A stretch of 64,000 nucleotides of DNA from Hydrolagus affinis. Lineage: Eukaryota. A program made the position numbers and the translations under genes. Shown here piece after piece: positions 1-64,000 of the stretch. Within the stretch, counting starts at the first letter, position 1. Every line of letters begins with the position of its first letter. The notes beneath the pieces were generated by a model. That model was not told the DNA's origin and searched no databases. It worked only from the letters and a program-made list of their open reading frames with translations. Where the stretch lies: the NCBI GenBank assembly GCA_012026655.1, contig JAAILG010000178.1, forward strand, positions 1 to 64,000. The letters are read 5' to 3'.

Positions 1-967
1 GTCAAGGCACGGATGTGGGGGAGGAAGGAGAGTTTTATAATGTCTCAACTCAAGTGAACGATATCAAATGCAAGGATTAGTTAGTTATCTATTTGTTTAC
101 TTACATTGCTTGATAGATATATATGAAATATACCCCAGAATTCCTATGATGGTTTCTAAAGACTCTGGGGAATGATTTCACATACTAGATTTGCATTTTC
201 AATTTATCTCCGCGTACTGGCTAGATCTCATTAAAGGGAGAAGAGAAATACTACACAACAGATGCAACCTGTGTGAGAATCCACTGGAAGTAGAACAAAG
301 ATTAGCAGAAACCATGGGTCGAATAATATTGATTGGGCAGGTTACACAATAATACTGTGAAATTATGTTAATTTCAATGTGCAATCCAGCCCGTAATATT
401 ATTCTCTCTATATAAAGGGATTAGACCGAAGTCGTGCAAATCACATTGTACAGACTCCATGCCTCTTACTCCAATGATATTATGTCACACCACCATTTAC
501 AAATGCTATAAAGATAATCTGCATCATTTAAAGGCTGCCTTTAGTAACTAGCATTAAAAAAAATAGACATCAATGAATATATTACAGTTAGGTTATTTTT
601 GGTCCAGGTGTGATGGACAGTAATGCTTCCACTTATTATTAACATCATTTATTTTAAACCCTTATATTACCTTTACTTAGGTAATGGATGTGAAGCAAAT
701 TAATATAATAACAAAAACTGTTGTATAACTAGCAGGAGAGTGAACAAACTACAGTACTGTATATCTATCCAATAAGATTTACAAACTAAATTGTAGAACG
801 GTTTATCTTTCTAGGGAAAGCAGGTATATCTCAATATGTATTGTGCCAGAATATCTGACAGATATTTGTAGATTTGGAGCAAAGTGTGAGAATAACCAAA
901 CTTGTAAAGGACCAGCAGTGCTAAGTCTCACTGATTTAATCAAATAAGGTTTATGTTGAAACTACTA

Positions 968-1125
968 CTATTAATAATAATAACCCTTGCATTTGATATA
1001 ATGCTTTATTACATCATTGAGACATCTCAAAGCACTTCACAGAATATACTGTAAAGTGAATTCACTGTATATTTTATGGGCAAAATGTGGCAGCCAATTG
1101 CGCACTGTGATATCCCACAGTTGTA
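968..1125 (-). mobile_element. 5'-truncated SINE (same family)
   Basis: taataataacccttgcatttgatata...cacagaatatactgtaaagtgaattcactg...gcagccaattgcgcac. Similar partial copies at ~3045-3160(-), 3670-3820(+), 6930-7040(+), 11290-11380(+), 12550-12690(+), 31410-31520(+), 33545-33600(-), 33720-33795(+), 36165-36260(+), 44115-44210(-). Confidence 0.8.
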
Positions 1126-3224
1126 GATTGAGTGATATATTTGTTATTATTGTTAATTATTATTACATATACGAGGCTACAGATGTTTATATAATGAGTT
1201 TTGGAATAGATATTAAGTGGGGTGGGCTAGGGGAGAGGACTGGGTCACTGGTGTCACACTTTGCAACTCTGTACACTCCATTTTAAAAAATTACGTAGGT
1301 GATAAGAGTTTCACAAATTACTGATTTGTGCTGCGATCTCTCTATGTATCCTGTAATACCATCCTCCAGATTCCTCTCCTAACTGTAAAGAGGGAATTAC
1401 TTTGTGTGCAAGATGTCCCTAACGCCTCAGTATCTTTATGACTGCTGATGGAAATTGTAATGGAAACAAAGCTGGGAACCAATTGAAAATGATTGATTTT
1501 GAAAATAAAGAAGCTAGATTAGCAACAAACTCATCAGAATATGGGAAAACTACATTAAACAACAAACGAGCCAAGGACATTCCGGCAATAGTATTCTGAA
1601 TAGCTGTTTGGATTCACTGACAATCAGCTACTGCACAAAGCCCAAAGGCCGTGTATTAGACACAGCATTATGCAAATAGTCTTGCTAGTTATCTTTCGTG
1701 TTAGTTCATTCTATTTTAAATAGTGATTTTGCCATGTTGTAAAATATTGAGGTGGCAGACACATTCCAGTCAATTAGCCTTTAGTTTTAAGCGCCTGCTC
1801 CCTTGGAATAGGAATAGCAAAGGTTAAATCAGATCGACCTCAAACAATATACAGGTACAGGGTTCTATATATATAAGAACTGTCTTATTACTTCAGCAGG
1901 ACATTATTGGCACACAAGGACTGGCATTGGATCTGCCATGTGTTGATCACTAAATTGTGATGCTTTTTGTCATTATTGGATTATCATGGGACATTTGACT
2001 ATAAACAAATAACAGTAAGATTGCTGTTTTGGTGATCAGTGTGAGATAGACTCTAATCTCACTAGAGGGTATTCACTTATTGAAAAACACAAACCTATAA
2101 AAAAATTTGCTTTAAGCGTGTATTTTTGCATGTTAACTGGAGCTCAATTCTGCCAATGACAGTATCAAATCTCATTTGTTTATACTTAGAACAATAATGC
2201 ATCGCTCATACAATAGGCAAGAAAAAGCAGGCTAAAGCATAGCTCATGTTATGATAAAGATAGCCTTTGATAAAGAATCTGTTTGGTGCAATTCTTTAAA
2301 AGGAAATGTTTTCGAGTTTGATGTAATGCATATATTTTCCCAATCTATCAATATGAGATCCATCTAAGCTTTGTACAAGAATACAATAGACCAGCAGTGT
2401 GAATGCAGTAGAAAGGTGCATCAGTTTAAGAAGAGAAAAACATTAGAGGTATTTACTCACTCCTATCTCTACCTGGCATTGAAAAGGTGAAACGTCGGGA
2501 TTAGCATTAAGGAGTTGACTTTTAATGATTCTGTGCAGTAACCTTTGTCATCCTAATTTGTAGGATCGGTGATCGTGAGACCATCACTGCAAATTCACTA
2601 ATGAACGCCATTAAGTTTTCCATAACCAGTTATACCCCAGAGACCAATTTCTCATGTTAAATCTCCTTTCAAATGTTTGTCAATATTATGTCATCATTCC
2701 TTATATGCTGCTGCGAAAACGTAAAACAGATCAGTGATTGGGGGGCGGGGAGGGGATGGGTGAGGAACCAAAAAAAATGACATTTTCTGAATTTATTCCA
2801 GATGATTAATTATTTTATTTTTGCAGTTTTTGGAAAATGCCATAAACACTGATTTCAACCTATTCCAAGGTGAATTTTGATCTCTAAAAGCTAAAATTTT
2901 AAATCAAAACAGATTCACTCATTATTTATTTAAATTTTCATTTATGTACGTACACTTATTCATTACTCTATTTTCACGGTTCCTCTTACACAATCTCTGG
3001 CCTAAACAGTAATATGTAAATTTACATTTTTAAGCATATGATAGTAATAATAATAATCCGTGCATTTGATATAGTGCCTTTATCATGTCTTGGAGACGTC
3101 TCAAAGCGTTTCACCGAATATACTGTAAAGTGAATTGAATGTATATTTTGTGGGCATATACTGTATAGGTTAGCTTCAAAACATTAATAAGTATTTCATA
3201 AATGCTGTGGATTTACAGTACAAT

Positions 3225-3430
3225 GTACATTTACATTGCACCTTCACTTTGGGAGTACATCCCAAAACGCTTGACATTGCTGGTTAGACACCCAAGCTGA
3301 GCGTTGGGAGCTGAAGAGGGCAGGGAAGAGAAAGATGACCAATAGCTACATCTTCACCTCCTGAATGTGAGGCGAAAGGGAGTGAGTCGGAGAGACTCCG
3401 GGAATGAGTTGCAGAGATCTGGATGGCCGA
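3225..3430 (-). mobile_element. Degenerate L2 3' fragment
   Basis: Reverse L2-type tail (ccttcactttgggagtacatcccaaaacgct) and gggaatgagttgcagag. Similar fragments at ~31610-31780(+) and 51830-52000(-). Confidence 0.5.
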
Positions 3431-6269
3431 TTAAAACTGAACTTTCACAAATACTGGTTTCACCTTTATTTGCTGACAACAGTAATCTAGATGACTGACT
3501 TCAAAGGGTTTATATACTCAGCCCGACAGTGCGAGGAAGCTCAATTAACACGGACAGATATAGTCAATAATTCTGACTACTTCAGTGATTTTGTGGTCGT
3601 TAATTCAAGTCCTTTCCAATGATAGTCGCATATGTCGTCCAGGTTAATTCTTCTGATAATATCATCAGTAAATTGCTGTGCACAAATTGGCTGTTGTGTT
3701 CACCTACAAAAATACAGTCACTACACATAACAATGAATTGTGGCTTGCTTTGAGAGGTCCTCCCGCCATAAAAAATGCTACATCAAATTCAAGCTTTAAT
3801 ATTATTATAATTTTTATTATTATTCCTATTACGGTACTCATTATTTAAATAATAACAAAAAAATTACATTTATACATCACCTTTCATGTCAGGAGGACGT
3901 TCCAAAGTGTTGGGAACTACCTAACAATGTAACAGAAAAGAAGAATTCCTTGCATCAATCTGATTTTTTTCATTAAAAAAGGGAATGGTGAGCCTTTGTT
4001 TAATAACATTTGGGCTGGGCTTTAAACCGTTTTGGAAGATGATCAGGGTGCTGGGCATTAATCTGTCAAGAACAGATTGCTTTGACATTTCCAGGAGATT
4101 ACTTCATTCTACCTAAAGGATAGGGTTTGATTGATCATGAAATAGCTGATGAGTCCAAGCTAGTAATGATGGAAATGCAATCTTCATTGTGAAGCACAGC
4201 CAGTTTATGTGTATTCTAGGGTATGCTTGCAAATTCAACATGTACAATGAAATTATATTAAAATATTGTTCCAATGGCCGCGGAAGCAATACAGAAGGTA
4301 TTGGTAGGAATAATTGCTCTCTTTTGATGATCTTTGTTATTATTGCTGGCTAATGCAGACATCTACACGTTGTGTATTCCTATGAGTTGCACAACCAACA
4401 TATACATTAATTTACGAGTGGGTCAGAGCAGAAGGCAGCTTCACAACTCAAGTGCTGCAGAACTTTAAAATCCAACTAGAATCTTTTAGTGATGATGAAC
4501 CATTCAACATTACAATAGCACGTGACAATTTGCCACTCCCCAAAGCTTCTTATCCCAGCTCTATACATGTGTCAGCTTGTCACTCAGAATTACATTGTGT
4601 GTTTAGTTAATTTCTACTCTGACTGTCCCTGGACTACATATAATAACGCATTAATCAACCAAGCTATGTTTGGAGCTTTTTCTGAATAAGATGAATTAAA
4701 TGAAATTTTGTTTCCGTTCTAGTTTTAAAATGTATTCCGGTAGTGTGCACTGCAATGTATTGTTGGGCTAAGACCACAGAATCATAGCAGTTAACTCACA
4801 GTTAGCAAATGCTCGATCAAGATCAGTGCAGATTGACTGCTCCATCCCCTTATCTACTGGGATTGTCATTTTCAGCAAATGTAATACAAATAAAGGTTGA
4901 TACAACCTCATGCCTACCATGGATTCTAAATGCAAGTTGTTTCTTAATATCATCTAACAAAGAACAATGTCTATATTATTGGAATAAAGACTTCAGTGTG
5001 TAAAAATTTGTTTTAATGACGTTCAGAAGGTGTTAATATTTCTAACCTAAAGTTTCAGGAAGTGAGTAAAAGCTACATTTTTTTTAGATGAATTCTTTTT
5101 TAAACTAAGGTTGTGGCCTGAAAGGTGGGATGGTATAAATTCATTCTATTTGAGAAATATTACCACTTTAATCTACCAATCAGTCTTCCGTTCCCTGTAG
5201 GAGATACTAGGAGAAAATCCATTATAAGGTACTTAGATATCCAGAGATCTTGTAGTTCAAATATCTCTTGTTCTGCTTCATCGGTTTCTGAACTACATAT
5301 AATAAATTGCAGAAAATGAAGATTAAATTAGACCAAAAATTAAACCATTGATTTTTTCCAATATATTTTAGAACAAGATTTACATTGATTTTAATAGGCT
5401 CCTGGGTCTCTGTGGTATAGACCTTAGTGGAGTTTTACATTAGTTCATTAAGGGCTCTATCTCCACAGTTTTAAAAGTAATTTGAAAGTAGCTTTTTCTA
5501 ATAAAACAATTCTAAATAACTGGGTAGAATCCATTTGAAATCTACTCTCAAAATGGTTGAAAGCAAAGCTCTTGTTCAATAGTGTCTTCATTTTCAGGAT
5601 ACTTTTGGTTATCAATTTTGTAAAGGAATAATAAAACTCAAATTAGTTCATCTGCAATCAGATTACGAGTGGGTACAGTTATACTTCACAGTTCAATTAA
5701 AGTGCTAGTAAATCTAATCCAGTGGGTGGAAGCACAGTAAAGAACAGAAATGCTTTCTCCAAAGCTTAATTTTTGCAGCTACTGGAGCTCCTTTTTTCAA
5801 TAAAACAGCACACAAAAGCATTGCCTCTGGTAAGGCCACAAATGATAACTGGGCAATGCGGATGACAAGCCAGCCACCATCTCACAGCTGGAACAATTCT
5901 GCCATTGTTACTGTATATTGCAGCCTAGCGTTAAATCCTGTTATATTGGTTATACGGGCATGACTCTCACTGACCTCTTGTGGGTGGGATTTGGTTTTAT
6001 GTGTACAAATGCAAAGAACCATTACTGCCATTGTGTGTATTCATCCTCTTTGTGTGATCCATTGGCCTAATCATTGCACAATGGATGTATTGATGTACAG
6101 TATTTTGTCCAAGTCTTGCTATAGTTTTCAATAAGGGCAAAGACAAATATGAACAGAATGTTAATCTCCATGACTTTCTAAATCACTGAAATCATACTTA
6201 AAATGCCAGGGAACAGTAACTGATAATGCTTCCACTTGATGTCAAATATTGTAGCATCGTTGAACCATC

Positions 6270-6586
6270 ACACGGCGCTTCACAGGATTTACTATAAATT
6301 GGAGTGTCTGTGTACTTGCAGCCTATCTGTGCGAAATAATGCCTCACAAACAGCCATTGAATGAATGGTTATTTTTATCTGTGGGATGCCAGGAGAAACT
6401 CCCTTTATCTTTCCACATCATGCATTGGAATCTTTTAACTCTCTGATCAGGCAGATGCGACCTTGGTTTAAGGATGTCACCTCCAACAATTTAGCATGCC
6501 CCCAGCAGTGCACTGGAGGGTCATCCCAGTGTAGGAGTTCAAAGAACCTTCCAACTCATAGATGAGAGTACCACCAACTGAGCTGG
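6270..6586 (-). mobile_element. Older DeuSINE-type element (SacSINE1-like)
   Basis: ccaggagaaactccc...atcttttaac...ggcagat...cctccaacaat...cagtgcactggagggtca...gagagtaccaccaactgagc follows the reverse Deu domain plus tRNA head seen in shark SINEs. Confidence 0.7.
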
Positions 6587-9500
6587 ACGATCAAGAAAAA
6601 CATTGAAAACATTTATGCTGTAGAAGATGTCTAACTTCACTAAACGAATGCCTCTAATCCACCTGCAAAGTGAATTTCTGAATCCTCAATTTGAATGGGG
6701 GAAGCTATATTGCAATTCTGCATCAAAAATTTATTCAATTTATGTTTCAAGATCAAAGAAAATAATCAGACTCTAGACTTTCATGTTCATCAAAGCAAAT
6801 GAATGAAATGGAAAATATTTAAGTCTAATAATATGTGCCACATGCTATCATTTCTATTTAATCAGCTTTGTTTCTGCCATCTTTTCCTCTAACCTTTTAC
6901 CATGTCAGTAGTATTGCACATGCACCTACTTGCCCACAAAATATACAGTCAATTCACTTTACAGTATGTTCTGTGAAGCTCTTTGAGACGTCTGAAAGAT
7001 GTAATAAGGCGCTATATTAACTGCAAGGATTACTATTATTGTGGTACCCAAGTCCAGGTCAAGCGAGCAAGGATTGTTCTCAAGATATTTCCATAATAAT
7101 CTCTATCATTGCAGTAAAACAAAAGAAAGAACTCTTATTACAGCAATAAAAACAGCGAAGTGATCTTCTAATGCTACTTTATTAGATTCATTTTATCTCT
7201 TATCGACTAAGGGTGACGTACCATAACCAGGATTTATGGAGCAAAAATTAATGTGAGAGTCTTATGATCCCAAACGCAGTTGTGAAAAATATCACATTGG
7301 GATTCATTACAATCTATCCTTACATCGATCTTCAGATAAAATGCAGGAAATTAGAAATGTCTTCCCTTCTGTGTACAGGTAATCATAACAGCTATAGAGA
7401 CCTCTCATCCTTGACTGAAACATTCACAAAGTGTCTCATCTGCCCCCTCTCCCTGCTTTTATTGAAGTTCAAAAAGCCGATACTTTTTGAACTTTACTGC
7501 AATTAAACCTTTGTGCGGTGTGTGGAACTCACAGCAACAGACCAAACTGTCTGAATCGTTCTTGTTTAAAAATTTTCCATTTCGAAGAAGAAATGGCAAA
7601 AAGTGCTTTTATTCAAATCCCAAGTCATAGTTTGCAGTTGAAAAATTCAGACCATTCCATATTTAATAGAGGGAAATTATGCATTAGCTATCTGGGATAT
7701 ATTTTTCCCAGAATAGCCTCCTATTTTGGTGATATTCAGCACTTCTTTGAAATTGCCATGCGGCATGGATTCACATGATGCTTCTTATTTCCTTATACAC
7801 CAACCATGCTACAAAGCAAATTTGGTCTGTTTCATCTTTCAGAGTTGCGCGTAATACATATTCCTAATATGAACTGGGAAAGAGTATACACTAGAGCATA
7901 GTCGTGCTAACGTACTTCAAGGTATTCTATTGATGTGCATTGGTGGAAGTAAGCAGACAACTTCAAAGCACTCTTTGTTCTGGCTTTCTGTTTGGATACT
8001 GACAACATTCGCTTTAATAAAAAAAAGCATCATTTACCTTCAAATTTTAGTAATTGCAACATATCAAGAAAGGTCTTATCGGGAAGAAAGAGTTTGCGAT
8101 ATCTAGTCACTGCTCAATTGCACTTTTCAGGTACACAGGATTTTACAGGCGGAGATGTGAGAGACTTGTGCTGAGTGAGTTGTCTTTTGACTCCAAAATG
8201 CACACCCATTGATCCATCATTTGCTGCCTGCTTAGCAGTTCTCTTTTGCCCGTGGCAATTTTCTTTCCTTCCCCTTTCAAGGAGTTTGACTTATTTTGCT
8301 TCCACCTTTAATGGGGAATGGTTCCACTGGAGCTGGTGCTGCGCAGAAGGGTCCAGGGTTCACGTTGTGGGTTCTTGACAGGTTAATCTGCTTCAGCAGG
8401 AGCTGTGCACTCACTACACATCCACATCCCAATCAGGAGCAGCGGATAATGATCAGGAGTGGGAGCCAAGGGGATTTTACTGTTTCGCACCTGAAGCACA
8501 GAGATCAATTTCAGCATGTCCACTGCCATCCCAAATGAACTAATAACAAGAATCACCCTTGCATTTCATATATCGTGAGGAGGACGTCTCGAGCCGCTTC
8601 ACAGGATAGACTGTAAATTGGAATGACTGTGTATTTTGGAGATGGGAATAATGGAACCTAACCTGGGACCTTCCCAGTCTATAGGGCTCAGCTACTTACT
8701 GGATCAATTCACTGAAGCACTGGGGAAGCTTGTGTAGAAAACGTTCAAGGAGCTAATTCAGATACAGTAGGTTAAGAAAACTAGCAATCGTGCAAAGCCC
8801 TTGGAACAATCCCATCTGCATTCCTTTGGGATCCTGTCTTGGGAAACTTTATAAATGTGATTATTAATTAATTAGAAAACATTTATTTAAACCAAGTGCG
8901 TTTATCAGTCGCTGGCTGAGCAAAAATCGAATAGCTTCTCATTTTATTGGTCTATGGGGTTATTATAAGCACTAGAAAAACTAGCTAGTGGGTTGTACAT
9001 ATTATTGATTCTCTGCCACCTTGTGAAAGTGCACTTCTGGCCACAGGCATAATAAATCTTAGTATCAGTGTGACACAAATCCATGTTCAAGATCTATGTG
9101 GCAGCAAGTGCAGATGGCAGATGAAAAAGCTCAAAACTGATCAATAAATCTTTGTTGTCTGTTTGCATAAATAACCAATGATCTGTTTACGGCGAAGATA
9201 CACTTCAAACATTGTCTCTCTCGGGCAGAAGCTTGCCGATACATAATCATGTGAAGGGCGCTATATAAATAAATGCAAGTTGTTGTTCTTGTTGAGGCAG
9301 GAAAATGGAACTGACTGGATTGCACTTTCAAACAGTGACCAAATTGTTATTTCTTTAAAGGGATTACTACCCCCCGGAAAAGCAATCTGCCAAAAGCAAC
9401 AAAGAATCAGTTTCTTACTTACTGCAAGATAACGTACATTAAGAAAACTATATTTGAGGAAGAAAAGCTATCACAGTATATCAATGCCATTGTCAATCTA

Positions 9501-12500
9501 ATTTATTTGGGCTGTTATTCCAGCGCCATGTACAGTACAAGACTAGTGATTGAAAAAAGAACAGACAAACTCAGTCTGCTCGGTAATAACAGGTCCACAG
9601 CTAGATGCTAAAACATATGTGAGGGTCATTTGTTGTCTGAGTGTTTGGTCAAAAGACCAACGTTGGCTGTACTTATCTAATAAGTGTTGCAATTTTGCAA
9701 AATTGCATTAACACACTCTGAAGTACAAAACTCTACAGCACTTAATCCACTCATTCTCTCAGCAGCTATTACTCACAATGTTCATTTCCAAATAGCTAGC
9801 AAACAATAAAATGTGTGTGTGGGGGAGGGAGGGGGAACGTTCACAAAATGTACAGTGTTAAGGAGTCAGGAACATTTTTGTTATGGATCAGCAAGTTGAA
9901 GTTACTGCTTTTAATATTGTTGCAGTCTAATTGCAGCATGTTCAAATTTACTGCTGTACCAATGAATTTGGAAGAGCACAAACTTTAAATGATACAGATT
10001 ACAGACCCAGTGATGCCACTGTTCCACTGCTGCCTAAAATTGGGGCTGGAGAAGCTGTAATGACTGCCTTTCAGGAAAACTTTGAATGGTGATTTACAAT
10101 TAAAACAGTGATAAAGCATTGGAAATATTAGTATTGATCGGTCTTGTGCCTGGAAAAATAATATGAGGAGGAGGTGAATGGGAACGATCTTTATCGGGCA
10201 TTTTCCGTAGCATGGGAATACAGATTGTTTGGCAACTGGAATCACATGGGACATTTTAAAGCTAATAGGAATCCCATAATAATGGGAAGTATTACTGTCT
10301 AAACTACAGCATGTGACGGTTGGTACAAAGACATCCATGTGCAACGCATTGAAAAACATTATCCATTTTGTAGCAAATGCATTTTGGCTCTTTAGGCTGA
10401 CAGAGGAACGGATTTGACAAATCCAAGATATTACTGAGCTGTTAGCTCAGTCAATGGGTCAAGACTGTCTGCCAATCACACTCAGCGCTTGGGGACGTCC
10501 TCCAAACGTGAAAGGCACTAAACAGATGTCATTTGGGATTGTATTGTACTTACTAAGGCTGGATTTCTGAATTTCCTTTCCACTGCACTGAGAGGAACAA
10601 AGCACAAGAACTTCATAGGGAGATGACCTGACAGTGGCTGACGTGCCTCCTCCTTGTTGTGATATTGATAGATGACAAGCAGAGGTTCAGGGCTCCGACC
10701 ATCCTACTGCCCATCTACAGCAACAACAACTTGCACTTATATAGCGCCCTCCACGTGGGGTAGTATCTCAGACCTTCCGAGGGCATTAGTGAAGGATCGA
10801 GCATCATTAGGTGCGCTTCTTGTCCATCGTGCGTGTGTGCACAGATGGTAACGTCAGTGGTGACATGATGACCCGGACTTTAGACACATTTTTATGTTTG
10901 GCTTATAACCTGACCTGGGAGCGAGTGGATGCTGAACTCCGTGTTACAATAGTCTTTCCCTGCAATAATTTTAGGAGCAATGCTTAGCTTGTCCTATTTT
11001 ACAGCAAGTACTGAGCCTACTTGTAGTTGGCAAATCCCGGTGATGTCTATCAAGACGGAGAAGCCTTCCTAGTCAGTTCGGTGATCCTGGAGCAACAACC
11101 GAGCTGCAGTTGCTAGCAGGTCAGAAATCTGTATTTGTGGCAGGATCTGAGAGAAGATGTGGTGGGTGTGGTGGTGTGTGGAGCTGTGCAACGAACCCAT
11201 GGCGATGAGGCTGCAACTGTGGATCACTCTCACCATCAGCACTTAGAAGAAGACCAGTGCGGTCGATATTAACACACAAGATACACAGTCAGTTCCTTTT
11301 ACCATACATTCTGTGAAGCGCTTCGAGACGTCCCGTGATTAAGCACAATATTAAACGCAAAGATTTATTATTATTATTAAAGTGGGAATTTATTTCCGTG
11401 AGTAAAAGCTTCTTGTGAACGGCGCAAGCACGACTGAATGTAAAAGAAAGCGAAAGAGACACAATTACTGAAGCACTGCATAGATGTCGATGGTCATATC
11501 TGGGGCTTCGGATCAATACTTTTTTTTAATCAAAGTTCTACTGATAAAAATCTGAAAATAAAACACTCGGCCCCGGATCTGAAAGCCTCCGAAGCTACTT
11601 CCCAGCGGCTGAAAGGCGGGTATCGAAATGTTGTTTTTGCAACAAGCAGTTTGTGACTGTGCTAAACACGGTCTGCCGTACTGTCTGCCATAATGTGGCC
11701 GCACTCGGCCCCATAATGGCTTTGTACACCAGACATATGGCATAAATCTGCCCCATCAGCTTTGCATCACGCTTTTTGCGCTACTTCAATACCTGTAACT
11801 GAGAGGATTCTTGCGCATATAATAACTGTGCATATAATAGATAAGTATCCTTTATAAATCACAGCGTAAAAGTGACAGGTCATATATTTACTTACATTTT
11901 TGTGTTCTGTTGACATGCAGTTTAAAAAAAAAGCATAGCCTCTGAAGGATATGACCTATACTTTAAAGCCTGTGGTGTTTTTAGAACCGCAACACCAGTG
12001 GAAAAGGATGCGATCATCAAATGCACAGTTTATAGGTAATTATTTTTCCTGTATACTTTATAGTCTCTGGAGATACAGGCAATGTAATATTTCACACATC
12101 AAGGACATGACCTGGATTATTTACTATCCATGATGAGACTGTCCAGGTTTTGATGTCGCCGTGAATGATTGCCTATAACTACTGAATTTCACACCTCCCA
12201 TCTTCGCTGCCTGATAAGCTTGGTTACGTTTTTTTTTATATATATAAAAAAAGTCACTGCAATCAGACAGTGACAGGATATTCTCCTGTATTTTCCTGTA
12301 GTTAATGGTAGTTAGATACAGTCAGATAATAAACTTACAGAGTCTATATTTTTTAAACAAAAAACTGTACACAAAACAAACGCACCCTTTTTTCACAAAA
12401 CATTTGAAATAACTAGCCACATCTCAGCAGGGTTAACATAAAAAGGAATTGTGTTTGGTGATCTAGAAAAGAGGATGGATGGAGTTTCTCTCTCTCTCTC

Positions 12501-14137
12501 CCAGGGTCCTGATTAACAATCCCCCCAAATAAAATTGGTCCATCATTCCATGGCTGTTTGTGAGGCCCTGCTGTGCACAAATGGGCTGCCGTGTTCGCCT
12601 ACACTTTGTAATACTGTATATACCTTGAAGCACTTTAAAATGTCCTCCTGATGTAAATAGCATAACACCAAATGTAAGAATTAATATTATTACAAGGCTG
12701 TATACCAAGTACCAAGTATTGTAGTAGCGATTATTTCGAGTTGAATAATATCTTCAACGCTAAGAATAAACACACTTCCAAACCAAGTCAGTTTCTTTGG
12801 ATTGGTGCTACTTTATTGCATTGAATACTTCTTACTAAGATCTCTTAGTACCTCTTGTAAGGATTTCTCCTTGAGTTGTGACAAATTAGCATTTTGTCAC
12901 TCAAAAGCCCACTTCACTAGCAATAAGCCTAAACCACAAGAAGAAATCATGTTGAATTAAATTGATCTATTATGTGCACATATTTTCAAAAGGATCTCTT
13001 CTTGCAATGTGACCAATTTGCATTTTGTGATCAACGAGCCCAGAGTTATGAGTTTTTTTTTCTGACAAACATTACAGTCGAAGAGATATGATCAGCCAAT
13101 CTGGACAGCTACAGAAATACCAGGTAGAGCGGCTGAGATCTGCACGAACCTCTGCATACTTGAATAACCACATTCAGGTTTCCAAATTGAGCAAACAGAA
13201 CACCGCAGCACATATATTGTTTTATGTGTTGTTTGTGTAAGGAATAGCACAATGAAAGGCTGCAAGTGTATGTGTATGGGGGGGTGGGTGGGTGGGTGGG
13301 AGAGAGGAAGTGAAATTCAAAGATGAAAGGTTGAGATTAGAAACAGGTAGGATATGATCTGAGTGCACCTCTACTTTCTTTAAACATCACAGCAACATAC
13401 AACCTACTTTTTTGTTACCTAGGATCTCTTTTCTTCATACAAAGTAAAATATGATAATGATCATATTGCATCTGTTAGTGAAACCTCGTGTTTCTTCAGC
13501 CCAATTGTGCTCAGAACAGTCAATTATCGTTTATGGCACTTTGTTAGCTCAGAAAAGTTACATGTAGAATGGGCAGGAGACACAAGGATTAATAATGTTT
13601 TATGTTGCGTGGAAGTATTATCATACGTCTGGTTAGTCCCATTATGTTCAGCAATTTAACTTCTCTTATTCTGTAAAAATAATAGATTTGGTGCTGGGGC
13701 GTTTGGTCAGCCAGGCCTGGTCTGACACATGTGAAAATCCACCACAAAAGCTTAAGGGTTTCGAAACTAGACTAAGAGTTCCATGTATGCCACCTGTGCA
13801 TGAGAAAGATATGGTGTTAAGTATACGCAAAGTAACATCTTTGGCAGGGAATGGATGACCCAAATTTAACAAGCCAAATATTCCCCCAAAAAAAACATAT
13901 TTCAATTTTGGAATTACAGAAAACTAAAGGCAAAATTCAAACACACATTTTTCATAATCCTGCGGCTAAGTAAATAACACATAATTTACCTTAAACGGGC
14001 CTCTGATATTGTTCCTGTGTGGGTAGAAGACAGGTAATATACTATAAATAATATATATGTACATTTCAGTTTTTCCGTAATTCATACTGTTGAGTCTAAC
14101 CAAGGATTATACTGCACATCACCGGACTAAACAAAAG

Positions 14138-14280
14138 AAAAAACAGAAGTTGCTGGGAACACTCAGCAAGTCAGGCAGCACCCATGGAGAAAGGAAAGAT
14201 AGTTAACATATCGGGTCGATAACCTTTCATCGCTTCTGTTTCTATTTCAGATTTCCAGCAGTATCTGCAGTACTTTGTCT
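14138..14280 (-). mobile_element. Penelope-like pseudo-LTR remnant
   Basis: aaacagaagttgctgggaacactcagcaagtcaggcagcacccatggagaaagg..gttaacatatcgggtcgataacctttcatc is the reverse complement of the 32136-32230 type sequence. Confidence 0.75.
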
Positions 14281-15622
14281 AAAAGTAAATCTGGAACAGT
14301 TATAATATGTAACAGTGTTTTAAGACCATTGGGCCTGTGTCCTTGGATATGGAGAAAGTGGAAGCTATCGTTGTTTCCTGTGTGCACTCAACCACTATGA
14401 GATAGCAAGACTGTTTACGGACACAACTATTAATAAAATGGGATTTGATGGATCATGGTTCTTAGGACCTTATAACTAGATTTGGAGGTTGTCTGTTGGG
14501 TACTTGCACTTTATCTTCCAGCACAATATAAACTCCAGGAGGTTGCAGCTGTACTTCAAGAATATAAAGCTGTTGCAAGGATGGAATATTGCACGAACAA
14601 GCCAGACAGGTGCAACAACTTTTCTTCATTATGGGAATGCCGCTTAGGATGTCGTACATGCATCACTGACACTTCATCCATCATAGGGCGGCACTGTTTC
14701 TGATTACTGCTATCATCTCTGGCCAGTCCAGGCCTGGCTGTACAAGCACAGTTGAACATATTGTGATGGCAACATACCAACAGCTAGAGGTTATGGTTTG
14801 GCAATGAGCCAATTTGCTTGCATCATACAATAGAATAATTAGTGTGCCCACATTTAGTTAACAAGGAGACTGGAGACCAGCTGTTAGGTAGGCTCGGACT
14901 ACTCCAGCTGATGAAATTAATGGCAGAATGCAAAACAGCACCTTACTTAACAAGACATTTGTGGTTTGAGTTGCACAAAACTGATCTGCCATTGAGAAAT
15001 TGTACTGAAAGGTCTTATTTGTATCTTCAGAATGAAAGACTCAGCTAAAATACAACAGCCACACTTCTGTAAGTCATTTGAATGGGATTACTTTTATTAT
15101 GAGGAAAGGTTAGTCAAGCCATTTACAATCAACCTACTACAGTCTCACTGTGCGAACAAATGATAGGTGACATATAAATTGTACGCTTTCAATTTGAAAT
15201 GAAATAAAACGAAAAAAGGACCCATTTCATCAGCAGCCACTGAAATTCAATACTGCTTTTGCTGAGATCATCAAGATGTGATGTTGGTGGATGCAATAAT
15301 TATCAGGAAGAAACAAAGGAATTTGATTATCGGTATATTATAGAGATAAATCACAATGCCTGTTTTGAAATTATGTGTTGGAAGTTGTAAAAGAAAAGGT
15401 AGTTGATTCGTCAATGTGTAAGTAACAGCGATTTGAAATTACATTCATTTGTCGTTTCATTGTTATTAAAGGACCTTGGAGGATTTAAATGGAAAATTTG
15501 TGTTGTAAAGGCATTCCATTTTAGAGCAGAAATGCAACTGTAGCTCTCGCAAGATTTATGCTACAAAAACATTTCATGAAACATGTGTGCGCATCCTATG
15601 TGAGCGTAAGTCTGTGTCAGAT

Positions 15623-15626
<4 letters not shown>

Positions 15627-15658
<32 letters not shown>
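15627..15658. repeat. (TG)n microsatellite
   Basis: Directly visible run of about 16 units. Confidence 0.95.
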
Positions 15659-15660
<2 letters not shown>

Positions 15661-16189
15661 GGGAAAGGTGAGAGTGTGGGTGAGTGAGTGTGTAGGAAAG
15701 TGAGTGTGTTATGCGCATGCTTGTAGCTGTAGTCAAATTACTGCTTCAGCCAAAGGTTCCCACCTTTGTCACAGCTGACACATGACATCTATGTTCCGCG
15801 GCCAGTCAGCGGCACATCTCAGTTCATAACCCACACAAGTCAAGGATTGCAGAATGGAACTGTACAGCCTGATGACAGTTGCCACCACTTGCATTTCAAG
15901 GAAAACAAATGTCTTCTATTAGTTATGAATGAAATGCATTAAAAAAAAGCTTCATTCATCACCAACGAAAAGGACACCAAATAAAGATGTCATTCAGCAC
16001 GAGATACTCTTTTTTTTCCCTTTGGATTAATATCTGTCTATTCCACCTTCGGCGCCATACACTAGAGATTAATCTTCAGCTGTGCAGCGCTGCATAACAT
16101 GAATGTAATTATTGAATAATGTAGAATTGTCAATTTTGCATCCAGGTAAGAGAACATCCCAACACTGTGAGGAGAAAACAAACAGAACT

Positions 16190-16515
16190 CTACAGTATAT
16201 TCTGTGAATCCCTTTGAGACGCATCAAAAACGCGATAAGCAGTATACCATAACAAAAGGATTATTTATTGTTTTTAATTCTTTTTTGGCTGGGCACAGAT
16301 TGACACCGACATTTGAGGTCATGAAGGTGTGCCGATTTCTCCCTGCTGAAGGGAGAAAAGAGGTTGCATTGGATAAACGCTTATGACCAGAAGACCAAAA
16401 ATATAACAGCAATAGTAATCCTTGCATTTGATGTAGCGCCTTATTACATTGTTGCCACATCTCAAAGTGCTTCAAAGAATATATACTGTAGAGTGAATTG
16501 ACTGTATATTTTCGA
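16190..16515. mobile_element. Two SINE 3' fragments, tail-to-tail inverted (16190-16270 +, 16410-16515 -)
   Basis: tacagtatattctgtgaa...tttgagacg on plus and ctcaaagtgcttcaaagaatatatactgta in the opposite orientation. Confidence 0.7.
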
Positions 16516-17291
16516 GGCTTGATATCCACATATATCAAGTATATCACATTCGTGTTACAGAAACGCACCCAGTGTCAACATCAAAAATGGGAATTCGCAC
16601 ACGCATCGTTAGCGTATGATTTAAAATCATTGAGAAAAAGATGAATATGTACCACAATGGCTGCCAAGAAAATGCCATTTCACAATTAAGTTGTTCACAG
16701 CGACAACAGCCACCATTTAGGCCACCTGAGGTTTTTAATGATCAGTTGATTTATTCAAAGAATTAGGACGTCCGTGACATAATGATTTAAGTTCCAGTCT
16801 ACAGTGGACCTTGTCATGTAATCTTGAAAAATGAAAACGCACATGTTAATTCTGTACAAACTAATTGGTACAAATTTATCATTGTCGTATGGATATTCAT
16901 GAATACCGTTTGAATAAATAAAGCGACAGCAGCCTTGTGACTAAACCTGATGCTTTCCAGATTGTTTAATATTGTACCTGGGGAAAGAATTGCCGATTCC
17001 TTGAAGGGAAACGTGGAACGCGTGGAGGTTACCTTCAGAAGCATGTATAGAAAGGGCCTCCCTGAATGTAATTCTCAGAAAATATAAGGGAAAACACACC
17101 CTTGAAACTCTTAAAAAAAAACAACAAAGATGCACAGTTATTAACTGATAGATCTCAGGAGATAATTAGAACTTCAGGTCCACTATCAATCATTGTCAGG
17201 TACAGCTGAGCTCATATTCGAAATGGATCTGTCGGCACACAAAACAAACCCCAAATTGTACTCTGAAACATTAAGGCTCACAACATTTCTT

Positions 17292-17293
<2 letters not shown>

Positions 17294-17322
<29 letters not shown>
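17294..17322. repeat. (AT)n microsatellite
   Basis: Directly visible. Other AT-rich runs at ~23758-23786 and ~45003-45075. Confidence 0.95.
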
Positions 17323-17325
<3 letters not shown>

Positions 17326-19407
17326 CTGTCAAAATTATCATCGACATTTCTGATCTGACTTTCAATTTCTGATTTTCCTTTGATTTTTTTTTCCCTTTAA
17401 TTGTTTTGTTTTTTCTTCGAACTGAATTGCTGACGACACAGTTGAGCCCGACCTGCGAAAGGGAACTGAATTAACATCCACAGATACAGTCATTAACTCA
17501 GGGTGCTTCAGTGACTATGTCACTTCAGCTGTGTGTGTGTTAATTAATCTCCCTCACACTGCACAATCAGCCTAAGCAACTCCAACAAGCTAGTTTCCCG
17601 GATGATATCCAATACGTTTCTTTTAAAAAGAAAAACAAATGAACAGAAATACAGTACTACTCTAGTGCCTACAAGCGGAGCAGGGTGTGGAAAATGCTTG
17701 GGTTGGGCTTTTTAATGATCAGGGCTTCACAACATTTAGTAACAGATTAAGGCTGAAGGGAAATTGCACTCCTGTCACCCAGCTAACACCTAGTGATCCC
17801 ACAAAACAAAAATGCAAAACAATTGCAACATGGAAGTATAAATTCCAGTCCCTACAACACTCTGATACTCTGTTACTCTTCCCCTTTTCCTTAATGCAAA
17901 GAGAAAAACACAGAGGTTCAAGCTCTCCTTATTTGGTGCAAGATTTTCCATTAGTGCTTATCACAACACGGCTGCTGGAGTAACCAAACTCTGCCTCTGT
18001 ACGGTCCACGTCTGTCTTACAATCAACAGCGAGCTTTTAGCTTGATGCCATAACGGTGGAACGTTTTTCATTGTTACATTTTGAGAACTAGTACATGGTA
18101 CAGAAGGGTAATGGTATTCAATCAGGCAGTTGTATAGTAAATGACTACTGTCTATAAGCAGGCACTTGTGCAACTGCTGATTTTTGCTGACTGACACCAG
18201 AGGGTCCGGTAATTGAATTTTGTGGTTCTATATTTTCATATTACCTGGAATATACCAAGTAGATCTACTAGAGTGACCAGCACTCATGCTAAACGTTTAC
18301 ACCTTCTTGTCGTAATGGTTCTTCAACACTCTCTATTGATTAGAACCTTTCTCTCAAGTCCTGTCTACACACCCCACTTTTTTCTGCAATGAACACAACG
18401 GATACACAGGGAGGACTTCAGTCAGTTTAATCTGTTCGGAAATATGTTCCTCCGTGGAGTGTTAGTTATTTTAGTTAACACTGGCTGGAGACCGCAAAAG
18501 GTACGTTTTACTGCTTCAACAGATGTGCATTGAAAAAATATCAACACATTCATTGTAAACCTCGGATAATGGTAGATAATTCAGTAATACTTTGCTGAAG
18601 CTCTAGCAATGATATACAGTGCACAGTAGGGAATAGGAACATAGAAATGATATAACATCAGTATGCCCTATACTTTTAACCAAAGGAAAATGCCAGGTGG
18701 CTTACGGAAACATTATATTGGAGAATCCATCAATGTAGACTTGTTTTGATAAATTCTGGAACATGTGTAAGGGAACATTTCCATTGGCATCGCTTGTAAC
18801 TAGTCTTGTAACTGGATAATTTAATTTTCCAATTTAACTGGATGAATGGTTAAAATGGGCAGAAATCTATATTAGACGCACGCAAGGTAGCCTTTTTTTT
18901 TCCACAGGAGACAACGCTCTGCTCTATTAAACCTAGAAGGATTTCCTAAAGTCACTGATTCCTAAACATATGCACTGTGTTAATTTGATGTTCATCCAAA
19001 TTCAGCGCATATACCCAAATTTAGGCATTTTGTGAAGCCAAAGCCAAGAGCCATTCCCAACACTAAAATGTTGCATTCAGCTCTCCCTAGCAAATTGTCG
19101 ACAAACAGACACAGTTCATCCAGAGCAATTCCACACGGGAAAGTGGATGCAAACGCACTTGTACGTTGCCAGGGTCGTGAATGCAAACTCAGCCCCTCTT
19201 ACGATCCCCCACAGAATGATCAACTCAACAAGCCTGCCAGGAACACAGATGCATACTTCACTACAGCACTGCCAGGGATTTGATGCTGCCAGGGCAAATG
19301 ATGCATGTTGTGTTGCAAACAGCACAAAGGATTCAATATTCTGGCCAACAAACTGCCACAGAAATGGATACATACTGTATCAGAAGTAGCACAAGGATGG
19401 CATTTCA

Positions 19408-19478
19408 CCCCCCCACCCCCCCCCCCCCACCCACTCCACCCTCCTTCCCCTCCTTCCCCACTCTACCCCCCTCCCTCT
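19408..19478. repeat. Poly-C / C-rich tract (G-quadruplex-capable on the minus strand)
   Basis: ccccccacccccccccccccacccactccaccctccttcccc... Confidence 0.85.
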
Positions 19479-20478
19479 TGTCTAGTGCCAAAAAATTGCA
19501 CACATTTGGAAAAATATTTATACAGTCATCTTTAATCACATATCATAGAGTGCTCATTGCCATAGTGGTGGATCATTATTATAGAATAGAGATTAGTTGG
19601 AAAATGATGTGGTTCATTTGTGAAAACATCTGATTTTGTGCTAGGTTTGCGATTTGGTTCATCTTTCTTCCTCTCTGTCTCTCGCAATCCCTTCTGCGGT
19701 CAAATTATTTCTGCAAGAACCTGCATTGGAGGGCTATGCAGATAACTGCTGAAATAGCCACAAGTTCAACCTCTCCATTCCTATTAATGTAGCTGTGTAA
19801 AGTGAGATGATTTCAAGAGTATAGACTTTCAGCCACATATTCCTAGCTATAAAAATTAATGATACCTGTTCCCCAGCCTGATGAAATATAGCCACACTCT
19901 CATGTAAAAGTTATGGCAGATATCAAAGCTTTTATGACAAACTTATTTTACACAGATCTACATTTCCATTCCAATATTACTGACCTTCTCTCTGACATGC
20001 TTCATCACGATGTAGAAAATACGTTTTCACACCGTCGTCGAAACTTCGCTTCTTCTCTGTCTTCTGCCTTTGTTTCCTCTCGTCTCTGTAATGTTTTCCA
20101 GTATGCTCTAATATAATTAATAGACTATGTCAAAGTGAATCTACATTTCATTAACCAACATCTGTGTTGTGACAGATAAGTCGTAAAGCATGGCAGTCTC
20201 TTTGGCGCTTTTGTTTTTTTGATTGGCGTAGGTTACATTTACTATCGATTGCATACAAGGTTTACCAATTCACAAATATGTGCGACTGACTCATGACAAT
20301 GGTAACCGTTTGGCTACATGGGCATTTCTGCTTTGCAGCATCAGAATCTTTAGTCACATTCAGATAGCCTTGAAATATCCCATTCATCTCTCCATAAAAC
20401 CCCAGAAAAGAATGACCTAGGTAACCATGCAATTATTCCATATTCTTACAAGAAGATGCAGTCTTTACAACCACCACT

Positions 20479-20860
20479 GATAATAATAATAATAATAATA
20501 ACCTTTGCATTTTGATATTGTGCCCGATCAACAACAAAATTGCATTTATAGAGCGCCTTTCACATCAGGATGACCTCCCAAGGTGCTGATCATATTGTTA
20601 AAATATTTTGAAACTCTTTACAGGATTTACTGTGAATTGTAATAAGTGTATTTTGTGGGCAATACAGCAGCCAATTTGCACAGACCACAAATGGCTAGGA
20701 AATGAAACACCATTTTTTAAAAATCTTGAGGATTGTTGGCTGGGATAGAGGGAGAGACTCATTCTCCCCTCTCTTTTCGAACAGTGCCATGGGATCTTTA
20801 ACCTCAGTTTAACGTTTTCAGTCAAACAACAGAACCTCTGACATTGCAGCATACTCCTGC
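20479..20860 (-). mobile_element. Cluster of SINE/L2 tails plus a DeuSINE fragment
   Basis: (TAA)n tail, then acaacaaaattgcatttatagagcgcctttcac (L2-type tail), then ctcccctctcttttcgaacagtgccatgggatcttt...cctctgacattgcagcatactcc (Deu domain). Confidence 0.7.
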
Positions 20861-21449
20861 TTGCGAACAGATGGAATTATTCTTATGACTCGATTTTTTA
20901 ATGGTCACTTGGCTATCTTTCACCACAATGTTTGTTATTATTTTGTTAAGACTAATAATAAAAGCAAAAAACCATTTGTGAAATATATTCGGCTGAAACG
21001 CATCAGGAGACAGGCTGACATTTTATTTATTTCATGTAGATACTATAGAGAGCATTAGCAGAAAGCCTAGCTATTGTGGTACTGTATTAAAGAATAACTT
21101 AAATAAAAAGACTATTAACTGTAGAACAACTTCATTGCAAGTGAGTACACCATTGTAAATGAGCTCCATATTAATTGACAACATTGCCATCTAGTGGTAT
21201 GGCATTGGTTGCTGCAAAGCCCAGATAGACATACCCTCAGCTGAATTCCTTTTCATATTAATAGAAATCACTTTGTTTTCTGAAAATGAAAACCATAAAT
21301 TATTCAGAGAAAGCCTGATAGATTTAGTAATACAGTACTGCAAAGTCTCACCTGGCACAAGACTGGTGCTCACCTGGCATTGTGCAAATGCAACCAAGAC
21401 TTAATTTGTTTTCCCAATTGTGTTTGTTGATATCAAAGTATTCAGTGAT

Positions 21450-21780
21450 CTGGTTAGGCCTCACATAGCACGCTGGGTACAGTTCTGATTACTGTGCTGC
21501 TAGGGGCTACCCGGGCCTGGGGGCGATGCAGAGGACAGCATCAAGGATGATCCCCAGTGTTAGAGGAATAAATCTATCAGTAATGATTAGACAAGTTCTG
21601 TTCTTCATTCTTGAAAAGGAATGAGACTGAGGGGGATCCTTATTGAGGTACGCAAAATTTTAAATGGGATTAAGAAAGTAAGGTGAGAACAATACTTTTG
21701 GATGCACTACCCCAGCAGAATTTAGGCCCCAGCAGGCTTAGGGTTGCAAAGAGCAATTCCAGCACAGATACCAGGAAGTA
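21450..21780 (+). mobile_element. CR1-clade LINE ORF2 3' fragment
   Basis: Degenerate LVRPH...VQF...QRTASRMIP...RLRG(D)LIEV.KILNG motifs. Confidence 0.75.
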
Positions 21781-24700
21781 TACGAGTTGTTGCAAATCAT
21801 ATTAATTTAAGCACTCGAGGACATTAAACCACGTGATGAAGACCGAGGGAGAGAGTTCACATTACACTCCAGATACAGGAAAATTCCCATCTGTAAGCGG
21901 AAAACATGGAACTCTCAAGTCTGGTTTGGATATCGTTGAGCATTGTGATAGGTTTCTACTGGTTGCATATACTAGGCTGACTCCACCCACCGCACACCAA
22001 AAAAGCAACTCAACCACAATTAACACCTGTTGTTTCCGTGTTACCAATTCAGAAACAAAGCTTGGATTATACAGTACTGCATTTTAGTGGCTGGATTGCT
22101 GCCTGATTTAGATGCATTCCAGTTCCCCAAAGTGCTGTATAACAGGGACATGCATCAATGTATTCTTTTCTAGACTCAGTGTTGAGGCCCTAGATTAATA
22201 ATGCTTGTAACTAAAGGAACCTATTTTTAATTGGAAAGTTACAAATTTACGCTATGGATTTCCAATTTGTTGCAAACTCATACAACCTAATGCTAATTTG
22301 ATCTCTTATATATAAAGGTTGCATATTTTTCACCTTAAATCTGCATGCGAACTAGATATTTTCACCTGTAGTAATAAAAATTACATTGTGCACAGAATAT
22401 GGAAATAAACATTTGTCAATGCCACCAACACTATCTGGCATTCTGACATAAAGCACATCCCATTATAGAGCAGCGTAATCCTGAGTATTTATTTGACACA
22501 GATATTCAAATAGCACAGCTGTGAGACTAATATGAAAGTGAATATCAAAGTCATTCTGATGCATAAACACATTTAAACTTTAATGGCCTGATGATATTGT
22601 CTCTAATAGTATCCCAGCCTGGAAAGTCCTATAAATGTAGGTTCACAATACTACATGGCAGAAGAATATCACTGGGGGTCCAAAGCTTATAGCAAGACAG
22701 AAATATTCCCAAGTGTTAGCTATAGCTGTTTGGCATGTGTGCAAACAATTTTGTTACTGATGAAGTCTGAAATTCCTATTGTACTGCACATACCAATATC
22801 AGATTGAAATTGCTGAGTGAAAAAGCATAAAATGAAGAATAATGGAAATAGCTGTATCAAATGAATATTTTTAAAAAATGATTGTCAAATTGCAAGCAGC
22901 CATAAAATGGGAAATTTCTCTGCAACCAGAGGCTTTGTTCTCAACACATTGAATACATAACATTGGTCCGCCACAATTCTAATACAGGGCAACATTCAAT
23001 GAAACAACGTGTGCAAGCTGCTGTTTAAAAATAGTGATAAAATGGACTTGTTAAATTTGTAAAGTTGGCTAAATTCGAGCTGAAATCCATATGCAATAGT
23101 AACATTTATTTAGAAGATTGAATGTGTGTCCTAGTGTGTATTTAAAATGACAGAAAAAGCTAATTCTTGACAATATTGTGCATACATTGCAATTATCTTT
23201 GCTGTGCCTTTTTCGTCAAATAGATCTGTCCAGCTGCTCTCTGAAGCTAACCATGGGAGTTGGTATTCAAATCCCAGAGTCTGCCATAGGCTTCTGATAC
23301 TCAAAGACTTCAATTCATCTTCCTGTCATATTTTCCCGTCAGCTACAAGGCTATTATACAATGAGGTTTATCTTGAAAATATAACATAATCATCATCTAC
23401 CCTTGTCATCTGAAAAAATATATAAATGCTTCATGGTTCAGTGATATATCCAGCCAAATGTTTGTGCTTACTTCTTGATCCACAGTCCCGTTTCATAGAA
23501 TATTTATGAATCAACTATTGTGATGATAATGATCTTCCTAATTGTGCGTTTCATATTGGTTTGCACAGTATGCGGGGTGAAATGATGCTTAAATGTCCCG
23601 ATGTGCTATCTAAATATTTGACGCCCTGCTCATCTTTAATGTGCATCCTACTTTTGTGGCTCGTAAGCTCAAATTGCTAAAATACTTTTGCATTGTGGTA
23701 AGATAAAAAGGACACATGCCCCGAGAGTTATCAAATGCAAACTGCCTGCACCAAATCATATATATATATATATATATAGTATATAGATAACGAAGGTGAC
23801 TTTATTTCAGAGCTCACTATGTTTCTACTTCCATCATTTGAGGATTCATTCTAATAATCATTCTTTAAAAGCCACAAAATATTGAATTTGTAGTTGCTTT
23901 TATGATAGATGATAAATAATGTGCATTTTGAAAGCTACAGAAAGCATTCATTTGTTCAAACACCTGACGAGACAGTGGAAATAGCTGTGTGAAGCACAAC
24001 CGGAACCTGTTGGAAGAAGCTAAATGATTTGGAGATGCTCACAAGCAAGACTTTGATATTTGCACTGACTTTAAGCAGACTGATGCATATTCAACTGAGC
24101 TCGGAATAGGCTGTGTGTAAAGGAATAGTCAAATTAGACCTCATTCTTTCTGCCTGCGGTTATTGCTTAAAAGCACATAAACTCTGTTAAAAATGCCTCA
24201 GTTCAAATTAATGCTCATTCATCCGTGCCAACATTCATTTCGGCTCAACATAAAACTGTTTTGAATTATGAGTTTTGATCTCAGTTTAAGAAACCTTCAG
24301 CAATAATATCAGATTCTCGTGTGCCATTACCTTTGCCGCTTGTCATTAGATCCGACATTACCATTCAAGAGACCCACTTTTACAGAGAAAAGTTTTACGA
24401 GGATACGGAATCCATTCTTGCAATGACCCTCAAAAATATTAACAGTCAATGGAGAGTTTGACCTTGTAGCAATCTGTTGCTTTATTCTTGCAATATGGTT
24501 ATTTTTTCTTTGAAAAGGGGCGTAGACGGGAGATAATCAGTGTAGGGAAAAATCACCACGTATTCGCAGGGCAAATGGGTAGTAGTGCTTGAGACAACCA
24601 GCACACACTCTGAAATCTGTTCTATTTATACTTTTCCACAGCTGAAATGCAAGGTATTGCCAACAATCCCACAGCAACACAACACGATAGACCGCAGCCC

Positions 24701-27700
24701 AAAGTGACAAAGAGCTCCTGAATCGATCATTATTTTTCCACTTCGCCTGACTAACTCGAAAATCACCAACCACTCACTTCAAAGAAAACACAGCTGCAAG
24801 TGACGCAAATACCATTAGGGAGAAAATGAATAATTTTTTTAAAAAAGATTATCATATTACAAAATCAGTCTGCAGGTGCAAGTTGTTAATTTTGCAACTC
24901 ATAGTTTAAGCCTGGGAGACAAGGACTTGCTAGCACTTTGCTCTGAATCACAGCATTGTTAGACCACTATTAAACATGACAGTCTAGGACCCAGTTAAAT
25001 GGAAATTCAGTGCTGCTGGTTTAGAACAAATATGAGAAAGTAGTCTGGAGAGAAAGGACTTGACATCAATTATTGAAGCCAATTCGGTATTATGTGGAGG
25101 CAATGGAGAAAGCGGCAGTCAATGGGATCATGTTCAAAATTCTTTTTTGCCTGCTGACAGTGAAAACCCAATAACACACAGAAAAAAACACATACTTTAG
25201 AGGGTGGTATGATCCGATTTGTGTAAGGCAATGGGCTACGTATGGACTTCCCAATGCCTAGTGTGCTCTGCCGCCATGTGGAATGATATACTTATCTAGC
25301 AATTAAGTTTGTCAATGTAATCCCATCGCAGCACAATTTAATTTGGCAATTTTTTTGTGCTAATTTGGTGCCAGTTTTTAAGAAGACGACAGAACAAAAG
25401 GCACAGTGGGCCAAGTCACTGGCCAAATGACCTGAATCTATCAGATATTATTGAAATATACGGTTTGTGCTCTTCCCTTGTTCATGCCCAAAGAACCAAT
25501 GAGAATAACTGCACGACTTCCTTGATGGATTTTATGCTGGCTGAATTTTTTTTTAAAAAATGCTTAATTAGGTTTTCCTAAAGGAACACCTGTGGTGTGT
25601 TTCTGAGGCCAGTTCTCTGATTTAACCAGGTCAATGGTGTGTTTATCTGTAATTGTTGCTTAGTGTAAGCAAGCAGGACGCAGAAGTAAAACAAAATTAA
25701 CTACAATACTAAGCATTGACTTCATTGAAAAATACATTATGGACTCCCAATTACCCAGCAATCAGTAGCCTTTCACAGTTACATTATGTAATGCTGAAAC
25801 GCTGATTAATTCCACATAAGGAGGCAAATTGCTGCTCATTTGAATGTACAAAGTGCTCCAATTAATAGAAAACGCATTGGAATCATCGTTTTCCATTCCA
25901 TCTAGATTTTCCAAATCCAGGTTTGCTGAAAATAAAATCTTTATCATCACCCAAACATTGATTTTCTGAGGTATTATTATATCCAGAGGCTTAGCGATTT
26001 TCCATTTAATTTGCTCGCCTGTATGTGTATATGTCTATGTGTCACAAATCTGCTTGCAGTAAAAATTAATGCACCTTATAGAATTAAAAGCTTAATGGAA
26101 TTTTAATTTGATTTTCTGTGTTCTCGTGCTAAGCCTGGTACAAAACCTTATTTTAAAATTTGCATGAAGACACATGATCCCTAGCAATGAGGATGACAAA
26201 TTGACTAGTTTATGTTTAATTGTACTTTGATACAAACTGGGGTGAAAACTGGGGTGAAAAGAATAACTGTGCGGGGGATAATGAAGAATGTAATTAATTG
26301 TAAATATGTATGGATATGCAAATTATTTGATTGCACAACTCGTGCTTAAGGACACAAATGCACAGAAGTGTACAGTTAACAGTAATGATTTCCGCCAGTA
26401 GATTAAGAACGGGAAAAAATCTCGACATCTAACTTGCTATAAGGGAATTGAGTGCAGTTGTAAGCACTCGTATCTTCAAATAGATGATTGAAGCTTTGGA
26501 GGTGATTCAGAAAAGAGCTAGAAGCATGGTTTTGAGACTTAAATCTCAAAGCAAATTGAAAGGGAAGACTGATCAAAGTCTTTAAATGATGAAGAGACAG
26601 CTTTGTTTCTGGTTCCAGAGTGACCACAAAGTCCTGGTACTCCTTTTCAAAAATATATACAGTATATATAGTGCACTGACCAACAACTGAAACACTTGGA
26701 ATAATGATGATAGTTTGTACATAGAAGTAACTAATTGTATTCAGTATAAGTGTTTAAGTGTAATTAGACGCCCAGATCGGAGTGTGTGAGTGCCATGATG
26801 TTCATGGCAAATAATGATTTGCCGCTATGTTTGGTGCCACATCTTCCATATCATGATGGAGTCATGAGGCGTAATGCATCTCAGACAGCCTGTGTCAGCT
26901 CCTCCGTAATCTCATATCACTGTTTTGTAACAGGGTGTAAGAGGATTTTGTGGACACCCTATACACTCTTATGTTGGAAGTAGTTCCACCTTATTAACAA
27001 ACGTCCTAAAAGTTGGTCATCTTTGCAACAAATAGCTGAGTCCATACGCATTAAATTAGACAAAGAATATTATCTTTACTACTATTTTCTTCCCTAGAAT
27101 AAACAGTATAGGCTGCGCTTTACTCCACATAATAAATATATTAATTGTCTTAAATAAATACTTTTGATACAACTTTTCTATTTCTTCACAACCAGAAACA
27201 CAGATGGGACCTGCTGCCGAAAAATCTTTTGCAGTGATATCAGCCGCTTATGTCGACAATTTAGCTATATATATATTTTACTGCTATATATATTTATATA
27301 TATATTACTGCTCGTGTGTTGCATGTGAATACTCATGGATTGGGACTGAGGTCAGAAGTGGTGGGCGAGTGGAATTCTTTCTCGTCAGTTACCTTGACAC
27401 ACTGCATAAGATAAAGATTGATTAAAAGACCTCAAAACGGAATATGTGTCAGCTGTTCCATGAAGAAAGTATTTCAAAATCCTAACTCGCATTAAATCGG
27501 AATAAAGAAGAACTAATCGTTTTTAAGTCAGATTTTAAACCAATCCATCTTGACTGCAAAAAACAATAATGTCCCTTTTAGGAAAATGCCACAACATAAT
27601 GAAACAATCTGACACATCTCATCCATTCAGCACATTTTGGCAATGATCCAATGGCAACAGAAACAACAAAAGGTTTTTATTAAGGCCATGGCCTTTCTGC

Positions 27701-28019
27701 TTGGCTCATGGATGTATCAGTCAAATACTGAAAGTAAATGACATGCCATCTGCTTGATCCAATCTCTGTGGTGGTGTAGGGCTGGGCAGCTAAGACACCC
27801 AACTTGTGGAATATCTGTCCATTGCTTCACATTATACTTTCATGTCACATTCGGAGACATACATTACTTATCCAAAAGCATATGGATCTTAGTTTAGAGT
27901 ATACATTGGCATCTAATTGCTTGGTGATAGTGGAAGGAGTGGGAGTAACTGTAGGGGGGAAGCTATCTGCTGATGAAACTGTACAATTCTTACCCCACAG
28001 TCTCATACATTGCTTTCAT

Positions 28020-28230
28020 AGTGTCAAGCTTTTATTTTAATAGAATCATCAGAAGGAGGCCATTCAGTCAATCGTGTCTGTGCCGGCTCTGAAAAAAGCT
28101 GTCCAACTCAATACCACTGGCTCGGTTCCTCTCCATAGCTCTGCAATCTTGTCCTCCCCAAATACCCATCTACTTCCCTCTTAAAAGTTGTTATTGAATC
28201 GGCTTCCGCTACCCTTTCAGGTAATGCATT
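28020..28230 (-). mobile_element. CR1-clade LINE 3' end
   Basis: Minus-strand NALPERVAEADSITTFKREVDGYL (CR1 WN.LP..VV.A.S...FK..LD motif), followed by a gccggcacagacacgattgactgaatggcctccttct 3' UTR. Confidence 0.8.
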
Positions 28231-31200
28231 TGTTCTGGGTTTTATTTGAGGGAGAAAGGTGGAAGGGGCAAGAGGGGTGGAGTGACGGGGATGGGGAGAA
28301 GAGTAGAGATTAAGAACATAATTCAATCCTGAATTGATAAACCGCAAGTCTATATAACAGACCAGAACTCAGCTAATGTTTAAATCCTGGTGGCACAATT
28401 TCCCAAGGAGAAACTTACATACATGTCACCCAAGTAGGCCAAAGGCATCACTGTAACGTGACTTACATCTCATGCCTGACTGACAGGTGGACTGTTGCCC
28501 AAAACTGACAGGATGCCACTAAATATCATGTAAACACGAGCTGGAAAAGTGTTATTAAGCACACACGCTGGCAGATATGGGAAGTGCTGAAAGTGGATTC
28601 CTCTTCATGAACTTTGCAAGGTGCACAAATTAGCCATGAGAATTTTGTTTTGACATTGCCCACATCTGGGGAAGGTCACATGCAGTTTAAAAGAGAAACA
28701 CATTTCATGCTCACTAAATGGATGCTACTCCGCTGACTTTGGGTGTGAAGGCTGTGTTTTTGGTGATAACCAATTACAGTACTAAGTAATTTCATAAACC
28801 TTCTGCGCCGAGAAGACTTATGCTTCGTAGCACTTCACTGCTTCTTGTGACATAATGGAAAAATAAACCTTGCAATTAGTTTACACTGCAATGAGAATGC
28901 TCTTTCTACGAGTGAGAAGGATAATATGCGCAGGAAACTAAAATTCTCCTACAAAGCTGAAATCATTTTGTCTTGGCACTGTTTCGTTCTGTTACAGTAG
29001 ACTTTGTCAATTTTGCTACTGGCAGACATGTCTGCAAGAGTTGGAAAAGAAACAGTCAGTTCAAAATATGGACAACCATCCCCATCTGAAATGTTAAAAG
29101 GCAATTTTCAATCTGACGATTTAAAATATATTAAACGGTGGGGGCGCCATTTAGATGTTTCAAGTGGCTGCATGTATGTCTGTTAGGTCTGATACCTAAT
29201 TTCATGTTTTGTTTATTCTGAGGGGATCGCTTCCCAATAATCCTGTCAATGAATGGTAACAAAGCCACCTTTGTAAGGTAGCTTTTTAGTTTTCAGCATT
29301 TGGGTTTGTAGGGGGTCCAGATAATGGTCAGCAGCTGGCAGTTTGTTAAACAAAGAGATTAGAGCTCAAGGAATGGAAGTATAAAGGCCTGGCGTTATCT
29401 ATATTCCTGTGATGTGCTTGCTGAAAGCATAAATCATTTTCAGCTAAGAAAGCAACCTTCATGTCTAAAGGTATCCACCCACCAGTATTATTTTTAAAAT
29501 GGTGCAGTCCTGAAACTAAGCAGATTGTGTGAAACATTCCTAAAGTTACTCGGTGTTCACTGACTTTCTGCTTTCTGCCACTCTTAGCACATATTTAGGG
29601 TCCAAAATTATGTGTGGGCCTAATAGATGATTCTGTAATCCTTTTCATTGTTTAATTATATAATTTAAGGCACCTGCATACCTTTCATTATGGCTAGCTC
29701 ATGGGCTATTATCACAACCCACCTTTTAGATCAAAATAGTTATTTTCTTCCACTTAATTACATGAGAAATTGCACTCACTTACTAGGACCCAAACCAGAT
29801 ATTGGGCAGGAGGCAAGACCATGACTTTACTGCTGAAGAAAACTCTTTAGAAACCTTAATATCTGGCAAAATAAAATGTAGCATTGGTTTTAGAAACACA
29901 CACATATTTTGGGTGTACAATAAAATGAAAAAAAAAATTTGCCATTAATTCCTGACCAAGTGAAGCAACAACAGCAACAAAAAAAGATTACATTTGTATA
30001 GCGCCTTTCACATCGGGAGGACGTTCCAAGGCGTTGAAAGCTGAACAGGTGAGGACCCACCCCCACCCAAGTGGCAATTACTTTACTGATTGGTTTAAGG
30101 AGACTTGAAAATGCAGTGTTTTCATACTGTTTTCATAACCTTGAGCGTCATGATATCATTGCCAATGTGCATCTATCATCAGTCATAAGTGAAAAATATT
30201 TTCGCACTTGTGACAACTCCTCAGCCAAACACGGTAATTATTTTAATCCAAGGGTATGATTTACCTCCCTTGTGTTTAGGCGCAAAGGTTTATGTACACG
30301 AAGGATTCCCCCATTCTAAATTCCAACCTTACATTTTCAAATGCAGCCACAAAATAGTGGATTAAACATCCTTAAGTACTCAAGCTTACCACACCGAACA
30401 AGAAGTCTGAAACGACACATAAATAATGCATCTTCTTTTTCCCGTTTTTAAACATTTCCACCCCCCTACACACACACACACTATTCCACTTCCATTTCCT
30501 CCAAGCCATTCACAATTTCCTTTTAATCTTGTTATCTCTATACTGCAGCCCTGTCACACTTTGTGAGTTTCCATACCCACAGTAAGCAAGGCCTCGTCGC
30601 AGATCAAGTATGTTCAGGTTTCCATTGATTCCGAGTACTTTGTATAGCTGATACTTTAGTCCTGCATCATTTTCAGCTAAAGCCGTATTATAATTATAAT
30701 TCTGTTGTCACTAACAGTCCAGATTCGTAACTGACACATATGAAGTAAATAATTACTGTGGGAGATGGCCATATCGGCTATCTGACACATTTGATTCCTG
30801 ATAAATGCATACAAAGCTAGCTTGCCAAGCTTTTTCATGCTTGATTAGGAAATCTGTAAATTGTAGGCAGAAATTGCTAAGAGACATCAAAAAAACACAC
30901 TGATAAAAAAAAACGTGATTGAAGTTCTAAAATGTTTTTGCCGTTTCAAGGTGAAAATTGCCATTCAATGAAGCACAATTAGTATGCTGAGGATTAAGCA
31001 CAGTTTTATGATCTCCCTTAAAATTTATGTTTGCAACATCCTACTTTTCTCTCAAATTGCTCTATCTATGCTAGAGTAACTGGTTTATCCTCTGACTTTT
31101 ATTACACCAGCTCTAGGGTTCCCCAGAGCTCTATTCCCTCTCCTAGTCCTTCTCCAGATCAATGTTTTCCTTAAAATATTCTTTTAAAAATAATTAAGTG

Positions 31201-31787
31201 GTCACTAATTAAACAATTCTGACATTAACGCACGATTGTTGTCTTTGGAAGTTCTGTAAAAGCTCTGTACTTTGGAAAACATTAAGGACGGTCTATCCGT
31301 TAATTTACAGTATCATTATCTCTCATCATGTTTAGCTTTATATCTGCACTACCTTTTTTAAATACATAAAGAAATATACAAATTAGGCATAATCATAATT
31401 AGCCATTTACTGCCAGGCTGCTTGTGGGAGATTGCTTTGGATGAATTGGCTGCAGTGTTTGCCGACAAAATACACTGTCACTACACTTGAAACCAAATTC
31501 TGTGAAATACTGTACTTGGAGAAACAATTCCTGTGATAATAAATACACAGGACACAAAACTATAGGAAAGAAGAATCAATCGTACATTGGTATAAAAATC
31601 TCCATTTTATCTCCATACTTTCAGCCATCAGACCCCGAAACTCTTCCTCTATCCCTTCCCTTTGCCCCCTCCTTCCCCATCTTCAGAACGTGATTGAAGA
31701 ACTTCCTCTTCATTCGCCACTGTCAAGCGGTCAAGGTTGCTACCCTGCATGAGGGGTGTGTGCTATATAACTGCTTTATTAGTCGTT

Positions 31788-32230
31788 TACCTCATCTATC
31801 TACTGGGGACACTACAGCCGTCTGGCCTCAACATTGATTTCAGCCATTTCAGGCCATAGGAGTTCCCCCCCACCCATCACAATCATAACTCCAGACACCC
31901 CTTGCCTCTCTGGTGTTTTGTTTGTTCTATCACCACTAAACACCTCTTCTCCCCAGTTTTGTTTAAACCCACCTCCTTCTGTTTCTCCCCCTGAAGTCAT
32001 TAACACATATTCAACCCATCAGTTAACACACTCTTTTTTCCTTTTCCTTTGTCTTCTTTGTCTCCTTTGTCTTCCATGTCCTGCCTCTCCCCCTTTAACA
32101 TCCTTAAGAAATCTCTCTCCAAACAAGCCCCAGTTCCGACGAAGGGTTGTAGACCCGAAAAGTTGACTCTTTTTCCTTTCTCCATGGATGCTGCCTAACC
32201 TGCTGAGTTTCCCCAGCAACTTTTGTAGTT
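31788..32230 (+). mobile_element. Penelope-like element 3' fragment with degenerate hammerhead motif
   Basis: 31788-31859 reads YLIYLLGTLQPSGLNIDFSHFRP*, the typical end of a PLE GIY-YIG domain. It is followed by a pyrimidine-rich UTR and pLTR sequence ccgacgaagggttgtagacccgaaa...gatgctgcctaacctgctgagtttccccagca. Confidence 0.8.
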
Positions 32231-35200
32231 GTTTATCTGTTGTTTATCAGGAAAGTCAAATACAGCTGTCCCCTTATACACATCAAATATGTTTACTATA
32301 GACGCATAAACTGAAACTGGATAAATGTTCCCACATAACATCTAAAAAAAATGAAATCATCAACAGAAAGAAATGCAAACCCCTTACAATCTTCAGATAT
32401 TGAATCTACAGTTTATCATAACCTGGCAATGAGTCTCAAAAACTGTCGAATTATTCTAATTACAATATAGTATTATCATTTAAGGCTACCTCGTAACCCC
32501 TTTTCATGTAAAAAGTTTGAAGTTTTGAAATCCAAACTGCGTGTTCAATGTGGTTCTATTATTAGAAACCATAATGGGAGGTTTTGTTTGCATTGGAATC
32601 AGGGACAGATGAATGAGGAACTGGGGCTAATGAATAAAAAGCAGTTAAGTCATTTTGGTGATTGCGAGACTTCAAGAGGGAATAGAAAAAATTGTTCCAA
32701 TCGGATTCTTTCTGTAGCCACATATATCTCAGCACCTACTAATCACAGCATTACGAGGATTAGAAAGCTATTAGCTATCTGCCTGGAACAGTTAAGAAGG
32801 AAATTTAATGGCAGCAATAAGGCTATATACCCATAGCTGTAATTTTGCTCAATGTTGCAATTACTTTAGATGATGTGCTAATATTCATTATTACACTAAA
32901 ACAGATTTAAGTACTGTGCCAACAAATTGTTTTTGATATAAAACCTTCTTTAATCAAGTGTTTTTTCTTACATTAACATCATTAAGATCTGTGCTTTTAC
33001 CTTATGTAGATTATTTTCTTTTTCCTAAAGGATTTTGTTTTGGAACACATGACATTGAATGTATACATGGCACCATTGATACACTGAGAAACAGTGAATA
33101 ATTTACACTATTCTTTTATGCAGAGTTTTAAATGACTGCTAATATTGTTAGGAGCTCGATACAATAAGGTTGGTCCTGGTTCTTCTTTTTAACTGAGTTA
33201 ATAGGAAAATGTTCATGACAGGTGCAGTTGATAATGTGGTAAATACCTGCATGATAACAGGAACAGCAAGAACGAGTCCAGGACTTTGAGCTTGAAATTA
33301 TGAGGAAAGCCTTAAAGATCTGAGGCTATTCTCGTTGGTCAAACAGGAAATAGTGACTATTCCAGAGCTTTGGAATGAAGCGAAACTTTTTGACTTGAAC
33401 AGTGAGAGCAGGATTAAAAAGTATCAATAGAGAAATGGATAAAAATCAATTGATGCTGATTCCACTAACTCTTTCACAAAACGATTGGATAAGCATCACT
33501 CAAGAATATTATTGGAGGATGTAGCCTTAGGTGCAGATCAAAATCATTATAATCCTTGCATTTTGTAATAGCACCTTTCACATTGTCGAGATGGGATTTT
33601 ACTGTGAACAGTGAAGTCTGTGGCAGAGTAGGGTTTAAGTGGCAAGTGAAGGACAGACCTTGACAGTCTGAATGATCTTTTCCACTTCAATACTTTATTA
33701 GCAAAATTCCAATGTAAGGAACCTAAGTGCTTTGTGACGTCGATAAGATGTGAAAAGCGCTGTATCAAATGCAAGGGTTATTATTATTATTATTTGATTC
33801 AGGAATATGATAACTGGATCAGCAATCAAACATTAGGCTGTACTTACAGTTTTAAAACGGACTTTTGTTTTTTACACATTGTGTTTCAAAGGATCGAGTT
33901 TCCTTTAGATCTTATCTTCCATATTTTCCCATTCAAGCAACAAAGTAGGCACTGCAAAAATACTTCACCTGAACAAAAGAGTTGAAGCGGTTTATTACTG
34001 TGCACCTGCATAGGTCATCAACATTGGCTGAGCTACTTTGAACATTTTTCTATTAGTTCAGTTAAAACATGAAACAGGGCGACGATAATGGCCTTTCTAT
34101 CCCCTTGTTATGTATAAGGGTCGAACCTTGCCCCTTGTAGAACCACAGAACACCTGGTAAACATAATGTGTGAACTGGGTGTTTTCTGATTCAATGGATA
34201 TCACCAGCTCATCTTTAACTCTAATTATTATTATCTTCACAATCACATCTGTCTTCAGGTTGTGCAGATCAGTAGGCCCAGATCCCTTCATCCAAGGCAT
34301 CAATTGATTACCTTGTGAAGATTGTTGTCTTTTGTATTCAGAAAAAAAATGTTGCTTCTTACACAATTATAATAGTGTTACTCTTCGACTTGCCAAATTG
34401 AGGTTACTGCCTTTAATGCATCACTTGTGAACCTTATCTGCCCCCATCATAAATGAAGCTCTGCCACACATTATTTAAGTCAGCCATAGAAATGATCCTG
34501 TGTTCAACAAACTCCCAACCATTACTTATTACATGTGCGAGACAGGTGAGACTTCAACAAAGCACAAACAACAAGAACAACAAGTGACACTTGTATAGTG
34601 CCTTTCATATCAGGAGGAGGAACAAAGGTACTGAAATCAATATCAATAGCTAAATATTGTAATATTCGAGGATATTAATAGAGATTGTGGAGATCGACTT
34701 TCATGTACTAATGGACATAGTGCTTAGCATAATCCTACAAATATAGTGGTTATCTTTCAATACTTAAGGTGATATAGTGGTAAATTATTTTTAAATAACA
34801 GGTCGGAGAATGAAATACCAGTGTTATAGTTTGTTAAAAGAGATTTTTCTATGATTTCCATGTTTGTGGACTGAGGAGAAACTCACAGCCACTGGCAGGA
34901 GTTAACTAAGATCTGCCAGGTTTGTCAGATGTGCCCAGTTTATCAGATGTTCCCAGTTTGTCATAGTCTCAAATGTGCCCCACTGCGTCAACATTGCCAT
35001 CTGTACAAAACATTCCAGCTGTGTACAGTACACCAACTGTGTTTCACACAAAGCTGTTTACTCTTTGTGATGTATATTTATCTTCAATCTAACTACATGT
35101 GTTGGAAAGTGCCAGACTAAGGCATATGTATTTTAAACTGTGTCCACAAATTTCTATTCTATTTGTACAGAGACTCCGGGTGATAACATGAGTTGCCATT

Positions 35201-37099
35201 GCCTTATTCATTTTGGCATTGAGCCACACGTATAAAATAGCCAAGATTATATTACAACACAATATAATTGACACTTATACAGCACCTTTCACGTTGGCTG
35301 GATGTCACAAAACGTTTCATAGTACTGCCTGGGCACCCAAGCCGGAGAGGGGGGGATATATGATCAACACACTTTTTATTTAAAATCTAAAGTCGCTATT
35401 AAACTGGCAATTCTCATCTAGCAAAGATGTGATACTCATCTGCTGCTACTCAACTACCATTCACAAATATGGTTCTGTAAACTTTGTGGCAACGGGCAAA
35501 CCACAAGTATACTAGAACATCAGTCAGTTGATTAGACAGCAAGCTAGAATATGGAAGTGAGAGATTACAGGGGAGAAAACAGGAAACCCAAATGAAATTC
35601 TTCTGGTTCCAAACGCAGCGACGTATAAGTTTCTAATAAGAAAACAAGAGTGAGTTTGAATTTGCTAACTTTCTAAACAAAACAGGGCATGAATTTAATG
35701 CACTCGTTATGTTGTGCGTTATTTTCTTCCATTTTCTCCCCTCTCCTGGAGGCACTTGATTGATTTTCTTTCTCCTGGGAGTGTGCTTTCCACAGGCACC
35801 TTTGCCCAAGTGGCCATTGTTCACGTGCGAGTTCTGACAGCGAGTCTTGGCAGGTTACTCGAATTAGCCCATGGGCACCGAGGCTAATTGCATCACCCCT
35901 GGTGCCTGAACCAGCTGAGATCATTTCTAACTGAGCACAAAGCAAGGATCTAACCCGAGCTCAGCTGCTCCCTGAATCAACCCATTCAAGATTAAATGAG
36001 TTCTTATTTTAATAAAATGAAATAAAATAATGTTGTTTTTAACCTGCAAAATTCAGTTTTAGTTTTACAGAATTTGAACACACTTTTTGGGTATATTATG
36101 TACACCATTATATATCGCAAAATCAGCACTTAAAATCTGGTGTGATTTTTATTATTATTATTAAAGTCAATTCAATTTGCAGTATATTCTGCGAAGTGCT
36201 TTGAGATGTCTTGAAGACGTGATAAGGGAGCTATGTCAAATGTAAGGATTATTATTTTTTCATTCTTTCCTGAGAACATGTCTGAGATGGTTTGACAAAC
36301 GCACCCAGTCTCTTGATGCCTGATCCACAAGCTGGACAGTATTAAAGTGCCCAATGCTAAACAGATAGAACATGAGCCGAGGTAACGGAATGCCTATTCA
36401 AGCATATTCAGTTGCTATGTGCAGCAGGTAATGGTCCATTCAAAATTCTTGTCAGGAAGCTGTGGGAAACCTGGACATGCGAAGACTTCCTTACCTTCAC
36501 TGCAGGTGACACAATGAAGAATTGCAAAACAGTATGTGAAAGACCAGAATCATGGATCTACTATCAGTCACCTAAATTGAACGCTAAATTCAATACAAGA
36601 GAATGTGCTGGGGATGAGGTAGAATAGTTCCAGTTGAACAATAATGAGCGGTTCTTTGGCTTTAGTAATGATGAGTGTTTGTTTCTTAACAGCAGTAGAT
36701 CAATGCATACCCTGCATTTTGGATTCTGTTTAGTTTTGTACAGTACTTCACTGTATTGGCTATTTAACTGGCGTTAAAAGAAGTTAAAGGACCAGATTAT
36801 AGTAATAGTTAAAGTTGCCTGAAGGTGACAAAGTCTAGATTGTATCAAGAAGATCCTAAAATGTGTTAATTTACTGTGTGGTTTTGTGTTTTTGCACTTC
36901 GTTCAATTACTGAATTAGTTTTCAACCCAACAGGCTAATTTGCCAAATGGACAAGAGACCGGATGAAAATTTATGCCATTGAACAATGATGTTCATTTTG
37001 ACATAAACTGAATCCAACTGTTGTTTATCCTTTACTTCCTAACTTTAAATAATCCATGAAATTGATGAAGAATTGATGATGGAAACACACTCCTCGCGG

Positions 37100-37330
37100 G
37101 TCTCCCCAGCTGCACTATTCAAAAAGTCCAGCTCATTCAGAACTCCGCAGCCCGCCTACTTACCTGGACCAAATTCCCAACCTCCATCTCACCAGTTCTG
37201 GCCAGGCCCCACTGGCTCCCCATCACTGAACGGATCGATTTCAACATCCTCACACCCGTATTCAAAACATCTCCCTCCCTGGCACCTCCCTACCTCTCCG
37301 ACCTCCTCGCTTCCCAATCCACCAATCCAT
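37100..37330 (+). mobile_element. L2-clade LINE ORF2 fragment
   Basis: Frameshifted QLIQNSAARLLT...HL...VLARPHWLPITERIDFNILT...LAPPYLSDLL motif. Confidence 0.75.
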
Positions 37331-40300
37331 AAACAAATCATATCATTTTGTAAACTTAGTAGGGGGTTCCCTTGCTGTTTACAACACAGCTTGCATCTGC
37401 CCATCAGCAGTAAGTGCAAAGAGCAGTTAATTTTGAAGCACTGCTTTCTTATATATAAAAAATATTAATGGTTGTTGTCTTTTTTGTGAGCTACATTATC
37501 TCATTACAGTCTTTGCTATAAAAGCACTTCACCCCACTTCAAACACAGATTTTATAAAACCTTAAAATGGTTTTGCAATGTGCAATAATGACATGGTTGA
37601 GCATTTCAAATTGTGTTAAATTTCAGAATGTATTTTAAGGGGTGGAATTTCGCTTTAGGTGGATGATGAATGGCTCATACTTTATTTATGTTTCATAAAG
37701 CAAAAGCTAACAGTAGGAATAGAAATAGTACATCTTTGCAAGGTGTAAGCCAGTCCAACACATTTTCCTTCAAGCACATGCAGTTCCACAAAGTTTAAGA
37801 TAAGATGAAACTGCACATGTAATTAGTTATTTTCGTATGATCAAACAGCACTTTGTGTATAACACTTGTAAATGTTGTCTTGAAGATTAGAGTTAAAGTT
37901 GGAGATGCCATGAAACAGTTACTGCTTTAAAACTCACCAGTTGTTCAGTGGAACCTTTTGGCAGAAGTTCAGTTTAATATGTTTATATGATAAGTGGCAA
38001 GAGAGTCAAGGATACTTTACACTGATGTAAACAGATATCGAGCTCGTCAGTGTATTCGGGCTGAAAAGAATGTGCTATGAAGCAGCTTTAATGGATCTTC
38101 CTGCTTTGAAACAAGAATAAGGCAAGTGCTTTTTTATTTTTGGGGTCTGAGTTTATGAATTTACAAGTTTTCTATTCTAAGAGAAACACCTTTGGTTTGA
38201 CTGGATCTAGTCACTAATTGTTTTTAAAGCCATCCAGTGTTATTCAGGGGAAAAGTTTCCATTGTTTGTTCAACTTCAGTATTTGGTTCTTAATTGGCAG
38301 CCACCACATTTTATTTATACATTGGTCCTATCTAGGTTAGCGATAATGGATTGAAGTGAATATTCAAAACTAAATATTAATTGCGGTTGATCTAAAACGT
38401 TGCTCACCATTTATGGTTAATATTTTTGCATGTCTGGTTTTTAGTTGCTGCTCCCAGACTCCCAGCTCACTCGAGACCACCCGTTTGAAATGAACAGCAC
38501 TGTGTTTTGTCAGTGCTTCCCTTTTATTGATACCGTATCTAGACTTGCAATAGAGATCTAATATCTGCATTTTCAGAGGAATTGGAACAAGGGCGGAGAA
38601 GTGAGCAATATCCATAAAAGTGTATGAAATTGCCATGAACCACTATATTAAGTCTGCAATTACTTTGAGGGGAAACATGAGTGAATTAGTAGTGAAGAGC
38701 AGCTAAAGCTCTGAGGAGGAAACAGACTTTCGAGGATAAAGGGCTGAAGCGACAAATATTCCCAAAAGTTCCCTACAATGAAATCCAGTTCACAGTTTTC
38801 AGCAAAATATCAGAAATTGTATACACATGTACTAAAAATGTGCATATATAATGCATTTTTTTTTACAGAATTCAGTTAATGTATGAAAGCAATTATTCAA
38901 TATTTGGCATAAAGGGCCAGACACAATTGGTACAATAAAGACTGTGGACATAAATGAGCCCTTCATGACGGGAAGGAAAAATAATTACTTTTGCGATTGT
39001 TGAGGTCGATAAAATTATCAAACCATAGAAAAACTAGCTCATGCAATAACGGCATACACAACATGTTTTCTATGGGAAAGCTGAGCGAGAAGGCAGAAAA
39101 AAACATGAAGCTTGGGGAGAACTGTATGCTTGGCAAAGTTTTAGATAAACACTGCAGTAGAATGTATCTTATTTTGATTGTATAAACACCAATCATTTCT
39201 GTTGTATTGAGAACACATTTATTTTCTATCCAAACATGTGTACCAAAAATAGGAAGCTATGTGCAGGTTTCATTGATTGGAGGATGGAATGAGATGAGAA
39301 GAGATGATTTGCAAACTTATACCAGAATATGTTTGCATGAGATTTGGTCACAAAATAACAATTCAGATTTTTTCAATATATACTTGCAGTAGGGGTTATA
39401 TGCTTTGTTATATACTTGCAGCAGGGGTTTTCTGACTGATGTCTAGTACTGTATTCAAAAGATCTTCTACAGTTTCCAAGTGCACCTTGGACATCCCTCA
39501 AGTCCCAGATCTATTCATAAAAACGCATGGAAAATTTTCTGTAGTCAAACACGACTAAGTGATTTGCAAATTCCTCCATTTGGAAAAGGCAAAGTTGCAG
39601 GAATTGTAAGGTTTGTGGACCAATTTCTATAGCGCTCGAACCAGCAAATTGGAATTGCAGAACTGCGTCAGCAAATAGTTCTTGCAAATTAAACAAACCC
39701 TTATACTGCATTTTCTGTGGCAATACAAGTACAGGGTGAGCAAAAAGACATCAAAACAATTTAATGTCGAATAGTTTTTAAAGGAATTTTTTTTAGATAC
39801 AGTAATTAGTTTGATGAAAAAATCAAGACTTTTTGGTCACCCTGCATTGGGACATCTTCCCAACATGAAAGGCGCTATACAAATATAATTTTGTTGTTGT
39901 TGTTGTTGTTGTATTAAGCCCAAGCTAATCACACTATTCCCATGCTCTTGAGATCAGTATGAGGAACCGTTTGATTGTTGTTGTAGGATAACTGTAATAG
40001 GTGTAAACCAAGTCCTCAACAGTTCATCAAAGAATCTTGGATGGTTTGATGCACGACCTAGAATAATTCAGGGCCTTAAATACTACATTTAAGAGGTGAA
40101 TAGTCGTTGAAGATTACTCAGAAGTAGAAACATATTGTTTGAGTTCTTATTACTGTGGATGCCACTTTAGATTGTTTTCTTGGAAGAGTTTGAAATAGTA
40201 ACTATGTATTCAAAGTCAAATGATAAGAACAAAGAGTTTGTAATTTGTTCATGAAACAGAGAAAGAGCGACCTTTACAGCTTCTTTTAGCTGAACCTTTA

Positions 40301-43300
40301 ATGCTTATCTCAAGTGGCACAATGCCAATCTTTGGGATTCTGTTTCCTTACCAGCTGAGAGTATAATTCAATGACATTTTGGTTTTACAGAATCTCTGGC
40401 AACTGAACGCAGAGAAGGTTGGAATTCCACCAAAGTGTTTTCGAAACAAGCCTAATTTGCTGGAGATTATGAGAAGCTACCCACGCTCATGATGAACAAC
40501 AGGTAAGGAGAGGGATAGGGGGGTGGGGGGGAGGGGGGTGGGAGTATTGGCAGTCAAACTACCATCCTGTTTGTATAGAGCGGATATAGTACTTAATAAA
40601 GATGGGAATACATTTAAACTCCCTGCCTCTCTCTCTCTCTATGATCTTTTGTTGAACTTAGGTCAAACTATTTTTACTTTTGAATATTATTATTCAACTT
40701 GAGTGCTTATCTCAGGGTTTGTTGAATCACTGTGAACTACAGACTATTCCTGCACAATTCAGAGGGAACTTGTACATATCACAACACACAAAACATTACT
40801 TTTAGTTTTGCCAATTAAAAAAAACATTAAAAAATGTACGGCAACACATTTTGCTCCCTAATCGTGGCTGATGTGTTGATTTTAGTTGCATTTCCATCTC
40901 TGGGGAAAGTAAATTCCCTTTACATAAACGAACAAACAATTTGACAGAAGGATCTTAAAGTTCTGGGGTCTGTGGTAGGTTAGCAACACTACTTACTGGT
41001 TTTACAAATTGAAAACCAGAAGAAGCTAACAATACGCTGATTTGGTATGTTGAACCTTTGGTTAAACCCACTATTCAATCATACTTTCAGGGCTAAAAGA
41101 TTTTCCAAGAAACACTTTCAAACCATTGTAGCAGCGTCTGTTAATCCACTTTTGCAACCATCTCCCTGATTTTATAAGGTATAAATAAGCAGAGAAAACT
41201 TCTACTCTTTCGCAAAGTTGATGCTCATGTGTTTTCTGGTCCATGTCCAACCAACCCTTTAGTCTAAAATGTGTTGTACTTCAGTTTTATTTTCCTGGGA
41301 AAGGATTTGTGAGAGACAGTGGCCAACCAAAACACTTCACTATTCTAAAGTTTGCCTTTTAAAGAATAAGCAGCAACATTGATTCAAATTGTTCATCTTT
41401 ATTAGGCATTGATGCAGCCTGACTGAAGTTTATAATTGGCATTGACTTTTCACAAATACCTTTCATGTGGTCATGAATGTTTAGCGCACGAAGAGTTCAT
41501 GTGCAAACTATTTTAACCTTTTCATTGCCAAACACAGCTCTTTTGCACAACATCTTCAAACGTAACTTCTGTAATTTTTATAAGCAATGGTAAAATACAG
41601 TCAGTAGTCAGAAGGAAGGATGGAAATGCTTGGAAAGATAAGAGTCTGACATCAGTAAATGTGATGCTCATCTCAAACAATAATACAGTAGATTGCAAAT
41701 GCTACATATACAACCATTCTGGTAGTTCTTGTTTCAAAGTGATTTAATCTGCAAATAGATTGCCCTGAAACTTAGACTGTCCAGTGCCTTGGGATGTCCT
41801 CCCAACGTGAAAGGTGCGATACAAATCTAATGTTGTTGTTGTTTACCAAACGCTAGTTAATATAGAAAATATGGAAATATAAAATATATTTTTTTAAATA
41901 GAAAATTATAGAAAATAATTGTACATTCACACAGTTGTGCCCTAAAGAAGTTGTTTATTTAACATTTCAAATTATTTAACATTCATTGCAAAAACATTTT
42001 TTCCATTAGTGGCAATAAGGTGGATTTGTTTGGTGCATCAAGTATAATGCAGTAAACAAATGACTGATGGTACTTTCTGTAAGGCTGTTAATGTTGTGAG
42101 CGTGCATTGGAATTCAGTGTTGTACTATGCAAGTATGCAGGCAAAAATAAGAAAATGTTTGGGGCTGATTAGATTCATGCCTCAAAGGAAATTTGCCAGC
42201 ATGATTTCTGATGTGCCAATCCTATGAGGGCAAATGATTTGAGAAAGCCCAGCATCTGAGAAAGCAAAAAGATAAAGAGAATGAGAATCCAGGCAATTAC
42301 TGGACTGACTGAATCGGATGATTTCATATCATTATTTGTCATCCTGAATTAAACATTAGCTTCAGAGTAATAAATGTTGGTAACTGTGACTGTAATTCTG
42401 CCATGAGGACAAAATTAGAAATAATAGTTGAATACTTCCCACACTCCTTCACTTTTCTGTTTATATTACTGTATCTGCTTTTGAATAAAACCCATTTAAT
42501 CACTCCTGAATTGCTTACAAATACACAGTCACCACATTTGATAGTGAGTCCCTGTGTAGCAGATTTAAATGTTTAATGTTAAAGGCGCTATATCAAAGGC
42601 CAAGATTTTTTTCCCTCCCCCTAAATTGTTCAAGATTCAAGCCTTTCATTTACTTTACTTTGATTTCCTCCATTGCTGCTCAAACCAAGTCAAGTTTAAA
42701 ACATCGGAAGTCAAGGGATAAGATGTTAAAAGTGGACGGAAAGAGGGAAAAAGAAAATTGCCAGTTGAATGAGAAGGTGATTAAAGGTTTAACTCTTAAC
42801 CTCAAATTGGTTTTCACTTTTATATACTGTATTTACTTTCCTAATCGGCAAGCAATTCACAACAAAGAGCAATGTTTGTTTGCACTTATTTGTTCAATTT
42901 AGGTGAAAATGTGCAAAGTGTAAATGTGACATTTATGTTTATTTTGATAGTGGAAAGAATCACCTGGTAACTAAATTGTGCTACAAAATTGCCGAGATGA
43001 TATTCTGCGAGATCATGTTGAAAGTGTATGCAATACACTGTTTAAATAACTGAAGATCTCTCTCTATCAGCTAGCCAGTCATCACCAGTCAGCAGTCTGG
43101 CTTATTGGGGACATATGTTCAATATTGCAGTGACTTCACCACCCTGATACTTTAACCCCACTGAGAAGGATTCAATCTTTTATACAGTGCAATTGCTGTT
43201 GGCTGGACACCAAGTGTCAGGTGTAGGAAAGAATGCTCTGGTATTGTAAATAATTTACACAGTGATATCACATTAAATCCTACCGACTTTCCAGGGTAGA

Positions 43301-45699
43301 AACTTGAAATGAAATCAGAATGTCCTGGAGATCGAGAAGCCAAAGAGTTAGAATGACGAATTGCTTACATAGGAACATCAACAAGAAAAACAGCAATAGG
43401 ATCTTTTTGGATGTTGTATCGAATTCTGATTAAACAGATTTCTCTCTCACAAAACCACAGTATTGGCTACTGGAATACAACAATCAAATAAAGCACAGCT
43501 TGCCAAATTAGCTGAAATGAACCAAAATAGTCAGACTATTGGCTGTAAGATCTTCAGTTATCTTACTGACTAAAAATGCAACAACAACTTTTATATAGCG
43601 TCCCGGGGCAAATATAATGGGCAGGGGAATTAGAGTTCCCTGTCCTGGTCACTATTTAATTATCTCTTGTGTGGATGAGGAGAGGATGGGTTTCATTGTT
43701 TTAGAGGCAGCATAAAACTCTTTGGGTCACACGTGAGGAATTTTCTCTTGGGCTCGTTAATAGAGACTTCCTTGTGGAACCAGCTACCAATTCGAGTGAT
43801 TGCTTTTAAGGATTGTTGTTTCCAGCTTCTGCTCCTGACATTTGATCAGCACAAGTGCAAATCAGATTTTAATGATCAGAAAATTAACACAGGGCTGAAT
43901 AGCTGAGTAAAATAAAACCAATAGGCTGCAGAGCTACTTACTTTAAGTCCACCTTGCAGCTACCAAATCATCTTACACAGAACACATACTTTAAACCATA
44001 ATGTAAAAAAAATTGGGAGGACAAAAAAAATCATATATTCTCATAGTTCACCGATTTGTTAGATAACATTTCGAAAGATTATATAATAATGTCACTAGAT
44101 TAGATATACCAACTTAACACGTCTCAAAGCAGTTCACAGAACACACTATATAGTGTTGTGACTATGTATTTTGTGGTTGAAACACGGCAGCCAATTAATT
44201 GCGCACAGTGTTAGTTAGATTCCACTGCTCTTCATAAGGCGTGTGGGATGGATTGTGTTTAAAAAAAACATGAAGAGTGACAATCTGCAACTAAACTGGA
44301 TGGTGTTTTTTTCGGTTCCAGTCAGCTTTTGTAGCCTCCAGCAGATTTTTATGTGGCAAGTGGTTCTGGGGCAACCAACTGCTTCCTAGTTGAGCTGCTT
44401 ATCCTCATGGAATATGTGCAGAGTTCAGTGCAATCTCTCAGCTGCCTCATTCACGGATATTTTGAGAAGAATGATGGTCAAATTTGCAGCAAATTAGGAA
44501 CCTCTGCGTGATTCTCTCGCTGGTTACTAGGATACACCATGGTAAGCAATGTGAGTAAATACTGTAACATGCTTGCAATGCCGATTTTTAAAAAAAAACA
44601 CACAAGAAAACGTTCATCAATACCATATATGGTGTACTTGAACAGCCTTCAAATGTCTTTTGAACCCATAGTTTCCATGTGAATCCCAGTCAGTGCGGAT
44701 ATAAAATGATGGAACTTGCTTACAATGCTGTCGCAAAAAAATTAACCAATTTTCAAATGCTCGCCAGCTGTCAACCCTGAGAGGTTAAGCTCCCACTATC
44801 ATGTTCAGGAACTGACAGTTTACATTTTTTTAAATATCACAACAACTTGCATTTATATAGCGCCCCTCACACAGGGTAATGTTCTAAAGCATTTGACAAT
44901 GAGTAGCACGACGCCAAGCTGGGGGGAGGTATCCGTCGGCGCTGTTGAAGAGAAAGATCTTCGAACTATAAAATAAGTCTTTGTCAAATCTATCTTTTAA
45001 AACATATACAGTATATATATATATGTTACATACATTATATATACACACATGCATATATAATATATATATATATATGACAAGGTCATTATATACCAATTGG
45101 TGACCTCGGAACTCACTGGGAACTAAAAATAGAGCACAGTAATTATTTACATCTGTGTCACAGACTCTGTGTGCATTCCAATGATTTTTTTGAAACTTGG
45201 GCATGGGGGAATTACCATATCAGTCACAGCCTTTCCAGCCTCCCCAGCCTACTGCCCTGAAGGCCTAATCACAAGGTCACAAGCAGTACCGGGACTGTAC
45301 TGTACAGTGCATGGCTGACTGCGGTCCCTGCAGCACACAGTTGTCAGGGACAGGAGGAATGTGTGGTATGGGCCGAGCGCAATGAATTATCTTAAATTGA
45401 CCATCACATATTTTGCTGCTTGTGGTCGTGGCCTAAATAGTGTCCCCGGATCCCCTTTAGATGTAGATTCTCTGCATTGTCAGAAGTTAGGTAAACATAC
45501 TTTGAGCTAGTTTCCCCGCACTCTGCCTCGTCAGTTGCTGTAATTAGTGGAAGCTAATATTTGGGATGGTTTCATACCAAAGACGATTGCGCTTTCATGG
45601 ACAGGCACCCATTTTTAATGAGCTTATTTTCAGTCAAAATGTGTCATTTTGCATTAGATTGGGTTCTAGCAGTCTTGCGTAAATGTTCTGCTGAGATTT

Positions 45700-45811
45700 C
45701 AAATCTATTTATAGTTTTATCAAATTATCTTACTTTGCAGGCAATATAACACTCTGGAACACAGCAGAAAGGTACATCCGGTGTTTCATTCACCTCACAG
45801 CTCAGGAACAG
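45700..45811 (+). promoter_or_regulatory. Candidate promoter and non-coding first exon of the NRAC-like gene
   Basis: MEF2 consensus CTATTTATAG 45705-45714, two reverse-strand WGATAA sites (TTATCA 45717-45722, TTATCT 45725-45730), TATA-like AATATAA ~45743, and donor CAG|gtaagg at 45811. Confidence 0.4.
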
Positions 45812-45860
45812 GTAAGGAGATACTTGACAGCGCCTTGCCTTAGGATATTAAATGTTTATA

Positions 45861-46050
45861 TAATAATCCTTGCATTTGATATTGCGCTTTTCACATCTTA
45901 TCGACTTCCCAAAGCGCTTCACAGAATATACTGTAAAGTGAATTGACTGTATATTTGTGGGCGAATCGCGGCAACCAGTTGTGCACAGCAGTGTCCCACA
46001 AACAGTCATGGACTGAAATTACCAATTTTATTATTGTGGTTTTTTTTTTG
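45861..46050 (-). mobile_element. 5'-truncated SINE in the putative first intron of the NRAC-like gene
   Basis: taataatccttgcatttgatattgcgc...gcagtgtcccacaaacagtc matches the family. Confidence 0.85.
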
Positions 46051-46281
46051 GCTTGGATAAATACTGATAGAGATTGTGTATTGTGTGTAGAATGGACAAG
46101 GATCATGGACAGAATTGAAGTTCTCTGAGGCCTTCATCCTTTGAGAACAATGTTTCAGTGCAAGTTGGTGTTCTTATTGAATGCCGTTTTCTAGATTCTT
46201 ACTCTCTTATTTTCTTGTTGGATCAGACACTGTATGGCAGTGAACATTTAGACACTACAAAGACCTTTGAACATTTCACCG

Positions 46282-46317
46282 ATGCATACAGAGAAATCAA
46301 CAGAGCAAAGTAATCAG
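46282..46317 (+). CDS. Putative first coding segment of the NRAC-like gene (MHTEKSTEQSNQ), within exon ~46227-46317
   Basis: Pyrimidine-rich acceptor ttttcttgttggatcag| at 46226 and consensus donor CAG|gtaagt at 46317, phase 0. Start codon is uncertain (see finding). Confidence 0.45.
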
Positions 46318-47084
46318 GTAAGTTTCTTTGCATATTACTGGCCATAATGACAAGGCCTTAAGATTCATACTAAAATATGACTTGCACTTAAGACCAATAT
46401 TTTCAGAAATATTTCTGTATCAATGAACGATGAAAGGGTTTAAGCACTTTTGCTTATCCCTGGTAACAGAAATTGTTACAATATATTTTCTGTACACTTA
46501 TTGATTTTAAAACCCCCATCACAAATTGAGACAGTGAAACTGCTGCTCAGTTGACCATTGGCTCAATTATGTAATGGTGAGCCAGACACATTTTTCTTGG
46601 TGAATTTTTGTAACAAATATGTTTAGGCAACTCCAATTAACAATGTATAATAAAAAGTAACAATAGCGTTTTTGAGCATCTCACAGGATTTACAAGAATC
46701 TAGTCATTTCCAGCACATTTTACATTAACACACTTTTTTTGGCTACCTCTTTGTTTTTACGAATCCTATTCAGACTTATTCAAGGTTTAAAATTATACTG
46801 GGTGGTGCAGAAAGTGATACATCATTTCCAGGTGTAGGAGTGCGGATGGATGAATTAAGATGTCCTTTCCAAATGAAGTTCTAATCTATCGAACAATTCC
46901 AATGCAAGTACAGGCCACGCCATTGATGTGGTACAAATACTTTTACAAAAGACATTTGAATCGACAGGTTTAAAGAATGAATGAATTTTTAAATAAGCGG
47001 GGGCTGTTTTTTCAAAGTTGATCTATTTGATTTCAAACAACACAAACTCGTATGTGCATTTCAACCAAGATTCTCCAGACTATA

Positions 47085-47394
47085 GGGAGTCCTGCAGCTC
47101 AGTGGTGAGAGCACTCATATGCAAGAGACCTGGGTTCAATGCCAGGCAGGGTGAAACCTTGGGTGAGTTTTCTTACTCCACACACCAAATAATAATCCAT
47201 CAAAAAAAACACAATAATAAATTGGTTATTGCAATACATGACTGTTTGTGGGACACCACTGTGTGCAATTGGCTGCCGCATTTCACCCACATATATATAC
47301 ACGGGCAATTCACTTTACAGTATATTCTGTGAATCGCTTAGAGACGCCGAGAAGACGTGAAAAGTGTGATATGAAATGCAAGGATTATTATTAT
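47085..47394 (+). mobile_element. Near-full-length tRNA-derived SINE (dominant family of the window)
   Basis: Head GGGAGTCCTGCAGCTCAGTGGT (A box) ... GGGTTCAATGCC (B box). Body has a Deu-like ctgtttgtgggacac..tgtgcaattggctgccgc segment. Tail gcaaggattattattat. Confidence 0.85.
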
Positions 47395-47414
47395 ACAGCT
47401 GTACTCTATCTCAG

Positions 47415-47540
47415 GATTCTGCAGCTGATCAGCCACTGGAAGTTTCGAATAAGATTTTACCACAGTGGCTTGGAAATGATCCAGTTGCCAGAGTTCAGAA
47501 AACACATACGTTCTCTGCAGAAACGTGCAACACACAGGAG
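47415..47540 (+). CDS. Putative NRAC-like exon (DSAADQPLEVSNKILPQWLGNDPVARVQKTHTFSAETCNTQE)
   Basis: Acceptor ctgtactctatctcag|, donor GAG|gtactt, 126 nt, open, phase 0-0, frame-compatible with neighbouring exons. No recognisable homology. Confidence 0.5.
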
Positions 47541-48754
47541 GTACTTTTCAGCGATTTAAAACAAATATAAAACTCTACATGGATCAGTATCGCATAACGA
47601 CTACTGTATAAATGATTCTATAGTTATAAAGTTATTTCATATTTGTTGACTACTAAATAGGGATAGAATTGGACTAAATATCTCTAGAATGTAAGAACTT
47701 TCAAATTAGTCGAGTGAGGAGGTCACCAGAGCTTACGTTTATTCTTAATGGACAAATGTTATTTGAGCCTCTGTTCTGTCCAGTAATTTCCTCCTTGTTT
47801 TCTCTTCCCTGGTTTCTGTTTTCGTTCTATCTCATTGTGTTTTTTTTTACCTCTTTCCTGTTATGTTTCCACTCCAAGCATTAAATTATGCGCAGTGTGA
47901 ATGCTCTAGTAGATCTTTAATTGGGTGGAAAATTAGTTGTGAAAGCAATGTCATTTGTCTTTGCCTTTGTCAAATCCGAAGAAATAAATATGTATAATAC
48001 TCCATTTAACATATATATGAAACCACCATAGGATATCAGAAAACGTTTCATAATTCAATGCATCGAGAGGTCATAATTGCAAACAAATTGCACTGAGAGG
48101 AAGAGGCACCTCAGTGGCACTCGTCTACAAAGCAATAGATTCCACACTTAACCATTCGAGTTCACTTGCCCAGGCACCACTGGACCTTAGAGTCAAATTT
48201 GCTCATTCATGACCTTTCCCCCCCACCGTCCACCTCCCATCCCCCTTTCTCTGCAATAGACACAATTACTATCACATCAGAGATTGGCCCGGGCACATCT
48301 GCCATTATAGCCTTTGATCTGCCATCTTTTAGCGTTTCATTTGTCCCCATAGCGCCCTCAGTTTACAGCTAATGGTAATCACTTTCAAATGAAATTCAAC
48401 TACAACCTTCAAGATGACTGAAGGGATCAGAAAGACAGCAGAAAGGTAAAGGATCAGTTGAGATAACGAAACTAAAGCCAGACGAGAGTAGGTAGAAAAT
48501 ACAGTAGCATTCAATAAAAGTGAAATTATAAAATTATACAGAAAATAAAGAGAAAAGTGATGTATCGTTTTTTTTAAAAAAAATATAAGCATCTTGAGGG
48601 GGGGGGAAATAAAATCAGGATCAAGTTGTTTCAATTGGAACATCAAAATCCCAAATTGTTTGCTTGAAACCTTATGGATACAGTTTGCTTAAACATAAAA
48701 CTGTCTAAACTAGACATGGAGATGCTGAAATACATGGCTGTATAAAAGAGATAG

Positions 48755-48975
48755 TTGATTGGCAGATCGCTTTTCCCAGTGGTAATAATTCCTTTTTAAA
48801 AAAATTGGTCACGTCAATACACACTGTTTGTGGGACATTGCTGTGCGCAATTGGCTGCCACGTTTCACTCATCATAAAATATACAGTCAATTCACTTGAC
48901 AGTATTCTGTGAAGCGCTTTGAGATGCCTCGAAGGCGTGATAAGGCAATATATCAAATGCAAGGATTATTATTAT
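48755..48975 (+). mobile_element. 5'-truncated SINE abutting the 49001 acceptor
   Basis: ctgtttgtgggacattgctgtgcgcaattggctgcc...tcaaatgcaaggattattattat. Confidence 0.85.
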
Positions 48976-49000
48976 TTGTTTATCTGGTTTTGAAACCCAG

Positions 49001-49142
49001 CAGGCAATTGGACTAAAATGGCCAATCTCTATTCTGAGGACAAGGTCGAGCGGAACATTGTATGAAGGGAACTGTACATCTCTCAAGAGGAGATCACAAA
49101 GGAGGGTTCATTTTCGAGAATCAGATGAGATAATTTTGCCCA
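49001..49142 (+). CDS. C14orf180: C14orf180/NRAC-like internal exon (QAIGLKWPISILRTRSSGTLYEGNCTSLKRRSQRRVHFRESDEIILP)
   Basis: Acceptor gttttgaaacccag| (tandem CAGCAG), strong donor A|gtaagt, open frame, phase 0-1. KWPISILR...RRVHFRE resembles recalled human NRAC KCPPSILK...RRVWFRE. Position convergent with TMEM179 fits human 14q32.33 order. Confidence 0.8.
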
Positions 49143-49724
49143 GTAAGTTTTGATACTTTATTACATCATTGATACATTTGGTTAGAGGGTTTGGATTAAA
49201 ATATAACAAAAATCTGAATTTATTCCAGTTGAAGAATGTAGCTGTTATAATAAATTCGTCTTCATGATGTGCCCAGTGAGTTGATTTCTAAACAAAGTAT
49301 TATTCTAAACTCATACAAACCAGTAGTCAAGTGTAACAAGTGTTACTATCTTTCAACATGTTTTTTTTTAAGCTGCATGCATTTGCATCGGTAGAATCTT
49401 CCCATTGCAGTATTTTTAAATCCCTATTGAAAACCTGATCACATTAGCTGTTCATCTTTTAGACAATACCTGCTTGACTATTAAACTGGTCTGTTTCAAG
49501 CGCTTCGAGACGCAGTCTGGCATGAAGGGTGCTTTATAAATGCAAGTTGTTGTTGTTGTTCTCCTTGCTGTTGTATTCTCAATGCTAAAGAGATAGCACC
49601 ACGAATCTTGAAAATTTCAAGATCTCATTGCCAGGATTAAGGGGCATGTTTGTCCTGTGTGTTGGTTGGTGGAACAATGGGATCCAGTAAGCAAAAATAA
49701 TAGCAAGAAAAGATTGCTTACACA

Positions 49725-49950
49725 AGTCAATCAGCGGATTGCTTTTCTGGGGGTAATAATTCCTATTGCAAAAAAAGTCACTCAATCCACGACTGTTTGG
49801 GCGACACTGCTATGCACAATTGGCTGCCATGTTTTGCCCACAAAATATGCAGTCAGTTCATTTTACAGTATATTCTGTGAAGAGCTTTGAGAAATCTTGA
49901 AGATGCCATAAGGCTCCATATTAAATGCAAGGATTATTATTATTATCATC
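49725..49950 (+). mobile_element. 5'-truncated SINE
   Basis: ctgtttgggcgacactgctatgcacaattggctgcc...aaatgcaaggattattattatc. Confidence 0.85.
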
Positions 49951-52104
49951 ATCATCATTCACAGCCCCTGTAGAGGGGGTGTGGGCAATATCTTAACACA
50001 AAGGATAACATTCTGTAACCCGATCAAACTAAATGCTGTAGTGTCTGTGGATGTAAAGAAAAATCTCAGGGAATATAGCTCTTTATGCTTATTCACAAGA
50101 AGGAATCGCTTCATAGCGCTAATCTTAGTTTGATTATACTACACGAAAAATTCTAAATGGTGCAGAATTACAGTCCATTAAATAAATTAAATTCTTTCAA
50201 ATGAAATGGAGAGGAAAGAAGTTCCATCGTAATTACAGTCTTCAGAAACATCCTTCAGTGAGTGGCTTCACTGGTTTAGAAGTTGATTTTCATTTGAAAC
50301 AGCATCCTAGTATGGTAATCCCAAACCAATTTGCTCCAAAATTGTTACAAGGTGGCGAGAAATTTCACCACATTAGGTAGATTGTGAAATATGGGGTCAG
50401 AATATACAATCACTAAACAATGGTAAAAAAAAACAACTAATTCATAAGAAATCACCTACAAATGTTGTACAGAAATAGCTAAGTAAATAACTAAAGGGCA
50501 GTTCAAGGGAGGAAAAAAATCATTTGGGATGTTTCAGTCAACTGTTCATTGCAATCATTTGTGCTATGAGAATGTTAAGACTCATTTCAAGTCCCCAGCT
50601 GTGTTAGTGCCCATCTCAGGCCTCTTTTCAATCTAATTTTTCACACTCCCCTGGTGTGAGCCCAAGCCAGGGTAAGTGGAAACCTATCCAAACACTCATT
50701 TCTCAACCTTGCTTCCAAGGTATTGAATCGGCCGAATTCTAACTTCTTGTTGCACATGAAAGTAATGAGAATATAGATTTGTTTTGAATTCTAATAAAAA
50801 TTCTAATGGCACAACAGACAAAGGGTGAGCATTTCTGAAGTGAAGGAAGGGTGGGAGGGGAAAGATGGGTGATGTGTAGTCTGGGAAAATGATACTCAAA
50901 TGTTAGAATAAAGAAACATTTCTGTTGTGAGATAACATTTAGAGGGATATAGTATTTGGATTATTGATTTTAATTTAGTATTTACTGTTCCACGGGGGAA
51001 ATTTCTACAAATTAATCTATTTCTTGATCCCAAGGGGAGCATAATTCTTACCTCGTCATTTTATTTTCCCATTATTTCTCTCGCTCTCTCTCTCTTGAAA
51101 GGCTTTCTGATGCAGGCCCCTGATACATTAATCTATCTGCCTGGTCAACTCAATACCATTCAGCAGTTATTTTTGTGTCTGTAACTGTGTCCGTGACTCC
51201 ACAATACTTAAAAAAAAACCTCACTATTATTATGGGAGCCAGTCCAGATGGCCCGCAGCTAACATCAGAGCCAATAATCACAGCAAACTCAACAGTGTCT
51301 GCACAGTGTCATTATGCATGCAAAACAAACTGCTGAACAGCGCACTTAATTTTCTCTCTGCTCCCCAGAATTGCTCTGATAGCTGCATTTTGCTGGACTA
51401 CATTTCCTTTTTTGGTTCCAGCTGAATTATATTTATGTACTGGTGCATTTTAAACCAGCTCAATGCTTCTTACAAAGATTTTTTTGTTCATCTTCGCACT
51501 CAATTCCTCATTGCTGCAGTTAGGCGAAATGTAGCACTACATCAGTTTAAAAATGATTTGGAAACACCAGCCTGTCATTCAGTAGGGCCAGCTCAAGCCA
51601 AAATTGTAATTAAACCAGTTTACAAAATGCAGTATCTTTTTCAGCACATTGATTAATCTACATTTGTTTTGCATTTTTCTCCAGTAGCTGCTAAAAACAC
51701 GGCCATTAAACATTTTCTGCAGGATTTACAGTCAAATGACGGCAAGGTAGTGCTTACAATTTGTCCATTTAAAATATCAATTTGGAAATTCACTCTCGAA
51801 TTCAGCAAGAATTAGTGCAGTGCAATCCAATATAACACCTTTCACACAAGAAGGGTATTTCAAATTGCCTGACAAGTCCTGAATTTGGGGTGTGAGCCAG
51901 TGGCGGTTGTGGTGGGGAGGTTGGATGGTGGGGGGGGCTTTAAAAGCACAGTCAAACAGGTATGTTTTGAGACCTTGAATGGTGGGTGGGGGGAGAGAGG
52001 CCATTTAAGATCATCAAACCTATTCATCAGAGTGATAAAGAGCTCCCAAAAATGAATAATTCTCGCATTTGACCCCTAAAAGCATGTTAAAAAAAAGGTG
52101 CAAA

Positions 52105-52340
52105 TGTAGTGATTGTGTATCTATAGGCAAATAAGGCAGCCAATTTGAACACAGCAATGCCCCACTTAAGTGACAAAGTGAGTGATCAATTTAATCTGGG
52201 GTTGGTTGGTCAGGTTAGCAGGAAGAATACTTTATTTCAATAATTCTATGGGACCATTAATGTCCACAGGCCAACAGGCCAACAGAACTTCATTTTGTCT
52301 CACCCCCAGCACAACACTGGAGAATTAGCCTGGGCTATGT
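52105..52340 (-). mobile_element. Degenerate DeuSINE fragment
   Basis: ggcagccaatttgaacacagcaatgcccc...ctatgggacc...tgtccac...cactggagaattagcctgg. Confidence 0.55.
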
Positions 52341-52959
52341 AAAGGAAAGATTAACAAGCCCTTCATTGATTACAGCATTTCATTTGGAGTTCTTTAGCTT
52401 TTTATTCCCATTCCCCAACTTTCTCTTCACATAATGCTCTGCTTGGCCTGGAGAAGGCACTAGCTCAGTTACTGACCTGTGATTCCACACTTCCAGGGTC
52501 TGCTTTCCTTGCCAGTCCTCACTTCTGACACCATGATACCACTTTGTTTCTTACATTGTTTTTAAGGCTCCCAAGTCCACTCGTCCAAATCAAATGTAGT
52601 GAATCTGTTTGAAACTCCAGCTCATGAGTAGTCAAGGTATAGCCAGCAAATCTTCCAAATTTCCCTGCAGTCCACTCCAAACTGGTTCACCTCAATAGAA
52701 ATAGTGACTCTATTAAGGGATGATCTACAAATTCCCCAATTTATAAGGCTTGCAAAATCACCAGGGGGTTATCCCCAAATCTTTAAAGGACATTTCTCCA
52801 TAAAGAGTGGAGAGTAAGGATTGACACCTATTCACCTCAGATCATTATCCCTAGAAGGTTGGTTAGACAGTGACAAGAGTCATTGGATTGCGGTACAATG
52901 GTCTTTAGTTTCTATGGGTTAATATGAAACACCCTCTGAAATGGCCTAACAAGCTACTC

Positions 52960-53205
52960 TCGAGAGAAGATGACTAGGATGAAAATCTCATAGATGGGTA
53001 CAAGCTTTTAAATGAGATTGAAAAAGTAAAACCAGATCAATACTTTAGGATGTATCAAGACAGTAGAATAAAGGGACATGGGTTTCAAATTGTAAAGGGT
53101 AATCTCAACACAGCCAGAATTTGTCTTACACACAGGGTAATCAACATCTACATGGTTGTCAAGAATGATGGTAGAGGCCAGGACACTGGACTCATTGATA
53201 CATTC
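52960..53205 (+). mobile_element. CR1-clade LINE fragment
   Basis: Degenerate gagaagatgactagg..atctcatagatgggtacaag...KGHGFQIVKG...FxTHRVINI motifs. A weaker similar fragment lies at ~33230-33500. Confidence 0.65.
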
Positions 53206-54068
53206 TTATATTCTATTTTATACTTTTTTTAAAAAAAAGGGCAGGAAGATTATTTCTAAAACAAAACGAAAACACAGCTTCCTTCACCGAATGGCAGGAG
53301 AGATTTCGAACAAGCATGGACAGAGTAGAACTAGACTCTAGTGGTAATGTAAGGTAAAGGTAGTTCTGTTTAGGACATCCTTTGACATTAAACAACAAAT
53401 ATATTGCATCCCATAAGTGTTGCTTAAAAGGAGCTGTACTAAATACTTAATTCGGACTGCTGCATTGAACAGATGCTGTGAAAATGATTATAATATATCT
53501 TTCAAATTCCAATCCTGGATGAATCACTCTGAAAAGCAGGATAATTCATCACATTGCTGCCCTATTCCAGACAGCTCAGCATTTTTGTATTGAGACTACA
53601 CGTAGCAGGGATATATATGTGCATATAATGTGCAATTTTTAAGTTTTTGAATCCAATTTAACTTTTAATTAGTTGCTGAGTACTTTGCAATAGTTTGGTC
53701 ACAATGCATTCGAGGGAGAGGGAGAAGGGCAACTGAGAGAAGAGTCTCCAGTGGCCAGCTTAGCCTGAAACAAGGAAGGAAAAGCTAATTCACAAAAGAT
53801 GGCCATTCAATTGAAGTCTTGACCAAACAATCAATCTGCTTGTGCAGTCAAGAAAGAAGGCTAGCATGGTTCCACAAACAGTTTAGAATATGTTTTATCA
53901 GTTGTGCATTTTTATTTAATTTTGAAGAAGACCGCGGTATTTTATAGACTTCTTTCATATGGCAAGAGCGCTGATTAGCAACGCTCAAATAACCAAGTCC
54001 AGATTAGTGAGTAATATTAATATTTAGAATGTAATTTAATTTTTTGTCACATTGTTGTATTTTTTCAG

Positions 54069-54268
54069 CTCATGAACACTATTCCCCAGCACCATCACCA
54101 TTGCAGCTTTTTGCGTTCATTGTTTTGCTGAGCCTGCTGATTGTGTTACTCTATTGCAATAAGTGTCCCTCTAAGGTCTGTGAACAACTTGGGTCGAAAC
54201 TTCTTAGCTTCTATCTGGACATCAAGCACATTGCAATCAGATGCTGGCACCGATGGATGAAAAAGTAA
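54069..54268 (+). CDS. C14orf180: C14orf180/NRAC-like terminal exon with TM helix (HEHYSPAPSPLQLFAFIVLLSLLIVLLYCNKCPSKVCEQLGSKLLSFYLDIKHIAIRCWHRWMKK*)
   Basis: Acceptor ttgttgtattttttcag| in phase 1, compatible with the 49142 donor (A|CT = Thr). Hydrophobic stretch plus LYC and ..LL....L.H.A..CW pattern as in recalled human NRAC C-terminus. TAA ends at 54268. Confidence 0.8.
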
Positions 54269-54459
54269 GACATCCGCAAACACTGGGAGCATCAAAACAC
54301 AGCTTGGTTTGGACACTCCCTTTCAGCGGAGCAATCTTGGCTGAATGATGTTACAAAGGCAAGCTGTTCAACATCACTTAGCCACAGTCGGTGGTGGTTA
54401 GAAACAATTGGTTGAACACAAGACAAAATGACAATGAACCTTCTGAATTTGCTGTCATG

Positions 54460-54925
54460 ACCCCATCTCCCACATTCCCACCCAACTCCATTGGCTCCCA
54501 TCACCCAGAGCATTCAATTCAAGATCCTGGTCCTCAATTTCAAAGTCCTCCTCGGCCTCGCCCCACCCTTCCTTTGCGACCTCCTAACCTGCCTGCCCCC
54601 TCCGCTCAACAGGCTCTGGCCTGCTGCACTTCCCCCAAACCACCCACCCCACCACTGGCAGGCAAGCCTTCAGCCACTCTGCCCCCAACCTCTGGAACTC
54701 CATTCTCCGGTCCCGATGCCTCACCCCTTCCCTGGCCTCCTTCAAGTGCCGCCTCAAGCCCCTCCTCTTCGACGGTCCCATCGGTCACACCAAATCCCCC
54801 CCCTTTCCTTCCACCCTCTTCGTCCCCGACCCCAACTGGGGTTTGAAACAGTGACTGTCCAGCGCCTTGGGACGTCCTCCTGATGTAAAAGGTGCTGTAC
54901 AAGTGTCATTTTGTTGTTGTTGTTG
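54460..54925 (+). mobile_element. L2-clade LINE 3' fragment
   Basis: Frameshifted ORF2 C-terminal motif LHWLP-ITQSIQFKILVLNFKVLLGLAPPFLCDLL, then a 3' tail cagcgccttgggacgtcctcc..aaaaggtgct..(GTT)n. Confidence 0.85.
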
Positions 54926-56447
54926 GTTCAATTTTCCTCTGCAATGTTTTTGAAACCTCGGACTTCATTCTGTTTTTATTTTAAGATGGCATTGTCAACA
55001 AAATGTTTATTTCAAATATTGTGAAATTTAGCTACTGGCTCAACTGAAGATCCACTAACAGTGAAGGTTGCAATCCAACTCCCATCTCTTGGGAGTCACC
55101 AACATCAGAACCTAATCAATCCAATTGTTGGAAATGTTTACCTGAATGAAGATGTATTATTGCCCTACACAAAGCATGGTACCTTCCATTCCCAGATCCT
55201 ATTTAATTCGACCCCTCCCACGCTTTACACAATATCTTTGTCCCAATGCCTTGGATAATCAGTTAATTACTGGTCCATTGCCTAAGGAGTATGGAAACAC
55301 TGCAAATACTACAATGTGAATCAGACATGCATGGATAGCCTGATTAGAATCAATTGGTTTTAGAAATAGTTTTTGATTCCTATTTTACTCTGGTCAGCAG
55401 GGCATCAGACACAAGCATAAGGGACATCATCACCATTATTAAGGTATCCAAATCAGACAAGAGTTCCACAAATGTATCCCACTTACACACGGAGATTTCC
55501 CTGTGTCTGGAATGGGCACTCTTTCCCTTCAGGGATGCCCTGCTTACCTAATTCCAGAGAGTATTAGGTGTCGGGTGGCAAGAATCAAGGCCTGTGGTGC
55601 GGCTGGAGATAACTAGCTACGACTGTGCTGCTTGCCATTGAAAACATTGTCGGCACGTTTCCTGCTGCATGTCCATCCATTAGAGCTTTAGCTTGCAGGG
55701 TAAACATACACTAAACGAAGAAAGTTTGCCTCCAGAAATTCCCATGTTACGGCACAAATCGTCTCTCAGTGTGACATCGATTTATAATCTACACATGTTA
55801 GGATTCACAGCTGACTTGAGACATTTTCTTGGAGACCATTGTGAATCGTGTGATCTGTGATGAGTAGCTGCACTGCAGTAAGATATTCTTGAAGCAAGCC
55901 AACTCTGAAAAAAGTGTACATGAATCTGACAGCAGTATTTCCACCAGCCTGTTTGACTGTAACATTTCTGGAAGCCACATGCTGTCTGCCTAGGAGTATT
56001 GTAATGCTATGTTAATGCTATTTGATCTATGCCCCTTATGTCCTGGTTTAAGGTAGATGTTAGTATAATCAGTAAAAAAAACTGAATTCGTTGAAAATAT
56101 GGGATTCAGTTTTGTACTATCGACCTCAGTAGATTAGTTTTCTCACCGGATAATTGTTTTATGGAAGACTTTCTTTGCTGAAGTTGATGGGTTCAAAGAG
56201 AATATAGATTACAGGCAGTAATTGTTGAATGGCAGGTATGGGATTGAATGCAATAAAAAGGCCAAATTAATTGTAAATCCAACATTCCTGCAATTTCCCC
56301 ACACTAGTGGTCTTTCACAGTATTAACTGTTATATTAATGGCAGAATTCTTGATGACGCTTAACACCTAAATTGATAAAATTCTGCAGTTAAGAAGCAAT
56401 CTAGTGTAACCTTTCCATTAATCTACTGTCGCATTTCAGCTACTTGT

Positions 56448-56740
56448 GGAGTTCTGTAACTCAGTGGTTAGAGCACTTACCTCGCAAGTGGGAGACCTGA
56501 ATTTGATTCCCAGCAAGTTTCCTTATTTCACATGCCTCTGTTCACCTAGCAGTAAGTAGGAACCCAGTGGTAATAATTCTTTCAAAAAATAATAAATTGA
56601 TCACTGTTTGTGCGACACTGCTATGTGCAATTGCCTGCTGAATTTTTCCCCAAAAAGTCAATTTACTTTACAGTATATTATGTGAAACGCTTTGAAACGT
56701 CTTGAAGATGCGATAACTCACTAAATAGGATTATTATTAT
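56448..56740 (+). mobile_element. Near-full-length tRNA-derived SINE
   Basis: A box aactcagtggtt, B-box-like atttgattccc, central gcctctgttcacctagcagtaagtagg, Deu-like 3' segment, (TTA)n tail. Confidence 0.85.
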
Positions 56741-58590
56741 TCCTTGGCAACCATGTACATTTTAAAATATTGTTGCTGGTTATATTTTTTCTGATACTTT
56801 TTAGAACAATGCATAATTTATCTAGTTAGTTTATTTTTCATATTTTATCAGAATGTGTTTCAATTTAGTATTAGTTGCAAGAGTGCCCCCAAAGTATCAT
56901 GGAATAGAAATAATTTTGTTACCATTTCAGAACTTGCTTACAATGTGGAGAGAAGGAAAAATAATTGTAAATGGCATAAATCTGAAATAAAAACAGAAAC
57001 ATTTTGGAAATCCATAACATCTGTTGAGAGTGATGGGTTTAAAGTTCCATTAATTCAGAATGATTGTGCAATAAGAATTAGGATCTTTCAAATGCACTGC
57101 CTTTTGAATTATATCTGGATGAATGCATCCTTTGCAGCACAGTTTTGCTGTGTGTAAATTGCCTTACTGCACTACTGACTCTATAAGAAGTCCTGTAAAC
57201 TGCTTTGTTGTCGTAATAATTGCAATACCAAATTGCAAGGATTATTATTTTCTATTGATGAAAAATGACAGCGCAGGTAGGACAAAAGTGGTAATGGCTC
57301 TCAAAATTCAACACTTGAAGATCAGAAAGTTAAAATTTCCCTTTGCAGGATGAAGAGTGAAGAGGAGGGAATCTTTTCAATGTTTTACTTTCTAGGAAGT
57401 TTTATAGCTGGTGTTAAGCCTCCGTTGGACAAATTTGTGATCTTTCCCCATACTTTGTAGGCACCAAGATGACAAAAAGGTTAAGGGACAGCAAAAGTAA
57501 TTTTCTATACTTCCATTCTTTTCCTAGTTTCTAAACCATGTTGCTGCAGTTATTGAAGCATTGAGTAACGTAAATCTGAAAGTGCTTATTTGATCCGAAT
57601 GACAAAAAAAGTGCCCAAGCAAATGTAAACAAGCGTTTGAGTGAATTTAATTGAATACTTTTTCAGGAAATACACAGGACACAGTACAATCAAGGTTAAA
57701 GAATTGACATTAATAATAAAGATACTTTTTTTTATGAGCAGCATATGGCACAGTAAAAGGCTGTCGCTGTCTACTACTAAGCTTCAATTGCCGCCGTTCA
57801 CTTTATTAGCCTGAAGTGAGCCAGTGATTTAAGGTGGAACATTCAGTAGTGCAAAGGAGCAGCTGCTTCTAAGGCCATCATAACCACAATTTTCTAAGCA
57901 GTGCAGATGAGATTTCCAAGACTGAAAGCAATGTATTCAGCAGTCTTTGAAACATGTTCAGCTCTATCCAAAATCATAGCTCCGAGCATCTTGGCCCTAA
58001 TGTGCTGAGCACGAACAGAAGTATTCAGCAGCACCAGCCACAAGCTACAATAACTGACACAATTTGTTCATTTGATTTCAGCACAATTCATGGTAGCAGT
58101 GATAATGAATGACATGCTGAATAATGCAGTGTGACAAATTCGGAAAGTGCCTTAAATATTTCAAGACATTTCTAAGATCGGGGTGCATGGAATTAATTAT
58201 TTAGTTTGATACTGTAAAACAGGATAAATTGTTCCGACTTATGGCGCTAAGCCTTTGACGTCTAAAGCAGAGTCGCACAAAGAAAGTTTACATTGAGCCA
58301 AGGCGTTACAGCAACCTTCAGTTTGGGAGGTTTTGTGGCAAGACACTTTAGAAAATGACTACATTCGCAGGTTAACAAAACTTAGGCACTGAAAGAATAG
58401 CATTCATAGTTGTAGAGATTCTTAAGACACCCAACGTATATTGAGTGGGAGGCAAATCCTGAAGAGCAACTCTCCTGTTTTACAGTACCTTTGCATTGAT
58501 TCCTCTTTGACAAGCAATGCAGAATCACCCTCTCCTGTTGCGGCTGTTTGAAACATCCTTTCTTCATCATTTTCCGTGTTATAACCCGAT

Positions 58591-58806
<216 letters not shown>

Positions 58807-59583
58807 TTAAAAGCAAACTTTGACAACAACAACTTGCATTTCTATAGGGCAAAGGGCGGGAGGGGTAATCTGACCGAATGTGCAGCTAAAAACAAGATAA
58901 ACCTTGTTTTGTTTATAGAAGTAAATAATTTGAATGCAGCCTGGATATTGATTGTTAATGTCAAATTCTGCAAACTCAACAGGGGCAAAAGCATAGAATG
59001 AAACTACTCAATTGCTTTATTTTAGACAATCCACTCATTTGTTTTTCACAGTCAAAACAACAAAAAAGAGGAAATCTACCATTGTCACAGTTAATATATT
59101 TGGTTTATCAAAAACATTGTCTACATAAGAAACTTTTATACAACACCATTTTTTTAAAAGAAAAACTGTCCAAGAATATAATATTTGTGAATTTTCTATC
59201 ACTATACATGGTCGTCTAAACTGAGTGCTCATTGAATGAAGCAATATTTGATTTACAAGCAGCATATTTCTGACAGTGAATCCATTTACAATGATCCTTT
59301 ATTGGGAAGAGTTTCGAGAGACATTGTGCTAATGGCATTTCAATAATTTATCATTGGATTCAATGATAATTGGATTGAACATTTGAATTCCATGGCAAAA
59401 AAAGCTCCGGTAAATGTGCAATGGGCAGGAAGTTATGTCAGTGACAACCTACTGACCTGGAAGTCAAACACAGGAAATCAACCAGTTTTCAAAGTCGATG
59501 CACAAACAGCTGTCAATAGGGCCCTATTATAATGCAGATTACAATTTCTTGGACCTCAAAGGGTTCTACTGTAGTTAGAAAAC

Positions 59584-59930
59584 ATAATAATAATATTTCT
59601 TTCATTTGATATAGTGTCTTATCATGTGTTCGAGATGTCTCAAAAGTGCTTCATTAAGATATAGGATAAAGTGAATTGACTGTCTATTTTGTGGGCAAAA
59701 CGCGACAGCTAATTGTCTACAAGCAGTCATGAATTGAATGACCAATTTTCTTGGAAGAAATTATTACCCCCGAAAAAGCGAACCGCCAATCGACTGACAA
59801 CCAGGTTCCTACTTACTACTAGGTAAACAGAGGCATCTGGAGTAAGAAAACTTGACCTACATTTCACCCTGCCGGGAATCAAACCCAGGTCCCTTGTTTA
59901 TCTCCCGCAAGATAAGTGCTCCAGCCACTC
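59584..59930 (-). mobile_element. Near-full-length tRNA-derived SINE in TMEM179 intron 3
   Basis: Reverse complement of the same family: (TAA)n tail on the left, cctacttactactaggtaaacagaggca centre, gggaatcaaacccagg B box. Confidence 0.85.
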
Positions 59931-60215
59931 CAAAAACTTCGATTTATATAGTGCCCTCCATGCTGGACAGCGTCTCAGAGCGCTTCACTAAGCTACAGGA
60001 CTCCACAATATAGGGTGATAACCAACACAACAACAAACAAAATTATAGAGGGCCTTTCATGTCGGGAGGATGTCCTAAGGTGCTGAAACACCATGTGCAA
60101 TCTAAATTATTCTGTCTAACCAATTCGGTCAGCTGATGCGCTTTGAGACATTCTTCCAATGTCAAACAGCACTTTTATACACTTCACTATATCTTTACTA
60201 TATATCCTGTTGTCA

Positions 60216-60930
<715 letters not shown>

Positions 60931-61010
60931 TTATTCTTCTCACTTTTATTTACTCCTGTAGCACTTTTCATGTGTTAGGTGCTTGGATTTGCCGTTGATA
61001 AGTTTTTCTA

Positions 61011-61301
<291 letters not shown>

Positions 61302-61514
61302 TCAGAGATACAGCTCAGTCTGCATAGGACTGGAGCCAGTGAGCATTCTCCGCCCACACACAGCAGAGGGAGAGAGAGACGCAATAAAGCCCTGAGGAAC
61401 ATTACACTGTCCGTCCATGGCTTTATTTACAAAAGCAACGCCAACACTGACTGACTGTGATCACAAAACTCAGACCTTTCCTATGGGTGGGATTTGATTT
61501 TAACCCTCCATCTC

Positions 61515-61800
61515 TTGTGCAATCGGCTGCCGCGTTTCGCCCGCAAAATAAGACAGCCAATTAATTCCCTTTGCGGGGTGTTCCGCGAAGCGCTTTGAGA
61601 CGTCTAGACGACGCGAAGAGCGCTATAATACTACTCCTGTTAATAATAATAATCCTTACGTTTGATGTGGCGCTTTTTCACGTCTTCTAGACGTCTCAAA
61701 GCGCTTCACGGATCGCGCCGCACAGAGAATCGAACGTAAATTTCCGGGTGAAACGCGGCAGCCCATCCATCGCGCACGGCCGCGGATTGAAATGAACACG
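61515..61800. mobile_element. Inverted tail-to-tail pair of CpG-rich SINE 3' fragments in TMEM179 intron 1
   Basis: Perfect 22-bp inverted repeat 61587-61608 / 61686-61707 and 14-bp inverted repeat 61525-61538 / 61750-61763. Confidence 0.85.
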
Positions 61801-62080
61801 TGTATTATTCCCCCAACAAACAACAACAACAACCCTCGCCTTTGACACAGCGGTGTGACAATCCAAAATGCAAGGAATCCTCCTGATTATTGCCAGCACC
61901 ACCACCACCAATCACAACAGGAAACAACAACAAGATGGACATCAGCTTGCATTGACAAAGCAGCGTCCTCCCCCCACCCCCACCTCCCCATCCCATCTCC
62001 TCACCACCCCCTCCCCACACCCCACCCACCCCTCTCTCTCCTCTCCGTGGCTGGCTGGGTGGGTGGCCTTGACTACCTAC

Positions 62081-62382
62081 TCGTCGTGACCTTTGCAGAG
62101 GTAGAAGAGGAGCCTCCAGGCCTGGATGGCCGACAGGACCAGGGCCAAGAGGACGACGAAACTGGTGAAGCCGCAGGAGGAGGTGGGTCCCCACTCCTCC
62201 ACCACGAAGCGTTGCCTCTCTATCGTGGCGTTCACGTCCTGCCACATGCCGCGGGTGAAGAGCGGGCATCTCCCCTGGAACTGCCGACCGTTCTCCCACA
62301 GCGGCACCACCACCACCAAACCAGACAGGAAAGCCAGGAAATACAGCAGGCACTGGACCCACACCACATTGTTCAGCCCCAT
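62081..62382 (-). CDS. TMEM179: TMEM179 coding exon 1 (MGLNNVVWVQCLLYFLAFL...WRLLFYLCKGHD)
   Basis: ATG at 62382 in a strong Kozak context (accaccATGG). Translation resembles human TMEM179 N-terminus (MALNNFLFAQC..VVVVPLSENG..GRCLLFTEGMW..EWGP..LCKGH). Donor GA|gtaggt, 302 nt, phase 2. Confidence 0.95.
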
Positions 62383-62509
62383 GGTGGTTATTCTGTCTCT
62401 GTCTCTCTCTCTGTCTCTGTCCATCGGTCAGGACCAGACCCTTAATTAACCCTAACCCCCAGCCTTCAACCTCACCATCACAGACACACTGAAGCCCCCA
62501 GCCCTGCAC

Positions 62510-62605
62510 CACACACACACTCACACATTCACTCACACACACGCCTGCGCGCATACAATCACACACACACACACTCTCTCTCTCTCTCACACACACATAC
62601 ACACA
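62510..62605. repeat. Compound (CA)n/(CT)n microsatellite upstream of the TMEM179 start
   Basis: Directly visible. Confidence 0.9.
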
Positions 62606-63096
62606 GATTCACTCCCTGATGCTGAGTGCCTGTCTATGTTAAGCAGCCACCCATCCCTGACTGTGGGCAGCCTAGGTCTTTCTCTATTGACAAACTGTTC
62701 CCCTTTTGTTTCCCCCTCCCCTCCTCTCCTCTCCTCCACCCCCCCCCCCCAAATATTAATAATCATTTTTTTTTTGCATAATTTTTTGTAATGTTGTCGT
62801 TATTGGTGGGCACGATGGTCTGTTTCAGTGCTCTGTGTTATGTGTGCACATGTATATTTTCCCTGAAGGTCTGCAGGAAGGGTTCAGTGTAATGTTACTT
62901 TTCAACATCAACAACAGCGTGCATTTATATGGTGTCTTCATGTGGGGGTAGCGTCTCGGGGCACGTGAAATGTAATCCATGATCTGTACTGCAGCCTGTT
63001 ATTGGAAGATTATTATGATGATGATGATGATGGCTTCATTTCAGAATATCCAGCCTCAGAGCCCAGCTCGGTGATACCAACGGCTCCAAGTCATTG

Positions 63097-63404
63097 TAAT
63101 AATAATCCTTGCATTTGAAATAGCGCTTTTCCACATCTTCTGGAAGTTTCAAAGCACTTTGCAGAATATTCTGTAAAGTGAGTTGAATGTATATAAGTGT
63201 GGGCGAAACGCTGCAGCCAATTGTGCACAGCAGTGTCCCAGAAACAGTTACGGATTGAAATTTTCCATTTTAAGTTTTTTTTGAGAGATTATTATTAGGC
63301 ATGTGGAGCAAGGAAACTTGCCCAAGGATTTGCCCTGCCTGGAATTGAACCCAGGTTCTCTCGTTTGTAAGGCAAATGCTCGAACTACTGAGTTAAAGGA
63401 CTCT
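63097..63404 (-). mobile_element. Near-full-length tRNA-derived SINE upstream of TMEM179
   Basis: taataataatccttgcatttga tail ... ggaattgaacccagg B box ... ctactgagt A box, reverse orientation. Confidence 0.85.
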
Positions 63405-64000
63405 ATGGGATTATTGCTTAGCATCCGGGAAATAATAAGCCATAGGCTGTTTGTCTAATGTATACAATATTTATTCTGTCCTCTACGATTTCACAATTTT
63501 AAAGTAAAGTTTTAATTATCCCTGCATTTGATATTTAGCACCTCATCACATTTTAAATTATGAAGTTTAAACCTTTTACCTTAGGAAACACAACACACCA
63601 TCCCTCAGCACAACCCAAATATTCCTTGGACCAAACCTTAAGAAAAATGGGAGGAACCAGTGATAAAAGTACAATTTCATGTCATTTTCATGACCTTTCA
63701 TGTCATTTTCAAGTGAAATCATTTTAGTTTGTCTAGTTATTGCTGTGGAAAAAAACATGTCAACTATTATTTACACCAGAATAGATCTGTTTCCTCTCAG
63801 GTTGGACCTCTTTTCAGACCGGAAACTTGTCAGCTCTATAATTACCAAACCCAAGGAACTGTCCTGGTGCTCTATTAAGCTACTGATCCAGCTAACCTGA
63901 AATAATCCAAGTGTTCACTGCATCCACTCATTCAATCTACTGTCGGTACAGACAATATTAAAATCAGTGGTTGTCAGAATTCTGACAACATTTTTGCAAT

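Follow-up and report, generated by a model that had tools for sequence, protein, structure and literature searches.

What does the short spliced gene beside a TMEM179-like gene in Hydrolagus affinis encode, and how did it come to be short? The window considered here is the whole 64,000-nucleotide stretch analysed (GCA_012026655.1, contig JAAILG010000178.1, positions 1 to 64,000, forward strand). The original prediction joined exons at 46282-46317, 47415-47540, 49001-49142 and 54069-54268 into an orthologue of NRAC (C14orf180). The predicted junctions between these exons are all of the GT-AG type, and the joins give 504 nt, or 167 aa plus a stop. We recognise the following features in this part of the gene.

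46227..46317, + strand: exon H; ancestral frame closed by TAA at 46311-46313; covered by RNA
47415..47540, + strand: coding exon; polar cytosolic linker sharing 18-22 of its 42 residues with five shark proteins
49001..49142, + strand: coding exon; SILK-type motif at 49028-49039 and RVxF motif at 49100-49114; Pfam DUF4658 E 0.018
54069..54268, + strand: last coding exon; membrane helix at 54101-54157, then an amphipathic helix and the stop; Pfam DUF4658 E 0.0024; phmmer matches
54269..56257, + strand: likely 3' UTR as far as the first AATAAA (56252); one-strand RNA in bins 53940-54376 and 55688-56124; presumed end

The last three exons are collinear with a shark NRAC homologue (tblastn E 3.8e-9, 2.9e-9 and 5.9e-11 against the window) and run for 156 codons without a stop, an event with a chance probability of ~1.5e-4 in the window. 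The predicted direct join of 49142 to 54069 stands without a micro-exon, the spacing being identical in sharks and a simple splice-score scan between the two positions returning 0 candidates. A tandem CAG-CAG acceptor at the 49001 exon is common to sharks, in which all four isoform pairs compared differ by one Gln at this site. The single hydrophobic helix expected of the product is present (residues 113-131, mean Kyte-Doolittle 2.74), but 36 residues follow it and the term tail-anchored is accordingly loose. Beyond residue 135 the maximum 19-residue hydropathy is 0.71 and the hydrophobic moment 1.27, and no second transmembrane helix was called.

Orthology to NRAC/C14orf180 is supported by the matches to shark NRAC homologues and by Pfam DUF4658 (PF15555), the top match of exons 3 and 4. 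Scanned separately, these scored 15.7 and 18.5 bits, each alone below the cut-off of 27 bits, and aligned to the non-overlapping profile parts 10-45 and 71-123. Three of the four matches in a search of 1.84 billion proteins are NRAC homologues or their shark relative; the fourth, P0004 (E 1e-3), was discarded as a repetitive chance match. With exon 4 as query, a word-indexed search among longer proteins gave 0 of 33 candidates and the ESM Atlas no usable match, and PDB sequence and Rfam searches each returned 0 matches. The proposed jawed-vertebrate date of the gene holds but is not new, as 'NRAC homolog' records, so named by RefSeq/UniRef annotation, already exist for sharks of at least four genera (XP_067847809-13, Heptranchias; XP_067894249, Heterodontus; XP_072351206-11, Scyliorhinus torazame; with UniRef UPI00398F48CC 'Prist...' and XP_078089319, Mustelus, as further shark records). 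Both the gene and its age are already on record in sequence databases.

The shark homologues share the exon order, phases and tandem acceptor of the window gene, are 43-57% identical to it per coding exon where present, and have their SILK and RVxF motifs 24-25 residues apart. In two shark genera, however, the protein has a form of 390-502 aa with an intact Consortin_N domain, whereas in the window those exons contain stops and exon H is 26 nt shorter than its shark counterpart. In mammals NRAC is a membrane protein of fat and heart cells. Human NRAC (Q8N912, 160 aa) is of similar length to the window product, with a short polar cytosolic part bearing SILK and RVxF, and in both a membrane helix ending in Tyr-Cys is followed by a final helix. 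Mouse NRAC has been described as two-pass (PMC3459823, PMC12436663), in contrast to the window product, whose last helix is amphipathic and too weakly hydrophobic to span the membrane. The window locus also differs from NRAC in retaining readable consortin-like fossil exons upstream, and the gene reaches at least 8 kb further upstream than the interval first noted.

38035..38121, + strand: fossil exon E; second half of Consortin_N; offsetting -1/+1 shifts; in-frame TAA at 38118-38120; GC donor
40391..40502, + strand: fossil exon F; in-frame TAA at 40453-40455; top-scoring donor kept (99.9th percentile)
45741..45771, + strand: candidate exon G; 31 nt, open, of the right length and phases; weak match

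Exon E is legible in two frames, each matching part of the shark exon; frameshift-aware comparison with two shark exons scored 50 and 61 (best shuffled 29-39). Exon F matches shark proteins (tblastn E 1e-4 to 5e-3) and a profile (E 1e-5). The stops in both were read in one assembly. Candidate exon G ranked second in similarity among 15 AG-31nt-GT candidates, with an acceptor at the 96th percentile and donors at the 94th and 99.9th; a stronger donor at 45811 would lengthen it to 71 nt. Exons A-D, which come earlier in the long form, gave no score in window positions 1-47400 that clearly exceeded shuffled controls, and a stretch near 14528-14578 was rejected as an earlier exon (score 40-45 vs 36-43 for shuffled). 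Catshark gene models contain a frameshift of their own in an exon that is also broken here, which suggests that the front half has likely been lost more than once. In the present fish the broken exons would now be mostly 5' leader. These upstream fossils, the kinship with consortin and the PP1-docking motifs had all been overlooked in the original prediction.

The first coding exon was not as proposed. The actual exon spans 46227-46317, and it is the frame running from 46227 that resembles the shark exon (9 of 28 identical residues; z 5.4-6.3 in all four sharks), vs 1-2 of 28 (z below 1) for the ATG frame. ATG 46282 (candidate start A) opens a shifted, non-homologous frame of 12 codons, and the 12-residue N-terminus is without homology because the homologous frame of exon H is a different one that hits a stop. 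Around this ATG both -3 and +4 are C, and other ATGs precede it. Candidate start B comprises the ATGs at 40489 and 40492, downstream of the exon F stop, and yields 170 or 169 aa if exon H is skipped and a 43-aa or 33-aa frame if it is included. We mildly favour translation from ATG 46282 with exon H included; use of both starts is a lesser prospect, and translation from ATG 40489/40492 with exon H skipped a slightly poorer one still.

RNA from one sample of a near relative (~97.5% identical; three runs, low depth) has a depth of 7/1/7 at 46281 in exon H, exclusively on the gene's strand, and bin 46074-46510 has exactly the depth expected from the 91-nt exon H. On the same strand depth is 15/0/7 at 49027, one of the three runs having 0 reads, and it is at most 3 at all 37 intron positions among those listed.

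The source of the lost front half is indicated by the long shark forms, which match Consortin_N over its cut-off (E 1.2e-20 and 3e-22). Consortin_C matches all nine NRAC homologues scanned, below its cut-off (E 6e-7 to 3e-3; 17.8-29.8 bits vs 30). Because the long shark forms carry Consortin_N and a weak Consortin_C, NRAC is, by this domain evidence, a paralogue of consortin and not a member of the consortin family. The kinship runs via the shark proteins: a Pfam scan of the window's own exons gave no Consortin_N or Consortin_C match, and Consortin_N is present in the window as a broken exon only, not as an intact domain. With a shark form as query, the three top-ranking ESM-Atlas clusters were consortins (0.82-0.84), which is no more than a lead, and a database search via the Consortin_N region found only four shark NRAC forms (4 of 18 candidates). 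Like NRAC, consortin (CNST; PF22883, PF15281) has a membrane helix near the C-terminus, and Consortin_C overlaps the DUF4658 region; at 650-830 aa, however, it is far from the window product, which has no N domain and only a small part of that length. Consortin is described as helping to place membrane proteins at the cell surface and as acting at the trans-Golgi through GGA adaptors (PMC9157791). Consortin is also a high-confidence PP1 interactor (logFC 3.96, adjusted P 4.4e-4; PMC11728760 Table S1).

Two PP1-docking motifs, SILK ([GS]IL[RK]) and RVxF ([KR][KR]Vx[FW], also matching the broader form [KR][KR][VI]x[FW]; consensus as printed in PMC11728760), each occur in all 8 aligned proteins, namely the window product and its 7 homologues. 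Motifs this short often match by chance, at least one being found in 120 of the 159 proteins of the PMC11728760 list. The two conserved motifs lie 20-25 residues apart and supply 8 of the 12 invariant cytosolic columns of the alignment. Human NRAC has S46-I47-L48-K49 and R67-R68-V69-W70-F71 (coordinate file of PMC12436663), and the residues best conserved from sharks to human in the NRAC cytosolic domain are these two motifs. In a shark AlphaFold model pLDDT is below 50 over residues 180-332, although the whole model is poor (mean 40.9), too much so for a fold search. RVxF/SILK-type PP1 regulatory subunits, for example Inhibitor-2, RRP1B, Rif1 and KNL1, resemble the window product in their docking motifs, which in the latter would lie in a putatively disordered stretch; the window product differs in being membrane-anchored, and sequence homology to them is not claimed. 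From these sequence features, the NRAC product would likely dock PP1 at the membrane. In a literature search that placed most subscription journals outside its scope, we found no paper on NRAC with RVxF, C14orf180 with PPP1CA, CNST with PP1 and RVxF, or C1orf71 with PP1, nor any joining NRAC/C14orf180 with consortin/CNST. The NRAC literature covered assigns no function to the cytosolic domain.

We consider it probable that the locus is the NRAC/C14orf180 orthologue, a shortened consortin paralogue with broken Consortin_N exons, whose ~170-residue product is likely a single-pass PP1-docking membrane adaptor. The putatively disordered cytosolic part is predicted to bind PP1 via SILK and RVxF and the membrane helix to bind a client, CD36 in mouse; the bound PP1 would set client phosphorylation and thereby surface residence or endocytosis. 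In its still legible dead exons the locus records the shrinkage of a long consortin-like protein to NRAC, and it adds a candidate mechanism for a poorly understood human gene, which PMC12436663 ties to fat distribution. More tentatively, and with somewhat more doubt than belief, we suggest that a consortin duplicate from the early vertebrate genome doublings had both long and internally started short forms in the jawed-vertebrate ancestor, and that this fish, catsharks/houndsharks and the mammal line each lost the long form independently, every time leaving the SILK-RVxF-helix module as an unrecognised membrane-anchored PP1 targeting subunit. In that case NRAC would, through the PP1 it delivers, control the endocytosis of CD36 and the uptake of fat in humans.

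The same gene and history could instead have left a scaffold of the CD36/caveolin type working through its helix only, with motifs inherited from consortin and no PP1 recruitment that matters. In mouse NRAC, both CD36 binding and the block on fatty-acid uptake depend on the first membrane helix; pull-down recovered 13 partners, of which the main text names CD36, caveolin-1 and cavin-1 while making no mention of PP1 (PMC12436663). The second helix is a predicted annotation, and its deletion left CD36 binding unaffected (PMC12436663). The mouse N-terminus is intracellular. However, the mouse constructs described all retained the cytosolic domain, which was thus not put to the test (PMC12436663), and the motifs are the most invariant cytosolic residues in sharks, the window, a distant NRAC homologue and human, whereas the linker diverges. 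We regard such a scaffold as unlikely, and as improbable that the whole locus is a decaying transcribed pseudogene, its front exons the earliest to die and its last three exons now beyond the reach of any usable start. Such decay would fit the lesions of the three upstream exons, the weak context of ATG 46282, the overlapping upstream frames, and the long terminal branch of the window protein (0.93 vs 0.02-0.18 for sharks). Against it, 3-6 lesions in 97 upstream codons compare with 0 in 156 downstream (P 8e-3 to 6e-5 under an equal decay rate); the motifs, membrane helix, phases and tandem acceptor are all intact; and exons 47415-47540 and 49001-49142 differ from those of the relative by one change among those listed, which is synonymous. 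Short forms are also present in catsharks, Mustelus and mammals.

The least probable reading, and a very improbable one, is that the long shark proteins and this locus represent a second consortin or a consortin-NRAC chimera, automatically misnamed. DUF4658 and Consortin_C are few bits apart in sharks (22.8-28.7 vs 17.8-26.3), and the ESM-Atlas neighbours are consortins; a TMEM179-like gene nevertheless directly adjoins, as at human C14ORF180 (PMC3459823, PMC6764480). The window exons, moreover, favour DUF4658. The convergent neighbour of the window gene is as follows.

58591..62382, - strand: convergent neighbour; exons 62382-62081, 61209-61072, 60348-60270 and 58770-58591; 232 aa; four hydrophobic segments

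Pfam found no meaningful family on its four exon frames; this convergent gene of four exons and four helices is a putative TMEM179. On the other side no upstream neighbour gene was identified, none of the 172 of 180 stop-free frames of at least 55 aa (positions 1-38000) that were searched against Pfam reaching a curated cut-off. Opposite-strand RNA is present for the convergent neighbour in bins 57436-58300. Human C14ORF180 occupies chr14:105046056-105056183 (PMC3459823), and the adjoining interval that holds TMEM179 begins at 105059814 (PMC6764480).

The four GT-AG exons of the original prediction (46282-46317, 47415-47540, 49001-49142 and 54069-54268) do carry canonical splice dinucleotides, and joined they give 167 codons plus a stop with a single membrane-length hydrophobic segment (residues 113-131), as had been proposed. 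Their donors rank in the 94th-100th percentile and their acceptors in the 83rd-97th against all window sites under a simple weight matrix. The last three exons align in the same order with shark NRAC homologues (E 3.8e-9, 2.9e-9 and 5.9e-11), with 43-57% identity for each exon that a given protein has. An exon-by-exon profile comparison returned DUF4658 (PF15555), the Pfam family of NRAC, as top match for exons 49001 (E 0.018) and 54069 (E 0.0024) on separate parts of the profile; the Pfam scan of exon 47415 gave no match. Across the last junction, the spacing in the window and in sharks differs by at most one residue, so that a micro-exon is unnecessary and, of the two routes envisaged from 49142 to 54069, the direct join fits. 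The tandem acceptor 49001/49004 is mirrored by one-glutamine isoform pairs in all four shark pairs compared.

A phmmer search of 1.84 billion proteins with the last exon gave four matches: two are named NRAC homologues, the third is a family member from Mustelus asterias that carries no name, and the fourth is a repetitive sequence dismissed as chance. The organism of the top match ("Prist...") is presumably the sawshark Pristiophorus, and a second-round search from this match recovered NRAC homologues in Heptranchias, Heterodontus and Scyliorhinus. The locus is a true NRAC orthologue of an already known kind: the predicted orthology, placing the gene in the jawed-vertebrate ancestor, stands on the shark matches of the last three exons, and its novelty falls because named shark homologues mean that chondrichthyan NRAC is already annotated. 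The available text of PMC3459823 reports mammalian orthologues and matches in tilapia and a lizard. In an eight-row tree sampling sharks, with rays and basal bony fishes left out, the window branch is long (0.93) and joins no supported group; with a top identity of 49%, this leaves the window without a close relative among the sampled sharks. The source may be a chimaera.

The predicted first exon was misread. The true exon, here called exon H, spans 46227-46317, and the ATG frame has no match to the shark exon. Read from its first base, exon H is identical at 9/28 positions to the shark exon preceding the 47415-type exon in all four sharks (0 of 2000 shuffles equally good), with a stop in the homologous frame at 46311 and a length of 91 nt vs 39 codons in sharks. 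DNA of a relative approximately 97.5% alike (run X1) covers 46021-47112 with only two gap letters, so the shortfall is common to the relative and not an assembly error. Remnants of preceding exons of the long shark form, lettered in order, were found upstream.

Upstream exons in the window
38035-38121, + strand: exon E remnant; score 50-61 vs 29-39 shuffled, offsetting frameshifts, TAA at 38118, GC donor
40391-40502, + strand: exon F remnant; shark match E 1e-4 to 5e-3, TAA at 40453
45741-45771, + strand: candidate exon G, 31 nt; length, phase and position fit, sequence fit weak

Exons earlier than E were sought in the window and not found; positions 1-38000, where none of 172 stop-free frames scanned (180 total) held a recognisable coding exon, are probably intergenic or old intron sequence. 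Taking the shark state as ancestral, the 97 upstream codons hold 3-6 lesions and the 156 downstream codons hold none (P 8e-3 to 6e-5), a pattern pointing to a gene that is shortened but still alive. The donors of exons F and H are still top-ranked, as expected if, as we infer, both are still spliced as a leader.

A single sample of a near relative supplied the RNA data as three single-cell runs, of which 27-30% each was read. One-strand depth per run was 7/1/7 at 46281, 3/0/2 at 46315 and 15/0/7 at 49027, and was at most 3 at all 37 intron positions among the 40 of 1133 rows listed. Depth in bin 46074-46510, if all placed on the 91-nt exon H, would be 6.8/1.2/7.0; bin 53940-54376 had 10.1/2.6/2.7 on the gene's strand and 0 on the other. 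Opposite-strand depth of 5-49 in bins 57436-58300 is the expectation from convergent 3' ends. AATAAA signals at 56252 (+) and 57802 (-) place these ends approximately 1.5 kb apart, and depth is low at 56999-57435 between the genes.

The last three exons are without methionine before residue 165, and the start must therefore lie upstream. ATG 46282 requires exon H and lies in a weak context. The ATGs at 40489/40492 in exon F would give 170/169 aa with exon H skipped; with it included, only 43 aa would result from a 31-nt G and 33 aa from a 71-nt G (donor 45811). Four of five shark genera share a methionine at the exon F end, where annotation places the start in Mustelus. Since the RNA shows exon H in use, ATG 46282 is tentatively favoured, with re-initiation or an internal promoter as possible routes to its use. 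An upstream five-codon frame (46234-46251) lies in the phase of this ATG, with G at +4.

Long shark NRAC forms match Consortin_N far over cut-off (E 1.2e-20 and 3e-22), and all nine homologues scanned have a Consortin_C match, under cut-off, on the same residues as DUF4658. Judged by these domain matches, NRAC and consortin are homologous at both ends; the closest Atlas clusters are also consortins, a lead only. The two may have split at a vertebrate genome doubling, given the paired neighbours at human 14q32 and 1q44. Residues 3-17 of four catshark models (P0010, P0015, P0018, P0019) correspond to exon F of the window read out of frame (0/500 shuffles as good), after which the ancestral frame resumes; this differs from the window's stop and would be either a catshark-specific frameshift or the product of a mis-started model. 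The Mustelus model has 128 aa. In Heterodontus Consortin_N is only partial, and residues 60-140 of XP_067894249, within that region, diverge from other long shark forms, which would be a third instance of decay in these exons or else a modelling error. As gene models, these cases suggest repeated loss of the Consortin_N half. TPR and SNAP families match weakly (E 2e-4 to 3e-3) at approximately residues 150-260 of shark proteins P0006 and P0008, preceding and overlapping Consortin_N and hinting that the lost domain may have a TPR-like helical fold.

SILK and RVxF motifs, which dock phosphatase PP1, lie 20-25 residues apart in the window and 7/7 homologues and make up eight of the 12 invariant cytosolic columns, chance matches to such motifs being frequent. 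Consensus forms follow PMC11728760, which also places consortin on the high-confidence list of a PP1 pull-down; both motifs occur in human NRAC, as read from a simulation file of PMC12436663. The accessible text of that paper reports that the first membrane helix of mouse NRAC binds CD36 and that NRAC restrains clathrin-mediated CD36 uptake, and leaves PP1 unnamed in its pull-down. The cytosolic motifs would dock PP1 and the helix would place it beside a membrane client, making NRAC a likely PP1 anchor there; the frequency of chance motif matches and the silence of the mouse pull-down text on PP1 count against this. Our literature search, covering few subscription journals, found no paper tying NRAC or consortin to PP1 docking, or NRAC to consortin; what is new here is the truncation history preserved in fossil exons, together with the consortin paralogy and the predicted docking. 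C14orf180 may already appear with PP1 subunits in large two-hybrid screens, in which case the mechanism would be better supported but less novel.

One short interspersed repeat, which ends in a GGATT(ATT)n tail and matches no Rfam family, is very abundant, with at least six copies within 40-60 kb.

Repeat copies
45860-46028
47100-47394
48750-48976
49725-49946
56450-56740
59577-59900

Two copies stop approximately 25 nt or less from acceptors 47415 and 49001.

Follow-up and report, generated by a model that had tools for sequence, protein, structure and literature searches.

Does the most conserved part of NRAC, a fat-and-heart membrane protein, serve to dock protein phosphatase 1 (PP1)? The question is raised by a stretch of 64,000 nucleotides from Hydrolagus affinis (contig JAAILG010000178.1, positions 1 to 64,000 of the forward strand; hereafter the window), in which an initial annotation had noticed an NRAC-like protein with a complete set of PP1-docking motifs and had read it as probably a membrane-anchored, kinase-switchable PP1-targeting subunit. 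In 2025 NRAC was described as controlling CD36-mediated fatty-acid uptake, with the role assigned to the transmembrane (TM) helix TM1 only (PMC12436663). Further literature drawn on comprises PMC10066265, PMC5005033 and bioRxiv 10.64898/2026.09.09.750541.

The motifs are carried by a 142-nt, AG/GT-flanked coding exon at 49001..49142 (+), which matches shark NRAC in tblastn (E 3e-9) and has two in-frame acceptors in tandem, at 49001 and 49004, and a phase-1 donor. All of the elements claimed for it, i.e. SILR, KRRSQR, RVHF and II, were recovered in a single plus-strand frame. The SILK-type motif SILR lies at 49028..49039 (+) and is followed, 20 residues from its end, by the RVxF motif RRVHF at 49100..49114 (+; RVHF itself at 49103-49114). 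Upstream of RVHF is the basic run LKRRSQR (49082-49102, +) with a possible basophilic kinase site, KRRS, at 49085..49096 (+), for which family-wide conservation is absent, and five residues past the F of RVHF is the candidate PhiPhi motif II (49130..49135, +). Across the six frames of the window 110 loose RVxF matches were counted, while the ordered SILK+RVxF pair, at a spacing of 7-55, was found once vs 0.18 times per shuffled window (100 shuffles); in shuffles of the 62-residue N-terminus the ordered pair arose in 0.015% of 200,000. As evidence, the pair in the raw DNA is modest; the weight rests on conservation. RRVHF fits the RVxF consensus [KR][KR][VI]x[FW] given in PMC11728760, and SILR fits [GS]IL[RK] and is N-terminal of RVxF. 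An out-of-frame ATG within the same exon opens a 15-codon ORF (49019-49063, +), which is probably meaningless.

The label 'NRAC-like' proved sound, as both coding exons match Pfam DUF4658 (PF15555) in order, the TM exon retrieves NRACs and the tree agrees. The motif exon aligned to profile positions 10-45 (E 0.018) and the TM exon to positions 71-123 (E 0.0024), i.e. to consecutive parts of the profile; the exons were scanned separately, and each stayed below the cut-off of 27 bits (15.7 and 18.5 bits, respectively). The latter is the last coding exon, situated at 54069..54268 (+) and continuing the frame of the motif exon, and it encodes one TM helix (~54098-54154, hydropathy 2.53), a second helix and the stop. 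Used as a motif-free query, it gave four protein matches, three of which were NRACs (two so named and one uncharacterised shark protein); the fourth, P0005, is an unrelated repeat protein and was dropped. In a tree of 33 homologues and the window model, built without an outgroup (no consortin was included), the window protein was sister to seven shark NRACs (support 100/98), and its branch is long (0.64). Its identity to the 33 homologues over the conserved part was 27-49%. NRAC also ranked first in the Atlas search, in which a Consortin_C cluster at 0.78 was treated as a lead only. No match was returned by the Atlas search with the motif region alone, by single-exon word searches, by Rfam or by a PP1 motif scan of viral contigs. 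On these sequence comparisons, the window gene is an NRAC/C14orf180 orthologue.

Conservation was analyzed in 122 homologues, namely 120 listed of 140 matches together with P0002 and P0006, with clades assigned by hand from the source names; top-residue frequencies were taken over 115 named rows with equal clade weights. Among the matches listed, SIL[RK] was found in 121/122 homologues and RVxF in 122/122, separated by a linker of 11-21 variable residues. The mean clade-balanced top-residue frequency, over the named rows among the matches listed, was 0.95 for SILR and 1.0 for RRVxF vs 0.36 for the linker, which bears out the earlier suggestion that these two motifs are the conserved part of a divergent cytosolic region; the same measure among the matches listed gave 0.35 for the N-terminus, 0.51 for the TM helix and 0.47 for PhiPhi. 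The only invariant columns in a 41-row cross-clade alignment were S, I, L, V and F. Since the seeds of the homologue search included motif words, bias checks were made: both motifs were present in 74 of the 75 homologues that shared at least 5 non-motif words with the query (118 examined), and in 3/3 of the NRAC matches of the motif-free TM-exon query. Homologues without both motifs could be under-sampled. The window copy itself departs from near-invariant columns, with H for R at the x of RVxF, W for C and T for K; among the matches listed, x is R in 122/122 homologues, and H at this position also occurs in spinophilin (PMC11536154). These departures, the long branch and two stops in upstream exons (see below) are the reasons why constraint may be relaxed in the window lineage.

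The motifs are predicted to lie in a disordered cytosolic region. Residues 1-68 in the predicted fold of the shark protein P0004 have no helix or strand (pLDDT ~50) and are followed by two helices, and among the matches listed a TM-like stretch lies downstream of the motif in 116/122 homologues and upstream in 1/122, so that the pair stands in a predicted disordered segment ahead of the only TM-like helix. The N-terminus of mouse NRAC is intracellular according to prediction tools (PMC12436663). The published NRAC antibody recognizes mouse residues 29-42, which correspond in chimp numbering to a stretch shortly ahead of SILK (46-49). From the F of RVxF to the best TM window the median distance is 25 residues (homologues among the matches listed). 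A very basic segment this near to the membrane might owe its conserved residues to lipid binding, positive-inside topology or sorting, with the likeness to PP1 motifs incidental, and trafficking roles are on record in the consortin family (PMC9157791). Such an explanation is highly improbable, as the invariant S, I, L, V and F are not basic residues but the hydrophobic anchors of two PP1 motifs in their usual order, and as an NRAC-PP1beta pair is on record (PMC9935395).

Binding of PP1 by NRAC is very probable, and it is not wholly new. In PMC9935395 the pair of human NRAC (Q8N912) and PPP1CB (P62140) carries the label HURI, which denotes two-hybrid pairs, and belongs to the network of high-confidence AlphaFold models, i.e. 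those with pDockQ>0.5. Because binary interaction and model are both contained in this 2023 supplement, the novelty of a PP1 role is lower than the initial annotation assumed; what stands of that claim is that the role goes without mention in the papers on NRAC. PP1 is not mentioned for NRAC in the available text of PMC12436663, PMC3459823 and bioRxiv 10.64898/2026.01.26.701858, nor in the available parts of supplements 1-5 of the first of these, and the open-access literature yielded nothing for C14orf180 with PP1 or for NRAC with PPP1CA. None of the 13 partners recovered by IP-MS of NRAC from mouse fat is named as PP1 in the available text (PMC12436663). A single two-hybrid entry and a model, the latter perhaps shaped by similarity to PP1 complexes of known structure, are not proof. 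Published work credits SILK+RVxF composites with stronger binding than RVxF on its own. When the motif exon was compared with 177,635 PDB sequences, the sole match at E<=10 was NIPP1 (3v4y_B), which at E 1.2 is not significant and is in register over RVxF-x5-II. The NRAC family profile found no PP1 regulator in the PDB, and its only match there, SRP9 (E 0.88), was rejected as chance. NRAC is thus likely a membrane-anchored SILK+RVxF interactor of PP1, hinted at in a high-throughput list and missing from the NRAC papers.

The remaining elements of the motif exon are distributed over the family less evenly. A candidate PhiPhi is present in the window copy, as II, and in 7/7 sharks, but over the family as a whole the position is variable (0.47). 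Strict PhiPhi at +5 was counted in 71/122 homologues among the matches listed, including 7/7 sharks, 0/12 mammals and 0/5 amphibians, and a loose PhiPhi pattern, counted without a control, in 113/122 of them. A conserved kinase switch, which had been proposed as a family trait, is unsupported, because the position of the KRRS serine is S or T in 27/122 homologues, and x of RVxF is never S or T. Among the matches listed, S or T occupies the serine position in 7/7 sharks, 1/1 coelacanth and 11/12 mammals, in 3/78 reptiles and birds and in 0/5 amphibians, and is absent in 8/12 ray-finned fish; the basophilic pattern at KRRS was found in 18/122 homologues, including 2/12 mammals. That phosphorylation of this serine, two residues before RRVHF, would release PP1 from a kinase-switched anchor is therefore rather unlikely, even with S/T held throughout the sharks, in the coelacanth and in all mammals except one, and with docking-motif phosphorylation weakening binding 25-30-fold in Ki-67 and RepoMan. 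The loss of S/T in 75/78 reptiles and birds, 5/5 amphibians and 8/12 ray-finned fish counts against it, as does the scarcity of the basophilic pattern in mammals; moreover, switching acts through the x of RVxF in the documented cases, and all 123 sequences have R or H there. Anchors of the Ki-67/RepoMan type have S/T at or beside RVxF, whereas in NRAC x is never S/T and flanking S/T is found in 27/122.

Upstream of the motif exon are four exons that match longer isoforms of shark and fish NRAC. One of them, homologous to the long isoform by tblastn and profile, is found at 40391..40502 (+) and has an in-frame stop at 40453; another, at 46227..46317 (+), corresponds by homology to the TPR-like segment in fish NRAC, and its ancestral frame is interrupted by a stop at 46311. 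A third at 47394..47540 (+) is homologous to the shark long isoform (tblastn E 1e-10), with an in-frame acceptor at 47415, and a dispersed repeat (47226-47393) borders directly on its 5' edge. A first gene model used an alternative ATG at 46282, in a frame other than the ancestral one of exon 46227..46317; it became the less likely model once the homologues pointed to ATG 40489. The latter follows the stop at 40453, coincides with an internal Met that sharks, coelacanth and ray-finned fish have kept, and corresponds to the Met with which shark protein P0004 starts. Splicing is predicted to lead from ATG 40489 via a predicted 31-nt micro-exon (45741..45771, +) to the motif exon and the TM exon, giving a protein of 128 aa with the length and layout of P0004. 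The micro-exon has fitting AG/GT ends and frame and resembles P0004 by eye; it gave no significant match in searches. The 5' end of the gene, starting at ATG 40489, is a prediction. By the sequence, the long N-terminal form of NRAC looks to have been lost in the window lineage, although the two upstream stops may come from sequencing error. The upstream exons at 40391-47540 (+) suggest that this lineage lost the consortin-like N-terminal part independently.

These stops at 40453 and 46311, together with the repeat at the 5' edge of an exon, the long branch and the unique substitutions, are what would be expected if the window copy were a decaying, transcribed pseudogene whose motifs are relics. 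We regard this as quite unlikely, given that the reading frame runs through both core exons and that their splice sites are intact, that the skip-form starting from the conserved internal Met has 128 aa like shark P0004, and that the changes in the TM exon are enriched for synonymous ones: compared with a relative's contig it has 19 differences and no stop, 10 of the differences being synonymous vs 5.3 expected (P=0.018). RNA reads on the TM exon also count against decay. They come from one sample (two runs), with depths of 11-20 and 2-6 fold, and are all of one orientation, opposite to that over the 3' region of a neighboring minus-strand gene, with no listed differences; the listed intron positions had 0-1 reads. 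The RNA depth of the motif exon is confounded by an adjacent repeat, and no splice junction was seen among the repeat-derived joints. A probable 3' UTR extends over 54269..56257 (+), with the first AATAAA at 56252 and reads of the same orientation in bins up to 56167.

Several other features of the locus were observed. An intronic bin at 47942-48398 (+) had a depth of 17 in the orientation of NRAC in one run and none in the other, and is possibly repeat-derived. The dispersed repeat is SINE-like, ~170 nt long and ends in ATT runs; copies were located at 47226-47393, 45860-46019, 48815-48974, 49783-49942 and 56600-56739, among others, with 14 blastn matches in the window including itself. It is of very high copy number, is abundant in the RNA reads and has no match in Rfam. 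Within the TM exon (54150-54260, +), the TM helix ends in a conserved LYC and the second helix in a C-W motif, both possible palmitoylation sites, and the second helix is weakly hydrophobic in the window copy and possibly amphipathic rather than a second TM helix. Tail-to-tail with NRAC lies a multi-exon membrane-protein gene at 58385-62382 (-), with RNA reads over its 3' region. Pfam gave no useful match for this gene, which reads like TMEM179, presumably the same gene that neighbors NRAC in human.

With the motif pair near-invariant from sharks to primates, NRAC likely tethers PP1 to the membrane, and we put the probability that it is a membrane-anchored PP1-targeting subunit, acting through SILK-type and RVxF docking, at roughly three in four. 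RVxF would be the main PP1 anchor, and SILR would bind a second PP1 pocket across the flexible basic linker of 11-21 residues, as in inhibitor-2, inhibitor-3 and PhosTAP. In some lineages PhiPhi would add affinity, and in cartilaginous fish the acidic stretch and II may provide a NIPP1-like PhiPhi contact. The TM helix of mouse NRAC binds CD36, and CD36, caveolin-1 and cavin-1 are NRAC partners in mouse fat (PMC12436663); a TM helix ~20 residues downstream of the motifs would hold PP1 beside these proteins. The local amount of PP1 would be set by turnover of NRAC rather than by a conserved phosphosite, and the fatty-acid-induced ubiquitination of NRAC that is on record would remove PP1. A role of NRAC-held PP1 specific to CD36 is at present a tentative proposal. 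Similarly speculative is a broader scheme, in which NRAC and consortin would form a vertebrate family of cargo-binding PP1 membrane adaptors, NRAC being the reduced member with hardly more than a PP1 cassette attached to a CD36-binding helix. In this scheme it would bring PP1 to the caveolae of adipocytes and heart, and NRAC ubiquitination triggered by fatty acids would take the local phosphatase away and thereby shift CD36 to clathrin uptake.

Docking motifs serve the recognition of substrates as well as targeting (PMC8786283), and NRAC may be a substrate that docks to PP1, or may sequester or inhibit PP1 at the membrane, instead of acting as a targeting subunit. Inhibitor-2 and inhibitor-3 likewise use SILK+RVxF, and short NRACs hold little cytosolic sequence beyond the cassette (P0112, 115 aa). 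Even so, this is unlikely, as the cytosolic part has no conserved S/T acceptor outside SIL, and between the cassette and the TM helix neither an inhibitory helix nor a CCC-like element is conserved. The most conserved feature of NRAC in jawed vertebrates is a PP1-docking pair in the cytosolic part, outside the TM helix, which makes the mechanistic question on NRAC addressable by a two-residue mutant. PP1 specialists would see nothing unusual in this class of motif, and a high-throughput list already contains the binary interaction.

Consortin is among the closest known systems. Matches of fish and shark NRACs to the Pfam profiles Consortin_C (PF15281) and Consortin_N (PF22883) suggest that NRAC is likely a repeatedly shortened consortin paralogue. 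The Consortin_C cut-off was passed by 4/4 ray-finned NRACs scanned (P0078, P0087, P0090 and P0091) and the Consortin_N cut-off by P0087, P0091 and shark P0002, and the same four ray-finned proteins have a TPR_12-like segment above the Pfam cut-off. Turtle and chicken NRAC matched Consortin_C below the cut-off, chimp NRAC had no consortin match at E<=0.01, and both the TPR_12-like segment and Consortin_N are missing from the tetrapod NRACs scanned. The two core exons in the window matched neither consortin profile (DUF4658 only), and no Consortin_N exon was found in the window. Consortin (CNST) is a catalogued PP1 interactor in which SILK and RVxF precede a TM helix at the C-terminal end; NRAC is much shorter. 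In the open-access literature no report of consortin/CNST as a PP1 or RVxF interactor was found, and CNST is absent from two Burke files. The link likely contradicts the printed claim that NRAC has no related genes (PMC12436663).

Other known PP1 partners share parts of this layout. Inhibitor-2, inhibitor-3 and the engineered PhosTAP (CSRNP linker) have SILK upstream of RVxF with a flexible basic linker, like NRAC, but are soluble, and the two inhibitors add elements that block the active site, none of which is seen in NRAC. NIPP1 (PPP1R8) has a basic run, RVxF, five mostly acidic residues and II-x-P in register with the window exon, a likeness at the motif level only (E 1.2); unlike NRAC, it is nuclear, has a phosphorylatable x, and is without TM helix or SILK in the aligned part. 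Within the NRAC family, the window copy differs in its H at x, where R is found in 122/122 homologues among the matches listed, and in its broken long-isoform upstream exons, and it has in common with the family of human NRAC (Q8N912) the complete layout of SILK, linker, RVxF and TM helix.

Follow-up and report, generated by a model that had tools for sequence, protein, structure and literature searches.

The gene that ends between positions 49001 and 54268 of the 64,000-nucleotide stretch of Hydrolagus affinis DNA analyzed here (the window) is very probably NRAC (C14orf180), known in humans as a protein of fat and heart. NRAC would be a shortened paralogue of consortin (CNST) that likely arose by whole-genome duplication early in vertebrate history; its predicted role is to escort membrane cargo while anchored in the membrane and docking PP1. 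The identification of the gene as NRAC/C14orf180, with exons A and B as its 3' end, is supported by the comparisons below. The coordinates examined in the preliminary description cover the last two exons only, and the gene reaches upstream to at least 47415 in an open exon and to 38035 in broken ones. The features are as follows, with P0106 denoting a 390-residue shark protein named as an NRAC homolog.

38035-38121, + strand: broken remnant of a Consortin_N exon, 87 nt, phase 1>1
40391-40502, + strand: broken exon, 112 nt, phase 1>2, in-frame TAA at 40453-40455
43215-43245, + strand: candidate exon, predicted only, 31 nt, phase 2>0, weak acceptor
46227-46317, + strand: broken exon, 91 nt, phase 0>1, TAA at 46311-46313
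47086-47395, + strand: SINE-like repeat, with the P0106 match taken up again at its end (from 47394)
47415-47540, + strand: open exon, 126 nt, phase 0>0, corresponding in shrunken form to a 920-nt CNST exon
49001-49142, + strand: exon A, 142 nt, phase 0>1, with SILR (SILK-type) and RRVHF (RVxF)
54069-54268, + strand: exon B, 200 nt, with transmembrane segment, LYC, SKVC, C-terminal helix and TAA stop
58591-62382, - strand: TMEM179-family gene, four exons, tail-to-tail with NRAC

Exon A has an AG acceptor (with another AG 3 bases downstream), an open frame and a GT donor at 49143, and ends one base into a codon, in phase 1. Exon B picks up in phase 1 and encodes a hydrophobic stretch, then LYC and SKVC, before its stop. 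The arrangement first read from this DNA, SILR and RRVHF followed by a phase-1 intron and a transmembrane segment, is thus borne out by two open exons of matching phase. For a micro-exon between them there was a single weak 12-nt candidate, which was rejected, and NRAC relatives have no insert there.

When all 1699 frames of the window were scored with an HMM made from CNST only, exons A and B ranked first and second. The spliced A+B peptide scored a modest 20.4 bits, a value matched by none of 5000 shuffles in which SILR and RRVHF were held fixed (maximum 19.9), and the part following the transmembrane segment was weak by itself (216/5000 shuffles). The sole family matched by each exon was PF15555 (DUF4658), with E values of 0.033 for exon A and 0.003 for exon B; scanned separately, they gave 14.8 and 18.2 bits, below the 27-bit cut-off, and neither matched Consortin_C. 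Both exons were missed by tblastn with 105 CNST proteins as queries and by a genome-wide PF15555 search, whose two matches, both weak (E 5.9 and 6.7), lay outside them. Word-indexed homolog searches succeeded with none of 33 candidates for exon B and none of 4 for exon A, and an Atlas search with exon B gave no usable match.

A protein library search returned four matches, three of them NRAC-type, and two of the top three bear the name NRAC homolog. The fourth, P0109, is repetitive with unrelated Pfam matches and was discarded as noise. Exon A is 54% identical to P0106, and the best matches of exon B were P0106-P0108. In an unrooted tree of 19 rows, in which the NRAC branches are long and a pre-duplication outgroup is lacking, the 4 NRAC rows split from the 15 CNST rows at 100/99, and the window protein fell in one clade with its NRAC relatives to the exclusion of CNST. 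No cyclostome or amphioxus sequence was among the 105 + 4 protein matches. The true CNST of this genome is separate, on contig C20005 and other contigs, and the window gene differs from it in giving no Consortin_C match, in a spacer of 126 versus 920 nt and in a broken Consortin_N. The preliminary choice of NRAC over CNST stands. Of the outcomes named at the outset as refuting the proposal, neither appeared: a profile match to consortin was obtained, and flanks of the KIF26B/SMYD3/TFB2M type did not turn up.

Sequence comparison supports homology of NRAC and CNST in each of two domains and along a common chain of exons. P0106 matched Consortin_N at 29.8 bits (cut-off 27.7), DUF4658 at 28.4 bits (cut-off 27) and Consortin_C at 26.3 bits (cut-off 30), and P0107 matched DUF4658 at 64.2 bits and Consortin_C at 29.8 bits. 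BLASTP aligned P0106 with the N-domain of shark CNST (E 3e-6) and reported no C-terminal alignment with CNST. At the C terminus, the profile-profile match to consortin anticipated in the preliminary description was obtained by hhalign of the 4 NRAC rows against 105 CNST rows (97.2% probability, E 4.7e-11 for this single comparison, 90 columns). Shuffles with fixed motifs reached the observed score in 0/2000 cases for P0106, 0/2000 for P0107 and 26/2000 for P0108. The top three Atlas matches of P0106 were consortin clusters and, as a reciprocal hint, the CNST SILK exon had DUF4658 as its second family (E 0.078). A structure search with P0106 used an Atlas model with a pLDDT of 0.45 and was uninformative.

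The exon chain could be compared within one genome, where NRAC and CNST exons measure 87/87, 112/112, 91/94, 142/130 and 200/206 nt. The intron comparison put forward at the outset thus yielded five exons with equal phases, the spacer agreeing at its 3' end only. The CNST counterpart of exon A is 130 nt long with phase 0>1, both donors lying nine codons and one nucleotide after RVxF, and the last exon of CNST is 206 nt versus 200 nt for exon B. DNA similarity above chance is absent in three of the five pairs. Because the chain includes broken leftovers of the consortin front end, NRAC would be a cut-down copy of CNST. The window gene also shares with CNST (PF15281 Consortin_C, PF22883 Consortin_N) the SILK-RVxF-TM-LYC-S.VC layout, the 87-nt and 112-nt exons of equal phase, and KIF28- and AHCTF1-type neighbours; it differs in its broken N-domain, the lack of DxxLL and a far more diverged C terminus. 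The cysteine of S.VC, said earlier to be kept here and not known in human NRAC, is indeed present in the window protein and missing from all three other NRAC C-termini, human NRAC not being among those compared.

The front end of the window gene is decayed. The remnant at 38035-38121 carries two offsetting frameshifts, a TAA at 38118-38120 where CNST has Trp, and a GC donor. Its length and phases equal those of this genome's CNST exon (87 nt, 1>1), and its DNA is identical to that exon at 47/88 positions, scoring above 2000/2000 random windows; it gave a weak tblastn match to P0106 and was undetected by Consortin_N profiles. The exon at 40391-40502 matched P0106 residues 143-184 by tblastn (E 7e-4), and its CNST counterpart is likewise 112 nt with phase 1>2, with DNA similarity not above chance (961/2000). 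That at 46227-46317 weakly matched residues 195-222 (E 0.1); its CNST counterpart is 94 nt, 0>1, with similarity again not above chance (348/2000). The open exon at 47415-47540 is 47% identical to P0106 229-281 (E 4e-9) and agrees with the 920-nt CNST spacer exon, which ends in phase 0, at its 3' end only. The SINE-like repeat, represented by 15 blastn rows within the window, itself included, probably separated this exon from its original beginning, which would have been in phase 1. In a second data set (run X1), compared over 37900-40620, which covers the 38035 and 40391 remnants, the same lesions were found in both, with zero differences within either. Since 29 substitutions per 2721 bases separate run X1 from the window and only ~2 would be expected in the two remnants, the lack of differences does not point significantly to constraint.

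The possibility that the paralogy is real and the whole Hydrolagus affinis NRAC is nonetheless a decaying pseudogene that yields no protein appears unlikely. Stops or frameshifts occur in three upstream exons, the three open exons (468 nt in total) have no ATG before the last few codons, and a start is reached only by way of a weak, predicted exon. The lesions, however, all lie upstream, and the last three exons are open, with splice sites, both motifs and a stop; their identity to P0106 is 42-54%, versus 32-40% in the remnants. Two ATGs at 40489-40494, past the stop of the 40391-40502 exon, are a candidate new start, and the Mustelus model P0108 begins at about this position. The connecting exon predicted at 43215-43245 shares ECSG with P0106 and was the top AG..GT candidate of phase 2>0 in its intron (score 15, runner-up 8). 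Another, ATG-led candidate at 42723-42776 was rejected, as relatives give it no support. The predicted window protein would comprise about 155-170 residues, against 160 for human and 165 for mouse NRAC (PMC3459823).

Two separate reductions set NRAC apart from consortin, so that its description as N-terminally reduced is only partly accurate: the N-terminal exons have decayed here, and the large internal exon shrank too, from 920 to about 126-150 nt. P0106, a long fish-type NRAC, is collinear with six window segments and has an intact Consortin_N half-domain in an open frame, whereas the three matching exons of the window are broken. N-terminal loss is thus lineage-specific in NRAC. PF15555 is the best Pfam family of both window exons, and a TMEM179-family gene lies next to them; unlike NRAC/DUF4658, the window gene retains recognizable broken consortin-type exons and the post-TM cysteine, has a predicted start, and gives exon scores under the Pfam cut-off.

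SILK and RVxF are defined PP1-docking motifs, and both were found in 105/105 CNST rows (rows cut at the SILK motif), 4/4 NRAC rows and the window. If NRAC is a cut-down copy of consortin, it should, by prediction, also dock the phosphatase as consortin does; a literature search found no paper on motif-dependent PP1 binding. Mammalian consortin also bears DSDLL, a DXXLL motif with a GGA-binding role. This motif occurs in 40/98 long CNST rows, in the part of the spacer missing from NRAC, and no DxxLL was found in the window product or in any of the 4 NRAC rows. It is improbable that NRAC retains GGA-dependent trans-Golgi delivery of connexins, even though its transmembrane segment and motifs are conserved, it is heart-enriched, and long fish forms keep Consortin_N; that domain is dead in the window gene, and published NRAC is a plasma-membrane protein that works with CD36 and caveolin-1, CD36 being bound through tm1 (PMC12436663, PMC3459823). 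The early hint of a role in trans-Golgi or connexin traffic is accordingly weak and not supported. As a shortened consortin paralogue, NRAC might instead bind a partner membrane protein through its transmembrane helix (as published for CD36 in mouse adipocytes), while PP1, kept beside the membrane by the SILK/RVxF pair in the cytosol, would dephosphorylate the cargo or its endocytic machinery. Docking of PP1 would then govern surface residence rather than Golgi exit.

The window's contig (C178) carries, in order, NRAC and TMEM179-like, KIF28-like and AHCTF1-like genes. The gene at 58591-62382, which we assign to the TMEM179 family, is one of three family copies in this genome, and its exon 1 had no Pfam match. 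A second AHCTF1-KIF28 pair lies on contig C1432, AHCTF1 then KIF28, with order as on C178. Human gene lists place CNST, SCCPDH and AHCTF1 together at 1q44, and KIF26A, C14orf180 and TMEM179 together at 14q32.33. The CNST contig in this genome is only 13.8 kb and could not be joined to KIF28/AHCTF1, and a link between CNST and C1432 is putative in this assembly; SCCPDH gave three weak matches, all on other contigs, from which it could not be placed. No FH3 domain (INF2) was found on C178 among the 31 matches listed; window base 1 is also the first base of the contig. The 1q44/14q32 paralogon includes the pairs KIF26A/B, AKT1/3, ADSS1/2, CEP170/B and PLD4/5, a megabase block, and the fit of the duplicated neighbours KIF28 and AHCTF1 to a paralogon is supported.

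Also supported is a NRAC/CNST duplication predating the split of sharks and bony vertebrates; NRAC is listed in mammal, lizard and tilapia (PMC3459823). A consortin-like gene would have been duplicated with KIF28 and AHCTF1 before that split, the spacer exon of the NRAC copy, originally about 920 nt, would then have been cut to about 150 nt, and N-terminal exons would have been lost later in some lineages, here through stops, frameshifts and a SINE. Of the earlier proposal of a whole-genome duplicate, the paralogy and the fit to a paralogon hold, and an origin in 1R/2R is likely. Alternatively, a block of CNST, KIF28 and AHCTF1 may have been duplicated segmentally, or earlier, outside 1R/2R; in favour of this are a tree with no outgroup, just three neighbouring pairs, all within about 130 kb, and a wider paralogon taken from background knowledge. 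We consider it quite improbable: the NRAC and CNST clades each span cartilaginous and bony vertebrates (tree; PMC3459823), KIF26A accompanies C14orf180 and TMEM179 at 14q32.33, and the further pairs stretch the block to megabases. Convergence of two unrelated membrane-anchored PP1 interactors on SILK, RVxF and a transmembrane helix is barely credible. Motifs of this length do recur, and 20.4 bits is a modest score for the C terminus, but convergence leaves unexplained Consortin_N in P0106, the 87-/112-nt exon matches and the motif-fixed shuffles. The second shared domain effectively disproves it, unless P0106 were a chimeric model, against which the collinear window remnants argue.

On balance, we lean towards a broader reading: NRAC/DUF4658 may be a previously unrecognized whole-genome-duplication sister of consortin, belonging to a hidden block that cartilaginous fish retain and that consists of CNST/NRAC with two KIF28 and two AHCTF1/ELYS genes, its N-terminal domain lost more than once, with one loss caught here as dead exons. 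If both proteins share a PP1-docking transmembrane escort core, then control of CD36 fatty-acid uptake by NRAC would run through PP1. Placing NRAC in the consortin family would merge two orphan families, predict a PP1-docking role for its cytosolic SILK/RVxF motifs and suggest possible Cnst/Nrac redundancy in knockouts. A literature search found no paper linking NRAC and CNST. The locus would also be a record of ongoing domain loss, with a second AHCTF1/ELYS-like and KIF28-like gene alongside. Long fish-type NRAC is also represented by an Atlas cluster from Chordata (70 members, 343 aa, Consortin_N in 96%, Consortin_C in 59%) whose name includes DUF4658 and whose score of 0.77 is no more than a lead. 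Automatic Pfam labels of the NRAC and consortin families already overlap in the Atlas.

The gene of exons A and B is NRAC. The layout noted for its last two exons in the preliminary description, SILR...RRVHF, a phase-1 intron, a hydrophobic segment and SKVC, is present as described, and DUF4658, the Pfam family of NRAC, is the sole Pfam match of exon A (E 0.033) and of exon B (E 0.003), both under the cut-off.

Exons, lesions and repeat of the NRAC gene in the window.
38035-38121: remnant exon with two offsetting frameshifts, one stop and a GC donor
40453: stop in a broken exon of 112 nt
46311: stop in a broken exon of 91 nt (46227)
47086-47395: SINE-like repeat, adjoining the next exon
49001-49142, + strand: exon A, with SILR, RRVHF and a phase-1 GT donor
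54069-54268, + strand: exon B, with hydrophobic segment, LYC, SKVC and stop

With exon B as query, HMMER matched four of 1.84 billion representative sequences at E<=0.001 (P0106-P0109). P0106 (390 aa) and P0107 (158 aa) are annotated as NRAC homologs and P0108 is an uncharacterised Mustelus protein; the unnamed P0109 was discarded as noise. True consortin is encoded separately in the genome, on contig C20005 (106 bits), with more exons on C3958, C25002 and C33378; in the last exon it shares 97-99% identity with Callorhinchus milii CNST, which points to a chimaera. NRAC was split from CNST at 100/99 in a C-terminal tree, which is unrooted with long NRAC branches; its 19 rows were 15 of the 105 CNST proteins, hand-picked for spread, P0106-P0108 and the window, with P0110 excluded as an isoform of P0107.

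NRAC is almost certainly homologous to CNST. The window exons A and B were not found by plain tblastn with CNST proteins, and DUF4658 is the second Pfam family on the SILK exon of CNST (E 0.078). Against an HMM built solely from 105 CNST C-termini, the spliced window peptide scored 20.4 bits (P 2e-8), a score matched by none of 5000 shuffles, whether full, segment-wise or motif-fixed, and by 1 of 5000 restricted to the post-transmembrane part; that part on its own is weak (216 of 5000 shuffles reach its score). P0106 (29.5 bits) and P0107 (31.2 bits) were each equaled by 0 of 2000 motif-fixed shuffles, and P0108 (22.1 bits) by 26 of 2000. P0106, P0107 and P0108 each match Consortin_C, with 24.7-29.8 bits, slightly below the cut-off of 30, and the profile-profile comparison proposed earlier between NRAC and the consortin C-terminus was significant (hhalign, 97.2%, E 4.7e-11). 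Convergence on PP1 motifs cannot account for the likeness, because a second domain, Consortin_N, is common to NRAC and CNST. In P0106 it exceeds the cut-off (29.8 versus 27.7 bits), and this region is 33% identical to shark CNST across 80 residues (E 3e-6). By Atlas features, P0106 comes closest to three consortin clusters (0.90-0.91), and a cluster of 70 members (343 aa) that bears the labels Consortin_N, Consortin_C and DUF4658 is a lead only (0.77).

P0106 is collinear on the window, matching at 38076, 40375, 46224, 47394, 48971 and 54059, the first and third matches being weak when taken alone.

Exon chains defined by flanking splice sites, with phases.
Window: 87 nt (1>1), 112 (1>2), 91 (0>1), 126 (0>0), 142 (0>1), 200 nt
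CNST, same genome: 87 nt (1>1), 112 (1>2), 94 (0>1), 920 (1>0), 130 (0>1), 206 nt

Comparison of intron position and phase, also proposed earlier, thus shows equal 87-nt and 112-nt exons and a 91- versus 94-nt exon of the same 0>1 phases. From RVxF to the donor there are 9 codons plus 1 nt in both genes, and the distance from the acceptor to SILK is 8 codons for CNST against 9 for the window, or 8 there with the second AG. At the DNA level the 87-nt pair (47/88 identical) outscores every one of 2000 random windows, and the SILK exon pair outscores all but 2 of them; the 112-nt, 91-nt and last exon pairs are not distinct (961, 348 and 257 of 2000 random windows).

The claim that NRAC is N-terminally reduced holds in part: three upstream exons are broken here and the spacer exon is also shorter (126 versus 920 nt), but P0106 keeps Consortin_N. 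The Consortin_N remnant in the window was not picked up by Consortin_N profiles, and exons for P0106 residues 1-120 were not found in the window. Contigs of a second data set (X1) differ from the window at 29 of the 2721 bases compared, with no differences inside the first two remnants, which makes assembly error an unlikely cause of the lesions there. An open frame of 155 codons is kept across the last three exons, and the gene is very probably live in Hydrolagus affinis; the predicted model starts at ATG 40489, about where P0108 starts, includes a weak 31-nt exon (43215-43245), skips the 46227 exon and encodes about 170 residues. The first AATAAA downstream of the NRAC stop is at 56252. Long spurious frames arise from C-rich LINE-like fragments at 37049-37465 and at 54382-54900, the latter directly past the stop. 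By eye, no coding exon was recognised in long frames of 1-38000, mainly SINE and LINE fragments.

Neighbors of NRAC and their paralogs.
Window 58591-62382, - strand: four-exon gene, presumably of the TMEM179 family, tail-to-tail with NRAC
C178 (the window's contig) 65507-91088, - strand: kinesin-3 gene, best PDB match 7WRG, which we take to be KLP-6, of KIF28 type
C178 near 124.6-126 kb: AHCTF1-like exons (ELYS E 2.6e-4, under cut-off)
C1432:34303-66804, + strand: paralogous KIF28/KLP-6-type kinesin, after ELYS on C1432

The exons of the two kinesins match in order at about 30-75% identity, and on C1432 ELYS exceeds the cut-off and is followed by the paralogous kinesin; within this assembly, no link from CNST to C1432 could be made. 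As general background, KIF28P has its place between SCCPDH and AHCTF1; the orientations of the genes and the paralogon at large are background too. A human 1q44 deletion gene list includes TFB2M, CNST, SCCPDH and AHCTF1 (PMC4061518), and a 14q32.33 peak list includes KIF26A, INF2, TMEM179 and C14orf180 (PMC6764480). The NRAC/CNST pair is very likely of whole-genome duplication origin.

Both KIF28/KLP-6-type genes are full-length, and their matched exons are without stops; human KIF28P is a pseudogene. ELYS-like exons at C178:~110000-126100 (- strand), 37% identical to an exon on C1432, are a candidate second AHCTF1 gene, of which a divergent ELYS-bb match at C21575:5858-7246 (- strand, 32.5 bits) is possibly part. 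In humans the TMEM179 family is known as the pair TMEM179/TMEM179B. Three first exons of this family were seen here, in the window (100%), at C66577:1156-1449 (52%) and at C23588:9088-9423 (38%), and the third copy, one beyond the human pair, is a possible extra ohnologue.

The window thus holds a gene already known, in a form that is new and partly decayed, and through it a paralogy that seems to be unreported comes to light. The NRAC-consortin link is already implicit in databases through overlapping automatic Pfam labels. In full-text literature, with thin coverage of subscription papers and supplements excluded, C14orf180 was never paired with consortin or CNST, and no paper joined C14orf180 with PP1 or PPP1CA, or consortin with RVxF. 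The words 'consortin' and 'paralog' are absent from PMC12436663 and PMC12873920, as is 'paralog' from PMC3459823.

SILK-type and RVxF motifs directly ahead of one transmembrane segment are kept in both families, and from these motifs PP1 binding is predicted as likely. The common core would be an escort that spans the membrane and docks PP1 there. In published work, NRAC is located at the plasma membrane (PMC3459823) and binds CD36 via its first transmembrane segment, CD36 being held with caveolin-1 (PMC12436663), and CNST is a trans-Golgi receptor that binds connexins as well as GGA1/2 (PMC9157791, after del Castillo 2010). DSDLL occurs within the spacer in 40 of 98 long CNST rows and DxxLL is absent from every NRAC row, so the Golgi-sorting part of CNST was probably not inherited by NRAC. 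Together with the plasma membrane location, this speaks against the trans-Golgi or connexin role hinted at earlier, which we consider quite unlikely. A further motif, SLD(D/E)LA(K/R)RI-type, was not seen in NRAC rows; it lies at the end of the large CNST exon, is better conserved than DSDLL and is present in all eight CNST rows listed, from chimaera to mouse.
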